Shown piece by piece: positions 1-64,000 of a stretch of 64,000 bases of DNA; within the stretch, counting starts at the first letter, position 1; every line of letters begins with the position of its first letter. The DNA comes from Raillietiella orientalis (taxonomy: Eukaryota). The stretch spans positions 3,472,001-3,536,000 of the forward strand of contig JAYWIR010000011.1 of assembly GCA_036172245.1 (NCBI GenBank). Reading direction: 5' to 3'. Below the pieces are notes generated by a model. That model ran no database searches. It was not told the DNA's origin and worked only from the letters and a program-made list of their open reading frames with translations. A program made the translations under genes and the position numbers.

Positions 1-514
1 TGTCTCATCCCTGCTTGTTACCCTGAGCCATAGTTGTGACACTTGAAGAAAGGACTTTGCGCTCCTTGCTAGACGTGCTCCTTTCTTTTTGCAATCAGCC
101 GGCCACACTGTGCTGGTGGAATAAAATCCGCGTGTGAGGCTCCATTGGTTGCGAATATTGTGGACAAAAAAATTCCATCCGCGGAGATGCGAGTGAATCC
201 AGGTTTCCAAGTGACAACAGGTCTTCTTCAATTCAATTCTGCTCTTCAGGCTGTAGAATTCCAACCATTCAAATGTTGAGGTCAAACACAAGATTCGTTC
301 CAGGCAGGGTTTGCTGGAAGCTGGTTTCCTGACCTGTGTATCTCTCGGCAGAGACAAGGCACCCAGTAATGGTAGTGTAGAAAAGTTGCTGAGGTTCCTT
401 CTGCAAGGCAGCAAGGAAGCATAATAAGTGCCGCAGTGTTCTCCTTTTCTCATGAAAGAGAATCAAGAGAATGGTCCTGAGAGCACCTTTACTATGCAGG
501 AGGTGTAGCGGAAC

Positions 515-552
515 ATGCTTCTCGGCCTTTTGGCTAAGATCGGAGTGGAGTA
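515..552 (+). pseudogene. U2: U2 snRNA 5' fragment (about nt 1-39), 3'-truncated
   Basis: AT-GCTTCTCGGCCTTTTGGCTAAGATC-GGAGTGGAGTA. 25 consecutive nt (517-541) match the U2 5' stem-loop I region; the rest aligns to arthropod-type GATCAAAGTGTAGTA with 3 mismatches; similarity stops right after the branch-point recognition sequence. Confidence 0.85.
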
Positions 553-900
553 GGGCCTCTCAGAAGTCGGCGATGAACGCGCTTTCGCTAACAGTTCGTG
601 AGGTACAACACGCTAACCTTTTCCCCTTTCGACACGGATGCGCGGTCACTACGTGGAGCCGTCAGCACCACGAAACGGACGGCATGGATGATTTTTTTTC
701 GCTTTCAAAGGCAATTTTTTGACCTTTCTATTACACTACATCCATGGTTATTTATTTTTCATTTTTTTCCCTCTCTGTCTTCCCTGAACGAACCTCGCTG
801 GCCAGCAGTCTGCTTCCACATTACCTACCCTCTTGTGGTTAGCCCTTTGCATGAATTGGGGTCCTACACGAGTTAAATGTTTGTAGTTTACAACAGCCAC
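553..900 (+). mobile_element. 5'-truncated L1/Tx1-like 3' end fused to the U2 fragment
   Basis: T-rich tract, then GAACCTCGCTGGCCAGC and GGGTCCTACAC...ATGTTTG, resembling 3'UTR motifs of the L1 copy at 16060-16160 (GAACTCGCCGGCCTGC; GGCCCTACACATGTTTG). Confidence 0.4.
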
Positions 901-2149
901 CTCGAAGAAACTAGGTTCAAGCCGGGTCAAATGTATTTTCCCCCTCAAAGCCGCGTCTTTCTATGGTGAGGTTCACCTTCTATTCTCATCCGTTCGCATC
1001 TCGCAATTTCTTCCGATGGACCTGCGGCAGGAGAGTTCCTGTCTATTTTTCAAATTCCGAAGAGCAATTTCCCAATACTGTTAATTTTAAAGAGGTTTTC
1101 ATCATGTCTTCTTTGCTAAAAGTAACTGAAGTAATAGTTGCGATGCTGCCCTGAAAGATGAAGCCTCAATACTGAGTTTTCACCGCTGCTCAAAGGATTT
1201 GTTTGCTTTGCCTTTATTGAATGGATCCGCACTAACCTGGGGAGACTAAATTTAATATGCTCAATTTATCTAGAGTACATGAGAGGTCAAGAGAAGGTAA
1301 GAGGTTTTGTGACCTGCAAAGGGCATCCTGTTGTTGGAATTCTTTTTGATTAACGCAGTCCTCTCCTTTGTTTGCTTTCGAAGACAATAAGACATTCGTG
1401 AGGAGTGAAGAAAGAAATCTTGGAAGAGAGGACCATTTCAGAGCAAGATGGAGGAATCAAAGAAGAACTGGTATTATTAATCGGAATTATGGAATCGCAT
1501 CCACTCATCCCACTGCAGAAACTATTCTTCCTCGAAGCGATGGCTCCTAGAAAAATTGCCAAATACGTTGCTGCATTTCCATGGGAACATTGCCTTTTGC
1601 GTCGTGGGATTTTGAATTCATACTGTTACAGCGACTGTTATTTCGAAGGTGATTTCTGCTTCCTCAAAGGAAAGTTTCCAGCAACCCTCCGCGTTTGGCT
1701 CTTCGCCGTTTTGTATTCTTTTTAGAAAGAAGTCCACGGCACTCTGTATTGAGCTACTTTTAACAGGCGTTCTGGGAGCAACTATCCCCTGCTCAGAGCA
1801 TGGGTGGAGCAGTCATACATAGCAATGATATTTAGCAAAGTCACTCATTCAATTTTATCATCCTAGTGACCATGGAATGCTCTCAAATGGATCTATTGTT
1901 TTGTGAAGAGGAAAATTTCCTTGTTTGACGTCCAGGAAACGAACGAAAGCGCAGGTGGACATGTTGCATCATAGGAGCAGAATGATAGAGCAGGGAAGAG
2001 ACCAACATTTCAGAGACCGGGTAAGGGTAGGGAGCAGATCAATTGAGTACCAAAAGAGGTACTGGATTGACCTGCACTCTACCATAAGAGGTAGATGGAA
2101 ACCCCCAAAATTCGAGAAGGCTGCCGCACGCTGTCGGGAGATTCCTGGA

Positions 2150-2845
2150 AGCTAGATGCATGAATTTCAGTGTTTTGCTTGCACAGCCAAAGCCATCGCT
2201 CCCAGGAAGAGCCAGAGCAGAAACCTGCGAGAATATATGCGAAACCAGCTCAGCAAGATGGTGGTGTTCGCGCAACACAACCAACAGAGCCGGGCATCCT
2301 CCGGGCACACTGACCAGGATGGCGTGAGGACATCGTGTGTCTCAAGAGACCCACGAAACGGGCGAACAGATCTTCCACGAACTCGAACGGCGACTGAACG
2401 CCCAAATGTTCGCGAACCCGGGATAGAACACCAAGGGAGTGCACCGATCCTTATCAAGAACAGGATCGCGCTCACCATCCCGGAGGTCTGCACTACCATC
2501 GCCTTCTTCATCACGAGCATTGCGATAAGAAGGGTGAAAATGCGGAACCGGATGAACAGTGTGCATCCTCAAAGGACTTGTGAAGAAGGAAATAGGAGCC
2601 AGGAACTGTGGACGCAGTCACGCTTGGACTTACCATTACATCCTGCAAAGGGTTGTGCAGCTCGCCCAAGTGAGTGGAATCCCCGCAAGAACCCAGCGAC
2701 CCCATTCCCGAAGAATAACCGTGGACGCAACAAGCAAGTGACACTCAGTGACACTTGAAAACGTCTGTGAAAGTGAAAGCGTTGAATAGACTGTTGTACT
2801 GTCAACTCTTGCAATATTGTAACTTCAAGTTGTAAAATAAATTCA
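2150..2845 (+). mobile_element. Degenerate L1-like ORF2 C-terminus and 3'UTR
   Basis: Frameshifted zf-RVT-like stretch (SQETHETGEQIFHEL) and hydrophobic C-terminus, ending in AATAAA at ~2836. Confidence 0.4.
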
Positions 2846-3279
2846 CCCCACTGCGAGTCGGACTGGAACACCCACTGAGCGGCCGAGCACAAGCACACAC
2901 AGTAGAATCTCCGGAAGAAGACCAACAACAACTCTTCGTCTTGAGCAGCGCCGAAAAGACAAGCAGCTTGGAGCGGATCAAACAGCGAAAGGCAGGCTGG
3001 AACTGCAGTGTTGAGTTTCGCCGGCAAAGGATCCGATCCTCACTCTCGAACACCCGCTGAAGACCAGGGTCCTGCCAACAACGACGAAACAAAGGATATA
3101 AACCACAGACTCCTTTCGCGACTACCGAGCCAAGGAGATCTTGGAAGCGGAGGGCGGGAGATTCCCTTCCTGGAGTCGGTTGGGTCCTTGAGAGTTTTCG
3201 CTTGATCAGAGCTCCGGTAGAGGTGCTGTCGGCAGTATTTCCGGATGTCCGCTCCACCGAGTGCGTTACTGGATTGTCA

Positions 3280-4610
3280 TTCGGGTGCGCCGGAGTGTTT
3301 ATTTCGTATGAAAAGATAATCAGTCCTGGTCTCTGTGGTTAGATCGATAGTCCAACCACGTGCAATTTGACGGGAGCCTGCCAGATTACCGGTCTGCAGA
3401 CCGGTGAAGTCCGCCAAGGCAGAAGAGGAAAGGGGGGCAACCAAAGGCAAAAAAAAGAAACAGAAAAATGCATAAACAAATTTGAAGAGTGTGGGGAGGG
3501 GTCACGTTCTGCTGGAGGCGATCCTCTGCATCCTCTGTAAGATGCCGGCAAGCTATTGCTGTATACAGTGCTTCAGATGGGGGCATCTCGTTGCCATCCT
3601 TATGAATCGGGCGGCAAAGTGGAAGTGGCACCCCTGTCGCTGCGTCCTCTTGCGTCACTCCAGGCAGCTACAAACCCTCGTAGGCAGCATAGGGCTGCTA
3701 GCGAGGCTGCGGACCGAATGGCGTCGCGAACAAGGAGGGGTCGTAAAGCGTCTCTGGAGTTGCCGCCGGGGGTTCCGAAGATCGCGACGAAGCGTTCCCA
3801 GAGGAGCCGGCAGGAGCTGCTGCTTTCCCTACCTCTCATTACGCGGAGTTTGTGTGGCCGCAGAGTAGTTACAAAGTCTCGGGGTGTCCAAGCTGGTCAC
3901 AGCTAAAACACTGCTTGGCGATCGCACTCTTTTGCACTCCCTGTTGCTGGTGGATCAGCCATGCTTCCGGACCAGCAGTTCCATGCCTATCTGCAATCCG
4001 TTGGGCTGACACTCTTACTGCGAGGCGGGGACCGCCATCAAACCATCGAAAACCTTTCGGAAACCAGGGAAAAGAGTAGCTCTGTGCCACTGTGGCACAT
4101 TCTGCAGCATCTCCTACCAGCTCACCCAGAGCAAGATTTCCATGAGGTGGCAGCAATCACACAGTCTTGGGTGAAGGGGAAGAGCCAGAGGGCTGCCATC
4201 GAAATGAGTCACCTCTGCAACTCCGCAGGTGAGTGTTACCTACGCTAGAGGGAGAAGAGGCCCCTGGACTCTTCTTCCACGCGCCAAGCCTTTGGAGCCC
4301 GATCGAAAACGAAGCCGTGGGAGAAGACCTCCCCTACTACGTAGCGCAGGGCGCGCCTGTAGCCATGACTTCTACGCCACCCAGGTGGTTGCTGTGCCAT
4401 CCAGATGGTTGCTGTGCGCTGCTGGAGGACCCACATCGCTCCGCTTTCTCGGAGAGGCGGGAAGGGCTGGGCTGCCGTCTGTCTCCAAGACTGACCGGCT
4501 CCGAGGGAGCCGGGCTCTCATCTTCCCTTCAGCCCTTCTCTTTGCGCCTGTGTTTGTTGGGTTTCTTTACTGACTACCTTCCTCACCATCAAAAAAGGGC
4601 AAATGCCGCC
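3280..4610 (-). mobile_element. L1/Tx1-like ORF2 3' fragment with 3'UTR
   Basis: CRLLWERFVAIFGTPGGNSRDAL...AASLAALCC is homologous to 15700-15830; family C-terminal motif GCCGGCATCTTACAGAGGATGCAGAGG; T-rich UTR; terminal AATAAA-CCGG motif at ~3282-3303. Confidence 0.6.
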
Positions 4611-4619
4611 ATCATCGCG

Positions 4620-5100
4620 GTCAAGTGACACGCCTCGGAACCCATCTTCCACAGAGAAAAAAGAAAAAAACCCAAAAACGAAGCAGGTTGCCAGCCCTAC
4701 AAGACTTTAAGAGTTCTTCAAGGAGGGCCGCACCATCCACGCACGGAAGCGCAGCGGGAACAAGAGGGAAAGGATCACGAACAAATAAGCAAAAAAGGGA
4801 GAAGGAATGGAAGGCACCACAGTTTGGCACCTCTTGCAGTTTACCTGCAATGGAGGCGGCGCCCTCCTTCACTTCCTGCTGCAGATGGAGGCAAATTCGC
4901 AGCATTCTCCGTCGCCGAGGAGACGAAGGCGTGTGGCCTACTCTCCTTGCTGGTGTGTCAAATTGCGCACACCGGGAAGACACGAGTCTCCTGACGCGAC
5001 TATGACAGGGTGTTGATCGGGGAGGCAGAAAAAGGCCCTTCAAGAGTGAACCAGCGCCGCAGCAGCTTCTTGTGGATGCCTTCAGGGAGGAACAAAGCAG
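4620..5100 (-). mobile_element. L1/Tx1-like 3' end fragment
   Basis: C-terminal-like reading followed by a pyrimidine/T-rich UTR as in other copies. Confidence 0.4.
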
Positions 5101-5149
5101 CCCCAATCCTCCGAAGGAGACCGCACTCCAGAATCAGGTGCTGAATCGT

Positions 5150-7215
5150 TTCCACTTCCCTTCTCTTCCTTCTCCTTCCTTCCCATAAATAGATGGCCCG
5201 GTGTATGGCCTTTCGTCCTTTCTGGTGCCCCTACTAGTGCATAGAGAGAAGCCACGATCCTCCGAACCCAGTGCAGACTAAGGGAGACCAGAGAAGCAGG
5301 CAAAAGTCATCCACGCGTGAAGCAACATTGCAGCAGAAGCTCCACCAGGGAGTCTTCATGGTGAGGCATCTGCAAAGAAAGGCACTGCAGCCCGGAAGCA
5401 GATTCAGTGACCACTCGGGCGCAGGAGTGCTGGATGGTACGGGAGACTCCAGTGTGAGATGGCCAAAGCAGCGTGCTGCTGCCACCTGTGGGGGTTGCAC
5501 GGAGCTGCTTAAATGGAATGCAAGGATCTCGAGTTCCAAGGTGGGTTGCCCGAAAGAGCTGTCCAGCCTGGCAGCTCTGAAAGTTGAGCTGAGTCGACCA
5601 ACGAACCGTCGGCCATTTCCCCACGAGGTTCGTCACTCCTGTTGTGGAGATTTCCCGCCCTGCCGTTTGCCAATTGTCTCCCCTCTCCCATAGAGAGGGA
5701 GGCATTGCGGCTTAGAAGGTGGCGTCTGCGAGGGTCCATCTTTTGGGAAGAGACCGATGCTTTTCAAGGAGGCAGTCCCAAGCATCTGGACGAGAGCTTT
5801 GAGATGGACCCTTGAGTGCCTCGACGTCGGCCTTTGCCTCGCCCCTTGGTGACGCGGTGGAAATGGAAAGAAAGTGCCGGGGCAGGGATGCAGTTCAGCG
5901 TGTTCTGGATCGGCACTGGTTTCTCTAGAAGGAACCTGCGATCTGGAAACGGGAGCAGAGCTCACTCTTTTTCGTCCAGCTAGACGAGACCTCGTTCTGA
6001 CGAAAGTCGCCCAAGTGTAGAAGAAGGGGATTCTCGCGATCTGTCCACGGAGATCCCCGAACGGATCTGACGTGGCTGACATCTCCACGTCGCACCGATG
6101 AGGGCGACCTTCGACTTCAGCGTGTGCACGTGTATATCCTCTGCCCTGAGAATGAGGTCGAAGAATTTCTTGGGACAAGTCCTTGGACTGGACATGAGCA
6201 GCAGGAGAGGGAGGTGGAACGCGTACACCACCGCCACGGCCTGACACCTCAGTGAGAGATACTTGGCAGTGTCTCCAGGGTCTTCCTGTACGCGCCTAGA
6301 ACTAACTTGATGCTGCACGGTCTGAAACTCGAGCTCTTCTCTCCCCGCGTTTCTCATGCGAGCTTTAAGAGTGACGCCCGTTGAAACCAGTGTTCATCAG
6401 CACGTCGCTCCAAGGCGGGCTCAGGTGACCAGCAGGGTTTCCGGAGTCCCAGAAAAAGCTCCTCATCCGTGAGGTTGAACGTTATTTGAAGACTGGCTGA
6501 GACCGCCAATGCTCCTGGAGCTTCTCCTCTCGTACTGCCTTTTCGCGAGGTGCGGTGGCTTCGATAGCCCCTAGGCACTCAATGGCGATCCCTCTTTTGA
6601 AGACAAATCAGTGAGCAAAGAACAGTCTGTCTATCATGCATCTCTCGGGAAGAGAGCATGGATGTTCCGGAATGATTACAGAGGTGGCAACCTCCGTGAT
6701 CTGCCTGCCCCAGGCACACGGTCCGCAGTTTCGAGAGCTACTCGATGTCCCGGTTCACTAAGGCGGTCGATCGGATGCCAGCTACTCAAGCTGTGTGCGT
6801 CTCGTCCTTTGAAGAGACGTACTCCAGCTGATTGCAGAGTTGTCAACTCGTCCTTCTCCCGATCACGGTCATTTTACACACCAGGGTCGCGGTACCGCAA
6901 CAAAAAATTGGCAGAACTCCGCCGGCAGACCGTCTTCCCAGATGCTTCTGCGCTCTTCGAGCATCCCCGTGGCGGCCATCTCCCCCGTCGACAAGGGTTC
7001 GTCCAAGCGCACGCGCTCCTTCTCGATTAACGCCGCAGAGCACTCCGACAGCAGCTGCTCCGCTTAGTCACTCCCGATGGACCACTTCGCGTACGCGGAA
7101 GCGTACGAGTCACCTGCCATTTTCCTCACCTGTGCTGGAGCCGAACGTTCAGGGACCTCTTCCGCCGGTCCAATCTCTCGATACTTACCTTGACTTCTCC
7201 TCCTCCTCCTTCGTG
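5150..7215 (-). mobile_element. Decayed L1/Tx1-like ORF2 (RT domain 0 through thumb and zinc finger)
   Basis: Minus strand LIEKERVRLDEPLSTGEMAATGMLEERRSIWEDGLPAEFCQFF (RT domain 0), LFKGRDAHSLSSWHPI (domain 1), KYLSLRCQAVAV...CPKKFFDLILR (thumb); many frameshifts and deletions. Confidence 0.8.
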
Positions 7216-7224
7216 CTCATCCAA

Positions 7225-8610
7225 TTGTCACCGGTAGTTTATTGCTTACGATGAGCATACAAGAATCACTGGCAGAAGCCGAGGTCCTACTAGATCCAAA
7301 TGCACTGCCGAGATGACGAGATGCCGGTACTTTGACCGACAAGGTTCGCCTCTGAAACAGAGGGGATGGAAACCAACAAAGAGAAAACAAAATACAAATA
7401 AATAAATGCAAATAAATAGAAATAAAAATAATAAATAAACGTAAAAACATCGAGGAAGGCTTCGGGAAGGGATTCCTGGCTGCTGCGGAGCATCCTCTGC
7501 ATCCTTTGGAAGATGCCGGCACACTCCACCACAATGCTTCTCATGTGGAGTCATCTTGCTGCTATCCAGGAGGAGCCAATGGAGAAGAGGATGGAGTTCT
7601 TCTTGTGCTTTGGTCTCTTTCAGTGACATTATGGCACTCCACAATCCTGCGAAGGCGGCAAACATTCCCTGCCGCGACTCTGCTAGCGGCGGTGCACCAC
7701 GCACGAGGAGGAGTCCTTGGGGTTGCCCATAGGGGTCTGAAGGGCCGTCGTGAAATGACTCCAAAGGGGTTTGAAGGCAACGTAGTTTACAAGCAGACGC
7801 GTGCAGTATTCCCGTCTCCGCACCTCCAACAGTTTAGATCCACCCTCCCCCTGGTTCAGTGATGCCTGCGGACGTTCATTGGGAGACCTCAGTGCAACAT
7901 CAGCAGGACTCACTCCATCAATTCGATGGAAACTGCGAAACTTGCGGGACTGTTTATGGATGCCGAAGAAAGCACCGGGTCTTCTGAGGGAAATCTTCAG
8001 AAGCTGATGCCGGAGAATGGGTCTTTTTTGGTAATTCAATTGGGATGGCAGGGTCCGTGAGCTGGATCGCCGTCCATCCGCCAAGCGGTTTCTTGTTGCA
8101 GAAGATTTCGCAGGGGACTCTCGCCTCGCCGGTAGGCAACTGACCATTTTGTTCCCTTAGGGAGGGCAGCGATGCAGCGACAGGGGCGCTCTCTGTGTGC
8201 ATGCTGGGAACATTGGTGATCTTTCGCGGGAAGTCCAGCTGCTCCCCTTCGCCCGGGTAGCCAACCGGAGGAGCTGATGTCCGCATTGGACAACACGTTG
8301 GAATGTCTGCGCATGAGGAAAGAAGAAGGTCCTTCTCAGCCGGCTACTCGCTTAACGAAGACACCAGTGAGCGCCCCGGTGTTTCTCTGTGAAGACCAGT
8401 GTACCTCTGGCAGTAGGATCGGGTGGTCAGGTCTTCCACCCCGACACGGAGCAGTAAAATCTTTGAGGCAAACACGGAACCTCCCTGTGCTCCAAGGCTT
8501 TCCGTAGAAGTTCCTCGGTCCCCTTTTTCATATATTTGAGAGCGGAACAAACGGAAAGGTAGGGAACTGGAGTAGAGAGGGGAGAGGCTACGAACGTGTC
8601 TCACTTCCGG
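7225..8610 (-). mobile_element. L1/Tx1-like ORF2 3' fragment (thumb, zf-RVT, 3'UTR)
   Basis: ESVLLMLH*GLPMNVRRHH*TRGRVDLNCWRCGDG and LWSHFTTALQTPMGNPKD; GCCGGCATCTTCCAAAGGATGCAGAGG C-terminus; T-rich UTR. Confidence 0.75.
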
Positions 8611-9479
8611 CCACTTTCAAACGGGCCAAGCGCCAACTGTGCTCTGTGAAGGCGGCCGGGACAGGCTTACTCCAGGGAGAAGTCCCCCACGGAAACCTCC
8701 CGTGAGGAACCCCGGGAGAATCCAGTTTGTCCGTCCAGTCCATGCCGCACCGACCGGAACCATCGACGACGACTTCGCCCTGTTGCCGCGCATTCTAGCA
8801 GCTCTGCGCCGTACCCACCCGAAGAAGTCATCGAGCAATTCGCCGGCGTGGACACGGGTAGAAGGAGCGGAAGATGATTTGCATAGAACAACACGACAGG
8901 CACCAGGGGCACGAGCACAGCTGGTGATCTAAGGTTCATCCTGAATGCTTTCAGCCCAGACTGCCTCCCTGCCGCTCGCCGGCCGCTGAGAGAAATGGTG
9001 ATCATCGCGGAGTGACAGCTGAAACCCATATAGGCCAGAAGGACGGCTGGAAGACCCATGGGTTCCGAGGGATACTATGACCTCAAAGGCATCCATCCCC
9101 ACACGTCCTTACCATCCCCGGCCAACGAGGAACCCGAATTTCCCGAGGCCGATCGTTCGCAGCCTAATGCAGCTGAAACCATGTGCTGGAGAAGAGCAGC
9201 TTCGCTTCTGGACTTCTCCAGGAAGCGCGACGCCGTCGTTCACATTTTCGCCGCTTCGCGTCTTTGCTCCACGACCCCCCTTCCCAACTCTTGTATTTCC
9301 TTTTCTTCATTCTTTTCCAGGTGGACAATTCATCTTCTCCTTCCGTAGAGTCTTTTCTGGAAGGTTCCCTGTTGCCGTGTTTGCGCTCAGCGGATGCGTT
9401 CGTATCCGCGCGGCTCCTTTCCCCCTATTTTCACAGAGGTTGCGCGCCCATTCTGGGGCGCAACCGGTTCCATGTGGCT

Positions 9480-9990
9480 CAGCTGGCCACAGAAAAGGGA
9501 CAGCTATCGTGGAGCGCGCGCTTTTCAACGCACCTCCACGATGCTTGCAGCGGCCTCACACTTTCGCCTTCCCGGCGAATCCCAGCTCTGCCGCCTACCT
9601 GCAGCTTGTCGGGAACGACCTGCCCTTGACGTCGAGGCCAAAGCACGAAAAGCATCCCAACCACCAGACGAGAGGGAGCGCGTCTCCGAACGGTGCAGAG
9701 CGCTACCGCATCACCCCGATCCTGCTGCTGGACTGCGACTTCGCAGCTGGCAGCCATGCGTGGCAGCACCCTTCGGTAGCCTTTGCTGCGGTTCTTCAGT
9801 TCCGAAAGGGCGCTCGGCTGCCGCGCCGACCGCGATCGTCTGCTGCATCTGGGCCGGAGCCGCGCGACTCGAAATGAGGAAGATCGTCATGATAGTCAGA
9901 GAGCGGCCGTCCATCTCATCCTTTGCCCGAAGAGAAGACTAACAAGAGGGTCTCACCATCGATCGAAAATCGAAGAGTGCACCTCCTGAA
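9480..9990 (+). mobile_element. L1/Tx1-like zf-RVT fragment
   Basis: NHQTRGSASPNG..PILLLDC matches the family motif HWTRG.ASPNC.RC..PHLLLDC. Confidence 0.55.
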
Positions 9991-10559
9991 TCGCGGTTAG
10001 ACCGTAAGAAAGATGCGGGAAGTCTTCCGTGACCTTCCCCTCCCTTTCCTCCCCTGAATCGCGGTGAAATTGATCCCCGCTTTGCTTTCTTAGCATTTAT
10101 GAATGCACTTTGAACCGGTCTTTATGAAGATTCACTCTTCCGTTCTGTTTTGCATCCTCCCTTTCCCCTTCCCGCCCGTTCTGTTCGCCCGTTCTGAATG
10201 ATTCTGGCCTGAGAGTCAGTGCAGCTCCATTTTTTTTACACATTCAAATGCTGCCATGAAGAAGCATCTCGGCGTGGCACCAGAATGTTTTCCTGATTTC
10301 AGTGCTCAGTCCAGAGAGAACAAACGCAGCATGGCTGCTTCGTTCGATCACTGCTCCCGAAAGGCGTATCAGACGTCCTTAATTGGGGGCAGGAAAAGCT
10401 CAGAACAGTCTATCCCTGCCTTCTGGACTGGATTCACGGGAGTAAACCAGGGAATTTGCTTTCATCTGAGAAATACTTGGAGGGATTCTTTTATGTGCCT
10501 CCCCATCTGGTCATCCCGTCTGGTAGTTAATTCTGGGAGCCCCCGCTAAGTCGGAAGTT

Positions 10560-11347
10560 GGCGCCCACTGTCTTTCTGCTTCCAATTTTCCTGCTGGGCT
10601 TCCAGGGACCTCGAGTTCTCCCAGCCACTCGTCGTTCTCACACTATCACTCCAGTGCTTCCGAGGAAACTCGCAGTCTCTCCCTTGTGTGCACGAACACT
10701 TCAGTGCCTCCATTCAGATGGAAGTAGCATATTCTGCTGTTTTTACACTGGAGGAAGGGATTCCATTGCATCCAGCGCAGACACCTGGATTCCGGAAGAC
10801 CTGCCTCCACAAGCTGTTGCGATGAGAGTCGATGGTATCTCTCCTGCACCCCTTGTTGGATTGCAGCGCCCTCGAGGGACATCTGGCGGGAACTCGCTTC
10901 GGCCTCCTCCATCCGCGGAACATTGCCAGGGACTTGCTGAGGCGTTTCTTCAAGCAAGGCGCGGTGATCAGAACGAGATGCCGCATGCGCGCCATCTTCA
11001 CAGCCCGTTCCGTGATGGAGTCTCGTTGGCAGCGAAGGGAGGCCATCCGGAAGGTGGCGGCTGTGATGGCCTCTCCTGCAAGAAGTCTCCAGGGAGATCT
11101 CCAGAATTCAGCGCCAGCTCTAGGAAGTAAGGAGTAGCTGAAACCCAAAACCCACTGCCTCCACTCTCCTCCTACTTTTTGTTTTTATGGTTTGTTTTTA
11201 TTGTCCTCTCCCACCCTCCTGCTCCGGACTCCCTCAGAAGCCAGCCTGCGAGATGGTGGTCATCGTCAGTAAACTTTTCTCTTTTCTGTTGTTGTTGTCT
11301 GACTTGTAGTTTATTTATTTTTAAATAAATGTCCCGGAGTGACTGGT
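10560..11347 (+). mobile_element. L1/Tx1-like 3' fragment with 3'UTR
   Basis: SLLHPLLDCSAL...RDLLRRFF; T-rich UTR; terminus AATAAATGTCCCGGAGTGACTGG. Confidence 0.6.
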
Positions 11348-11823
11348 TACGAACTGGTCACTCCAGCGAAAAAGAACTCCAGTGATCCCAGCAAAACTGC
11401 CACGTTGGAGGTGGAAAGGGCATGGCGATTTTCGGTTTCCTTAGCTTCCAGTGCCATAGCCAAGGTCTCACCAGGATAGGAAGCGCTCAGCCGACGACTC
11501 ACCTTTGGTTCTGAGGTCCGGACGGAGCTTTTGGCCAACCCCAGAATGAATGGGGGCCCCCGCTCTCATCTTTTCCCCTGCCGCCACTTATTATGATTTC
11601 GTTGATCATCAGGTCGCGCTCCTGGGTGGCGAGGTGGGATTCCTTCTTGTTCGAGCGCGCACTGAGCCTCGCGCCACTCGGAGTGCGGAAGAAGTGCCTG
11701 AGGGCCTTTTTTTTTTTTTTTTTTAAAACTCAGCATGGGGAACATTTGTTGAGATCTCCCCTCCTCCTCCGGGTCACCACAGTGATACCCAATATTTGCG
11801 AAAAGCATCGCGACGACTTGTTT

Positions 11824-11963
11824 CTTTTGCAAAATCCATAACTGGAAGCTCCCCTCCCCTTCCTTTCCTTCCTCCACTGCAGGAAAGGAATTCTATCCCA
11901 GTTTCCTGTAGTGAAGGAAGGAAGAAAGGGGAAAGGGACTTCCAGTTATGGGTGTTGCAAAAG
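11824..11963. repeat. Long imperfect inverted repeat (~62-bp arms, 15-nt loop)
   Basis: Left arm CTTTTGCAAAATCCATAACTGGAAG...CACTGCAGGAAA (11824-11886) is the reverse complement, with few mismatches, of TTTCCTGTAGTG...CTTCCAGTTATGGGTGTTGCAAAAG (11902-11963). Confidence 0.9.
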
Positions 11964-12394
11964 GCACAAATCCCAAGCTTCATCTTTCGGGATGAGCAGA
12001 GCTCATTCAGTTGGGATTTGTCAAATTTCCGGGTCTCCAATCCCATTCTTCGAAGCAGAAGCTTGCTGGATTTCAAAAATAAGGATTTCAAGAAACTTTG
12101 GAGAGCAGTCGGCCTTTTTTTGATGTGGCTGCTCACCTTCGGTCTATCCGTTCTTGTCAAACATGTGACGTAGGAACCCTGGACTCTGTGAAAGCGATCA
12201 GTCCTGTTTGGCATCCCGATTTTTTCACGTGGTTTCCCCGGAGCATTTGACATATCAAAGGATTATACGAAAAACCGGGAACTCATACCTAGTGTGAAGT
12301 ATGGAATGGAAGGCGCAAAACCACCATCTCTCAGGAGAAGCAAGATGGTAGAGCGGATGCAGCTGGTGGAGGAAGCCCGAGCAGCTGCAGTCAC

Positions 12395-13850
12395 AAGTCT
12401 CTCCACCCGGACATTTATTACATGAAAGGATAAATATACATTTTTGTGGTAGAACACGTGATTCTGCCACGTGAAAAATAAGAACACAGCTGATCTGCCA
12501 AATATCAGTGTGCAGACCGGCGAGGTGCGCTTCGGCAGCGAAGGAGAAGTCGAGAACAAAAATAAAAATACAAGAAAAAAAGAACGGGAAACGGGGAGAT
12601 GGAGCAATCGAGGAAAGGGTCACTGTTCCCTGCGAGTTGTCTCTTACATCCTGCCCAGGATGTTGGCAATTTAGCTGCGTACAGTTGTCCAAGCGGGTGC
12701 ATCATCTCGTGGCGCTGCTCAATAAGATTCCCGACCAGTGCATGATGTTTTTTCCGTTCTGGCCTCTTCGGAAACAGCAGAGAACTGAGAGGGAGGCTGC
12801 TGGCGGCAGTGAAGAGGGGTTTCCAAATGTCCCTGAGGCCACCCACTTGCATTCCAAGTGTCATGGCTGGGCGATTCCAAAGGGGTCGGAGGTCAGCATA
12901 GTCTAGAGGGCAACAGTGGCAGATGCGGGAGAGTCTCCCTCTCCCCGCACCTGCCACAGCTCGCATGCACACTCCACCGTGTGCTATAGTGAAGGCGTGC
13001 TTTGCACAGGATCCTCCAATGCAAGAGCCGCAACGTCAACTCTTGCCACTGAAGGGGAAGGGTGCAACTGTTCCAGCACGCTGGGGTCCACTTCATGTGC
13101 CAAGTAAGGCGCCTGAATGCTACGCGACGGCAGCAGTATCCTCTCCACCTGGAGATTCCGTAGTGATCCCGGAACGAGACCTAATTTCCTGTCTAAGAAT
13201 TAGAGGCGAAGAAGGGTGCACGCGGAACAATTGGTGCAAAAGTGACCACGGTCACGTTCCGCGCAGGCGCTGTAACAAATACCTCTGTGCGCGACATTTA
13301 CCTGGAGATGCACAAGACCATCGCCTTAAGGAGCTCGAAGGCGATCTTGCCGTTTGTCGGGGAATTTTCACGAAGAGTTCAGAAGTGTTCGATGATTTTT
13401 TTAAGAAAGGGATCAAGGGCAACAGGTGATCTCGGGAAGCCACAGTTTGCATCCACGCTGGCCCATGTCCAGTGGCGGAGTGCTTTGCACGGGATTCTCG
13501 AACTCTCGGGTGCTCCTTCCAGGATTCTAAGCTTCCTAGCTCGCAGAGGTTACCTCTTGTGATTCTTCGAATGGATGAACCAATACGGTCCGTCGGGCGA
13601 GGCGTCAACGGAAGAAGAGTGCCGACGTAGCAACTGCGCGGAGCTTCTTTTGGACGACCCTATGAGGATGGTGCATTCATCGGTGGAAGTTGCCGACAGG
13701 ATGGTCTCATTGGATGAATCGCGATTCGCGCAGAATCTTGCCATAGGATCCCTTCATGAGCCGACCGAACACCCATCAGTAGGGATGCTTCCAAGTTCTC
13801 TTTTCTTGAAACCGGCACTCATGAAGCTGCCACGATTCCGGTAAATTTGG
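12395..13850 (-). mobile_element. L1/Tx1-like ORF2 3' fragment with 3'UTR
   Basis: ORF 12893-13096: LPLQWQELTLRLLHWRILCKARLHYSTRWSVHASCGRCGERETLPHL (zf-RVT); UTR motif CGCTGCCGAAGCGCACCTCGCCGGTCTGC; AATAAATGTCCGGG end. Confidence 0.75.
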
Positions 13851-13899
13851 TTCTCTTCTATCTGCAGCAATTAACACAAAGACAAAAATCAGAGCCAGA

Positions 13900-16204
13900 A
13901 AGAAGACAGTGACAAAAGCACACTGTGTCTACGGGGTGTCCTTCCTCTGTTCAGTCCAACCGCTTCCCGATCAGCAGTTTCTGGAGCTGGACCTCGGTTA
14001 CACCACGGGAAGTGACGAAGGAAAATTTGCAACCTTCCCGCTCAACATGTTGGCCACGAAGCCGGTGCGCGAAGACACGCATAGTGGATGTGATAATGGA
14101 GAAGCAGCCTCCAGCTCCATCCGAAGCAGTCCAAAGAAACCTCACCTCCCGGTTCGCTGGCCATCGAAATCGCGGCAATTGCAGCGAAGATGCGGATCTC
14201 GAAGATAGTTCTTTTGCCAGCAATGGAGACCTTCCAAGCGACGTCTCGAATGGTCGGTCCATACAAGGAAACGTGGTCGCCGCCTCGCAAACAGCCCCCG
14301 AGTGCAGGGCTGTGATTTGTTCTTCCTGCTGTCGTCAGCGTGGGGACTGAGGGGGGCGGCTTCCTTCGCGTCCCCATCCCACGGTCGGCGGGACGACAGC
14401 TCCGGTGCATCCTCGTGAATGTGGGAATCCGGAGAGCTGGTGTCGCACCTACTGCCTTGCGTATGGTCCCGCATGGCTCGGGGCGAGAGGACTGCACGTC
14501 GCGTGCCCCAAATGCCTCCCTTAGGATGTGGGACAACGGGGTTTGGGCTGTCGGACAAGAACGAGAGATCGACCTTCCACTGAATTCGTCCAGGAGATCC
14601 TCCGCGAGCGCGCGACCGTCGAAAGAGCAGGTTCCCTGTGATTCTGACAAACGAGATGGGCCTCTGGGACCGGACTGCACTCCCGCTCGCGCACGTGCGT
14701 CCCTGAAGACATGTGTTTGAGGAGCCGTGTGCTCTCGTTAAGGCAACGAGAGCTCCTTGGTGGACACCCTGAAGCTCAGGAGCCAAGCAAACGGCGCGCA
14801 CCCCCTTTCTTCAGTACCAAAAGGGGGGTCACAAAAACGCCCCGAGTCCGCCTGAAGGACTTGTTTGCTCCTCGTCGCGACGGAGGCCTCGGCCTCCTGA
14901 CTCTGCAGCGGCTAGAACTACAGCTGCAGTCCAGGACGTTAGCCCCAGTGGCGCAGTTGTGGAGCTCCAGCTGGTGCGAGCCTGCACGATACCTGGTCCA
15001 GTGAGCCAGCGGCTGCGCGGGACTGTCTACCTTCCTAGCGCACCGCAAATGCCGGTACCCGTTCCACTGCGGACTGGCGCTCCGGCGAGTGGTTAAGCTG
15101 ACCAGGACGAACACCTGGATCTTTTTCCGGCCCGCGAATGGCACTTCCTGGTTGCAGAAAAACCTTCGCACATGGACCCAGATTGGGGAAGCGAGCCCGA
15201 TGTTGGGGCAGCGAATGCTGCACTCCTTTTACAACACCCACTCGCTGCAGGACATCATCGTGCAGCCCGCCTCGAGTGCGTGGGCTAAGAGGACCTCCCT
15301 AGCCGCGGCTCTGCCCTACCTCAGGAAGCACCTGAGCAGTAGTCAGCGGCCAATTGGCAGGTCCGATGTAGAATCTCTACGAGAGAGACGGAACAAGGTA
15401 GTTGGACCACGGGCCAGCTGACTGACGCTGAGACCCCAAGTGCCCCACCGAAAGGGTTATTGCACTGGGGCGAACTGCTGAGCATCCCGCTGAATGTACT
15501 CGAGTGACCCCCAGTACTGAGGAATACCCGGGCCCTCCCTCTGAAGTGGCAGGAGTCGGCGTTTCTGGTGTTGCATTGGGGACTCCCCAGCAGCGCCCGC
15601 CGATCTCACTGGACGAGGGAGGCAGTGAACCCGAACTGTGTCAGGTGCGGGGTAGGGGAATCCCTCCCGCACCTACTTCTCGACTGTGCTGCCCTCCGAA
15701 CCCTGTGGTTGCGTTTCGCAACGGCCCTAGGTGCACCCATGAACAATCCTAGAGACGTATTCAAGCGCCTCTTTGTGCGCGACTCTCTTTCGCCTGCCGC
15801 AGCCCTTGCAGCCCTTTGCTGGCGGCCTGAAGCAACGCCACTCGTGGACAGAACGATAGGGACGCCATCTGCTCCGCCCTGCGCTTCTTGAGGACGGCAG
15901 CCGGAAGGTCCCTTCTGGGACGTATACGGACTGAATTGCCGGCATCCCGGAAAGGATGTAGAGGACGACCCCAGCGTAACGTGATCCCTTCCCCTCCCCC
16001 CCTCCTGCTTTTGTAAATAGTGTTTTCTTTTTTTGTTTTTATTTGTCCCTTCCCCCCCGCTGCCGAGTCGAACTCGCCGGCCTGCGCGCTGGCTACTCGG
16101 CAAGTTCAGAGTTTTTGTCGGACGTTGTAAGGGCAATGGCCCTACACATGTTTGTTTGTTTTTTTGAGAAAATAAGTGCCCCGGAGCACCCGGATGTGAT
16201 AAAA
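13900..16204 (+). mobile_element. L1/Tx1-like ORF2 remnant (RT, thumb, zf-RVT) plus complete 3'UTR; copy A
   Basis: GRSIQGNVV (RT domain 2a), RVLSLRQR, RVRLKDLFAPRRDGGLGLLTL (thumb GGLG motif), LHWGLPSSARRSHWTREAVNPNCVRCGVGESLPHLLLDC (zf-RVT); ends AATAAGTGCCCCGGAGCACCCGGATGTGATAAAA. Confidence 0.9.
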
Positions 16205-17200
16205 GGAGCGTCACCATATCACCCTGGGATGAGCCCGCGCCTAGAGCAGTCCTCTCGTTCTACCTGCCCGTGGGACGCCCACGCTGGAGATCTTGATGAG
16301 GTGGTCTCCGACCACGCTCCCTATTGACATCTACCGACGATAGCGGACTTCCTTGACGAGGCAATGCGATCTCGTTTGTAGGACATACTTTCTTAGAGTG
16401 CCCGGTGGGACGTTCCAGTTGACAGTGAGCCCTCTGTTCTCCAGAGGTCTCTCAGAAGGATGTCCACCCATCTTCCTGAAGTCCGCACTCATCTCCTAGG
16501 GGGAAGAATCTAAGTTGCCTTCGTCTCCACGAAATGCTGCAGATTGGACGTCAGCAGCCACGTTGGTTCGCTCACTTTATTTCCAGCGGGGCGAGTTCCT
16601 CGAAATGCTGCCCTCATCTTCCTCCACGAGAATGAATGCTGAATACGCGAGTACCATCAGGATGAATTTAAGGACTGTTAGTCATGAAGAACCATTCCCA
16701 CATATTTGCCAGCTCTTTCTTCGTTCCAACCCTGGGGGATGCACGCAAGTGAGAAACAGCACCTCCTCTTCCTTGAAGCGCAGTTTCACCATTTGGGGAC
16801 TTCTCATCCTCTCCAGGAGATCGAGAGATCATGGGGACACTCTGAACAGTATTATCCTTTGTTCACCCTACAGAGCTCTTCCTTCGTCAGGTCAGAGTTT
16901 TCTCTCAAGCCCAAATTTTCATTTTGGATCTGAGGTCATGGAGGAACGGAGGAACTTTGAGCGCAAGCATCCTGATTCGAGGCAGTCCCTTGCATCCCCC
17001 TCCGGTGCTACCTAGAGTAATGAAGAAGGGCCCTGTTGTTGTGACTGACAATCTCGGTTCAAGAGATTTTTCAGCCCATCTCTTACCAAGAAAAACGTTG
17101 CCGCTGCTACTGTTCCATAAGTTCGTCCTGCGAGTGCGTATAAACTCTGTTGGGAGCCTTGGGATGCACAGCAGGAGCACCAGAGGACGAACCAATCAGA
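16205..17200 (-). mobile_element. L1-like endonuclease C-terminus, linker and RT start fragment
   Basis: GGCKGLPRIRMLALKVPPFLHDLRSK resembles the GKG.WR.N..LL...F linker; RSP at the expected KSPG position. Confidence 0.5.
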
Positions 17201-17209
17201 AGTGTGCTC

Positions 17210-18090
17210 AGAGACGGATGAAGGAAGGAAGGAGAGGAGAGAAAGAGGAAAAGAGAAGGAGCAAGGAGGCTTCTGCCGATATGGGCGAAGAGATGACCTC
17301 CTAGTAGTTCTCTCCATCTCAGCAGCCGAAGCACAGCTATACCTCGAGGATACGAGTAGCACGACAAAAAGGACCTCACAAGACTTCGGCAGCGTCCTTT
17401 AAGTTCTCACTCAGGCAGGGTCTGAAGATCTTGGAGAAGGGTTCTTCCGATTCATCAGCCATGTTGGAAAAGTACGGAATTCTAAGAAGCACCTCTGCTC
17501 TGTGGTGGAGACTCATTCGGAGACGAAGAAAATTTCCAGTTGCCGCTCAGCAAAGCTCCTTTACTGATTCTGGCGGGTAGAAGGGACTTCACAGAAGTCT
17601 CAAAGGTAGACCTCATTGCAAAAGGAACTGTCTGTCTGAAAAATCGTACCATTCCTCAACATCTCTATTATCCTTAAAGACCTTTGCTTTTCTGTGCCAT
17701 GAACATCGTCCACTTCGGTGTGCAAGTACATGCTTGTTCCCTGAAAAATATCAGAGGACCAAAGGATTGATCACCGGTGATCCAGTCGCTGCTCCGTTCT
17801 TGAGGTGCAGTGTCACTAAACTGGTTCTCCACCCGACGATCTTGTTCGCGACTCTTCGAAAGGTTGATGGTCTGAAGGGAGCACATCCGAGCCCAAGAAC
17901 GAACTGCTCAACAGAGATCCAAGGAAACGAAGAGATGAATGCTGGGGGCATGGAAGGACTTTGCCGACAGGGAAGCACCGACAGCCCATTGAAAACGAAT
18001 CCTCTGTGGATTTTGAAAATGGATCCTCTGTGGATCCTTCCCATGATCTCTCCGCGCCAAAGAGATTTTGAGCTGGGAGATGGAAATCCT
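17210..18090 (-). mobile_element. L1/Tx1-like 3' fragment
   Basis: FLLQ*GLPL (degenerate LLHWGLP) followed by a pyrimidine-rich UTR. Confidence 0.4.
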
Positions 18091-19390
18091 TAAAATTCAA
18101 TGTGCAGCGTTCCTTCTTGTTTCTAGGCAGAAGCCGTGACATACTCTCCAATCTGTGGCTCGGACTGACTTTTCAGAAACGCTGTTTTGTGTTTTCCCTT
18201 CAGCATGGGTTCCTGTATGCTCTTAGACGATGGGAGCGATACCTCCAACGATTAAGAAATTTCCCTTCCAGAGCAGTTTCACGACGGATTTCTCCACTGT
18301 TCTGTGCGCTCCCCTCTGAAGTGCCTCTTTGTAGAATTTGCCCTGCATTTTTACCACTCCTGGGGCGGAAGGGTCTGAGAATCCTCTAAATGGAAAAGTC
18401 CGAGGGAATTGGAAGATACTGGGAGAGAAGCGAATTCAAATTCATGTCATCTTGAGAGATTGAAGGTTTACTTTGTGAGGAAAGCATTCTGTGAAATGCC
18501 AGAACAAGCGGCTGTGCCAAGCAGAATCTTCACTGGTACCAAGTTCAGAGTGCAGTGCAACTTGTTCAAGCCGAATGTGTCACTGATGAAAGCAATAAAA
18601 ACTTTGATGCTAACGTACGAGATGAAACCAGACACCAATGTGAGATATCTCCATGAGAGGCTGTTACTGCCTGACGTTAAGCACATAATATATCTATGAG
18701 AAGAGGGTTGTACAGTGATCTTAAGGGTCATGATATCAAGTGGAAGATAAAAAGGTAGATCGAAACTGAAATCGCCTTGAAAATAAGGCTTTAGGAAGAA
18801 GGGGACTGAAACAATCTGTCTTTCTCTGGTAAACACAAATGGGCAGGCCCTTGGATTCCCTGTAGAAGCTGCTGGACTTGGATTATTCCATCACGATAGG
18901 GAACAAATCGGCAAGAAACAGAGAAAAATCTTTTTCGCGAAACCAAAGATACTCTGTTTTGCAAGAAACATGAGATTAAGCACCACTAAACCTCCAAAGA
19001 GGAGGAAGTGTGAAGGACGAAAAATCTTGAGGGAGTTCTGAAAGTTCAGTGGCATTTTTCTTGGCTAAGTGCTTGGCTTGTGACACCGCACACATTTTAC
19101 AGGTCATGCTTGGTTCCATCTTGAGTGTTTGGGACAAATGGAACAGTGGACTCCGATCTTCGCAAGTACGAGGCACAGAGAGCGAGGCTGCACGTTGCAT
19201 GAGGAACTGCTTTTCTTCGAATAGCTCTGGTGGAACTCACAACCCTCCAAGCATTACTGAGTTGTGCTCAGAAGAGTCAACTTGGCAGCTGAGGACAAGT
19301 TTTTCTTCGATCCTGGAATACTAGATGTTTGAGGCATTCTCCACAATTTCCACAGTCTTGCCATCCGTCCAGAAGCCCACTGGCAGCTGT

Positions 19391-19640
19391 TTATCCTGGC
19401 TGGTGACCCAAGGTGCGCCTCCTGTAACTATCCCGGCTATGTCGCATATTAGGGCATAGCACCTTCTTCAGCTTATCTGCCATGAGAGTGATCCCAAGTT
19501 CTCTCTGGATACCTCGTTATTCTTTGCATCCCAGGGATCCCACCACTACCGCTCTCATCAAGGCTGTCCAGAGTGAGTCTCACGAGCAGGCGTGCCCCGC
19601 TTGCGCAGAGGTCGCGCTAGTCCTTTGTCTATCGCTCCAG
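19391..19640 (-). mobile_element. R2-superfamily (Utopia/NeSL-like) REL endonuclease C-terminal fragment
   Basis: With one frameshift: RAVVVGSL/WDAKNNEV..ELGI...RHSRDSYRR.TLGH, matching the VVGSLG.WD..N..VL..LGI...SRDIY..H.G terminus. Confidence 0.6.
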
Positions 19641-19646
19641 TTTTGA

Positions 19647-19707
19647 TTTTTTTTTTTTTTTATTAGGCCAGTAGCGACCCCGCGAGGAAATCGTTACTAT
19701 TGGCCTA
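19647..19707 (-). other. 44-nt stem-loop followed by AATAAA/poly(A)15: short retroposed 3' tail
   Basis: TAGGCCA/TGGCCTA outer stem and GTAGCGA/TCGTTAC inner stem (19664-19707), next to T15 at 19647-19661. Confidence 0.55.
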
Positions 19708-20400
19708 GGATGATGGAAATCCTTGGGTTCTTTTTTTTCTTCGGGTTTTCTTTGTTTTGGTTCTCTAAGTGAGCCTCAAGAGCCGGTCGCGTGCCTCGCG
19801 GCGACGTGGCCCTTTTGAACACTGTTTTGTTTCCACGCCTCTCCGCCTGAGGCAAGGGGGCGATTCTTTTCTTCAGGGTAGGGCACCCCAGAAGGGGGGT
19901 TCTGTCCTATGAATCCAGGAAGGGCTCGGTAGTTTTGATACAGCTGAAGCGCGTTGGTAAGCACATGCGCAAATTTGTCATCCTAGCCACACAATAGAGG
20001 AGAGATTCTGCTTTCTGGTTGTTTCCGAGGCTAAGGAAAGAGGCAGTGAGTCCGGCAAGCATCCATCCCAACCATCTCAACATGAAATCTGTGTCGAGGT
20101 GGTACACCATGAAAAAAAGCCAAATCCAGAGAAGCAAGGGGGTGATCACCTTGTTTCTCACTCGAGATCTGATCGTTCTGATCCGGAGTTGCCGGAGGGG
20201 ATTTTCTGGAAAAATTTTCTTTCTCCAGGGGAACGCATGCCTAACCTCACCATCGTCTCGAATTTCCGTTTCGCAAGCTCTCTTTCCAGAAGGAAGAGAA
20301 AAACGAACAAGGAATGGCAACCCGAGTCTTTTACTAGTCTTTCGCGAAGCGGGGCCTTCGGGTGACCCGGCTCTCCGGAAACGAAAACGTGAAAAATAAA
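19708..20400 (+). repeat. Dispersed repeat family X, copy 1 (unclassified; possibly LINE leader plus AP-endonuclease region)
   Basis: GATGGAAATCCTT, T-rich tract, CTCAAGAGCCGG and CCTATGAATCCAGGAAGG are shared with other copies; GGDF- and RNG..LL-like motifs downstream. Confidence 0.55.
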
Positions 20401-23400
20401 GGGGAAATGCAGCGTTCGGACCGCTTCCCAACAGAAAATGCGCGGTAAGCAACGAACCCATACATCATCCGACGTTCCACGGCATCGTTTCTCACATGGG
20501 ATGCGGAGGGGGCAGTGGATCTGCGTGGGGGTGTTCGCTCTATCAGCTAGCCAGACAGCACTTTGCGCCGAGCGCAATGGAGCTTACAGAAGAAACATTT
20601 ACTGGTCTTGGCAGCATCGGAGGACCAAGAGGAACCGAGTGGCTTCTAGGAGAGGATCCAGGAATAAGAAAAATATCCTCATCTTGCCGCTGTCTTCGTG
20701 TCCGGTGACGATGTCCGCAGAAACTCCCACAACGGGAGAGCCTTCGGATCAGAATAAGAATGAGTTCCTCTTGTTAGCTCGGGCACGCTGCAGTTTCATT
20801 ACCGATGCCAAGTTTCAGTGTGAGATCTTAACATTTCGTAGGGAACCTTTTCCCAATTTTCACATGCAGAATTAATTGTCCCCAAACTCGATTACGGCTT
20901 TTACGTAAATGACTCACTTTTCTTGCTTCATAATTGGCTCTGCTTGTTTCAATGTGGTGGCGATGTGATTCCGTAAACTTGTAATTCAATTAGCCAGGCT
21001 GTAGGTAATTGTTTCCCTGCTACATGATCAAATTATAAGCTTTTGCAGCTCATTATTGCAGCAAAGCAGTTTTCATGGAATATATTCCCCCCTTCTTCCC
21101 CGTTTTGAGTTTTTCGATGGTACGTGCTCCTGTTTTGACACATTTTCCATCTACTGTGTTATCATCACGCACTTCGAGGGGAGGCTGAACTTCGCTCGTG
21201 ATCCAAGGAGCAGAGAGAAAGGAGGTCACAATCCGCACGATTTGCCTGGGTTCAAGGAAGAACCTCGCGGTTCGCCTTGAGCATTGCAAAGAAGGGTTAT
21301 CGGTTCGTGGAAACCTTCTTGGCCAGTGCCCGAAACGACTAGCAGTCTGTTCCGAATCTGTTTCGCAAATCCTCTGGATCAGTCAGGCGACTGCCCGAGT
21401 TTTTGCATTTGGTGTACCGTTTCCCTCGTGTCCTGACTCTGTTTCTTCATCCGTCTCCTCCTTGCGCAAGTTACGTCTCGTGCACATCTCTCTCTCCCTG
21501 CAACAACAACACTCACCACCGTTTCCTAAAATTCGCGCTGTAGTTTGGCATCAAGGAAAAGTACCACCGTGTTCTTGAGCAAGAGGGCAATCCATCATGT
21601 AAGACAAACCTGAGATGTAAAATTACGGTTCTGTTTCTGTGGTTTTTGAGCTGTCTCACATTAAAATTATACATGCCCGCAATACTTTTCAGAGTATGCA
21701 TCTAACCGAGCCACTAGAAAAGTAAAGAAAAAAAAAAAGAGAGAAAAAAAAAAAAAACGAATTGTCTAATGCGAGAATGATTTGAGCTCGCGAGATCAGT
21801 AGAAAGCTGGGAGCTCGAAGCATAGTTCTTTATCTTTCGAGCACAAACTGTCGTTCCGAGTTCTCCCCGGCTTGATGGACTGAGAAAAGCTGCCTGGTTT
21901 GGAAGACTCCGAAGTTTCAAAGTTATGAGGGCGGAACACGGCAGAGTCCTTGTGCCCTTCCATCATTCGATCTCCAAACCTGGGATAACCGCGAGAAATT
22001 TTTCTGAGAGCACGAATTTTTTCTTTTCGTGAAGATTCATCATCTCTGCTGTAAGTCCTTCCAAGATGAGGCCATCAAGGCCATCTAAAGCCGAATCACG
22101 AATCATCTAGACGCTCTGAATGCGGTGGGTCCCCTGATGATGAGCAGATGCCCCACCGATGGGCACAAAGGAGAGTGTTCAGTAAGTACTTCAGGGGGAA
22201 GATGTCCAGGGAAGTAAGGGCGGGACGACTGCATTGGCAGTGGCAGCATGGAGATGCAAAGAAGGTAAGTGGGGTCTGGCAGAAGAGTTTTGGACACGCA
22301 TTTTAATGCTTAGAGAAATAATAAAATAAAATAGACTCCAATGTGCAAGGCTGCTGCTTGTGACGTCGATAGCGATGGTAGGAAGCTGAGTTCTGGCAGG
22401 AATTTCACCTCAGGAATCCTTGGCTATTCCCAGCTCGGAATTCCGCCCGTTCGTTCATTCAGGTGGAGAATCGATGCTGGCCAGATATCAGATCCTGCAG
22501 ATTGGGTGCAGCCCGGAAGAACACCTACATTGTATTACGGATGATATCTACCTAACCTACGCGGAGCTGTTTCTCCATCGACGTTACGCGTGGGGGAAAA
22601 AAAATAAAGAAATGGCATGGCGATCAAATTTTTGAGCCTCACATGCATTTCAGTATTCCTTATTTTTCCACTGCTATGATTTTTCTTTCCGTTTCTTCGT
22701 GCCATCTGGATCGCAACGCTTTTTTGCCGTTTGCTCTGCTACTGCTATTGATCGAAGGGGGACAAGATGGGGGGTGAGCGCAACAGGATGCAGTTCTGTA
22801 TCCTTACCAGAAACCTGCTTGCAAAAGACTGCTGGTCAGCCAGCAGGAAAGTTTCGCAACTCAAGAAGGTTGGAATGGGAAGCGACAGCCGCAGAAATCT
22901 TCAACTTAGCACTATTGCATCTGCAAGTCTCTGAGGCGATCGTGTGGTGCCGCCGCTGGGAATTCACGAGGGAAGGAGGGCAGAGGAGCGCTCCCTGCTG
23001 TATCCTGGTTCTCTCATGACGCAGGAAAGCCATTTTTTTTTTCTTTTCAGAAATTAAGAAAAAAAAATCTAATTCCTGTTCGTGAAAGGATAGCATGGCA
23101 TCAGCATAGCAACGATCGCACTGCATTCAAAAACCTGGATGGGTTCAACACTTCCACCCTTCCGGATGGTTCCAACCTTCCGATTCTGTGATAGATCCAT
23201 AGTCTTCAGCAGCGTCGGAGTGAGGAACTGCCCCCCTTTTTCTCTTAAGCATACTGCACGCTCTGATCCCCGAACTATCTCTTTGGTAAATAGAATTGCC
23301 TTCCATCTCCATCCGGATGCCGTATCTGAATTCCACGAAATTTATTGCGGTTGATGCTTACGACTCCAGGATGAAACTTGGAAATCCTCAGATATTCATC

Positions 23401-24339
23401 TCCTCTGAATCATAAATTCACGTCTTGAAGTGTTGCGCACGAGTCGCGCGGTAAAAACCCCCTTACTTGCGCCGAATCGCGTTTTTTTTTTGCAGCGGCC
23501 ACCTTTCTGTTTCTGGCTGTGCCGGAAAATTCCCGATGATCAATCGACTTCGAGTGCTTGAGAGTCAAGGCACCCCTCGGTTCGCCCCCTCTGTGTGGAG
23601 GGGATATAGTGGCAAATTTTCGAAATAACCGCCTGATTTTCCGTCCTTCGGACGGAGAGTTTCCGCGTAGGTCAAGTCCGAGGACGACCGTGGATGCGTT
23701 TTGTCCAGGTGCGGCTCGTTCTCTCCATCCTTGCCGTGGTTGGTCGTCCTCTCAGGTCCGAGAAAGATGACTGTTTCTGTTGAGACCCCTTTCGGTTGAG
23801 GGTCTCTCAAGACCTAGGGCACAGAGGCCCTCCTGCTCTTGAGCACTTCTTTCTCTTTCATAACTGTAAAGAAAAAAAAAATGCAATATGGAGAATCGAA
23901 TACCGTCCGGCATCTTGAGAATCCGGAAGATTTGGAACGAGTGAGGAACGCATGGATGTTTTCTCCTCCCTCCATGGGCTTCTCGACAATGCCAAGAAGT
24001 CTGATTTTCACTTCCAGGACAGATTTTAAGAGGTTGAAGCCGTGGATCCCCAATGTCATTATTCTGCAGACGTTCAAGGAATGCTGCGTTGCCGACTTCT
24101 GCTCCATCGCATTCAAGATGCTTGGGGAAGAAAATTCTTTCCCTCCTTCGGATATCCTGAATGAGAGTGACATTTGTCACGAACGAAGTCCAAGCAAGGA
24201 TGCTAGAGGGGTGAACTTTAAGGCCAAAGTGGGGAGAAGCACGCGGAATAGGAAAAACACGGACGGAAATCATCCAAGGAGTGCCGCCGAGTCCCCCAGG
24301 AACCGTAAGAGCACTATCCGGAGGATTCTCCATTGCAGT

Positions 24340-25900
24340 GTTTGGCCTACGCCGGAAGTAACCACCTTTTAGTGGATCTTCACCAGCAGCACTCTCTCCG
24401 ACGCAAGACAGACGCTAGATGCGATTCCCGTCGTTCTGCAAATGGTGGAGTTCCTCCAGAAGGAACCCGGCAGCCGGCAGTGACCCTCTGGCTTTTTCTG
24501 ATGCTGGGGCTTGCATTCAGTGGGATCTGCTATATCCTGTGTCCGAAATAAGGTCTGCTCTTCGGTCCTTCGATAGTGCTAAACGGTGTTCTTGGTTACA
24601 GCATCCAGCCACATACCCACCTCGCCTGTGTCCTTGTTCTGCCACATCCTGTCTCAGAGGACACCCCTGGGTGAGATGAGGATCTTTGTCTTCGAAGCTT
24701 GCTTGAACAGAAAGGCAACCCTGCTGTACGCCGGATCGCCTTGCTCCCTGAAAGCTCACGTCAACCTTTAGAAAAGCGCGGGAAACAGAAAGACCAAAAG
24801 AGATCGGGAACAGATTCATCTAGCCAGCTAAGCAGGGTACAGACGCTACACTTCCGTTTAGGAGGGAAAACAACGGGATTACAGCGAAAGGGGGCCGCGT
24901 GGGGTTGGGGAAAACTTGGACTTAATCATGATTTTGTTGCCTTGAAGCGATGGAAAATCCTGGTTCACATTTGATTCTTTCCACGCCTTTCCAGGCAGTT
25001 TTCCTCTTTCTTCCAGTTCGCAAACTACCCGAGAATTGCTGTTGTTTCAGCTCTTGGGGGCAACAAGAGGCTCGACAACTGTGATGCACCCAACGTGCGC
25101 ACAGAGAGGGGAGGAAACACCGACTCCAAAGGAGAGGAGAAATCTGGAGTCCACTCCCAGTTTCAGTCTGATCAACGTAAAATCTTAATGCGAACGTGAA
25201 CACGTTTTGTCGATGAATACCAGAAGTCTGGAGCCATCCCAGTGCCACAATCATCATGTAAGGGGACTCGAAGCTCACAACTCGGCGTCGATCCCTACGG
25301 GGTTATTCGAAAGGGCGGCGCTCAGTGCTACATGCGAACGCCGTGCCCACACGGTCTTTAAGATGAGTTATAGGGATGCTGCAGCTTCAATGTAACTGAA
25401 GCCGAGCATCGGATGCTGCATTTGCCTCATGTGATTGGAGCCAGAACAGTCAATGATGACTTCAAAGGTTGCTAGCAGCCTGGGGCGAACCGTGTTTGTT
25501 CCAATCCGCTGGCAGTCAAGCAGCAGCCCATAGGCGAGCAGCGCTCAGTGGCGAGCTGAGCGCATCGCAGAGCGATAGCAGATCAGATGTCGCCTCTGGC
25601 CTTTCTCTTTCTTTTTCTCGACATACCAAATGACGCTGGTCGTATGGAGGCGGAGAGCAACTGCAGCTGCGAGCGGTTGCGATGTGTGTAACCTGTAGGC
25701 TGTTTAACCGTGGGTACACACCCGCGGGACTTTCAGCCCCTTCACTTACTTGGGAACTTGAAGATATTCCTAAAAATAGAAGATTAGGAGCATGCCACTG
25801 AAGGACGTCAGAGAGAAGACTGAATCGCATGCAAGGACTTGTGACTGACGCACTGCATGCAGAGAGATCTCCCTCCAAAAGAAAATCTTGGAATCAGAGT
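24340..25900 (-). mobile_element. Decayed L1-like RT/thumb fragment
   Basis: PYMMIV and TGSGLQIS at the spacing expected for YADD and F...SGL.IN; heavily degraded. Confidence 0.45.
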
Positions 25901-26049
25901 AGGCATTTAAATAGCCAGAGCCTTGAGTGTTGACAGAAGGAGGCCTCGGTAAACTCCTAACGTGACCATCATGAGATCTAAGGTCGTGTGTTTTGCCGGT
26001 TCCTCACGTGACTGGGGAGTAAAGCTTGAGACATTAAATTAGGAACCAC

Positions 26050-27000
26050 CTATTCTCCACTGTTTGGTCCAAAACCTGTTGCTTCACGTGGTAGGGAGGA
26101 GTGAGAAAGAGAAGACGCCTCCGTTGGCATTTCTCAAGTTAGCAGGCAGGGGAATCTCAGTGGCAGTGGCAGTCCGCAAGAAATGTTGCAATTCAAATGA
26201 AATATGTGACATCGAAGATGCTCTTCGAAGAAAGATGAGATACACAGCAACCTTGAAAAGGGTAGCGAGAGCAACGGGGAATACTTTTCCAGCCAGCATC
26301 GATAGAAATCATGGCTGGTCTTGACGTCAAAACATTGCTTATAGCTGGGATTCCTAATTCAGCGGGGTGGAATCTCGTAAGAGATATTTTACAGCGTGAA
26401 GGAGGGAAATTTTTTGCGTGTGCTTGGTCTTCAGGTAACTTCCGATTGCCATTTCTAGAGCGCAGGTTGTTCCCGAAGTTTTACATGAAGTTTCCAAAAT
26501 CTCTTGGGCAAATCGATTTCATCATAGGGACTTCAGCCCACTTCTTCCGTCTTCCTTCCATGGTTTCCTGGAAAAACTTCCTAGAAGTTTAGGCATGTTT
26601 TTTTCCTCTTCAACCAGCGCTGTTCTTTTTTTCTCCCGTGAAACTGGAACAAGCTGTGCAATCATTTCGTACATTCGTTTCTCCGCGCTATCGTTTCAAA
26701 TTGCTGACCCCAAACTCCCCCCTCAAGGACGGAAAAGAACGGAACTGCTTCCTAGATTAAAAATTGAGGAATGCATCCATGGTCTTCTTCGGAACGAAAA
26801 GGTAGAGAACTGCTTTGCTTAAAAGTGGACTGCCGCGCAGAAGTGTGTCTGTGGAAGTGAGAAGCTTTTTCTCCCGGTAACTGAAGATTCAGAACCTCAG
26901 ACAGTTGTTGGTATCGCAAGTGCAAGCCTGGTACTTCAAATCGTAGTGAGCTCAGACTATTTTGCCCACTTTCACTTGCAAATTTTGCAAAAAAAGGGGG
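26050..27000 (-). mobile_element. CR1/L2-like linker and RT start fragment
   Basis: Minus strand PKRFWK and LLSLPFSRLL motifs typical of CR1/L2 ORF2. Confidence 0.4.
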
Positions 27001-27159
27001 GTGATTTCAATCAATAACCATCGCGGGCATGCGGAGAATTCATCAACGCCACGGTCTTCTCTGTTCCTTTATCCGTCCAGACTCTCACCAGCGTCCCTCA
27101 CCACTCCCACGCATTGCCCCCTGGGGAAAACAACAGCATGCCATCAGCACTGCTGACGA

Positions 27160-28556
27160 CGGTTGACGAGTTGGTGTGAGCTCTCAACGCTCCCAAAGAC
27201 GAGGTCCAGGAGGAGCAAGTCCAGTGGCTCCCCATCGAGGGAATCCGAGAGCAGTGCTTCCCGGACCACGTGAGCAAAGGCAGCGAGTTAGAGCTGTAAG
27301 GGAGCTCCGGTCATGTAGCCCTGGAAGAGACCTCACAAGGAAAGGAGGGACCATAAGATCACCGCCCTTCAGGGAGACATGGAGACATTATCCCATGGCA
27401 ACAAGAACTGTGTGGCTGAGTCCACCTCCAGCGACGACTCAGAACGTCGTGGTCCTCGAGAGCAGGGACAGAGTCTTCAGTAAGTGGTGGGGAAGAACTT
27501 TGGGAGTCCACCATAGCTCAGCGGACAAACAAGGGAAAGGTAACCTTCGCCATTAAGTGGTTCCTATCATCTCTGGACAAGATCAGGATGGCATCCTGGA
27601 ACATCAATAGGTGTAGATATCTGTCGAAGATGAGGCAGGTGTCATGGTTCCTAGAACCACGCCATCAGTTGCCTCCAAGAAAACTCATGAAATGACCATG
27701 AAGGAGCAAGGATTCAGCAAACACCTGCAGGTTCAGCTCTTCAAGAAACAAATACAACCGGGAGCACTGCCATCCTGCTGAGGAACCTCCTCGTTCCGAC
27801 CCTCCTGGAAGTCTTCCAGAGATAGGGAGGCTGCTTACTAGTTCTGAAGATGGCTTGGTTCGGAAGTGTTCACCCGCTTGTGGTGAAGGTTTGCTGACCT
27901 TGCAAGAAAAATGAAGCCTTCGTGATAACTCTGGAAGCCCTCCTAAAGAGCAAATCACTGCCGGAGGACGCCGTATGCAATGTGAGGGACCTGTACATCG
28001 ACTACGGAAGGTACAGGCACCAGGACGTTCAAGAAGCCAACGGTCATCGGCGCATGGCGGAGGAACTCGGCCTCGTCTGTCTAGGGGCGATGCACGCATC
28101 GATCCGCGACGTTGTATTCTCGGAAAACCTATCGGCAACCCCTGCAGAAACTCCGGAAGCTGCGCAGCGCTCTCTCGCCTCACCCTCTGTCGAGGTTTAA
28201 GCTCGAAGGATGTTCGTAGCGAAAGGACGCCACTAGTATAGCCGCCAACCTTATGGAGGCAGCTGCAAGGTGGCCTCATCTGCCCAGAAAAGTCGTCAGG
28301 GAAGTCACCATCGTCGAGCGGCGCTTCTAGAAGAAGAGGAACAATACCAAAGATCTCTGTCCGCAACTTCCCTTGTTCTTTTTGTGTATATTGTGTCCCT
28401 TCCCTCCATTCCCTTCTTTTTTTAAGCCTGTCTGCGTTCCGGTGGTTTTCCGGGTTGAACTTTTTGTATGGGCGTTTCTTCTGTCTTGGGGGGATACACA
28501 TCCCTTCAAGTTTGTGGTTTGTTTTACGGAATAAACGTCCCGGCATGACCGGGTTC
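27160..28556 (+). mobile_element. L1/Tx1-like element: ORF1 end and endonuclease N-terminus joined to a 3' end
   Basis: KIRMASWNINRCRYLSKMRQVSWFL...CLQE (APE N-terminus, ~27575-27690); within ~600 bp come C-terminal motifs, a T-rich UTR and AATAAACGTCCCGGCATGACCGGG. Confidence 0.65.
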
Positions 28557-28639
28557 GAACCCTCTGTTGAGGTTCCGGAAAGCAATCATCAATCACCCGA
28601 GCATCAAGAATCCCAGAAAGCATTGTTGATGTTCATCCG

Positions 28640-29300
28640 GAAGTTAGGGCAGCACGCCGTCTGAGGGCCCGCCTACCGTGCAGACGACTGCGATCTCCTG
28701 AAACACTCAGTCCACCTTTTCCCGAACATGACACTCGGGTGCGGCACTGGTGGAACCCGGAACCTTCCGGATGAGCGGCCGGGATTGGAAGTCCTCGGGG
28801 ATCTTTCCAGGAATCAAAAAGTCGGTTCCCTTTGGGCTCCCCCTCCGGTTGTGCGGATGGAACCGTGCCATCTCGTGCCATGAAGCTAATGGATCGATGA
28901 TCACTCCAGAGCGTGAAGGAGAGCTCTGCTTCCTTCGAGAGTGACCCTTTATGCAGAGAAAATTCGGAAACGTCCCCTCGGGGTTCTACTCAGAGGAGGA
29001 AACCAGGAGTGGTTCCCCTACGGGTGCCCTCTGGTGAAGAAATGAGTGAGGGTTCCTTCCGGGGGATCCTCGAGGAGAGAATAAGGAAGGAGATTTGCTT
29101 TGGGGTTCTCTTCAGAGGCAACCAGGGTGGAGGTGTTCTCTTCGGGTTTCCCTCCGAGACGTGAGAAAAACGAACTCCTTCCTCCGGAGGCCTTCCTGGA
29201 TTCATAGGGTGGTGGTCACCTCCCGGGAGGTGACCACCACCTACACCTCGTAGAGCTAACACGTACCCTCGAGTGGAGTGGATAGTGTTCAGCTTAATGA
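28640..29300 (-). repeat. Dispersed repeat family X, copy 2
   Basis: Shares TACTCAGAGGAGGAAACCAGG, CCTTCCTGGATTCATAGG, TTCCAGGAATCAA and GGTGCGGCACTGGTGGAA with copies at 48.2-48.8, 49.8-50.5 and 62.1-62.6 kb. Confidence 0.7.
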
Positions 29301-30000
29301 GCTCCATCTTCACCAGTGTGGCATCCTCATGAAATGTGAGTGCCCCAGTACAAGAGGCAGGTACGAATGTGGACAACACACCAGTCACGCGAGCTCTGAT
29401 GAGCTCAGGATCCTGGACTTCAGGAATATCTGAACCCTGGAATCCATTTCCAGCAGCAATTCAACTCACAAGAGTCCATGAACTGGACGTGGACAAGGTT
29501 TGGACAGCCTGACTTCTGCCCACAAGCCGTAGGAAACCGTCGTCTGGAGATCTGAACTGCCGCCACAGACCCATGACTTCCTCCCGATGTTTCAACACAA
29601 AAATTTCTCTGCGGTAAAAGGTTGCAACACTGGAGTGGGACCTCAGATGATGGGAATTCTTCAGGAGCATAGAAAATGACCACCACATCAACGCCAGACG
29701 AAATGTTGTCCAGGAAAGTGGCGAGGCAGGCGGTCCAACTGTACCCCTGTCCGAAATTGAGATCCTCCGAGGATCGTTCCCTTGTACGACCCCACGTCGG
29801 CTGCTCATTAGGAGCATCGTCATCAGAAGGACTAAGCTCCGGCGGGAAGCGCAGGTGACCACGAAGGACATCCTGAATGGCCGTCTCGAACGAGAAGTTA
29901 GGACAAGAGGTTGCAGCGGAGTTTTGCTCTGGACTTTCCTCTATACTCTGCGAAAGATCCAAGAAGCAAACACGGTCCAGAGCACTAGGCACTGAGGGAA
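29300..30000 (-). mobile_element. Decayed L1-like RT fragment (domains 0-4)
   Basis: GFLRLVGRS and RARVTGVLSTFVP resemble GF..GRS and A.V.VNG.LS motifs. Confidence 0.45.
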
Positions 30001-30049
30001 ACGGCCTACTTTTGGTTTCCTGATCCCTTCCCTTCTTCCCTGCAAATCT

Positions 30050-30730
30050 TTGAGTGTGCTCCCGGAAGAAGCTCTGTGTCCCTCCCCTGTGTTTGAACAC
30101 TACCGTCCTCCCTCTCCGGTGGCACGACGTGGTACTGTTCTTGCATTAGGATCTTCCTTGCAACGAACGCATGCACTACGTGACGAGAGGGAGTGCGTCT
30201 GCGGAGTGTGTCAGGTGCGGCATCGCTCCCCACCTGCTGATGAACTGCGGCGGCGTCCGTCTTGGCCGTCCGGAAGACACTCCTGCCGATCTGCTGCGCC
30301 GCTTCTTCAGACCAAGACAGGCTCTCATCTGCCACCGCGATCGCGATTTTGCGTTGCCTCTGAGACATCCTCACTGCCAGATACGCGCTGGGGCTGCACC
30401 AACGGCAACCAGAAGCTGCCTGCGACGCTACGGTCAGCCTGAAGAAAGCACGCAGTTGGCCTCATCTGAAACAAGTCAGCAGAGAGATCAGCAACATCGC
30501 ATGAAAAAGTTAGAAGATAAGCAGCAAACCCGGTCTCCCCAACCCCACCCACCAATTATTTATTTGCTCATCTGCTCGCTCCCTAAATGCTGCAGACAAT
30601 TTCTTCTTTCTTCAATCCTTCCCTAATGAACTTCTTTTTGTTTCTTTCTGTTGATTCACGGGGGGCTACGTTCCTGTTTTTTTTTTTTTTTCCTATTAAA
30701 ATAAACGCTCTGGAGCAATTGGGTGAAAAA
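30050..30730 (+). mobile_element. L1/Tx1-like zf-RVT 3' fragment with UTR
   Basis: HYVTRGSASAECVRCGIAPHLLMNC...DLLRRFF; ends AATAAACGCTCTGGAGCAATTGGGTGAAAAA. Confidence 0.7.
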
Positions 30731-31399
30731 CCTTCCCTGTGAACCTGCGCTCAACAGGAACAGTGTTCCCCGCGGAAAAAAGAACCCCTCAGGGTTGTAT
30801 AGCTTGGGTGGAGGAACATTCACCCCATCTCTGGTCGGATCGGGCACTGTTTCGTTTCGTGAATTCAAACGGGTCAATACCATGCACCATGAGTGGTATG
30901 TATCCCGCTTCCCATTCTCAAATTTATCCGGTTGGCGTGAGACGGGAATGTACGAAATGACACTGCAGTGCCGCGTGTTCCAAGCGGCGGTCTTTCAGCT
31001 TGGGTGTGTTCATGCTCCGAGTCCAAAGTACCCAGATGGTCTTACACGTGTGTAACGGACCGAGCGCTTGCATGTGCATGTGAAGCATGGCCTTCTGTCT
31101 TGGCACCAGTGTGAGGTATACATCATATCCAAATGGAATGTGGCGTCATTTGGAGCTTTTTCTTTCCTTTTTTTTCTTTTTCTATGCCTCCCCGTTGGGT
31201 TAGAGAATGACATGGACGCTGCATTCGTCAGGGAATACTTTGCGTTCCTTCACTTTACCACAGCTATTATTTTCTTGAAAATTCTTTTTAACTGACTTTT
31301 GGACTTGTTTTGACCAGAACGCCTTGCGTTTCTTCAAGGAATCAACCACCAAAGGTCCAAGTGGATATTTTTTGTTTCATTCGCTTTCAGTCTCCATAA

Positions 31400-32000
31400 T
31401 TTCTTAGCCCGCTGTTCTCTTCATGATGAGCTCTTTTATCATCTGTTGTCCGAGATGCTTGAATCTACTTTTCCCCGAGAGTTGTTGGAGTTGATATGAC
31501 TACTCCAGCAAGCAGAATAAACAGTGATAAGAATTCGCAAATTTGAAATTGCGAGGAAGATGCAGATCATTCTTCCTACCATGCTCTTTTTTTGCATCTT
31601 TGTAATTCTTGTTTTGCTTCCAGCTCCATGGATACAATTTGTTCAGAGATTACTTCGGCACTCTTCATAGAGTCGCTCCAAGTGGCATCTGTTTGCAGGC
31701 ACAAATGTAAAGAAAATTGCATCATCATAACGTCCTCATAACATTGCATCATAATAACCAAGACATTTGTGTTGCTGTTGTTCAGAAGACCACTTGTGAG
31801 TAGCCGAATTCTTTCCAAGGATTTATGAGAATACCGTTCCCGGTGCATTACAAGCAGCTAAATTGGGGTTCGGCAATTTCATGTTGAAGGAAGGTCTAGA
31901 TCGAGCTAATGGAATTCCCTGATCTTCATTCCACTGTGCCTTTTGAAGAGCCAGCAAACAGATCTAGGAACGAAGTCCAGTTGAATTCTTCTCATTAGAA
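31400..32000 (-). mobile_element. Degenerate hAT-like transposase remnant
   Basis: SMKSAEVISEQIVSMELE...RCKKR...FQICEFLSLFILL resembles the pre-dimerisation segment of hAT transposases; several stops. Confidence 0.35.
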
Positions 32001-32888
32001 GTTATGATTCATGAGATCTGTTTATTAAGCTCTCGTGTTTCCTGAGAAACGAAAAAGGAGGAAATAATGCATAAATGAGCAAAAACCAAGCCAGAACATT
32101 TTTATTTGCTGAGCATTTACCCAGCAATCGATCTCTTTTCGGCATTTATATCCACAGAAGGAGAAAACTCATGTTAGAAGGGATTTGAGTTTTTTGTGAG
32201 ATAAATTCACTGCGGGCGACGAGACAGTATAGAATTATTGTAGTCATTAGATTTCAAGTATTGCAACTGAATAGCGTGTTTGGGGAGCAATCAAGAAGGA
32301 AGCCTATTCACACACGACTATTCCACCAATTGCATCGTATTGCCAGTCTCTGTACGCGTGGACGTTTACTTTGACAGCTGCGGTTGAAGCCTTTGACTTA
32401 CGTTTTCTTCATCTCCTATTATCTTTTCTGGTAATGTGTGAAAAAAAAAAAATAAAAATAAGTGTTTCCCAACGGAAGGGACCATGTTTGAAAGTCTGTC
32501 GGGAGCTCCGACGACGGCAGCAAGTTTGTGTGGCTTGAAACCGAAGCGCCTATTCTAATTCCTTCATTGTACATCCATCATGTTCAAACTTGGCCTTTTT
32601 GATTCTTAAGTGATGAGAAACAGAAAGAGTCCATGCCTTGCGAGCAAAATTGGCCTTTCCCTACCATGGAAAGGATAGCTGACGAAGATGACAGACAATT
32701 CGAGCTAGTTTTTGCCAATCGGAGTGCGAAAATGGGAAAATGGGAACAGTGCAAAACAAACACGAAGTGGTGTCATTGGCGCAACCGCATCAAAAGCACG
32801 TCCAGGTGCGAAGATGGGAAAATGAGAAGCGGCTGGAGCTAAACGTGAGTCGGAGAGCACTGACTGCAGTGGGTCTGACATGCTATCC

Positions 32889-33037
32889 TGGCGCCAGTGA
32901 CAGGTACGGAGCAGCTGCCAGCATTGTGGCGCCAGTGACAGGTACGGAGCAGCTGCCAACATTGTGGCGCCAGTGACAGGTACGGAGCAGCTGCCAACAT
33001 TGTGGCGCCAGTGACAGGTAAGGAGCAGCTGCAAACA
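32889..33037. repeat. Minisatellite, 38-bp unit x ~3.9
   Basis: TGGCGCCAGTGACAGGTACGGAGCAGCTGCCA(G/A)CATTG head-to-tail at 32889, 32927, 32965 and 33003, with no spacers. Confidence 0.97.
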
Positions 33038-33299
33038 CTCCAGCAGCGTAGGAGACATTCTGAATTCTGTTTTAAGCGGCGTGTAGATTCAGCAAAATAG
33101 CTGAGTCTGCATCAAAAAAAAAAAGACATGTGTGGCCGTGTCATCAAAGGTTGATGTTTTTCGCAGTTTATCATGTTGCCGTTGGGAAAGCAGCGAAGAT
33201 ATACAATTTTAATGAGACGTTGATAATCCCCATGTCTCCTCTTTCAGTGGAATTATGTGCAATTGTACAAAATAACGTACATGACCGAGTCTTAGGAAC

Positions 33300-34150
33300 C
33301 ACGCCTTGGCCAAATCGTTCACTTGCAAATCCATCTGTGGCCAAAACCCCGTTTCAAAATGGAACGTGAACAAAGCGCGGAAACTTAAAATGCCAACATG
33401 CAGGGCTGCAAACAGAGCAAATTCGGGCTGCGTTTATCGGGGGGAGGGGGTCCATCACGGAGATGTAATATCCCACAAAAAAAAGTTCGGCAAACAAGGG
33501 AACTCTTCACAGGCAATATGTGGTTTGTCAGCTTGAAGGAAAACTTTTCTGAAGACACATCTGTTCCTATGCCGTCGTGTAGGCGTGCGCGCGTCCGTAA
33601 GGCATATGACGTGGGAAGTGCTTCGGCGTAAAAGTGTACACAGTCTTTTGAGACAACGAACGGCAATCATCATATGATTCACCATCGGACTCTTCATTTG
33701 TTGCATCAGTATAGGCTGCCACAAAGTTCTTAATGGTGCGGAAGAAGTGATAAATTTTTTGAAGACCAACTACAGGTTCCCATTTCTATGATGAGCTAAG
33801 GTTTCCCGTGTGATTGGCTGCTTGTGCATCTGCTGGTTACATGATTAGCGGAAACTGAAGGTCCGCCGACATGCTGGGCTGATGCAATCGGTTTTTTTCC
33901 CTCATGGCAGCTATGCTCTGGCTGAAATCGAAAAATGACCACACGAGCGCTAATTTTCATAGCTCTGTTAACGGATATTTGAAGAGAGGAACAATGACGA
34001 CGTGAAGTGATCTCCCGAAGAGATGCAGGCATTTCATTCAATGAGGAAACTCGCGAAAGCCTTTCGCGGGCCCGGAAAGTTTGCTGGAAGCTCTGGCGGA
34101 ACCCGAAATCGTATCGCATCGGTGTGCTTTCGATTATCTTAGCCACAGTG
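33300..34150 (-). mobile_element. Degenerate hAT-like (CGGBP1-related) transposase remnant
   Basis: LKRL...HVICLT...RKVFLQA...ITSP*WT follows the order HVTCLAH...KKVFLKAP...TRWGTW. Confidence 0.4.
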
Positions 34151-35289
34151 CGCTCGAGGTGTTCAGAGCTCTTAAGTAGAAGGCTTTGTCTAGATCCTAC
34201 CTTGTATTCTTTTCACTCGGACACAGAATACAGAAGGTCATCAGTTCATGGGGACCTCCGTTCGACGGAGCAATCAAGCAACCCTCTATACACACGATCT
34301 TGATCATTAAAGGCTGAGCCGAATTACAAAATACTGCAAGAAACTTCTGAAACCCGGTACTTTCCGAACAGTCGACTGAGGATGTCTTTTCTTGCTGTGT
34401 TCAAGTCTAATTCGGAAAGAGGAAAGGAGATGGCACGAACAGACTTGGAACAAAAGAAATAGAATAGCATCCTAAGTAAAAATGAAAAGCTTAGACGCAG
34501 AAATTATGGACGGCAGCAAAGATTTCGGACTGCCTGTGGTGCGTGTTCGTGATTTGCAGTTTTGTTCCTCTGAGAGTCTCATCGGTCTCCTCAAGGAGTC
34601 ATCCCCTAACCATCCTGCCTCAGTGGTTTGCTTGTCTTTTACTCTTTCTACATTGGATAACTTGAATTTCAGCCTTATCCTTTCCTCGAGTCCCACAGCA
34701 GGCTGCAGCACAGAGATTCGAGAAATTGCTCCAATTCAAAGCAAAACGAATTTCAGTTGAGGGGGCTGAAGGGTGGAGCAAAGAAAACGCAGGAATGAAG
34801 TAGCAGACAGGTGCAAAGCCTCCAAGTGTTAGGCCATCACCAGAAGGAGATGGATGCTAGCAGCCAGGCTGATACTGTGGAATGAGTCTGATACTGATAC
34901 CGTGCGCAAGCAGCACCGCATCTGTGCTGCTGGAGGACTTCGGAGCCGATCCAGAACGTCTGCGGTGTGGAATGAGGATTAAATGAGAATAATCGATTTC
35001 GGGATGTTGGAGTTAACAAGGTGCTAATCAAAGCTGCTCAGAATGCGACGCTCCAATGAGCTCGAACATTTGTTTGTTTTTGTTTTTGAATTCACCCTCA
35101 CAGCTTGTGGATGAGATGATGAAATCTCAAAACTGCGCCTTTTCAACTAATATCAGTCGGCCCCTAAAATGGTCTTTTGTATTTTTCACGAAAATATTTT
35201 ATTTGATTTATGCGCTCAGGTACGGATCAAAGAATTCGGATATTCTATTGGTTGCCTTCCGGGTGAGTTGTCTGAAACAGTATTAAGAG

Positions 35290-35560
35290 CATCGCTATGG
35301 AGCCTCAGCCAATGTCAGCACTCGTCGTGCACTCTAAAAGACATCTCGGTTTCTCATCCATTTCAAACGATGCTGTCCTTTTCTAGAGATCTACATCCAC
35401 AGACATCAGCCTTAGTAAAATCTGCTCATGACATTTTATCTTTGCTGCTCAGCATTTGATCCCTGTTAGGAGTCTGACCAGTTCCGAGCTATTGCTTGAA
35501 GCCTTCAGGGCCTTGCAGATAGCCAAAGTGATACCCTGCATCCCGTTCCGGCCAACCTTC
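35290..35560 (-). mobile_element. Possible RNase H remnant of an I-clade LINE
   Basis: LAICKALK...VRLLTG resembles AEL.AI..AL...V...DS. Confidence 0.25.
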
Positions 35561-36299
35561 CACGGTGTCTCGAAATTGCACGAATTTTAGTCAGGAACGT
35601 TCGGTCAGCTGGAGATCTGCAAGGTAATCCTGAAAACTTAGTTAGGCCACCTTATGCTTTCCTTTTAAACGTATGAGCTGCAGGACGTAGAATAAGATGC
35701 GTTTTTCCTGTTGAATACACCAGCAAGCGCTCGCACATGTCCCATGGAAGATTCCTCACAACTTTGCAGCTTGGTTTAGCGAAAGAATGTGTGGTGCCAA
35801 CTCCCACTGCGACCACTGTGGCGAAATAAAGCCGACACTCAACTGGGCAACGCTACTGGGAATTCGGATTCCACTTGCACCGAATGTGCAACTGTATTTT
35901 TCATATTTTCTTATAACCTTATTAACTATACAGTCTTCTTTATCAGGTCAGTAACTTTGTCTGAAGGAAATGGTCTTCCGTCTCCTTATAAAAGTAGATC
36001 CAAACAAAAGGAGAACAGAATCAATGGGTAAAACCTTATTTATCATGATAAACCTTATTTATCGGTTACGTAATTGTAAGGCACATTATAAGCGGAGTAC
36101 GATATGGCTTTACTCAACTAAGCAAGATAAATACTGCTGAGCTAAATACTGGAGCAATGCTCCATTTAAGAGCACAGAGATTTCCAGAAGTGACGTGCTT
36201 TCACCAGCCAGCCCCCAACCATTTTTTCCCCTCTCTTCCGAATGCCCTGACCTTGTTTTGATCGGAGCCAGTAAGAAGAACATCTGAACTTTGTCCCGA

Positions 36300-38066
36300 A
36301 ATCCTTATGAACCTTTTCTGGGGACAGTCTGTATCCTCTGCAGCATTCATGATGCTCCTCTCTAGAGGGTGATAGGAGAATGTGGATATGGAGTTTCAGT
36401 TCACAAATTGTGTAAGGAAATATTCCCGCCCTACGAGCTGGAAGAGGTTCCCAGACGTTGTCCGAAAGGAAAAGCCATGAACAGTGAAATCAAAGATTCT
36501 GGTATCGGTCAGGCGTCTTCAGGCGAGAGCTCTCTTCTCATCGACAGATGCTGTGACGGGATTTTGGAAAGCCCCCATTCCTATTAGAACACTGAAGCAT
36601 TTGTTTGACCTTACACATATTGAAGAAGGATGCTGGGACTTCTATGTGATCAATCCCTTTGTCTCCCGGCTATTTTATAACTTCTAGGAAGACGGTGAGA
36701 AGCAAACTGTCTGATCTCTGAAGACTTCGGACTACCACTCTCCCGATGCAGTTCTTCTGGCTGTGTAGAGAACTCGTGAGGCATCCTTGACAGCTTCCCA
36801 TTTCAAAGAAATCAACCGTCTTCGGAGAAGTCCCGGCAACGAAGGCCTGCTCTCGTTGCTGCCGAGCATCCGTTACAGGATGCTAGGATTCGACTTTCTC
36901 CTAAGGCAACTCGCCCTCTAGTGGAAACCCAGTCATAGATCTCCTCCTTCCAATGAGCTACAATTCCTGGAGACAAGGGACTGTTGAGTTTTGGGCTGCA
37001 TGCCAAGGAATGAGTCCGAAAGATCATTGACTCCTGAGACACTTTCTGCCACGACCTTTGGAGGTGGTGATGCAGGACACGACAAGGCAGTCGACCCTCG
37101 CCTCCACACCCCTCGCTGCAGCGTTGGTTTCCCTCAGGGCAAGCAAAGAGTGCAGCCTACCGGCGAGGTGGGAGTTTTTCTGCACCGTCGCGAGAAAAAC
37201 GAAGCTCCTTGGCGGCTGGAAGGTGCGCGAGTTGCTGGATGCGTGCAACGTGGTGACGGGACTACTTCGTTGCCGTCAACTTCTGCGTGTTGACCCCGAG
37301 GAACCTGTGGCTTCTTCCCAACGCCTGGACGCTTCTGTGCTATCCCTTTCCTGGAAACAGACCGTGGTGCTTTTCCTCCACTGCGGATTCCAGTGCAACG
37401 AGCGGCGGCACCGAGTTTCCGCAGGAATCGCATCCCCGAACTGTTCCAGGTACGGATCGGCGGAGTCGATCCCGCACCTGCTCTGCGACTGCGGTGCCCT
37501 AAGGCGACGGCTAAGGACAGACAGCCCTGCTGGACCAGGAAGGCACCGCCCGTACGGGCTCCGCGATCTCTCAGTGATGGGTTGCGTCCGCGCCATGGTC
37601 ACGGCCCGCCGCATGCTGGAGACGAGACGGAACGAAGGTCACCGGGAAGGCAGCCGCCTACATGAGGATGGCTGCAAGGTGGTCTTAACTCCAAGAGGAA
37701 GTAAAGGAGAAAACCACCAGCGTCCAGCGTCGGTTTTGAAATGAAGGATTGGCGGACGCCGGTGACCCTTGTCCCTAGACTCCCTTTTAATTTTGTTTCT
37801 ATTCTCATTCCTCACTCCCTTTCGCTCTGTACCTTTCCCGGTTTTTTTCTACATTGACCTCGTGTATACGGAGCAAACCCAAAGACCCTTGTCCCGGATT
37901 TCCTTATTTTTTTGGCTTGTTGTCCCCGCCTCCCCTCTCCCGTTCCAAACTTCTGGTTGTGTCGGTAGTCTTTCTCTCTCAACTTCTTTTGTCTTCCTCT
38001 GGGAGCCAGCGTGTTCTCAACTGATTTATCTTCATAAAATAAACGCCCCGACGTGACGGAGTGGAA
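36300..38066 (+). mobile_element. Internally deleted L1/Tx1-like ORF2 (RT 0 to zf-RVT) with UTR
   Basis: PYELEEVPRRCPKGKA (domain 0); WKQTVVLFLHCGFQCNERRHRVSAGIASPNCSRYGSAESIPHLLCDCGAL (zf-RVT); AATAAACGCCCCGACGTGACGG end. Confidence 0.75.
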
Positions 38067-38069
38067 AAA

Positions 38070-38900
38070 CTTCCGAGGAATCGTTCGTTAAGGCCAACGA
38101 GGTTTTCAATCTTGCGTAAGAGGATGGATATGATCGTGCATATATTAGGAGAAGAATGCGCACCTTTCGTGGGAGCTGCCCACGAGCATTTTGAATGCCA
38201 ACTCGAAGGATCCATAACGATTTTTCTGTGGACACCACTCAAGACTCACCTTTCAGCATCCTCGTGGCTTTGACCGTCCAGGTGAACGCGCGCTTCTCAC
38301 GGAGTGAGACCCGGCTGCCAGACACTCACTGTTCCTCCTAGTGGTCAAGGGAAAGATTTTATAACATGGTGGAAAGCACTCTGGAAATTCCTTCTTGGCT
38401 CGCTGCGGTGGTGACGCGCTCCGTATGGATTCCAAAGAGGGTTGCTGCAACATGGGAAACGCCTGTGCCACGCTCTATCGATTAGCATGCAAAAAACATG
38501 AGCAGCTCTACTAAAATGAGTATGGTAGCTGACTCGTTCCAGGAATCGCGAAGGAGCTACGAAACCCTGCATACATAATGGCAGAAGCATGTGTCTGCGT
38601 GCTTCCCCATCATGGAAAATGGCGGAACTGTTGCACACATTCGAGGTGTTCTGAAAATGAGACAGCTGTGTGCGCCAGCTGCTTTCTTGAAGGAACGTAG
38701 ATTTCTCTACTTCTGGCAAGTGCATCTTGTGGCTCCGACTCCGAGATCTGTGCAAGATGGTCTTCGTAGGGGATCGGTGGGAATCTGTGGACAGATGGTC
38801 TTCGTGGGAGATTTTCAGTTTCTTCTGCATCTACTTTGTGTCAGTGACTTATTTTTTTCGTAGTGACTCATGCGACTTGCATGGTTCGCACCGCATCCTG
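38070..38900 (-). mobile_element. Non-LTR RT domain 0-2 fragment
   Basis: PLTTRR...ARSPGR and KIVMDP...SWAAP...IISILLRKIENLV resemble the KSPG and WRPI...KI...IL.RL motifs. Confidence 0.45.
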
Positions 38901-40309
38901 CTTCCCAGTTTCCAAGAATCCTCTCATCTTTTTCGAATCCTTTCCATCTAACTGTGTTTATACCTTCTATTTCCTTTTCCTACTCTTCGCTTCCGCTCAT
39001 TGATCTCTCCAGATTCATGAGCGAAGGCAAATGAATCACGTGCTTAGCATCTGTTTTTGTTCTTAGGAAAAGAAGAAAAAAGCAACGGACAAATAGGGGA
39101 GAACATTTTTTTATATGTCTCTTTGAGAATTCCATTTATTCGATTAACTTCCAGATAGCTTGAAGATGTTTGTGCTTTGCCTTTCTTTGCTTTGGTTCCT
39201 CTGCTTGGGTTTGTGTGCACGCTCTGGGTTTGCTCTTCGCACTCCTGTGTCTGAATAATAAAGGAGGATTGGAGACGAGGTGAGACAGAAATCTGTTGTT
39301 TAAGAAGGGAAGGAGAAAGTTGAAGAGGAAATAGGAAAGCCAGAGAGAAGTAGTGAATTGTTTTCCTTCTGGGATGATCTCGCTCAAGCTACGAGCCAGG
39401 GGGAAACGCTCCTATCAATGCACGTGCCATTCTCAGCATTCTCGAGACAAAAAGCAGGACGACTTGATGATTCCATGTGACGACAGCAAACAGAACACAC
39501 GTGAGAAATCAACCTTCTCCCATTTCGTCCGGTTTCGGACCGAATCTTACAAAACGAAGGCGATCCAGAATGATGTTCTTCTTAGGGGAGGGAGGTTAAA
39601 TTAGGTCAAGATTTAATTCAAGGAGTGAACTGTCCATTGAGGAAGCTCCCAGAGAGTTGTGCAATCCTTCTGAGGAAATTTTGCACAGGAAGGCACATCC
39701 TACACTAAGTATACGAGCAGGGAGAACCAGGGACACCGCACTCAGGAGAGTTTTCGCTCATTTCTTTTCGAGGGCAGTGTGGATGAAGTCAGCCGTGATT
39801 CGTCCATCATATACTAAGTTTGCCAGGTGTGCTCATTGGTTGCATGGCTATCAGATCAGGCATTCAATTCACGTTTGACTACTAACTGCCAGTAGCTAGT
39901 GCGGACAAATGGTGGAGTGGGATTTTCAAAGGTCGATGTGCGCAGTGTTGACAACCTCTCCATCTGCTCCTCAGGGAGAGAATACAGTGACCGACGGGTC
40001 TTTTCTCATGACCAGCGCTTCCAGTATACGTTGCGAAAGAGTGTAGGACGTGAAGCACAACACCTCCTTCCCTGACATGCCTTCCCTGATTCTCCCAGTT
40101 CCCAGTTTCACATGGATCCCTCGGGACGAATGCTCGGCGCTCACTTGGAGAAGAGAGAGTTCTGATACTTGCTTTCCTTCTGTGGTCTTTGGTCTTTTAA
40201 AGTCGTTTGGATCTGGAAAGTACGGGCCGTGCTCATTATGAAGGGCCATTCATCTCCAGCTCAGTATGTCCTGAAACTACCCGAGCATTGAGCAGTTTTC
40301 AGACCTCGG

Positions 40310-40800
40310 ATGCCTGAAGGAAAGCAAGGGTGCCAATGTCTCCAGGGTTTCGCGTTGATCCCAGCTGCTAGGCCGCTTCTGGGACTTTTGGATAAGATCA
40401 AAGTGCAAGACTTGGGAACGCTGCTACCACCGTCTGCAAACCAATGCGTTCCCGGAACGGATTTAAACCTTCATCCGAACCTGCTAATCCAGAAGAGTAG
40501 CTGCCTGGTAGTAATGGATGTCTCCTCTCCGTTTCAACACGGGGAGGCAACCTTCAGCATTCTTAGACAGCAAAAAGAGCTCGAAGATGAAATATTGCTC
40601 AACGGTTGAATAGAAAAGGATTGCAAATCAAGTCCAAGCCTTCGTGGTGGTCTCACCGGGATGTTTGAATCCGAACAACGCAGTTCTTCTTGATTTGGGA
40701 GATTCTAGGCTGTACACCGAGAAAGAAGGACAGTCTATGGTTGTTTCTTGTATTCGGTGTAGTCAAGACGTATGTTGGGCCAATTGCCTTCGGCCCAACA
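40310..40800 (+). mobile_element. R2-superfamily (Utopia/NeSL-like) REL endonuclease fragment
   Basis: NQCVPGTDLNLHPNLLIQ...VMDVSSPFQHG..F...RQQK (RPD..D...PFE..K) then VVSPGCLNPNNAVLLDLG..RLY...MVVSCIRCSQDV. Confidence 0.75.
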
Positions 40801-40899
40801 GACGACGCCTAAAAGGAAAGGCGGCAACGGAAGATATTTGTCTGGGTCTCCAAATGAAGTTTGCCAATCAGAAGCCACTGAGGGACGTCTTCAAGGAGT

Positions 40900-41968
40900 G
40901 ACCTGCTAGTTTCAGACCTTGTGTATCACAAATTTGAAGATGTCGTAGACTAAGCAGCCAGCTCGCCGTGTGCAAGGGTGATTTCAGGAGGTTGTCGCTC
41001 GCACAGGCAATTCCTACTTGAGCCGTGCCTCTCGGACGGATGGGCAGCCATGAAAACTGTGCTCCCTGAATAAAAAGTGTCACGGTGCCTGGTGCTGACC
41101 AACTCACAACATGGGCTCAACGTTTGGTTGCTTCTCTAGATGTGGCTTGCATTTTCTTGATTCCAGATGCACTCAAGTTCTCATCCAGAGTACATCCATC
41201 CTCATATCCTGGATGAATGGCTATTCGAACTTGTATTTCATCTTCGTCTCACTAGACGCTTGCCTGTCCATTGTCCAAACACTCTCAATGCCCCTAGTGA
41301 GTCTGCTAAACTTCCCCTGTGTCTTTCCGAACATCGTTTTTCGGGTCTTCTTCCGTTGGCTCTAAGCAGAGTCTTTTCTGTTCCACCGCACAACTTGAAA
41401 TTCTTCAGGATAGTCTGTGATTGAACATCGATCCTTGTGTGGCCAGATCTGGAAGAGCCGGCAATCGGAATTGGCTATTCATTGAGGGGTTCTCCTGCCT
41501 CATCCCCTAAATTAGGAAGACGGAGACGTCCTTTCCGATCAGTAGGGCGTTCATGCACCTCTCTGGTCGGTGAGCTCGCTGGGACTTTACCTGCTTCCTC
41601 ATTCTGCGGTCAGAGACGTCAACCATAAGGAATCCTTCCTTATTCGCAGCCGATGTCCCAAGAGATGGTGCCTAAAGATATCAGGCAACGATCGGCTATT
41701 GCGACACACCAACTTCTTAATACATCCCACCTTTGGTTCTCTTCACAAGGCATAGTTCTCTGGGTGTCAGGGCCTCAGACATGCTACGGCGGGTACATGA
41801 AAAGCTCAGTCCCACTTGTCTGCATTTTTACCATTGTTCTTTGGTGCAGTCACCGGCCAGCTGTTGAGGAGTTTTTGAAAGGCATAAGACGTCCCCTACT
41901 TGTGGGATCAGATCGAGTCAGAAAAGAAATTGACGTCAGGCTGGTTGCAGTTCATCGAAGCCCATTGT
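40900..41968 (-). mobile_element. RTE-like endonuclease/linker remnant (continues at 43192-43340)
   Basis: DEDEIQVR linker-like segment; the piece beyond the L1 insertion reads VVR*KKQ...NHCIGNRNEPRRNG, like RTE APE (E.RW...G.F...Y.G....RRNGV). Confidence 0.45.
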
Positions 41969-43191
41969 TTTATCACACCCGGGTGGGCCGGGGCGTTTAT
42001 TTTTGTCAAAAAAACAAACAAATATGTGTAGGGCCATTGCCCTTACAACGTCCGACAAAAACTAGGCGCAGGCCGGCGAGTTCGACTCGGCAGCGGAGGG
42101 GAAGGGACAAATAAAAACAAAAAAAGAAAACACTGTTTACAAAAGCAGGAGGGGGGTCGGGAAAGGGATCACATTACGCTGGGGTCGTCCTCTACTTCCT
42201 TTCCGGGATGTTGGCAATTCAGTCCGTATACGTCCCAGAAGGGACCTTCCGGCTGCCGTCCTCAAGAAGCGCAGGGCGGAGCAGATGGTGTCCCTATCGT
42301 TCTGTCCACGAGTGGCGTTGCTTCAGGCCGCCAGCAAAGGGCTGCAAGGGCTGCGGCAGGCGAAAGGGAGTCGCGCACAAAGAGGCGCTTGAATACGTCT
42401 CTAGGATTGTTCATGGGTGCACCTAGGGCCGTTGCGAAACGCAACCACAGGGTTCGGAGGGCAGCACAGTCGAGAAGTAGGTGCAGGAGGGATTCCCCTA
42501 CCCCGCACCTGACACAGTTCGGGTTCACTGCCTCCCTCGTCCAGTGAGATCGGCGGGCGCTGCTGGGGAGTCCCCAATGCAACACCAGAAACGCCGACTC
42601 CTGCCACTTCAGAGGGAGGGCCCGGGTATTCCTCAGTACTGGGGGTCACTCGAGTACATTCAGCGGGATGCTCAGCAGTTCGCCCCAGTGCAATAACCCT
42701 TTCGGTGGGGCACTTGGGGTCTCAGCGTCAGTCAGCTGGCCCGTGGTCCAACTACCTTGTTCCGTCTCTCTCGTAGAGATTCTACATCGGACCTGCCAAT
42801 TGGCCGCTGACTACTGCTCAGGTGCTTCCTGAGGTAGGGCAGAGCCGCGGCTAGGGAGGCCCTCTCAGCCCAGTACTTGAGGCGGGCTGCACGATGATGT
42901 CCTGCAGCGAGTGGCTGTTGTAAAAGGAGTGCAGCAGTCGCTGCCCCAACATCGGGCTCGCTTCCTCAATCTGGGCCCATGTACGAAGGTTTTTCTGCAA
43001 CCAGGAAGTGCCGTTCGTGGGCCGGCAGGAGATCCAGGTGTTCATCCTGGTCAGCTTGATCACTCGCCGAAGTCTGCAGTGGAACAGGTACGGGCGCTTG
43101 CGGCGCGCTAGGAAGGCAGACAGTCCAGCGCAGCCGCTGGCTCGCTGGACCAGGTATCGCGCAGGCTCGCACCAGCTGGTGCTCCACAGGT
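41969..43191 (-). mobile_element. 5'-truncated L1/Tx1-like copy B with 8-bp target-site duplication
   Basis: Inverted homologue of 14958-16204; flanked by CCCATTGT at 41961-41968 and 43192-43199. Confidence 0.92.
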
Positions 43192-43340
43192 CCCATTGTC
43201 CTGGGTAGCCTTGTGGGTGCCTCCCATTTCGTCGTGGCTCATTGCGGTTGCCGATGCAATGATTCAAGATATTTGGGAAACTGTCCTTTTGTTTCTTTCA
43301 TCTGACGACGTGCTATCGCGCAGGGAACGACTTCTGCGTC
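43192..43340 (-). mobile_element. RTE-like APE N-terminal piece (host of L1 copy B)
   Basis: GNRNEPRRNG motif; joined to 40900-41968 through the TSD. Confidence 0.4.
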
Positions 43341-44949
43341 ACCTCATCCGAGGCATCCCGAAGGAATGAAAACAAAAAACAAAAAACAGCGAAGATGAAA
43401 AGAGAGTTCTGAAGAATCTTCCCTTGAGCCATTCCTTTCAGTAACAAGTGATAAGTCCTTGCTCCGTTTTTTCTGCCCTCTTGCATGCTGGCTTTCCCTT
43501 GAGAAACCGAGAATCAAAAGGAGCACATTCCTCAATAGAGATGACTCATCCAGCCTACTTATCAGTTTTGCTGCAGATTCAACTTCACGGCTCCTCATTC
43601 TTCATATTTTGCAGATAACCCTGATGAGTAGCACTCCACCCCGGTAAAAATTATCCTCGAGGCGCGCATGCATCAACAGACAAAGGCGAAATCTGCGGAT
43701 ACTCCCGCGCAGCTTCCAGCGCGTTCCGGTAGCTCTCAAACTGTCCTTCCCACTTTCGTCTCCGGTAGCCGTCGCGTCGGATGCTCCGTGAGCGCGCACG
43801 CGCCTGTAGGAAGTCGCGTCTTTCAGAAAATCGGAAGGGAAGCTGCTTCTCTTTCGCGCGTTTCGTCTAAAATGGAAGCAATCTGTCACATCTGGATCCT
43901 CAGAGAGATCTCATTCTTTTCCCCAGACAGGAGTGTAGGTTGCGTCTGAAGGCAGCTTGAGCGTTCCCGACCAGGTGCAGAGAACGAAAGCGGACGTCAG
44001 CCCGGCATTGCCCGTGCTGAGCAGACAGTTCAGCCCGTGAGGCCCCCTACATGGCGTGGCTTCTCCAGTAAGAGAGGTCTCGGACTGTGATCATCTGCTG
44101 CCCCCTTTCGAGGGTTTCCAGCAGCTCAACCCCTGGAACGAGGAAGACAAGTTCCGTTTTTACTTCGTCATCTGCAGAGATTCCGACGTGGATCCGGTCT
44201 AGGTTGAAGGGGGACAGAGCTGTCGTCAGTGTTGCTAGAAAGGCACATCTCTTGCCTGGCTGCAGGGACGGCTCGTGCACTCGCCGGTCTCTGTGCGAAA
44301 AGTCTTCTGGGACACACAGAGGTCTCTGGTCCGCTCGAAGCACTTGCGCGCTCCGCGTCGGGACGGAAGATTCGGTGCCGTTCTGAGGCTGGAAAGAATG
44401 AAATGCATCAGCTCCAGCTCCAAAGAGCAGCCCTGGCAGCGAAGTTTTGGATCACCCGCTGATACATGTTGGCCGGAATCCTGACCAAGCGAGCAGCCGG
44501 TCCACCTCGTTTCTCGTTTGCAAGACTGCCGCGAGGGGGGATGCCAGCTTCGGCAGATGATCGCCTTGGCTGAGGACCACACTCGAATTTCCTGTATGCC
44601 GACGAAGTGTGATGCCTGGAAATAGGAAGCGGCTCAGACATGGTAGAAAACCAGCCGCACGAGCCTGGAAGAAACACAACGTTTGCGGAGCTCCATTTGC
44701 GCTCGCTGCTCGCTGAAGAAGATGATGATCTGCCAAGGGAAGACCCTCTTGCTGGCTTAGAAAATCTTTCATGATGCGACACTGCTGCTCCTGCGGGATA
44801 GCCAGGACGGTCGCCAGCACGCAAGATGGGTTATAAACTGCAGCAAGATCTCAGGAAAAAAGAACCTATTGGGATGTTGAATAGCGTGTCAACTAGCTGA
44901 AGCTTCCACCCACGCCGCCCTCTCCAAAGAATTTATTTGCTAAGCGCAT

Positions 44950-45706
44950 ATCCTCGCAATCCTGTTGAAAGAAATCGAGATCCTAGCGGTGTTCTCGTAC
45001 AGTTCCCTCCTTCCCCCGAAGGGACAGGACCGGGCGTTAGGACTGCTGCATTGGGCCATCTGATGCAAAGCACGCCTCCACCACTGGACCAAAGGATATG
45101 CGGCCCCAAGGTGTGATAGGTGCGGCAAAGAGGAAACCTTACTCACCTGCTTTTGCAGGGTATTGATCTCCGATGTGTATCAAACGTCCACGTTCCTGAA
45201 CTTCCTAGGAGACCACTCGAGGGTCTCATTCAAACTTAACACGTGGAGGGATGTCTCCTGCTGTGACAATCGCAGTTTTGTGCTGCGTCCACAGTATCGT
45301 GGCAGCTGGAAGTCCCGACATGAGAGGCCGGAACAACAGAGAAGGCACCATCTCCATTAACTTCTCACTCCAAAAGATCGCGTTGAGATGGCAGCACCTG
45401 CGGCACAACCAGAAGGAACTTGCCGGTATCCTTGAGAGGATTTAGAGGCCACCAGAGAGCAATCTGTGGTCCCTTCCATCTACCCCCAAAACATCTTAGA
45501 ACCTTTTTTTTTGGTTTAATATTTATTTATTTTTGTTTGTTTCCCTTTCCTGGGCTGAGCTCTTCTGGAGACTACTGCGAACAGAGGACTCCTCCGGAGC
45601 CCGCGGAAGAGTAGCACTGCTCTGCCTCTTCAAAAAGTCTGAACGTTCTATAGAAGAAATTCTCATTTTTTTTTACAAGGAATGTCCCGGCATGACCGGG
45701 TTAAAA
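44950..45706 (+). mobile_element. L1/Tx1-like zf-RVT 3' fragment with UTR
   Basis: ALGLLHWAI*CKARLHHWTKGYAAPRCDRCGKEETL; KELAGILERI C-terminus; ends GTCCCGGCATGACCGGGTTAAAA. Confidence 0.75.
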
Positions 45707-46759
45707 CACACCTTCCGGTGCACAGCCTTCTTTCGCTACTTAGCGGGAGCGCTTCCTCCTGCACGGATTACGCCTAGTCCTCTTCCTTGGAGGGAGAGGA
45801 TCGATCGCAGATTCTACGTGCGATTCTTGAAGGGACGACTCCACACAGGATTCGAAGCATCGGACCAAGGAGACAAGACAGGCGCACCTGTGGAACTGTC
45901 ATCCACGACCGGGCAGGCACATGCAGCCACCTTGAGCAGGTGTAGAGATCCAATAAGATACCCTGACTTGGGAGCAGGATGACCTCAAATCAGAGACAGC
46001 TGTGTAGCTCCTGCCTAGCACGCTCTAATTAAGGCAATAGTATAGCAAGTTTTGTGTGCTCTCTGCTTGTGATGCAGACACAGGAAAGGAATGTTTTGGT
46101 GGGTCCAGACAAATTAAGATGGGTGTTTGCTGTTCTTCTCCGACCACAGCAGGCAGCTTGGATGGATACTTGGTTGTTCTTACTGTACAGAGTCTCCATT
46201 GAAAACGCCGATGGGAAGCAAGCTGATTAGAAAAACCAAATGGATAGTAACTTCTGCGAAGAAGGCAGCGAGGTTCTTGCGTTCCCTTCGAATCCAGATG
46301 AGGATGCAGATCGTAATTTTCTCCATGGACCATCCGTCTTGCAGTACCAGGGAGGCAAATTCAAGCTGGAGGGTCAGAAAGCGTGCCTGGATATTCCGCA
46401 GATGCTGAAGGATTCGTTCCAGGAGCTACGGCAGACTCTGATCCATCAACCACGGTGAATCGAATGATAAACGTCAAACTTTCCTCTGAGAAATGGCTGG
46501 ATTATTTCTCAGATGAGGAATGCTCTGCTGAGTTTTACATTGCACTGCACTTGAGGAACTGCCCATGGACATGTAGAAACTTCCAGATGTTCCATAAAGT
46601 GAGCCAATGAACCCCAATTTCTCTAATATAAGAAGACAGCGCGCATCACCTTATCTTCCGATAAGTCACAAATGCAAATGGTGATGCCTTCGTCCCGTTT
46701 TCGCAGGACTAGAAGGTCGCGTTAAACTGAGACTTCCCAAAGGAATGGAAAGCTGATCA

Positions 46760-47370
46760 GCATTTTATTTTCATTCTTTTCAAGCAGACGATCGGTTTTC
46801 TTTGCCTTGAGTGCTCTTGAGAACTCACTGCATGCAAGAACTCAACTTTTATTCGTATGGATGGACATATCATTGTCCATTCCTCCAGGAGGAGTTCTTT
46901 CTCGTGCTTTTGCGTAAGAAGAAGGCACACTGTCCTGCTTCGATCCAAGCACTTTCCACGGTATCTTCAAAGTACCTGATTCTCCCTTCGGGGGCCAAAA
47001 AAAAATGCCAACAAGTAAATGTGCAGCTGCCAAGTTACCTACTCATCCACATCCGCCTTTTTGTCGTCGGAAAGAAGTAACGCTCATCCTTTTACCTGAT
47101 ATGCATTCTCTTGGGTTTATCAGCTGACTCCACTCTCATCTCTCCCGATTCCCGCCAGAAGCAGTTTCGTTCAGCATCCAAGGAAGAGTTCATCTCACTA
47201 CAAAGTAGTGAGATGGGAAACCATTCCTTAGAAGGGTGTCGTTCAGAGCACAGTATCAAATTTTTAGATGGTATTTACATCACTTCCTTCGGAGTGCTGG
47301 TTCTCGACTCCTGTGATGAAGGAGCTGCTGTCACCAAAAAGTCTCGCTTTTTAAATTACAACTTCTAAAG
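46760..47370 (-). mobile_element. Possible pogo/Tigger-like DDE transposase remnant
   Basis: LLLEEWTMICPSIRIKVEFLH...PIVCLK resembles LL.DN..H....IKV.FLP.N.T...QP.D...LK. Confidence 0.35.
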
Positions 47371-47865
47371 CATTCAACGGAAAAGAAAAATGCGAACGTC
47401 GTTCAAGCGAAAACCCAAGAGTTCCATAAAATCACAGCGAACACACAAGATTTCTTCGTCCTCCATGTTGCGCCGTTGCGTTTTGTGTGTTCCCGATTTC
47501 TTCATCCCAATCAGCGCGCGCATTCCTCAGGGGAAATGCTCTTTCTGCAGCTCCTTTAACAATTTTCTCGCCGCTATCCTGATGTTTTCATTGATAGAAG
47601 GCTTATTGCGTCGACCAGGGGAGTAGTGAAAATTGCTATCCCGGCGCCTAGGATACGGAGTAAGATTGAATCTCCCGCACCATCTTCGTCATCATCAAGT
47701 CCACATCGGAGGCCGTATGGCTGAGGTCTCCGCGCGTGGTGCCAAGAGTTGCGGGTTCGAGTACCCATAAACGATCGATCATGAAGGTTTCAAGTCTTTG
47801 TGAAGACAAAGGCGTCCAGATGCTGATGGAAATCCTTTTGGAGTTTTTTCTGTCTTCTCTGTTTT

Positions 47866-48214
47866 TTAGTGTTTCGATTTACAATTACAAAACATTTTAC
47901 AGAGGAGGGCTCCTGACATTCTTCCGGAATTCTTCCTCTGTTCATCCGGGACTCTCGTCTCCCCTTATCATGTCGCTTCCACAGCTTCCTGTTCTTCGTC
48001 CCACGAGAGTTGACCGCTGAGGTTCTCCAGCTATATCCGTTTGTCGGTCCTTCGTGTGACGTGGACTGCGCAGATGTCACTGGAGTACCAGATGCATGAA
48101 GCCATCATACGGTACTTCATGGTCATCAAGCGCTTCTTCGGAATTCCAAGACCTTGCAGTACTTCTTTGTCACTTGGATCCCAGGCTTCCAGAGAGCCGA
48201 TGATGAAAGCATGT
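47866..48214 (-). mobile_element. 5'-truncated Utopia/NeSL-like REL element 3' end with UTR
   Basis: HAFIIGSLEAWDPSDKEVLQGLGIPKKRLMTMKYRMMASCIWYSSDICAVHVT is a canonical REL C-terminus; a short UTR follows the stop at 48031. Confidence 0.8.
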
Positions 48215-48760
48215 GAAATCCTTTTGGGTTCTTTCTCTCTCTTCACTGTTTTCCTTCCTGCTTTTTTTTTTTTTCTTCGAGTTTTCTTTTCTTTGGTTGG
48301 ATGAGTACCTTAAGAACCGTCTTGCACTCAGCAGCCCACGAAGCTCTTCAGCACTGCTCCACGCCACCTGAGGGTGCGTGTAATTCTTCAAGGTAGGAAA
48401 TACTCCTATGAATCCAGGAAGGGGTCTGGAGGAGGGAATTCGTTCCTCTCACGCCTGGGGAGGCGTCATGAAGGATCCCGAAGGGAACAACTCCACCTTG
48501 GTTGTCTACGAAGGGAATTCCGGAAGGAATCTCCTTCTTCATTCTCTCCAGAGAGACCCCCGGAGGGGTCCGTTCCATTTTTCTTCTCCAGAGTGAAAAC
48601 CCGCAAGGGAGCAACTCCCGTTTGCTCCCCTCCGTAGAGAACCCCGGAGGGACGCTTCCGGGTTTTCTCAGAAGGGAGCTCCCCGAAGGGAGCAGCACAC
48701 TTCTCTGCACTCTCTGGAGAGGTGTCATCGATCCACCAGCTCCATGGTTCGAAATGCGCA
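48215..48760 (+). repeat. Dispersed repeat family X, copy 3
   Basis: GAAATCCTTTTGG, T-rich tract, AAGAACCG...CACGAAGCTCTT and CCTATGAATCCAGGAAG. Confidence 0.75.
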
Positions 48761-48939
48761 ATTTGACTCAGTCGGATGTGAAGTTTTCCATTAAGAAATG
48801 GGGAAAGACTTTCCACAGGACTCTTTCTGGCGCCTTGCGACCTACAAAAAACTGTGTTCTCATACAAACCGATCATCGCCTAGGCAGACACTTTATGAAT
48901 GCATTTCAAATAAAAGACTACTTGACGAACTGAAATTTC

Positions 48940-49760
48940 AGCTGAAGACATAGGAGGAACGTCCCGAGAGGACATTTCCTCCTGAAGAGGCGGAAATTCC
49001 CTCTGTGTTCGCATGCCGCCCCACGCTTCCGCTGAGGTGGCAGGACTCGGCAGCATTGCGGTTACTGCACTGGGTGGTCCAAAGCAACAACTGACGAGTC
49101 CACCACTGGACGAAGAGGAATGCTGCCCGGACTGTTCCAGGTTCGGGGAACCTTCCCGCACTCGTTGTCGGATAGTGATACCCTCCTGAGTGCCCGCGAA
49201 CGCTTCGGCTCTCGCGCTCCAGAGTCAGGGAGGTCTTGCGGCGTCCTCTTCGCGCGCAACTCGATGTCTTCTGCAGCTTTCCTTGCAGTCCCCTGAGCTC
49301 CCTTCGTGGGATCGGGGTGGCAGGAAGCCGTGCCGAAAGAGGCCAGTCGAACGGTGAGGTCATCCCGATCGTCCGCCCCTTCATGAGGAAAATGACAAGA
49401 TGGTCACATCTCTGCCAGCAAAAGGAAGAAGTTGCCCATAGAATGCAGAGGATGATGAGGGCTCCAGGAAGAAATCTGTTATCTTTGCTCTTTTCCTCTC
49501 CCTACCCCCTTGTAATATTTTTTAAACTGAACTCCTGTGTATGTCTTTTTGCTTGTTTTTGCTTACTACCTCCCCCACTCCTCCTGTGAGGATCTCATCG
49601 GGTGAGCTGCTCACGAGAAGCAGCACCTCAGAGGCACTTCCTTTCGTAATAGTCATGTGAAGACACTAAGAAGGAAGATATTTTTTGATATTTTATATGG
49701 CTGTTGTTTTCTAAATATTTTGTTTTACAATAAACGCTACGGCGTGACCGGCTGAAAATA
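48940..49760 (+). mobile_element. L1/Tx1-like zf-RVT 3' fragment with UTR
   Basis: LPLRWQDSAALRLLHWVVQSN..RVHHWTK; EEVAHRMQRMM C-terminus; AATAAACGCTACGGCGTGACCGG end. Confidence 0.75.
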
Positions 49761-49764
49761 AAGG

Positions 49765-50510
49765 ATCGGTGACAGGGAAATGGGTGCGTCGTGGCTTCCG
49801 AGTTCCCCCTGCAAGATGACGCTGGTTGGCTTATTCGGGTGCGGCACTGGTGGAAGTTCCGGATGTTCCCACTCACTGACCAGTATTGGAAGTTGACCCT
49901 CCGGAGTCCTTCCAAGATTCAAGGAGTCCGTTCCCTTCGGGTTCCCTCTCTCCGGCTTTGAAAATGGAGCCGTTCTATCCCCCCCCCCTCCCGGAGGGAC
50001 CCTCCATCTCTGTCTATGGAGTTGGTGAATCGATGCTTCTCCAGAGTGTCAAGAAGTGCTCTGTCCCCTTCAGGAAACCTTTTTAGACCATCTGGAAGCG
50101 TCTCTTCAGAGCTCTCTTCAGGGAAGGAAACAACTTGCGGGTTCCTTACAGTGAAGAAAATGAGCGATCCCCTCTGGGGAGGTCGCTCCGGACACAACCA
50201 GGGCGAAGGTCATCTTCAAGGTTCCTTTCCAAGAGTAAGAAGAACAGTCTTGTTCCTCTGGAGCCTTCCTGAATTCATAGGTTGGTCCCTTCCCAAGATA
50301 CCCCCTAAAAATTGAATAGTCAACACGCACCCCCTGGTGGAGTGGACTATCTTAAAGAGCTTCGTAAGCCCCTAGGCGAACGGTTCTCGAGTACTTAGCG
50401 GACCAAGAAAAAGAAAACCTAAAGGAACAACAAGAAAAAAAAAAAGCTGGAAGGAAAACAGCGGAATAGAGAGAGAGAGAGAAAAAAACGAAAGGATTTC
50501 AATCATCATG
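49765..50510 (-). repeat. Dispersed repeat family X, copy 4
   Basis: AGAGCTTCGT..CTAGGCGAACGGTTCT.GAGTACT and A-rich tract ending AAAGGATTTCAATCATC (plus strand), shared with copies 1, 3 and 5. Confidence 0.75.
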
Positions 50511-51042
50511 ATAAAGAGACCCTGGCTTCCGGATAACGATCCTAAGCACCTGTTGCAGACTGGCCCCAGACGATCCTCAGCGCAGCGCGACACGTTTCTA
50601 ACCATCGTCTCCTATCACAGATTATCTATCCTTCCGGAATCCCTGAATGTGGTAGAGTGCGTCTGTTTGAAAGGGGATGTTTCTCTCGTCACGGCGAGTG
50701 TTCCTGTGTTCGTGAATCTGCCGTTATTGTACGAGCAGCTCATCTGGGATTCGCCACCGGACATTTCACTTTTTGAAGAGATGTCTTCCCCGATTACCTT
50801 AAACAGCGGGCACTCAAGTCGGTATGGTCCTTGTTTGCTTTTCGGTGTTGACCGCTAAGATTTTGAAGCCACACCATTCCGAAAGTGTGTTCCTGAACAC
50901 CGCCCTATAGAACCTTGATGCCTCGATTGTTATTTTATCTGTTACCTGGCCATTTGTTTCCTTAGTTAATTCCCTACTGCAGTGCTCCCTACGATCGGTT
51001 AGGATCATACATGCGTACTTTCCTTTGTTAACCTCTTCTTAA

Positions 51043-51426
51043 CCATTCCACGAAACGATCATCGATGCAGATGCCGGCTATCGCAGCCAGACGCAAAGCT
51101 GTATCAGAAAACGAGGATAGGCAATGACCACATTGTGACATTTAGAGACCTGGTCAGCCCTCTGAATGTGACAATGTGGTATCCTAGAAGTTTGCAGCAA
51201 AATTGCAGTAATTAATACCACTATGCATTTACAAAATTCTTAATTATATTACCGTTTCGTTTGGAACACGTTAATTATGACGATTGCTGTTTATCAAGTG
51301 AAATTAGTGCCCCCGGGTGAGGGAAAGGGCATCTCGGACGCCGCCCGCGCGGACAGCGTACGCTTGAGGCACGGCATTCCGCTCCGGGGTGGCGCACTGA
51401 CGGCCAGTTGAGTCGTAGCGAAAGGG
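51043..51426. mobile_element. Possible degenerate piggyBac-type MITE
   Basis: TTAA at 51039-42 and 51427-30; right end TCGTAGCGAAAGGG only partly matches left end CCATTCCACGAAACGA; internal inverted repeat 51127-51180. Confidence 0.4.
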
Positions 51427-52149
51427 TTAAATAGCATGTTATGCCGAAAACGCACACGGAATCCGCGCTATTCTGAAACTTCTTCATCGGCATAATGCAA
51501 ATTACCGTTTATTTTATGCATGCCGACGTCGACATGAATTCTGTCATGAGAAAGCGCGCCGAGATCTCCAAGGACACACACGCTGTCCCATTGCTACGTG
51601 TCTCCCGAGTAACACAGGCGTACGGAATTGGCTCTCAAGAGTTTTTTTCCTCGTTTTTTTTTTTTTTTTTCTTTCCTCTCTCTCCAAAGATGACAAATTT
51701 TAAGGTAGGAGTATCCATCACGTACAAGTTCCTTGGTATAACTCGCTTCCTTGGCGGAGACTTCCCTTCTGGGATATTTTCATTTGCTTCCCTTCGCGGA
51801 GATATTTGCCCGAGCAAGGCAAACAACCGAATCGCTAATGTTAACCACTTATTAGAAAAAGGCTGGGATCAAGTAGATTCGCGAAAGAATTTCGTTTCGT
51901 TTCCCTCGTTCAACTGGGTGTCTTCCTTGGACAGGGATCCTTCGATTAAGAGGGAAAAACGGGAGTGCGGAAAACACAACGCAATCGCTCATAGGTCGCT
52001 GCTCTTGCGAACCCGAATCGTTCCGTGGCGGCTCCAAGTGATCGAGCTGGTGATGTGCTGTTAGGGTGGCTGTGCAATCATTCGGCAGCCTAAGATTTTT
52101 TTTTTTTTTAAAAAAAAAAAAGAAAAACAGATCCTCGCTTGATTGCATC

Positions 52150-52830
52150 ATCGCTTTACAATCGCTTCGAGGTTATCTAGAAAACCTCCCATTTTCTCCT
52201 CCTTATCTCCCTTCGCTCCCGCGCGAATTCTGAGGGACGCTCCTGATATCCCGAGTTGTCTGCCGGCGTGAAGCCTGCCACGAAAATTTGCTCCAGGAGT
52301 AAATGCCCACTGTGATATGGTTCTCCGCAACTATGGCTTCGGTGGCGATCTTATGCAGAAACGCCAGTTTCCCGCAAGACGCGGAAACTCTTGTGACTTT
52401 ATGGGCGTTTGTGAACCTCCCGGATCTGTCATCCCATGACGAACGGTTTCCTCCTTCGAGATTCTTAAAGAGCAGTTTCGCGAGTGCGTTCATCGGAAAA
52501 TGAAATTTCGCATCAGGAGAAATAGGTATTTTCCTTCTTCCTCTTTCTGGTTTCCAGCATCGCTTGCTCCCCTGCCCACTGAGAGCAGGCGGCCGTCCGA
52601 CGGTCTCGCAGCGACTAGAGATCGAGCTTCCGCGTGCCTTACGGACCCCTGGGCAACTTTCGCGCAAATGCTGGAGGTTAGCTGTTTCCTGAACGCAGGG
52701 CAAGGGGAGCGTGGGTGGGGACTTCCGAGCACCTTGGATATTTCCGTAGGTGGGCTGGGCATGCAGGGTACTTTTCGGGAATCATGATGATCTCGCAAAA
52801 TGCTCCCGAAAGCACCAGTGAGTACGGATC
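52150..52830 (-). mobile_element. LINE AP-endonuclease remnant
   Basis: PCVQETAN (CLQET-like) motif; degraded. Confidence 0.3.
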
Positions 52831-52857
52831 TCAAAGATTTGAGCCTTAGAAAGCAGG

Positions 52858-53065
52858 ATAATCACCAACCCCTTGCATACTCATAATTACAATTACATCC
52901 CTCCTCTATTGCTCATATACAAACCCAATAATCATAGCTCTATTTCTTGCAATAACTTCACTAACCATTGCCATTACCATTAACCTCCTTTCTATATCAT
53001 CATGATACGCCATTATCATATTCCTCATCTATGTCGGAGGAATCTTAATCATCTTCTCCTATATG
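52858..53065 (+). pseudogene. nad6: NUMT: mitochondrial NADH dehydrogenase subunit 6, N-terminal half
   Basis: G-poor, A/C/T-rich island. In the invertebrate mitochondrial code 52877-53065 reads MLMITITSLLYCSYTNPMIMALFLAMTSLTIAITINLLSMSSWYAIIMFLIYVGGILIIFSYM, with the ND6 signature W...(L/M)FLIY(L/V)GG..(V/I).F.Y and TGA as Trp. Confidence 0.93.
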
Positions 53066-53379
53066 CCTGCGAAGACTCGTCTGGAGTTTTCGCAGGCAAA
53101 GATTCCACCTCGTTTCTGCGAAACTGACGGACGCGGAATCAAGCTGATTCTGGAAGCTTTCGTAGCATGGAGCTCTGGGAAGCACTCGACAACAAATATC
53201 AATCGACTTCAGGGGAGAAAGCAATTTTACAGGAATAGAACTGCTTTCTGCACGGAGATGCCGGCTGTTCCCTCGGGTAGAAAGGGATGCGATTAGCTGG
53301 TCTGAGGAAGATGCTTTTTAACAATCCTAAAGAGTTATTCGCTCGCTTCTATTTGTGCAACCAATCTGTAGCACCGTTC

Positions 53380-54290
53380 GTTTTCACCCTGTCACCCCGG
53401 GGCGTTTGGTTAAAGAAAAATAAACAAATCTTCTGGGGATGCGGTTCCCGGAACAAGATCGAAAAGCAGTTCATGCAGAAGGCTAGCCGCCACGGAGGTC
53501 GGATGCTGAAGTTCAGAGATAGACGGAGGGGATCAATAAGCAGATAAAGAAAAAATGGAATGAGGACAAGAGTCTTTGGCAGTAGCCACTCCTTACACAG
53601 AACCAGCTCAGAATACCAGCAGTCTCCCTGGAGACTTCTTTCAGGTGCGTGTCCTCCCTTCGCTGCGTCCGAGACTCCGACAAATGGCAGGCTGCCACGA
53701 TGGCACGGAAGCAACCGTCCATCGGTGGAATCACGACGCCTACCGAGAGTGCGACACGCGCGGAGGATCTCCGCAGCAGGTCCTCGTCAGTGTCCTCCGG
53801 AAGCGAGAATGCTGAAGACAGCCTCCACCACAGTTGCTGGAGGACACCAACAGGTGCAGGAAAGTCCTTACGCACCTTTCGCAGTTTGAGGATGCAGCTC
53901 CTCCGAAAAACGGGTGCCGACGCTGGTTCCCCTGGAGACCCCAGTGCAGGAAGAGCAACACTTCGTGCTTCCAGTCCAAGAGAAACATCGGGAGCGTCCA
54001 GGCACAAAGGAGGGACTACTAGTTCTTCGGGATGCACACTTAGTAGCCCCTGCCACCGAAAAAGTCAGTTCTCCCGGGAAAGAGGTGTGGCGGCACATTT
54101 TCCAACCGTCCAGGAGTTTTGTAACTCTTGAAATGGTGTAAAGGAACTTCCGCCTCGTCGCTGCTTGCCCCAAGGGCAGACAGCTCCGCAGCAGGGTGTG
54201 TGTGGCCACTATCCGGGACCATTTTGTCTAGTCTTGCAGGACATCTGCGAGAGGGTGGTGGAGGAGAGTCTACGGCCAGACAAAAAAAAA
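53380..54290 (-). mobile_element. L1/Tx1-like zf-RVT 3' fragment with UTR
   Basis: DWKHEVLLFLHWGLQGNQRRH...ASSNCERC; EDLLRR; RETAGIL C-terminus; terminus AAACGCCCCGGGTGACAGGGTGAAAA. Confidence 0.75.
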
Positions 54291-54399
54291 AAAAATTTAG
54301 AATAAAACACACTGTTTTGTTTCCACGCCAGTTTCTCTGGGTGTAGGGGTGGCAAGCCGGTTCTAGACCGTCTTCCGCCACCAGGTATTCCGGTTCGAG

Positions 54400-56040
54400 G
54401 GGTCACAGGAGATCCACGTGTGGGCTTCCCCCAAATGAGGCCAGTGGTTTTAAAGGGAAGTCTAATCCTTCATCATCCTGTGCCAACGCACGGCAGCAGC
54501 GATGAGCGTGATTCGCTACCGGGGCTGCACCGAAGGATGAGTTCAAGAAAGCACCACTGAGAAGTCCGGAAGCCCAAGCGCGCATCCGGGTGCCACAAAG
54601 TCTTTGGTCCCCCAGTGCCATTCCCAAGCGCGGTGCCATACAATCAAGTTTCTGCGGATTAGGGACGTTGACATTCCCCACGGGATTTCCTTTAGGAGAC
54701 GCCGCTCCCGGACCTTCGCCGAATGGCTGGGTAGGCGAAGCACATTAGTGGCTTCTACTGAGTGAATCCTCCCCCATTCCTTGCTTTCATCATTGCTGTC
54801 ATTCTGTAGCTCTTGCTGCGCCAGAGTTCCACAACCGTATTCCTGGACCAGAGCAACTAGAAACGGGAAGATCCCATCCTACTGATGTAGTCCATGGAGA
54901 CGACTTTTGCGTCCGCATTCAGTTTCGTGCCGTGACTTTTAAAGGCCGGAGCTGTATTAAAGGGAAGCCGAGCTCTCAAAAGCGCTATGCTGTCAGTAGT
55001 TCAGCATCATCTTCTCCCACCCACGTGGTCGTTTTCAGATGCTTTACCTCCTACTGCACCTTCTCGGACGTGCGCTGATGGTCGAAGCTGCTCCGAGGAG
55101 CGTTCCTCTGCCTTTCCTCACAACAGTGCTCCTGGAGGATGCATTCGACGCATTGGTCGAGCAACTTTACAGATTTCGTCGAAATCGCAAGCCCTCGCTG
55201 CTTCTGCGATTGCCGCAGGATCGAGTGCGTGTTCTGCCGCAGCATCCGTTGCTCTTCGGGTCTCTGTAAAAGTCAACTTCTCATTCCTAAGCTAGAGGCA
55301 GTTTGCTGTGATGAAGCGTTTGCTCAAGACCTGCTTCTCGCCCGGATTCTCGATGTAATGAAACCGCGACCGCTGGGTCCCTTAGTTCCCTTTATCTGGG
55401 ATAGGATTCGGGTTTTCTTGCGAATTAAATGAGATTCGCTCCTTCTTTCCTTGCCCACAGAGTGCAGCCCGTATCCAGAGGATTGGATCTTCACTTTGCC
55501 GTACTTTACCTGCCCTACCAAAAGGGCTCTGCCGATCCCTTTCCTCCAGTTCGATGCTCTATGACCGCGGTTTCTGCTGGCTGGTGTGTCCAGAAGGACG
55601 TGCAGGGCCTCCCGTGACCTGGATCCTTTGACAGCCTCATCTCCTGAGAGAAAACTCCAGAGCTGTCCCGCAGGATCTCACGCTTTCGGCACTCACGCCA
55701 GGGATTTCAGCCTGTGCGGGCAACTTCTCTCTCCATTTCTTCCAGGGAGGACCCGCATTCTACGAAATGGCTGAATTTCCACGTGGGAAGGAATTGACTT
55801 TTCCCGCAAATGCTGGAGGTGACTCCTCAGTTCTGTGGTCTAGCTTGAGTTCAATGTGATTTGTTGATGCCCTCTTGCTGCTCGAGGTCACCCCACCCTC
55901 TATCCCATCGCGCTTGTACTCTAGCTGACCTACGATGGTCTGTTCTCATTATTGGGATCGCATGAGCGGTTGGGGTCCTTCGTCTCGGTGTAGCATTCCT
56001 TGCTGATCACATGCTCCATTGTGTGATCCGCACAGCGTAC
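54400..56040 (-). mobile_element. L1-like ORF2 5' remnant (APE, linker, RT domain 0)
   Basis: ITQWSM..RN...IVGQLE (APE start-like) and KSRGE/GNVNVP around the KSPG position; degraded. Confidence 0.4.
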
Positions 56041-56048
56041 CACCTTAA

Positions 56049-56521
56049 CCCTTTGAGTGCTATAGGCGCATAGATGTGCCCGACGAAAACTCAGCGTACG
56101 CATAGATGGGTTCTGCGAAAATTTATCGACTGGACTAAGGACTCTTATATGCGCCTGGAAAATGCCTTTACCTTATACGCGCGACTCATTATACTCGCAT
56201 CTCAAACACTGATGGCGTTATATTATCCATGTTTGAGATAGGCGCCTGAACACACATTCTTATTATTCCTTTGGCAACGACAGAAAAAAAAATTCTACTT
56301 ACATCTGCTAATTGGTTTCGATTTTCCTCGGTGTCGTGTAGAATCGATTATACTGTTTTTCATCTTTGTGATATCTTAAAAATGTGAATGAATTATTGAT
56401 TTATTCGAATTATATGATTTTTAAATAAATACTATGTGTTTGGGAAGAATGAAGATATTTTCTTTACTCGCGTGCCGTCAATGCAGAACCTTTCAATCTG
56501 ATGAGCTCCGCACCCAAAGGG
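56049..56521. mobile_element. piggyBac-type non-autonomous element (MITE), 473 bp
   Basis: TTAA at 56045-48 and 56522-25; 12-bp TIRs CCCTTTGAGTGC / GCACCCAAAGGG (11/12 match); AT-rich non-coding interior with repeated AGGCGCA-like motifs. Confidence 0.85.
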
Positions 56522-58019
56522 TTAAAACTCCTCCTCCTTGGGCATTTGCATTTGCACATCTTTCGAGCACTAGTGATGCGGCCGACCAATAGAGAAACGT
56601 CCATCATTCCATGATGATACGTTTTGTTTCACTTCAGTTGTTCGTCTTCGGCTGTGCCATAGCTTCCAGTCTGCATGTTGAACTCGTCGTCCTAGGTCTG
56701 GTGTGGCCAAACGTGGACCACAAGAGGTCGGTGGTGCCCCTCCAAAAAAAGCGTTGCAGGTTTTTCACTCCAATGTCCTTCGTGTCACCAATCTTCATTA
56801 AGCCTTCCGGACTTTAGAAAATTTCTGGAACTGCTGCTTTTGGTGATCTGGTCGCTTTTTTTTTTGGAACAGTACAAGCTCCCGCAGAAGCAAATTACTC
56901 CTGTTTGTCTTATGGAGTGATACAAACAACAGGAAAGAGCAGGGGATTTTTAAGTGTTTGTGTTAAAATGGTCTTCAGAGATGTCTTCTTCCATGTCCAC
57001 TGAATTATATTTCAGCCAAGTGGATCTGTAGTCTCGGCGACCGCACCTTGAGCATGCTGGAAGAAGATCTCAGGTTTTCTAGTCCCAAATACCGCGGAAT
57101 TGGCAAGCTGGTATTTGTAATCTGCAAACCCAATGGTGTCTGCAGCTTGACTGAAGAAGAAATGGGTAACACTTGAGGTACAATCCACGGGAAGAGATGT
57201 TTCTGGCTTGATCTGGACAGATGGCAGCATGCGTAACATGAGTTGCACAGTGAAGGCCGAGATGAGAGGGAGGCAAGGATTTGCGTGAGTGGAAGCTAAT
57301 CTGTGTAGTGTCAGGCTCCTGAAAATGGCTGAAACTTTTGTCCTCAATAATTTTCCTGAACGAATCGGCGAAATTTCAAAGCCCTATGAATAAGAGCTGA
57401 CGCACACCCGTACACCCACACTCTCACTGAAGCTCAGTGCCCATTTTCCGGCTTTAAAAGTACCCATTAGTTTGCAAGAACCGTGTCTCTGTAGGGCAGG
57501 CACTCCCTCAGAAAGCTATTTGCAGCCACTGCTCCTCAGCACAGAGCACGGGACTGGGCTTCTTCCCTTGAAAGCAGGTCGCACCTCTTTCGCCGCGAAG
57601 CGCCTGCGTGAACGAACGAAGAAAAATTTTGCGAGCGGAGATGCTGAGAGATACAGGATGCAGTTTCATGGATTCCAGCGTCCTGTTGCATTTTTAATGA
57701 GACCCATTCCCCAGACCAATGTAGGCCTTTGTAAAAAAACACACACATCTGTGAGCGACCTCCACAAACAGTTATAAATAAAACAACTCTCACGTCCTAA
57801 AAGTTGACGGGAGTTTACAAAGCCGATCCTCTTTCAAGCTTCAAGACAAAGCCCAGAAGCTTCAGGACAAACATCCTCACTGAGCAGAGCGCAGGCTCTC
57901 GATTTGAATTTTTAATTTGGGAGTCATCATCTCCTCACATCTTCCGTCTAAGGATGAGGATCAAAACTTTCAGAGAGAGAAAAAGTTGCGCAAATGAGCA
58001 CACCCTGTTCCATGGCTCG

Positions 58020-58700
58020 AAAAGAAAAAAAAAACAAAAAAGATTCTCAGAGTGGATGAGATAACGAAAAACAGGGAACGTCAAAGGTACACGACAAATT
58101 TCAAGGGGGAAAGAGTGGGAGGGGAATGCACGAGCTGTTTGAACGTGAGATGCCACGTTGTACGCATGAGAGACACCGCACGACGGATTGCAAGATTATT
58201 GAAATCGCTTGAACACCCGGAATCCAGCTGCCTCCATCGGGAATGAATGATTCCGCACCCCTGAAGCTTCAATCAGACGCTCGAGCGCCAGAAACATGTG
58301 TGGCTGCTTTTGAAGGAATTCCCAGCATCAGTCCCTGCATGCCCTCTACTCTTCTCTTCGTGTTTTGTCAAGTGTTCCAGTCATTTAGTGGAGACTTTTT
58401 CTGGATGGAAGGAAGCGAGCCTTTGCGAACGTCGGATAGAGACACGGCAGAAAACTTCCAGACTCCTCCGCGGACACGTCTCTTGAGCAACCTGCTCTTG
58501 CTTACAACCACCTTCCCAGTTCAGGACACATGCGTTGAGTTAGCCTGGCGTGTGCTGCTCTAAATCTTCAATTCAAAATTGTCTTCCCTGAAGCCGGGCT
58601 TAAGATTCATCCCTCAGCATCACATCTGAGCTGCGTCGGAGTGGTCTCCCTTGAGGTCCAGATTATTAAACATCTGAACGATGAATCCGGGAAACCTGCA
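58020..58700 (-). mobile_element. L1/Tx1-like 3' fragment
   Basis: QGLMLGIPSKAATH (degenerate LHWG.P..R.H) followed by C-terminus and T-rich UTR. Confidence 0.4.
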
Positions 58701-59859
58701 ATCGCGATGAACTCAGATGCTGGATTCATGCGTTGAACAAAGCGTTTTCGTTCTGTCTAGCTCAAGATAGGTTTTAGTTATTCTCATCCTATCTGCATCC
58801 ACTTCCACCTCGTTTTCTTCAGAGCCATACTCGGATGTTAGGCGCTATCCCAGATGCCGGTTTCTCACAAAACAATCCCATCCTGAAATTGCATTTTCTG
58901 GTAATTATCCTCTTTCGAAATGCCGAAAAGCGAGCTGCTTTCACATCCGACCACCCAAAGATGCCCCTGCGTTCTGTTTATTTCCCGGTTTCCACGGAGC
59001 CATGCTCTATCTTTCGCGTATTCACGTTCCCAATGTGCATGCCCTTGAAAATCCACACAGCTTTCATCCATGTTCAATTTTTTATTCAAAGGTAGGGATT
59101 CCTTCTGTGAAGCAAGAGCGTCATGTGAGGTGTCTCAATAATGCAAAATGCCAATGATTAATGCAAACCATGCAGTCTCAAGTGAACTACTGCTGATATC
59201 GCAGTTTCCTGCTGAAGTCATCGCAAAAGATCCGTTTTCAGCTGCATAAAGAATGCCTAGTCTGTGCAAGAATTGCAAGAGCACACATTCCATGCATGCT
59301 GTAACAACACTGCAAACATCCGTACTCGACTTCAGTCATCCTACTTTAAGGTCCCTAAGATATCCTTCTCCATGATCTCCAAGCTTCCAGGAAAGAAGTT
59401 GACTTGCTCGAACACCATCAGATTAATAGGAGACTTCTATCTACTGGCTAAATAAAATAATGTAGCATTTCGATTGCTTTCTGCCTCAGATGCCTTGGGA
59501 AGAAGAAACGCGTTGCAGAGTTCTTTCCACTGGCTTCACCAGCGTCAGCTTAACGGCTGCTCGTGCTCAGCAATATCGGAAATGACCGCACGAGTAGCCG
59601 CAGCGTCTAGGAAGCACTTGATGCAAACCGGACAGAAAGCATCATGCAGCACATGTGTTGGTGGGAGTGCATGAAAACAAAACGGAACAGACACAGAGGA
59701 AGGACCTGATCCAGATACAAAAGGAAGGATCAGTCTGTGAGCATCTTTAGCCACCCCCCTGGGAGGCCAATCAGCAGGGTAAGAATGTGAAACCTCACTG
59801 AAAGACAAAGAAAGATACGATGTTCTCTTATCCAGAACAGCGGCCTGGAATCAAAAAAA

Positions 59860-61540
59860 ATTCGCCAGTAACGGAAACCAGGGGTGCGCTGACAATCTCA
59901 GATCACACAAACACCCACACACACACTGAAGGAAAAAGAAACAAAAATATATGTTTGGAATGCTCGATTAATGTATATTGTAGGTCGAAACGAAAGTTCT
60001 AGGAGCCGTCCAGAGATGGACACGAGAGAAAACCTCCCTCTTCACCCACCACCACCGTCACACAATCAACACGGAAGTATACAGAAGGAAAGTGCAAGAG
60101 GAAGTCTTGAGTAAGCAGAAGATGCGGGTGAAGGAAAGCTTTCTTATCACCACTGCTCAGATGTCATTCTTCCTCACTGAAAACCGTTAAGAAAGTAGAA
60201 GACCGTGAGAATCTGCTGCGAGACCTCCTTTCTCGGCTCCTGCGTCTGGAGCACGTGGTGGGTAGTGACGATGGAATGAATGCAACATGTCCTCACCATC
60301 GCTGAAGCGGTCAAGAGTCCGTCGGAAACGAAGAGCCGCCGCAGAGGGTCACGGGTGGTGTCTTCATATCGCTGGAACGCCAAGTCAGACTTTGCAACAG
60401 TTCGTGGAGGGCTCCACAGTCAAAAAACAGGTGCGGGGTTGGCTCCGCCGACCCTCACATAGCACAGTTCGGGAATGCAGCTTCCCCAAAGACGAGGTTC
60501 AGGTGCTGAATGCACTGAAACCTCCAGTGTAGGAATAGCAGTACAGTCTTCTCCAGCTTGAGGGTAACATGGAATTGTTCAAACATTGGGGAAGGACCAC
60601 GAGTCCATCAAGGCGTGCACTCTACAGTTCGGACCACCGACGCAGTCCCTTTGCCATTGACCGAGGAGTAGCAGTGTCCACCAGCTCGCTCGTTGTCCAG
60701 CCGCCCAAGGATTTGGTCGCTCATGCAATAATTCAAGAGAGCTCCTACCTCGCAGGTGGACAAGTGCCATCGCTTGCCTTCAGGGCTGACAGCACTGGGG
60801 AAGCTGTGTGGCGGCAAGGTTCGACGACTTCAGCGAATTCTGCATCAATGCTTTCAACAGATGGCTGAGGAAGTGAGGCAAGGGACGAACTTCCTCCGGG
60901 CGTATTCCCTAGTGTGCAGCCCAGGAACGCGACCGCTTCCTTCCTCCAGGCATTGAGGTCCATTGGGCGGCAGGAGATCCACGGATGCACTTCCAGAAGG
61001 GAAGTGAGCTGTCTCAAGGAGAAGCCAAATCCCTCATTCTGTAACGGAAGCGCGGAAGCAACGAAAGCAGTTCTTCGCTGCTGGTGTTACTCCAAAAAAT
61101 GAACCCTGCCTATGCACAAAACGGGGATGTCCACAGCTTGGCGCGAAGTGCCAGCATTCCGAGCTGCACTTGCAGCCCGATTCTCTCCAGGAACAGCCAG
61201 GTCTTTGAGGCGGATCTTTAGGATCTCACAGGTACCCAAAGGACGTTCCTCAACAGGTGTTGAGCCCGAAGCTTGGCCGAGTAGGGGGGCGGACAGACAG
61301 GAAACAGGAGGCGGAGGAGACGGAGTCTTCCAAATGGCTGCCCGTTCTGGCAAGATGAAATTACCATCGAGGAACAGGCCAACAGCCACCCCATCCATTT
61401 GAAGGAGTCCTCCATCGGTTGGGGAGGTGGGTGGTTTCAGCTATCCTGAGTCCTGAGGATTCTCCAGCCGAACTTCCTCATCGGATCTTTCGCGAGAGTC
61501 TCTCGCCTGCCCCAGTGGCTGCGACACGATGTTGCTTCCG
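59860..61540 (-). mobile_element. L1/Tx1-like ORF2 remnant (RT 6-7, thumb, zf-RVT, UTR)
   Basis: ESSGLRI, DSFKWMG (KYLG-like), KIRLKDLAVP (cf. RVRLKDLFAP), DPLRRLFV near the C-terminus. Confidence 0.65.
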
Positions 61541-61544
61541 CGAT

Positions 61545-62064
61545 GGCACAGGGGAAGGGGAGACAAACAAAAGATCAAAGAATGGGATGGTTCGAGAAGG
61601 AATCACTGTGTTTTGGAGGGCGTCCTCTGCATCCTTGTAAGGATACTGGCAAGTTCCTGTTTTATGGCTCCCAGATGGGACCATCTTGACGCTGTCCTCA
61701 TGAAGGGTACAGAAAAACAGATGACGTCCCTGTCATCTTGATCTCCACTGGCGTTGCTCTGTGCAGCCAAGTCCCGCCAAGTGGATGGGAAAGTGCTGCT
61801 AGGGATGCGTAAGGACGCCGCGCAGAATGAGGCGCTTTAAAACATCTCTGACGTTGCCACCTGGGTTCCAAGGGCCGCAGCAAAGCGTCCCCAAAGGGAA
61901 TGGAGGACTATGCAGTCCACTAGGAGGCGCGGGAGGGATTCCCACTCCCCGCACCTTGCATAGTTTGGTTGGGACCACACACACCCATGTCCAATGATGC
62001 CGGCGAGCGTTGCATGGGAGGCCCCAGTGCAGCAGCATCAACGCCGACTCCAACCACTTTAAGG
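61545..62064 (-). mobile_element. L1/Tx1-like zf-RVT 3' fragment
   Basis: LPLKWLESALMLLHWGLPCNARRHHWT...GNVRDVLKRL; GAACTTGCCAGTATCCTTACAAGGATGCAGAGG C-terminus. Confidence 0.8.
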
Positions 62065-62590
62065 GGAGGGTGCGGATGCGGCAGTGATGGAAACCGGATG
62101 TCCTCGTTGACTGAACAGGATTGGACATTGACCATCTGAGGTCCTTCCAGGAATCAAGAAGTCGGCTCCCTTCTCGATTCCCCTCCCGTTGTGACAATGG
62201 AGCCGGTCCTCCTTGCTTCGAGGAGCGACTTAGGGGTTGTACTCAGAGGAAGAAACCAGGGGCCATTCCCTTGCGAGTTCCCTCCTGGGAAGAGATGAGG
62301 AGTGGCTCCCTCTGAGAGAACTCTCCGGAGAGATTAAGGAAGAGGTTCCCTCCCAAGAGTAAGAGGAATGGACTCCTTCCTCCGGAGTCTTCCTGAATTC
62401 ACAGGGTGGTCTCTTACTTCCAGGGTTACCTACCCGCTTCAACTCGAAGAGTGTCAAGCATCCTCGGGTGGCGCGGAACAATGCCAAAGAGCTTCGTGAG
62501 TCTCTAGGCGAACGGTTCTTGAGTACTCGGCGAACCAAAAAAAAGAAAACCTGAAAAGCAGAAAAAGAAAAAAAGGCTGAAAGTAAAATA
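62065..62590 (-). repeat. Dispersed repeat family X, copy 5
   Basis: TTCCAGGAATCAAGAAGTCGG, TACTCAGAGGAAGAAACCAGG and AGAGCTTCGTGAGTCTCTAGGCGAACGGTTCTTGAGTACT. Confidence 0.75.
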
Positions 62591-62619
62591 CCTCCCTCCT
62601 GACGTCGGAGCAGTCGCGA

Positions 62620-63200
62620 TTGGGGTCATGGGTAGCCGTGATGCACAGTTATGTGTTTACGTAGCATGTGCGGGGAGTCCCGATGACGAAACAGACCTGA
62701 TCAAGATGGAACGGCAAAATGAATCAGCGAATAGGTTCAAGACAGGTGGGGTTGGTTGCCCTACTGCAGAAATCATTCCGAATTCCGGCGTCCAAGCGAC
62801 GTTGAAGTGAGTTCAGCTCAGCGTGATGCGTGCTTGCCATGGCAACTGCTCAATGCGTCCCTGGAGTTACCTCAGGGGTTTCCTAGGGTCGCGGCAAAGA
62901 GTTCCCAGAAGGCGACACAATCCACAAGCACGTGCGGGAAGGATTCGCGCTCACCATACCTCACACAGTTTGAGTACACACACTTCCGGGTCCAGTGATG
63001 CCTGCGGGCTTTGCACGGGAGACCCCAGTGCGGCAGTATCAATGCAAACTCCTGCCACTCTAAAGGGAGGGTTTGGATGTCTAAGTGTACTGGGGATCAC
63101 TGTAAATGTTCCACCGGACTATCCAACAGCTCGCCCCAGTGCAGAACCTTGTTTAAGAGGATGATCGCCTTTGCTGCGGACATCAATGCATCTCATCACC
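62620..63200 (-). mobile_element. L1/Tx1-like zf-RVT 3' fragment
   Basis: LPLEWQEFALILPHWGLPCKARRHHWTRKCVYSNCVRYGERESFPHVLVDC. Confidence 0.8.
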
Positions 63201-64000
63201 AGAGGATCGCTTAAATGGAAAAAAAAAAATTCGAGTCAAAAAATCGCGCACGGTAGTGTACACACAAAAACACATAATTCCTATGGAAGAAATCGTCTAT
63301 AGATAGGTGCAGACGTAGTAGCCGACGATTGGGTACGAATTTACGTCGCTGCGACGAACATCTTTCAGGTACCTCGTTAACTTACGGACCGACAACAAGC
63401 AGCCACCGTATTTCTCGGTTCTTCAGCTCGGAAAGATCCCCCACCTGGAAGGACAAGACATACTTTCATCGTAATGTGCTGGCTGTTACGATTGTCGTCG
63501 ATACTTCGATTACCTCCTTGAGGGATCTGCAAGAGATTCCCGAAAAACATTGCAACGACCCGAACTTGAAGGCGCTTCGGCTACTGCTGATTGGCAAGGA
63601 TGGAACAAGAAAAGAAAAGCGGGCAAGATGGAGCGTGCATCCCCACAAGGGGTTCCGAGCGAACGTTCACTCACGAAGCGCGTCTGCCTGCAGCCCCGCT
63701 GCAGCGAAAAGACTGACCGACCCTCTTCCAAATGCATCCTCAAACTTTCAAGGGCATTCTCCCCAGCTGAGGAGTGCAGCGCCAGTTCCCGGTAGGACAA
63801 GGATGCTATTTGAGTCGGATTCCGAAACCTCGGCTAAGGCACAGTTGAAAAGTTGTGATGCGAGAGTCGTGGACCGCAGTTCTTGCAGGTCGGAACTCCT
63901 CGTGGAGGATATGTGAAACACTCTGAAATGCGAAACGGAGCAGCATGGCTCTAGGACGAATGTCATCGAGGAACTTGCTTGAGGCGCATCCCTTTGTCCG

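Follow-up and report, generated by a model that had tools for sequence, protein, structure and literature searches.

Introduction

The retrotransposons Keno (Tx1 clade) and Utopia (RLE) interrupt U2 small nuclear RNA (snRNA) genes, and U2 resumes at nucleotide (nt) 39 downstream of both elements, as stated where their insertion sites are described (PMC4640811). In crocodilians, Tx1 and SINEU elements have recurrently gained short U1 and U2 pieces at their 5′ ends, for which the author proposes a template switch (PMC4494074). The U2 heads are 32 bp long in SINEU-3, are called a ‘short U2-derived sequence’ in SINEU-1J and also occur in Tx1-11_Crp (Kojima 2015, PMC4494074). According to the SINEU section of this account, the units are shorter than 500 bp, contain internal T runs, are presented as having no pol III promoter and are mobilised by a Tx1-type LINE (PMC4494074). 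The origin of snRNA-headed retroposons, either by a template switch or by co-transcription from a targeted snRNA gene, and the way in which they are transcribed are named there as open questions.

Here, we analyse a 64-kb stretch of DNA (the window, in its full length), near the start of which a U2 5′ end had been proposed to be fused to an L1/Tx1-like 3′ end at the Keno/Utopia insertion position (515–900; the original prediction). Positions 514–931 are a real, decayed junction between U2 nt 1–38 and a LINE tail, and junctions of this kind have already been described in mammals and crocodilians. The unit consists of three parts:

514–552, + strand: U2 snRNA-derived head (U2 nt 1–38), identified by cmscan with RF00004, a 25-mer match and alignment to the U2 gene of metagenome locus L003
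553–639, + strand: linker with no demonstrable homology in a sub-profile test and in pairwise alignments
640–931, + strand: diverged, 5′-truncated 3′ UTR of a LINE family reasonably labelled L1/Tx1-like, identified by nhmmer profiles and shuffles

Results

The head, cATGCTTCTCGGCCTTTTGGCTAAGATCGGAGTGGAGTA, comprises stem-loop I and the degenerate branch-point recognition motif GTGGAGTA of U2. cmscan aligned positions 1–38 of the Rfam U2 model (RF00004) to 514–552, with model positions 39–46 deleted in the target and the remainder scattered. The score of 22.2 bits (E 0.03 in a 701-nt search, E 2.8 in a search of the whole window) is low because the match is short, and lies below the gathering score of 46 that we took as the mark of a full-length U2 gene; at Rfam gathering thresholds, no RNA gene was matched across the window. 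The 25-mer at 517–541 is identical both to the Rfam U2 consensus letters and to the intact U2 gene of L003. With up to three mismatches, its only occurrences in the window start at 517 and 40375, and none of 100 dinucleotide shuffles contained any match. Pairwise alignment to the L003 gene spans U2 nt 4–38 and ends exactly at nt 38, and nhmmer with the same gene as query extends the match at 514–552 to nt 44, where it stops. One base of U2 is absent near nt 3, one is added after C28, and the GTAGTA motif carries one substitution relative to L003. These differences are unevenly spread, with one change in nt 1–28 versus about four in nt 29–38, and the same concentration in nt 29–38 is seen in both U2 heads of the window.

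The match begins at U2 nt 1–2, which is the U2 transcription start (cmscan), and breaks right after GTGGAGTA at nt 38, close to the extent of about nt 1–39 that had been predicted. Beyond nt 38 the cmscan alignment contains no credible 3′ part (stem-loops IIa to IV and Sm site). A U2 3′ half, which had been predicted to be missing downstream, was indeed found nowhere in the window, neither by cmscan (E ≤5) nor by nhmmer with the L003 U2 gene (E ≤1). The window likewise holds no other snRNA at cmscan E ≤5 and no tRNA that could serve as a head. Profile and in-window repeat searches found no LINE-like sequence upstream of 514, and the U2 piece therefore marks the 5′ border of a LINE fragment and does not lie within one. 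The head is a dead copy of the U2 5′ end, and the locus a decayed relic that probably has no function.

The break also agrees with the predicted Keno/Utopia position, since the head stops at nt 38 and U2 continues from nt 39 after these elements in their published description (PMC4640811). A 5′-truncated LINE might thus have inserted, in the manner of Keno, between nt 38 and 39 of a U2 gene or pseudogene that was resident at the locus, with subsequent deletion of the U2 3′ part. Such a history would explain the junction at nt 38, and real U2 genes are interrupted by LINEs of the wider group, as a metagenome locus presented below (L016) demonstrates. We nevertheless regard it as very improbable, because U2 nt 39–188 is absent after 931 and anywhere in the window, the two U2 pieces of the window have dissimilar upstream flanks, and other 3′ termini of the LINE family are not in U2.

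Sequence downstream of the head was compared with the LINE copies of the window. A profile built from nine in-window LINE 3′ ends matches 750–887 on the + strand (E 1.2e-3, 11.5 bits, bias 9.4), and iterated profiles (16 matches, with the locus masked) extend the match to 640–884 at E 2.5e-3 to 1.3e-2. Because the region is T-rich, dinucleotide shuffles of 553–960 were run as a control; they reached the real score in 0 of 3000, 0 of 3000 and 1 of 3000 cases for the three profiles. The tail has the same strand and the same order as the LINE family and agrees with the profile consensus in 76 of 135 aligned columns (about 56%). In a comparison by eye, 903–931 (GAAGAAACTAGGTTCAAGCCGGGTCAAA) resembles a decayed terminus of this family, so that the unit would end near 931 and not at 900. 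The body is a single copy in the window: blastn found no further copy of 553–900, single-sequence nhmmer for this region gave E 0.2 at best, and neither program detected a second copy of 553–931. At 418 nt, the complete unit 514–931 combines a small-RNA head, a body and a LINE-family tail and contains internal T runs. RNA folding of 514–935 revealed no special structure (z 0.96).

The linker is less clear. In the sub-profile test of 553–639 just one weak block appeared, at 665–685 (−0.7 bits), and near-global pairwise alignments to family copies span 555–936 (best z 3.9), although their lenient scoring leaves the boundaries uncertain. By its length, 553–639 would correspond to about the last 65 nt of a LINE ORF2, with the ORF2 stop near 618, followed by the start of the 3′ UTR; under the one-event interpretation below, it would be LINE-derived. 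The predicted LINE 3′ end downstream of the U2 piece is hence borne out for 640–931 by profiles and shuffles, was not recovered for 553–639, and has its end moved to about 931.

We tentatively interpret 514–931 as a non-functional chimeric retrocopy, in which the U2 head was joined to a 5′-truncated LINE cDNA in one event. A U2 match that runs from the transcription start to nt 38, a 64-kb window without any U2 3′ half, the location of the U2 piece in front of a LINE fragment and not inside it, and a tail that follows the strand and order of the LINE family and closes with its terminal motif are all in favour of this interpretation. The linker counts against it, as it is not demonstrably LINE and the joint may therefore be indirect.

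Alternatively, two unrelated events could have brought the parts together. A 3′-truncated (‘tailless’) U2 retropseudogene would have landed by chance about 0–90 nt upstream of an older 5′-truncated LINE fragment, its synthesis having been primed by pairing between a nicked target and the single-stranded branch-point segment of U2. L1-mobilised, 3′-truncated snRNA pseudogenes are known, and the passage on their formation explains truncation by single-stranded segments that pair with the target (PMC4476161); this would account for a recurrent break in the branch-point region without Keno. The clustering of U2 differences in nt 29–38 would fit a stretch that is partly target-derived, the linker 553–639 is not assignable to a LINE, and the second U2 piece of the window stands alone, without a LINE tail. 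The share of LINE fragments, about 20% of the window, is also in favour. Still, we consider two events unlikely, as a U2 piece would by our estimate border the 5′ side of a same-strand LINE fragment by chance in only about 1–3% of cases. In support of the one-event chimera, we estimate from the 16 LINE blocks that a random point falls within 100 nt upstream of a same-strand block about 1–2% of the time.

The search for target-site duplications gave points against both of these interpretations. No duplication was found around 514–931 (empirical P 0.87), which counts against a single event, and the U2 piece by itself likewise has none (P 0.51 and 0.88), which counts against an independent U2 retropseudogene; under five boundary models, no duplication was significant. 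A weak candidate, TTTTCCCC at 619–626 and 936–943, would bound the LINE fragment alone. It would thus speak against the chimera and weakly for two events, but it falls short of significance (P 0.09). At a locus of this age, a duplication around the whole chimera may have decayed.

The LINE family that contributed the tail is old and dense in the window. Copy A as nhmmer query, followed by a profile, recovered 16 blocks totalling about 12.7 kb, or about 20% of the 64 kb (raw total 13,485 nt, minus the non-homologous part of the query at 14000–14794). Examples of these blocks and the young pair of copies are:

3275–3840, 7216–8493, 12391–13093, 14795–16204, 41968–43192, 44274–45701 and 53382–54421: blocks of the LINE family
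14958–16204, + strand: LINE copy A, with an ORF2 C-terminus containing zf-RVT (15508–15888), a 3′ UTR of about 315 nt, and the terminal hairpin followed by TAAAA
41968–43188, − strand: LINE copy B, a young insertion with the target-site duplication GACAATGGG/AACAATGGG

Most copies are 55–70% identical to the profile consensus, and all are 5′-truncated, reaching at most about 1.4 kb from the 3′ end. The 3′ terminus consists of AATAAA, a short CCCGG...CCGGG hairpin, GTGA and a few A. All 12 readable 3′ termini run into unrelated DNA and none into U2, which indicates that the family does not target U2 in this window; in this respect the original prediction found no support. A U2 head is present on only one LINE 3′ end of the window, that of 514–931, and on none of the 16 matches used for profile building, which is a further point against the one-event chimera. 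Copies A and B are 94% identical over 1248 nt, with 374 consecutive identical nt. As they also share their start position, a short master of about 1.25 kb may have been recently active. A 30-mer taken from this pair had no match among metagenome, genome and viral contigs.

The coding potential left in the window is limited to the end of ORF2. Among 256 stop-to-stop ORFs of at least 90 aa, zf-RVT (PF13966) was found in two (15508–15888, + strand; 42265–42645, − strand), with scores of 23.7 bits (E 7.8e-5, copy A) and 23.5 bits that are under the cut-off of 27.5, and no other Pfam family was found in these ORFs. The RT and the APE endonuclease of the family are absent from the window according to Pfam, tblastn and an ORF2 profile. 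A word search for longer proteins returned no relatives of the 127-aa ORF, and a HMMER scan of 1.84 billion representatives returned five, of which three (P0003–P0005) contain zf-RVT above the cut-off and two look like low-complexity noise. Atlas matches to the same ORF belong to eukaryotic clusters only, one of them with zf-RVT on 21% of its members. The 20 long relatives of P0003 all encode RT and zf-RVT, and 16 of the 20 also encode the APE endonuclease (PF03372); P0006, a relative of P0003, matches human L1 ORF2p (E 2.3e-78). Through these relatives, and hence at two removes, it is reasonable to label the LINE family of the window L1/Tx1-like.

Besides the LINE family, the window contains a second repeat family whose four copies (28735–29282; 48230–48756, − strand; 49835–50458; 62073–62588) are 69–77% identical. 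It has an A-rich end (50354–50442 and 62486–62574) and is twice found 80–180 nt 3′ of a same-strand LINE 3′ end. A 38-nt unit is tandemly repeated at 32889–33037 (3.9 copies, 97% matching). The stretch 11815–11972 is a 158-nt imperfect palindrome with 78% self-complementarity and yields sub-threshold matches to several miRNA precursor families (best 39.5 bits versus a gathering score of 84). The window has a GC content of 50% with a strong depletion of TA (o/e 0.49) and only a mild one of CpG (o/e 0.79), a composition that is not vertebrate-like. Long stop-free frames are, by estimate, about three times as frequent as expected at random, and no gene is recognisable.

The window contains another U2 piece, some 40 kb from the first:

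40372–40410, + strand: second, more decayed U2 5′ piece, identified by the 25-mer with three mismatches, a two-sequence HMM and alignment to L003

The two-sequence HMM matches 40372–40410 at E 1.5e-9, and its next-best match in the window has E 1.2. The piece aligns to U2 nt 3–33, with looser similarity up to about nt 38, and is not followed by a U2 3′ half. Its 3′ sequence has no similarity to the sequence downstream of the first head (z 0.2–1.2) and no match to in-window repeats, Pfam or the LINE profiles. A downstream neighbour common to the U2 fragments, as implied by the proposal of a lineage moving with a U2 cap, was consequently not seen in the window, where 553–931 also has no second copy. 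The upstream flanks of the two pieces are unrelated to each other, so that both seem to derive from the RNA, copied from its first nucleotide, and not from gene duplication. This agrees with the one-event chimera, for which a second piece that has no recognisable LINE tail is at the same time a difficulty. Two U2 5′ pieces per 64 kb are far above ordinary densities of U2 pseudogenes, and their presence points to a generating process that is frequent in this genome, in line with the one-event chimera.

Several fainter candidates in the same region were rejected. The second head does not appear to cap a near-full-length old LINE (40411–45701, with copy B nested in it), as tblastn and the ORF2 profile gave only E 6.5 and 7.0 there, in the wrong order; read-through frames of 43193–45402 and 40411–41972, with X at stops, contained no Pfam family. 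A sequence resembling the LINE terminus at 41068–41098, 658 nt 3′ of the second head, had no profile support. A third decayed U2 stretch at 46893–46930 (+ strand) was considered because 46899–46920 agrees with stem-loop I at 17 of 22 positions; it was not significant (E 2.4). Further decayed heads were not detected in the window, the next-best matches having E values of at least 1.2.

U2 was also found next to LINEs outside the window. We searched 80 metagenome loci (460,672 nt, ORF2 on the + strand), which had been collected with alignment A1 of 14 ORF2 relatives. With 514–552 as query, three loci matched, all on the + strand and upstream of ORF2:

L003: intact U2 gene at 72–263 (190.5 bits), located 2.75 kb before ORF2; a U1 gene start lies downstream, at 6094–6146
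L016: U2 nt 1–41 only, at 15–55; ORF1 follows 53 nt later, then ORF2
L031: U2 nt 1–50 only, at 554–605, with an extra base after C28; followed by a 70-nt leader, ORF1 (387 aa) and ORF2 (1022 aa)

The 41 U2 bases of L016 and the 14 bases upstream of them are 98% identical to L003; L016 is a LINE that interrupts a real U2 gene. No separate U2 3′ half was found in any of the 80 loci, and in L016 and L031 the contig may stop short of the end of the element. The window ORF matches 4 of the 80 loci at 27–48% identity, L003, L016 and L031 not being among them, and the window tail and LINE profiles match none. These loci show that U2-linked 5′ ends occur in the wider LINE group, as was already the case for Keno, and they are not evidence for the family of the window itself.

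An extra base separates GATC from GTG in three of three U2 5′-only pieces (GGA, AAA and AAA; the two window heads and L031), whereas the gene-derived U2 of L003 and L016 does not have this base after C28. It could reflect variation of the species, common descent, reverse transcription of mature U2 or slippage within a short run of A.

These observations bear on a third explanation, a U2-capped lineage similar to SINEU or Keno. A LINE residing in U2 at the Keno/Utopia site, possibly 5′-truncated, would be transcribed from the U2 promoter, and the resulting short RNA, consisting of U2 nt 1–38 and the tail, would be retrotransposed to sites other than U2; 514–931 would then be one copy of a non-autonomous family. 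In its favour, the head breaks off precisely at nt 38 and lacks a 3′ half, directly before the nt 39 at which U2 is stated to resume after Utopia and Keno (PMC4640811), and the second head likewise ends near nt 33–38. Size and layout of the unit fit the description given for SINEU (PMC4494074). In 2 of the 80 metagenome loci (L016 and L031), a U2 5′-only piece directly precedes a full-length LINE, the 14 nt before the piece in L016 being identical to those of an intact U2 gene, and the extra base shared by both window heads and L031, but missing from L003 and L016, could be a mark of the lineage. We find this explanation somewhat doubtful. The window contains no second copy of the body or tail, the sequences after its two heads are unrelated, and U2 abuts none of the 12 family termini. 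Moreover, the metagenome LINEs are only remote relatives with tails unlike that of the window, and the extra base is a single character that could as well be a species variant or homopolymer slippage.

Discussion

The original prediction had named a Keno-like lineage that moves with a U2 cap outside U2 loci and a U2/LINE chimera as the two possible origins. An origin from RNA fits the 5′ end at the U2 transcription start and the unrelated flanks, and of the two we would tentatively choose the chimera over the capped lineage. The qualifier ‘invertebrate’ that the prediction gave to the chimera finds no support in these data. Under the one-event chimera, the reverse transcriptase of an L1/Tx1-like LINE would have primed at a nicked target and copied about 380 nt from the 3′ end of the LINE RNA, comprising the 3′ UTR, perhaps together with the final 65 nt or so of ORF2. 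The enzyme would then have switched to U2 snRNA, entering at the single-stranded branch-point region (nt 38), and would have copied U2 from nt 38 to nt 1, so that the integrated cDNA reads U2(1–38) followed by the LINE 3′ end. The second piece, 40372–40410, could have arisen through the same tendency, with a 3′ partner that is different or no longer recognisable.

We infer the template switch and the joint arrival of head and tail in part from precedents, namely the snRNA chimeras of L1 and the U1 and U2 pieces on Tx1 and SINEU, as summarised in the discussion of such heads (PMC4494074). Against this interpretation, mammalian U6/L1 chimeras usually contain a full-length snRNA (PMC11838501), compared with 38 nt here, and template switching does not specifically predict a break exactly at nt 38. 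Overall, 514–931 is most likely a by-product of LINE reverse transcription and not a new kind of element.

A more far-reaching possibility is that this genome contains abundant LINE-mobilised retroposons that are headed by U2 nt 1–38, with the break at the Keno/Utopia site, and descend from a LINE resident in U2 genes and expressed from their promoter. We judge this quite unlikely. If true, this class would represent a second, independent origin of snRNA-headed elements of the SINEU type outside crocodilians, and the extra base after C28 in three heads would be a family mark or a scar of reverse transcription. To our knowledge, a single vertebrate group is the only source of snRNA-headed retroposons so far. 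Many U2(1–38) heads at the Keno/Utopia site in a second genome would allow the two proposed origins, template switch and co-transcription from a targeted snRNA gene, to be told apart.

Like 514–931, tailless snRNA retropseudogenes start at nt 1, are truncated in a single-stranded segment and have no poly(A), but they lie between duplications and have no LINE tail attached (PMC4476161). Keno and Utopia insertions likewise have U2 nt 1–38 upstream and break U2 at the same place; unlike in the insertions described (PMC4640811), no U2 3′ part follows 931, and the LINE family of the window is not U2-specific. In the L1 snRNA/L1 chimeras, as probably here, the 5′ part of an snRNA is joined to a 5′-truncated LINE 3′ end on one strand (PMC4494074, PMC11838501). 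The chimeras of that literature involve mostly U6, usually in full length and flanked by duplications (PMC11838501), in contrast to the 38 nt of U2 and the lack of a detected duplication at our locus. Differences from SINEU are that the unit is a single copy in 64 kb, that the second head of the window has an unrelated body, and that the dinucleotide content of the window is not vertebrate-like. In addition, the tail of SINEU-1 matched no LINE in the original account (PMC4494074), whereas the tail at 640–931 matches an identifiable LINE family. In its layout, the unit nonetheless resembles SINEU as described in that account (PMC4494074): it is short, carries a U2 5′ piece before a retroposon body and has its tail in common with a partner LINE.
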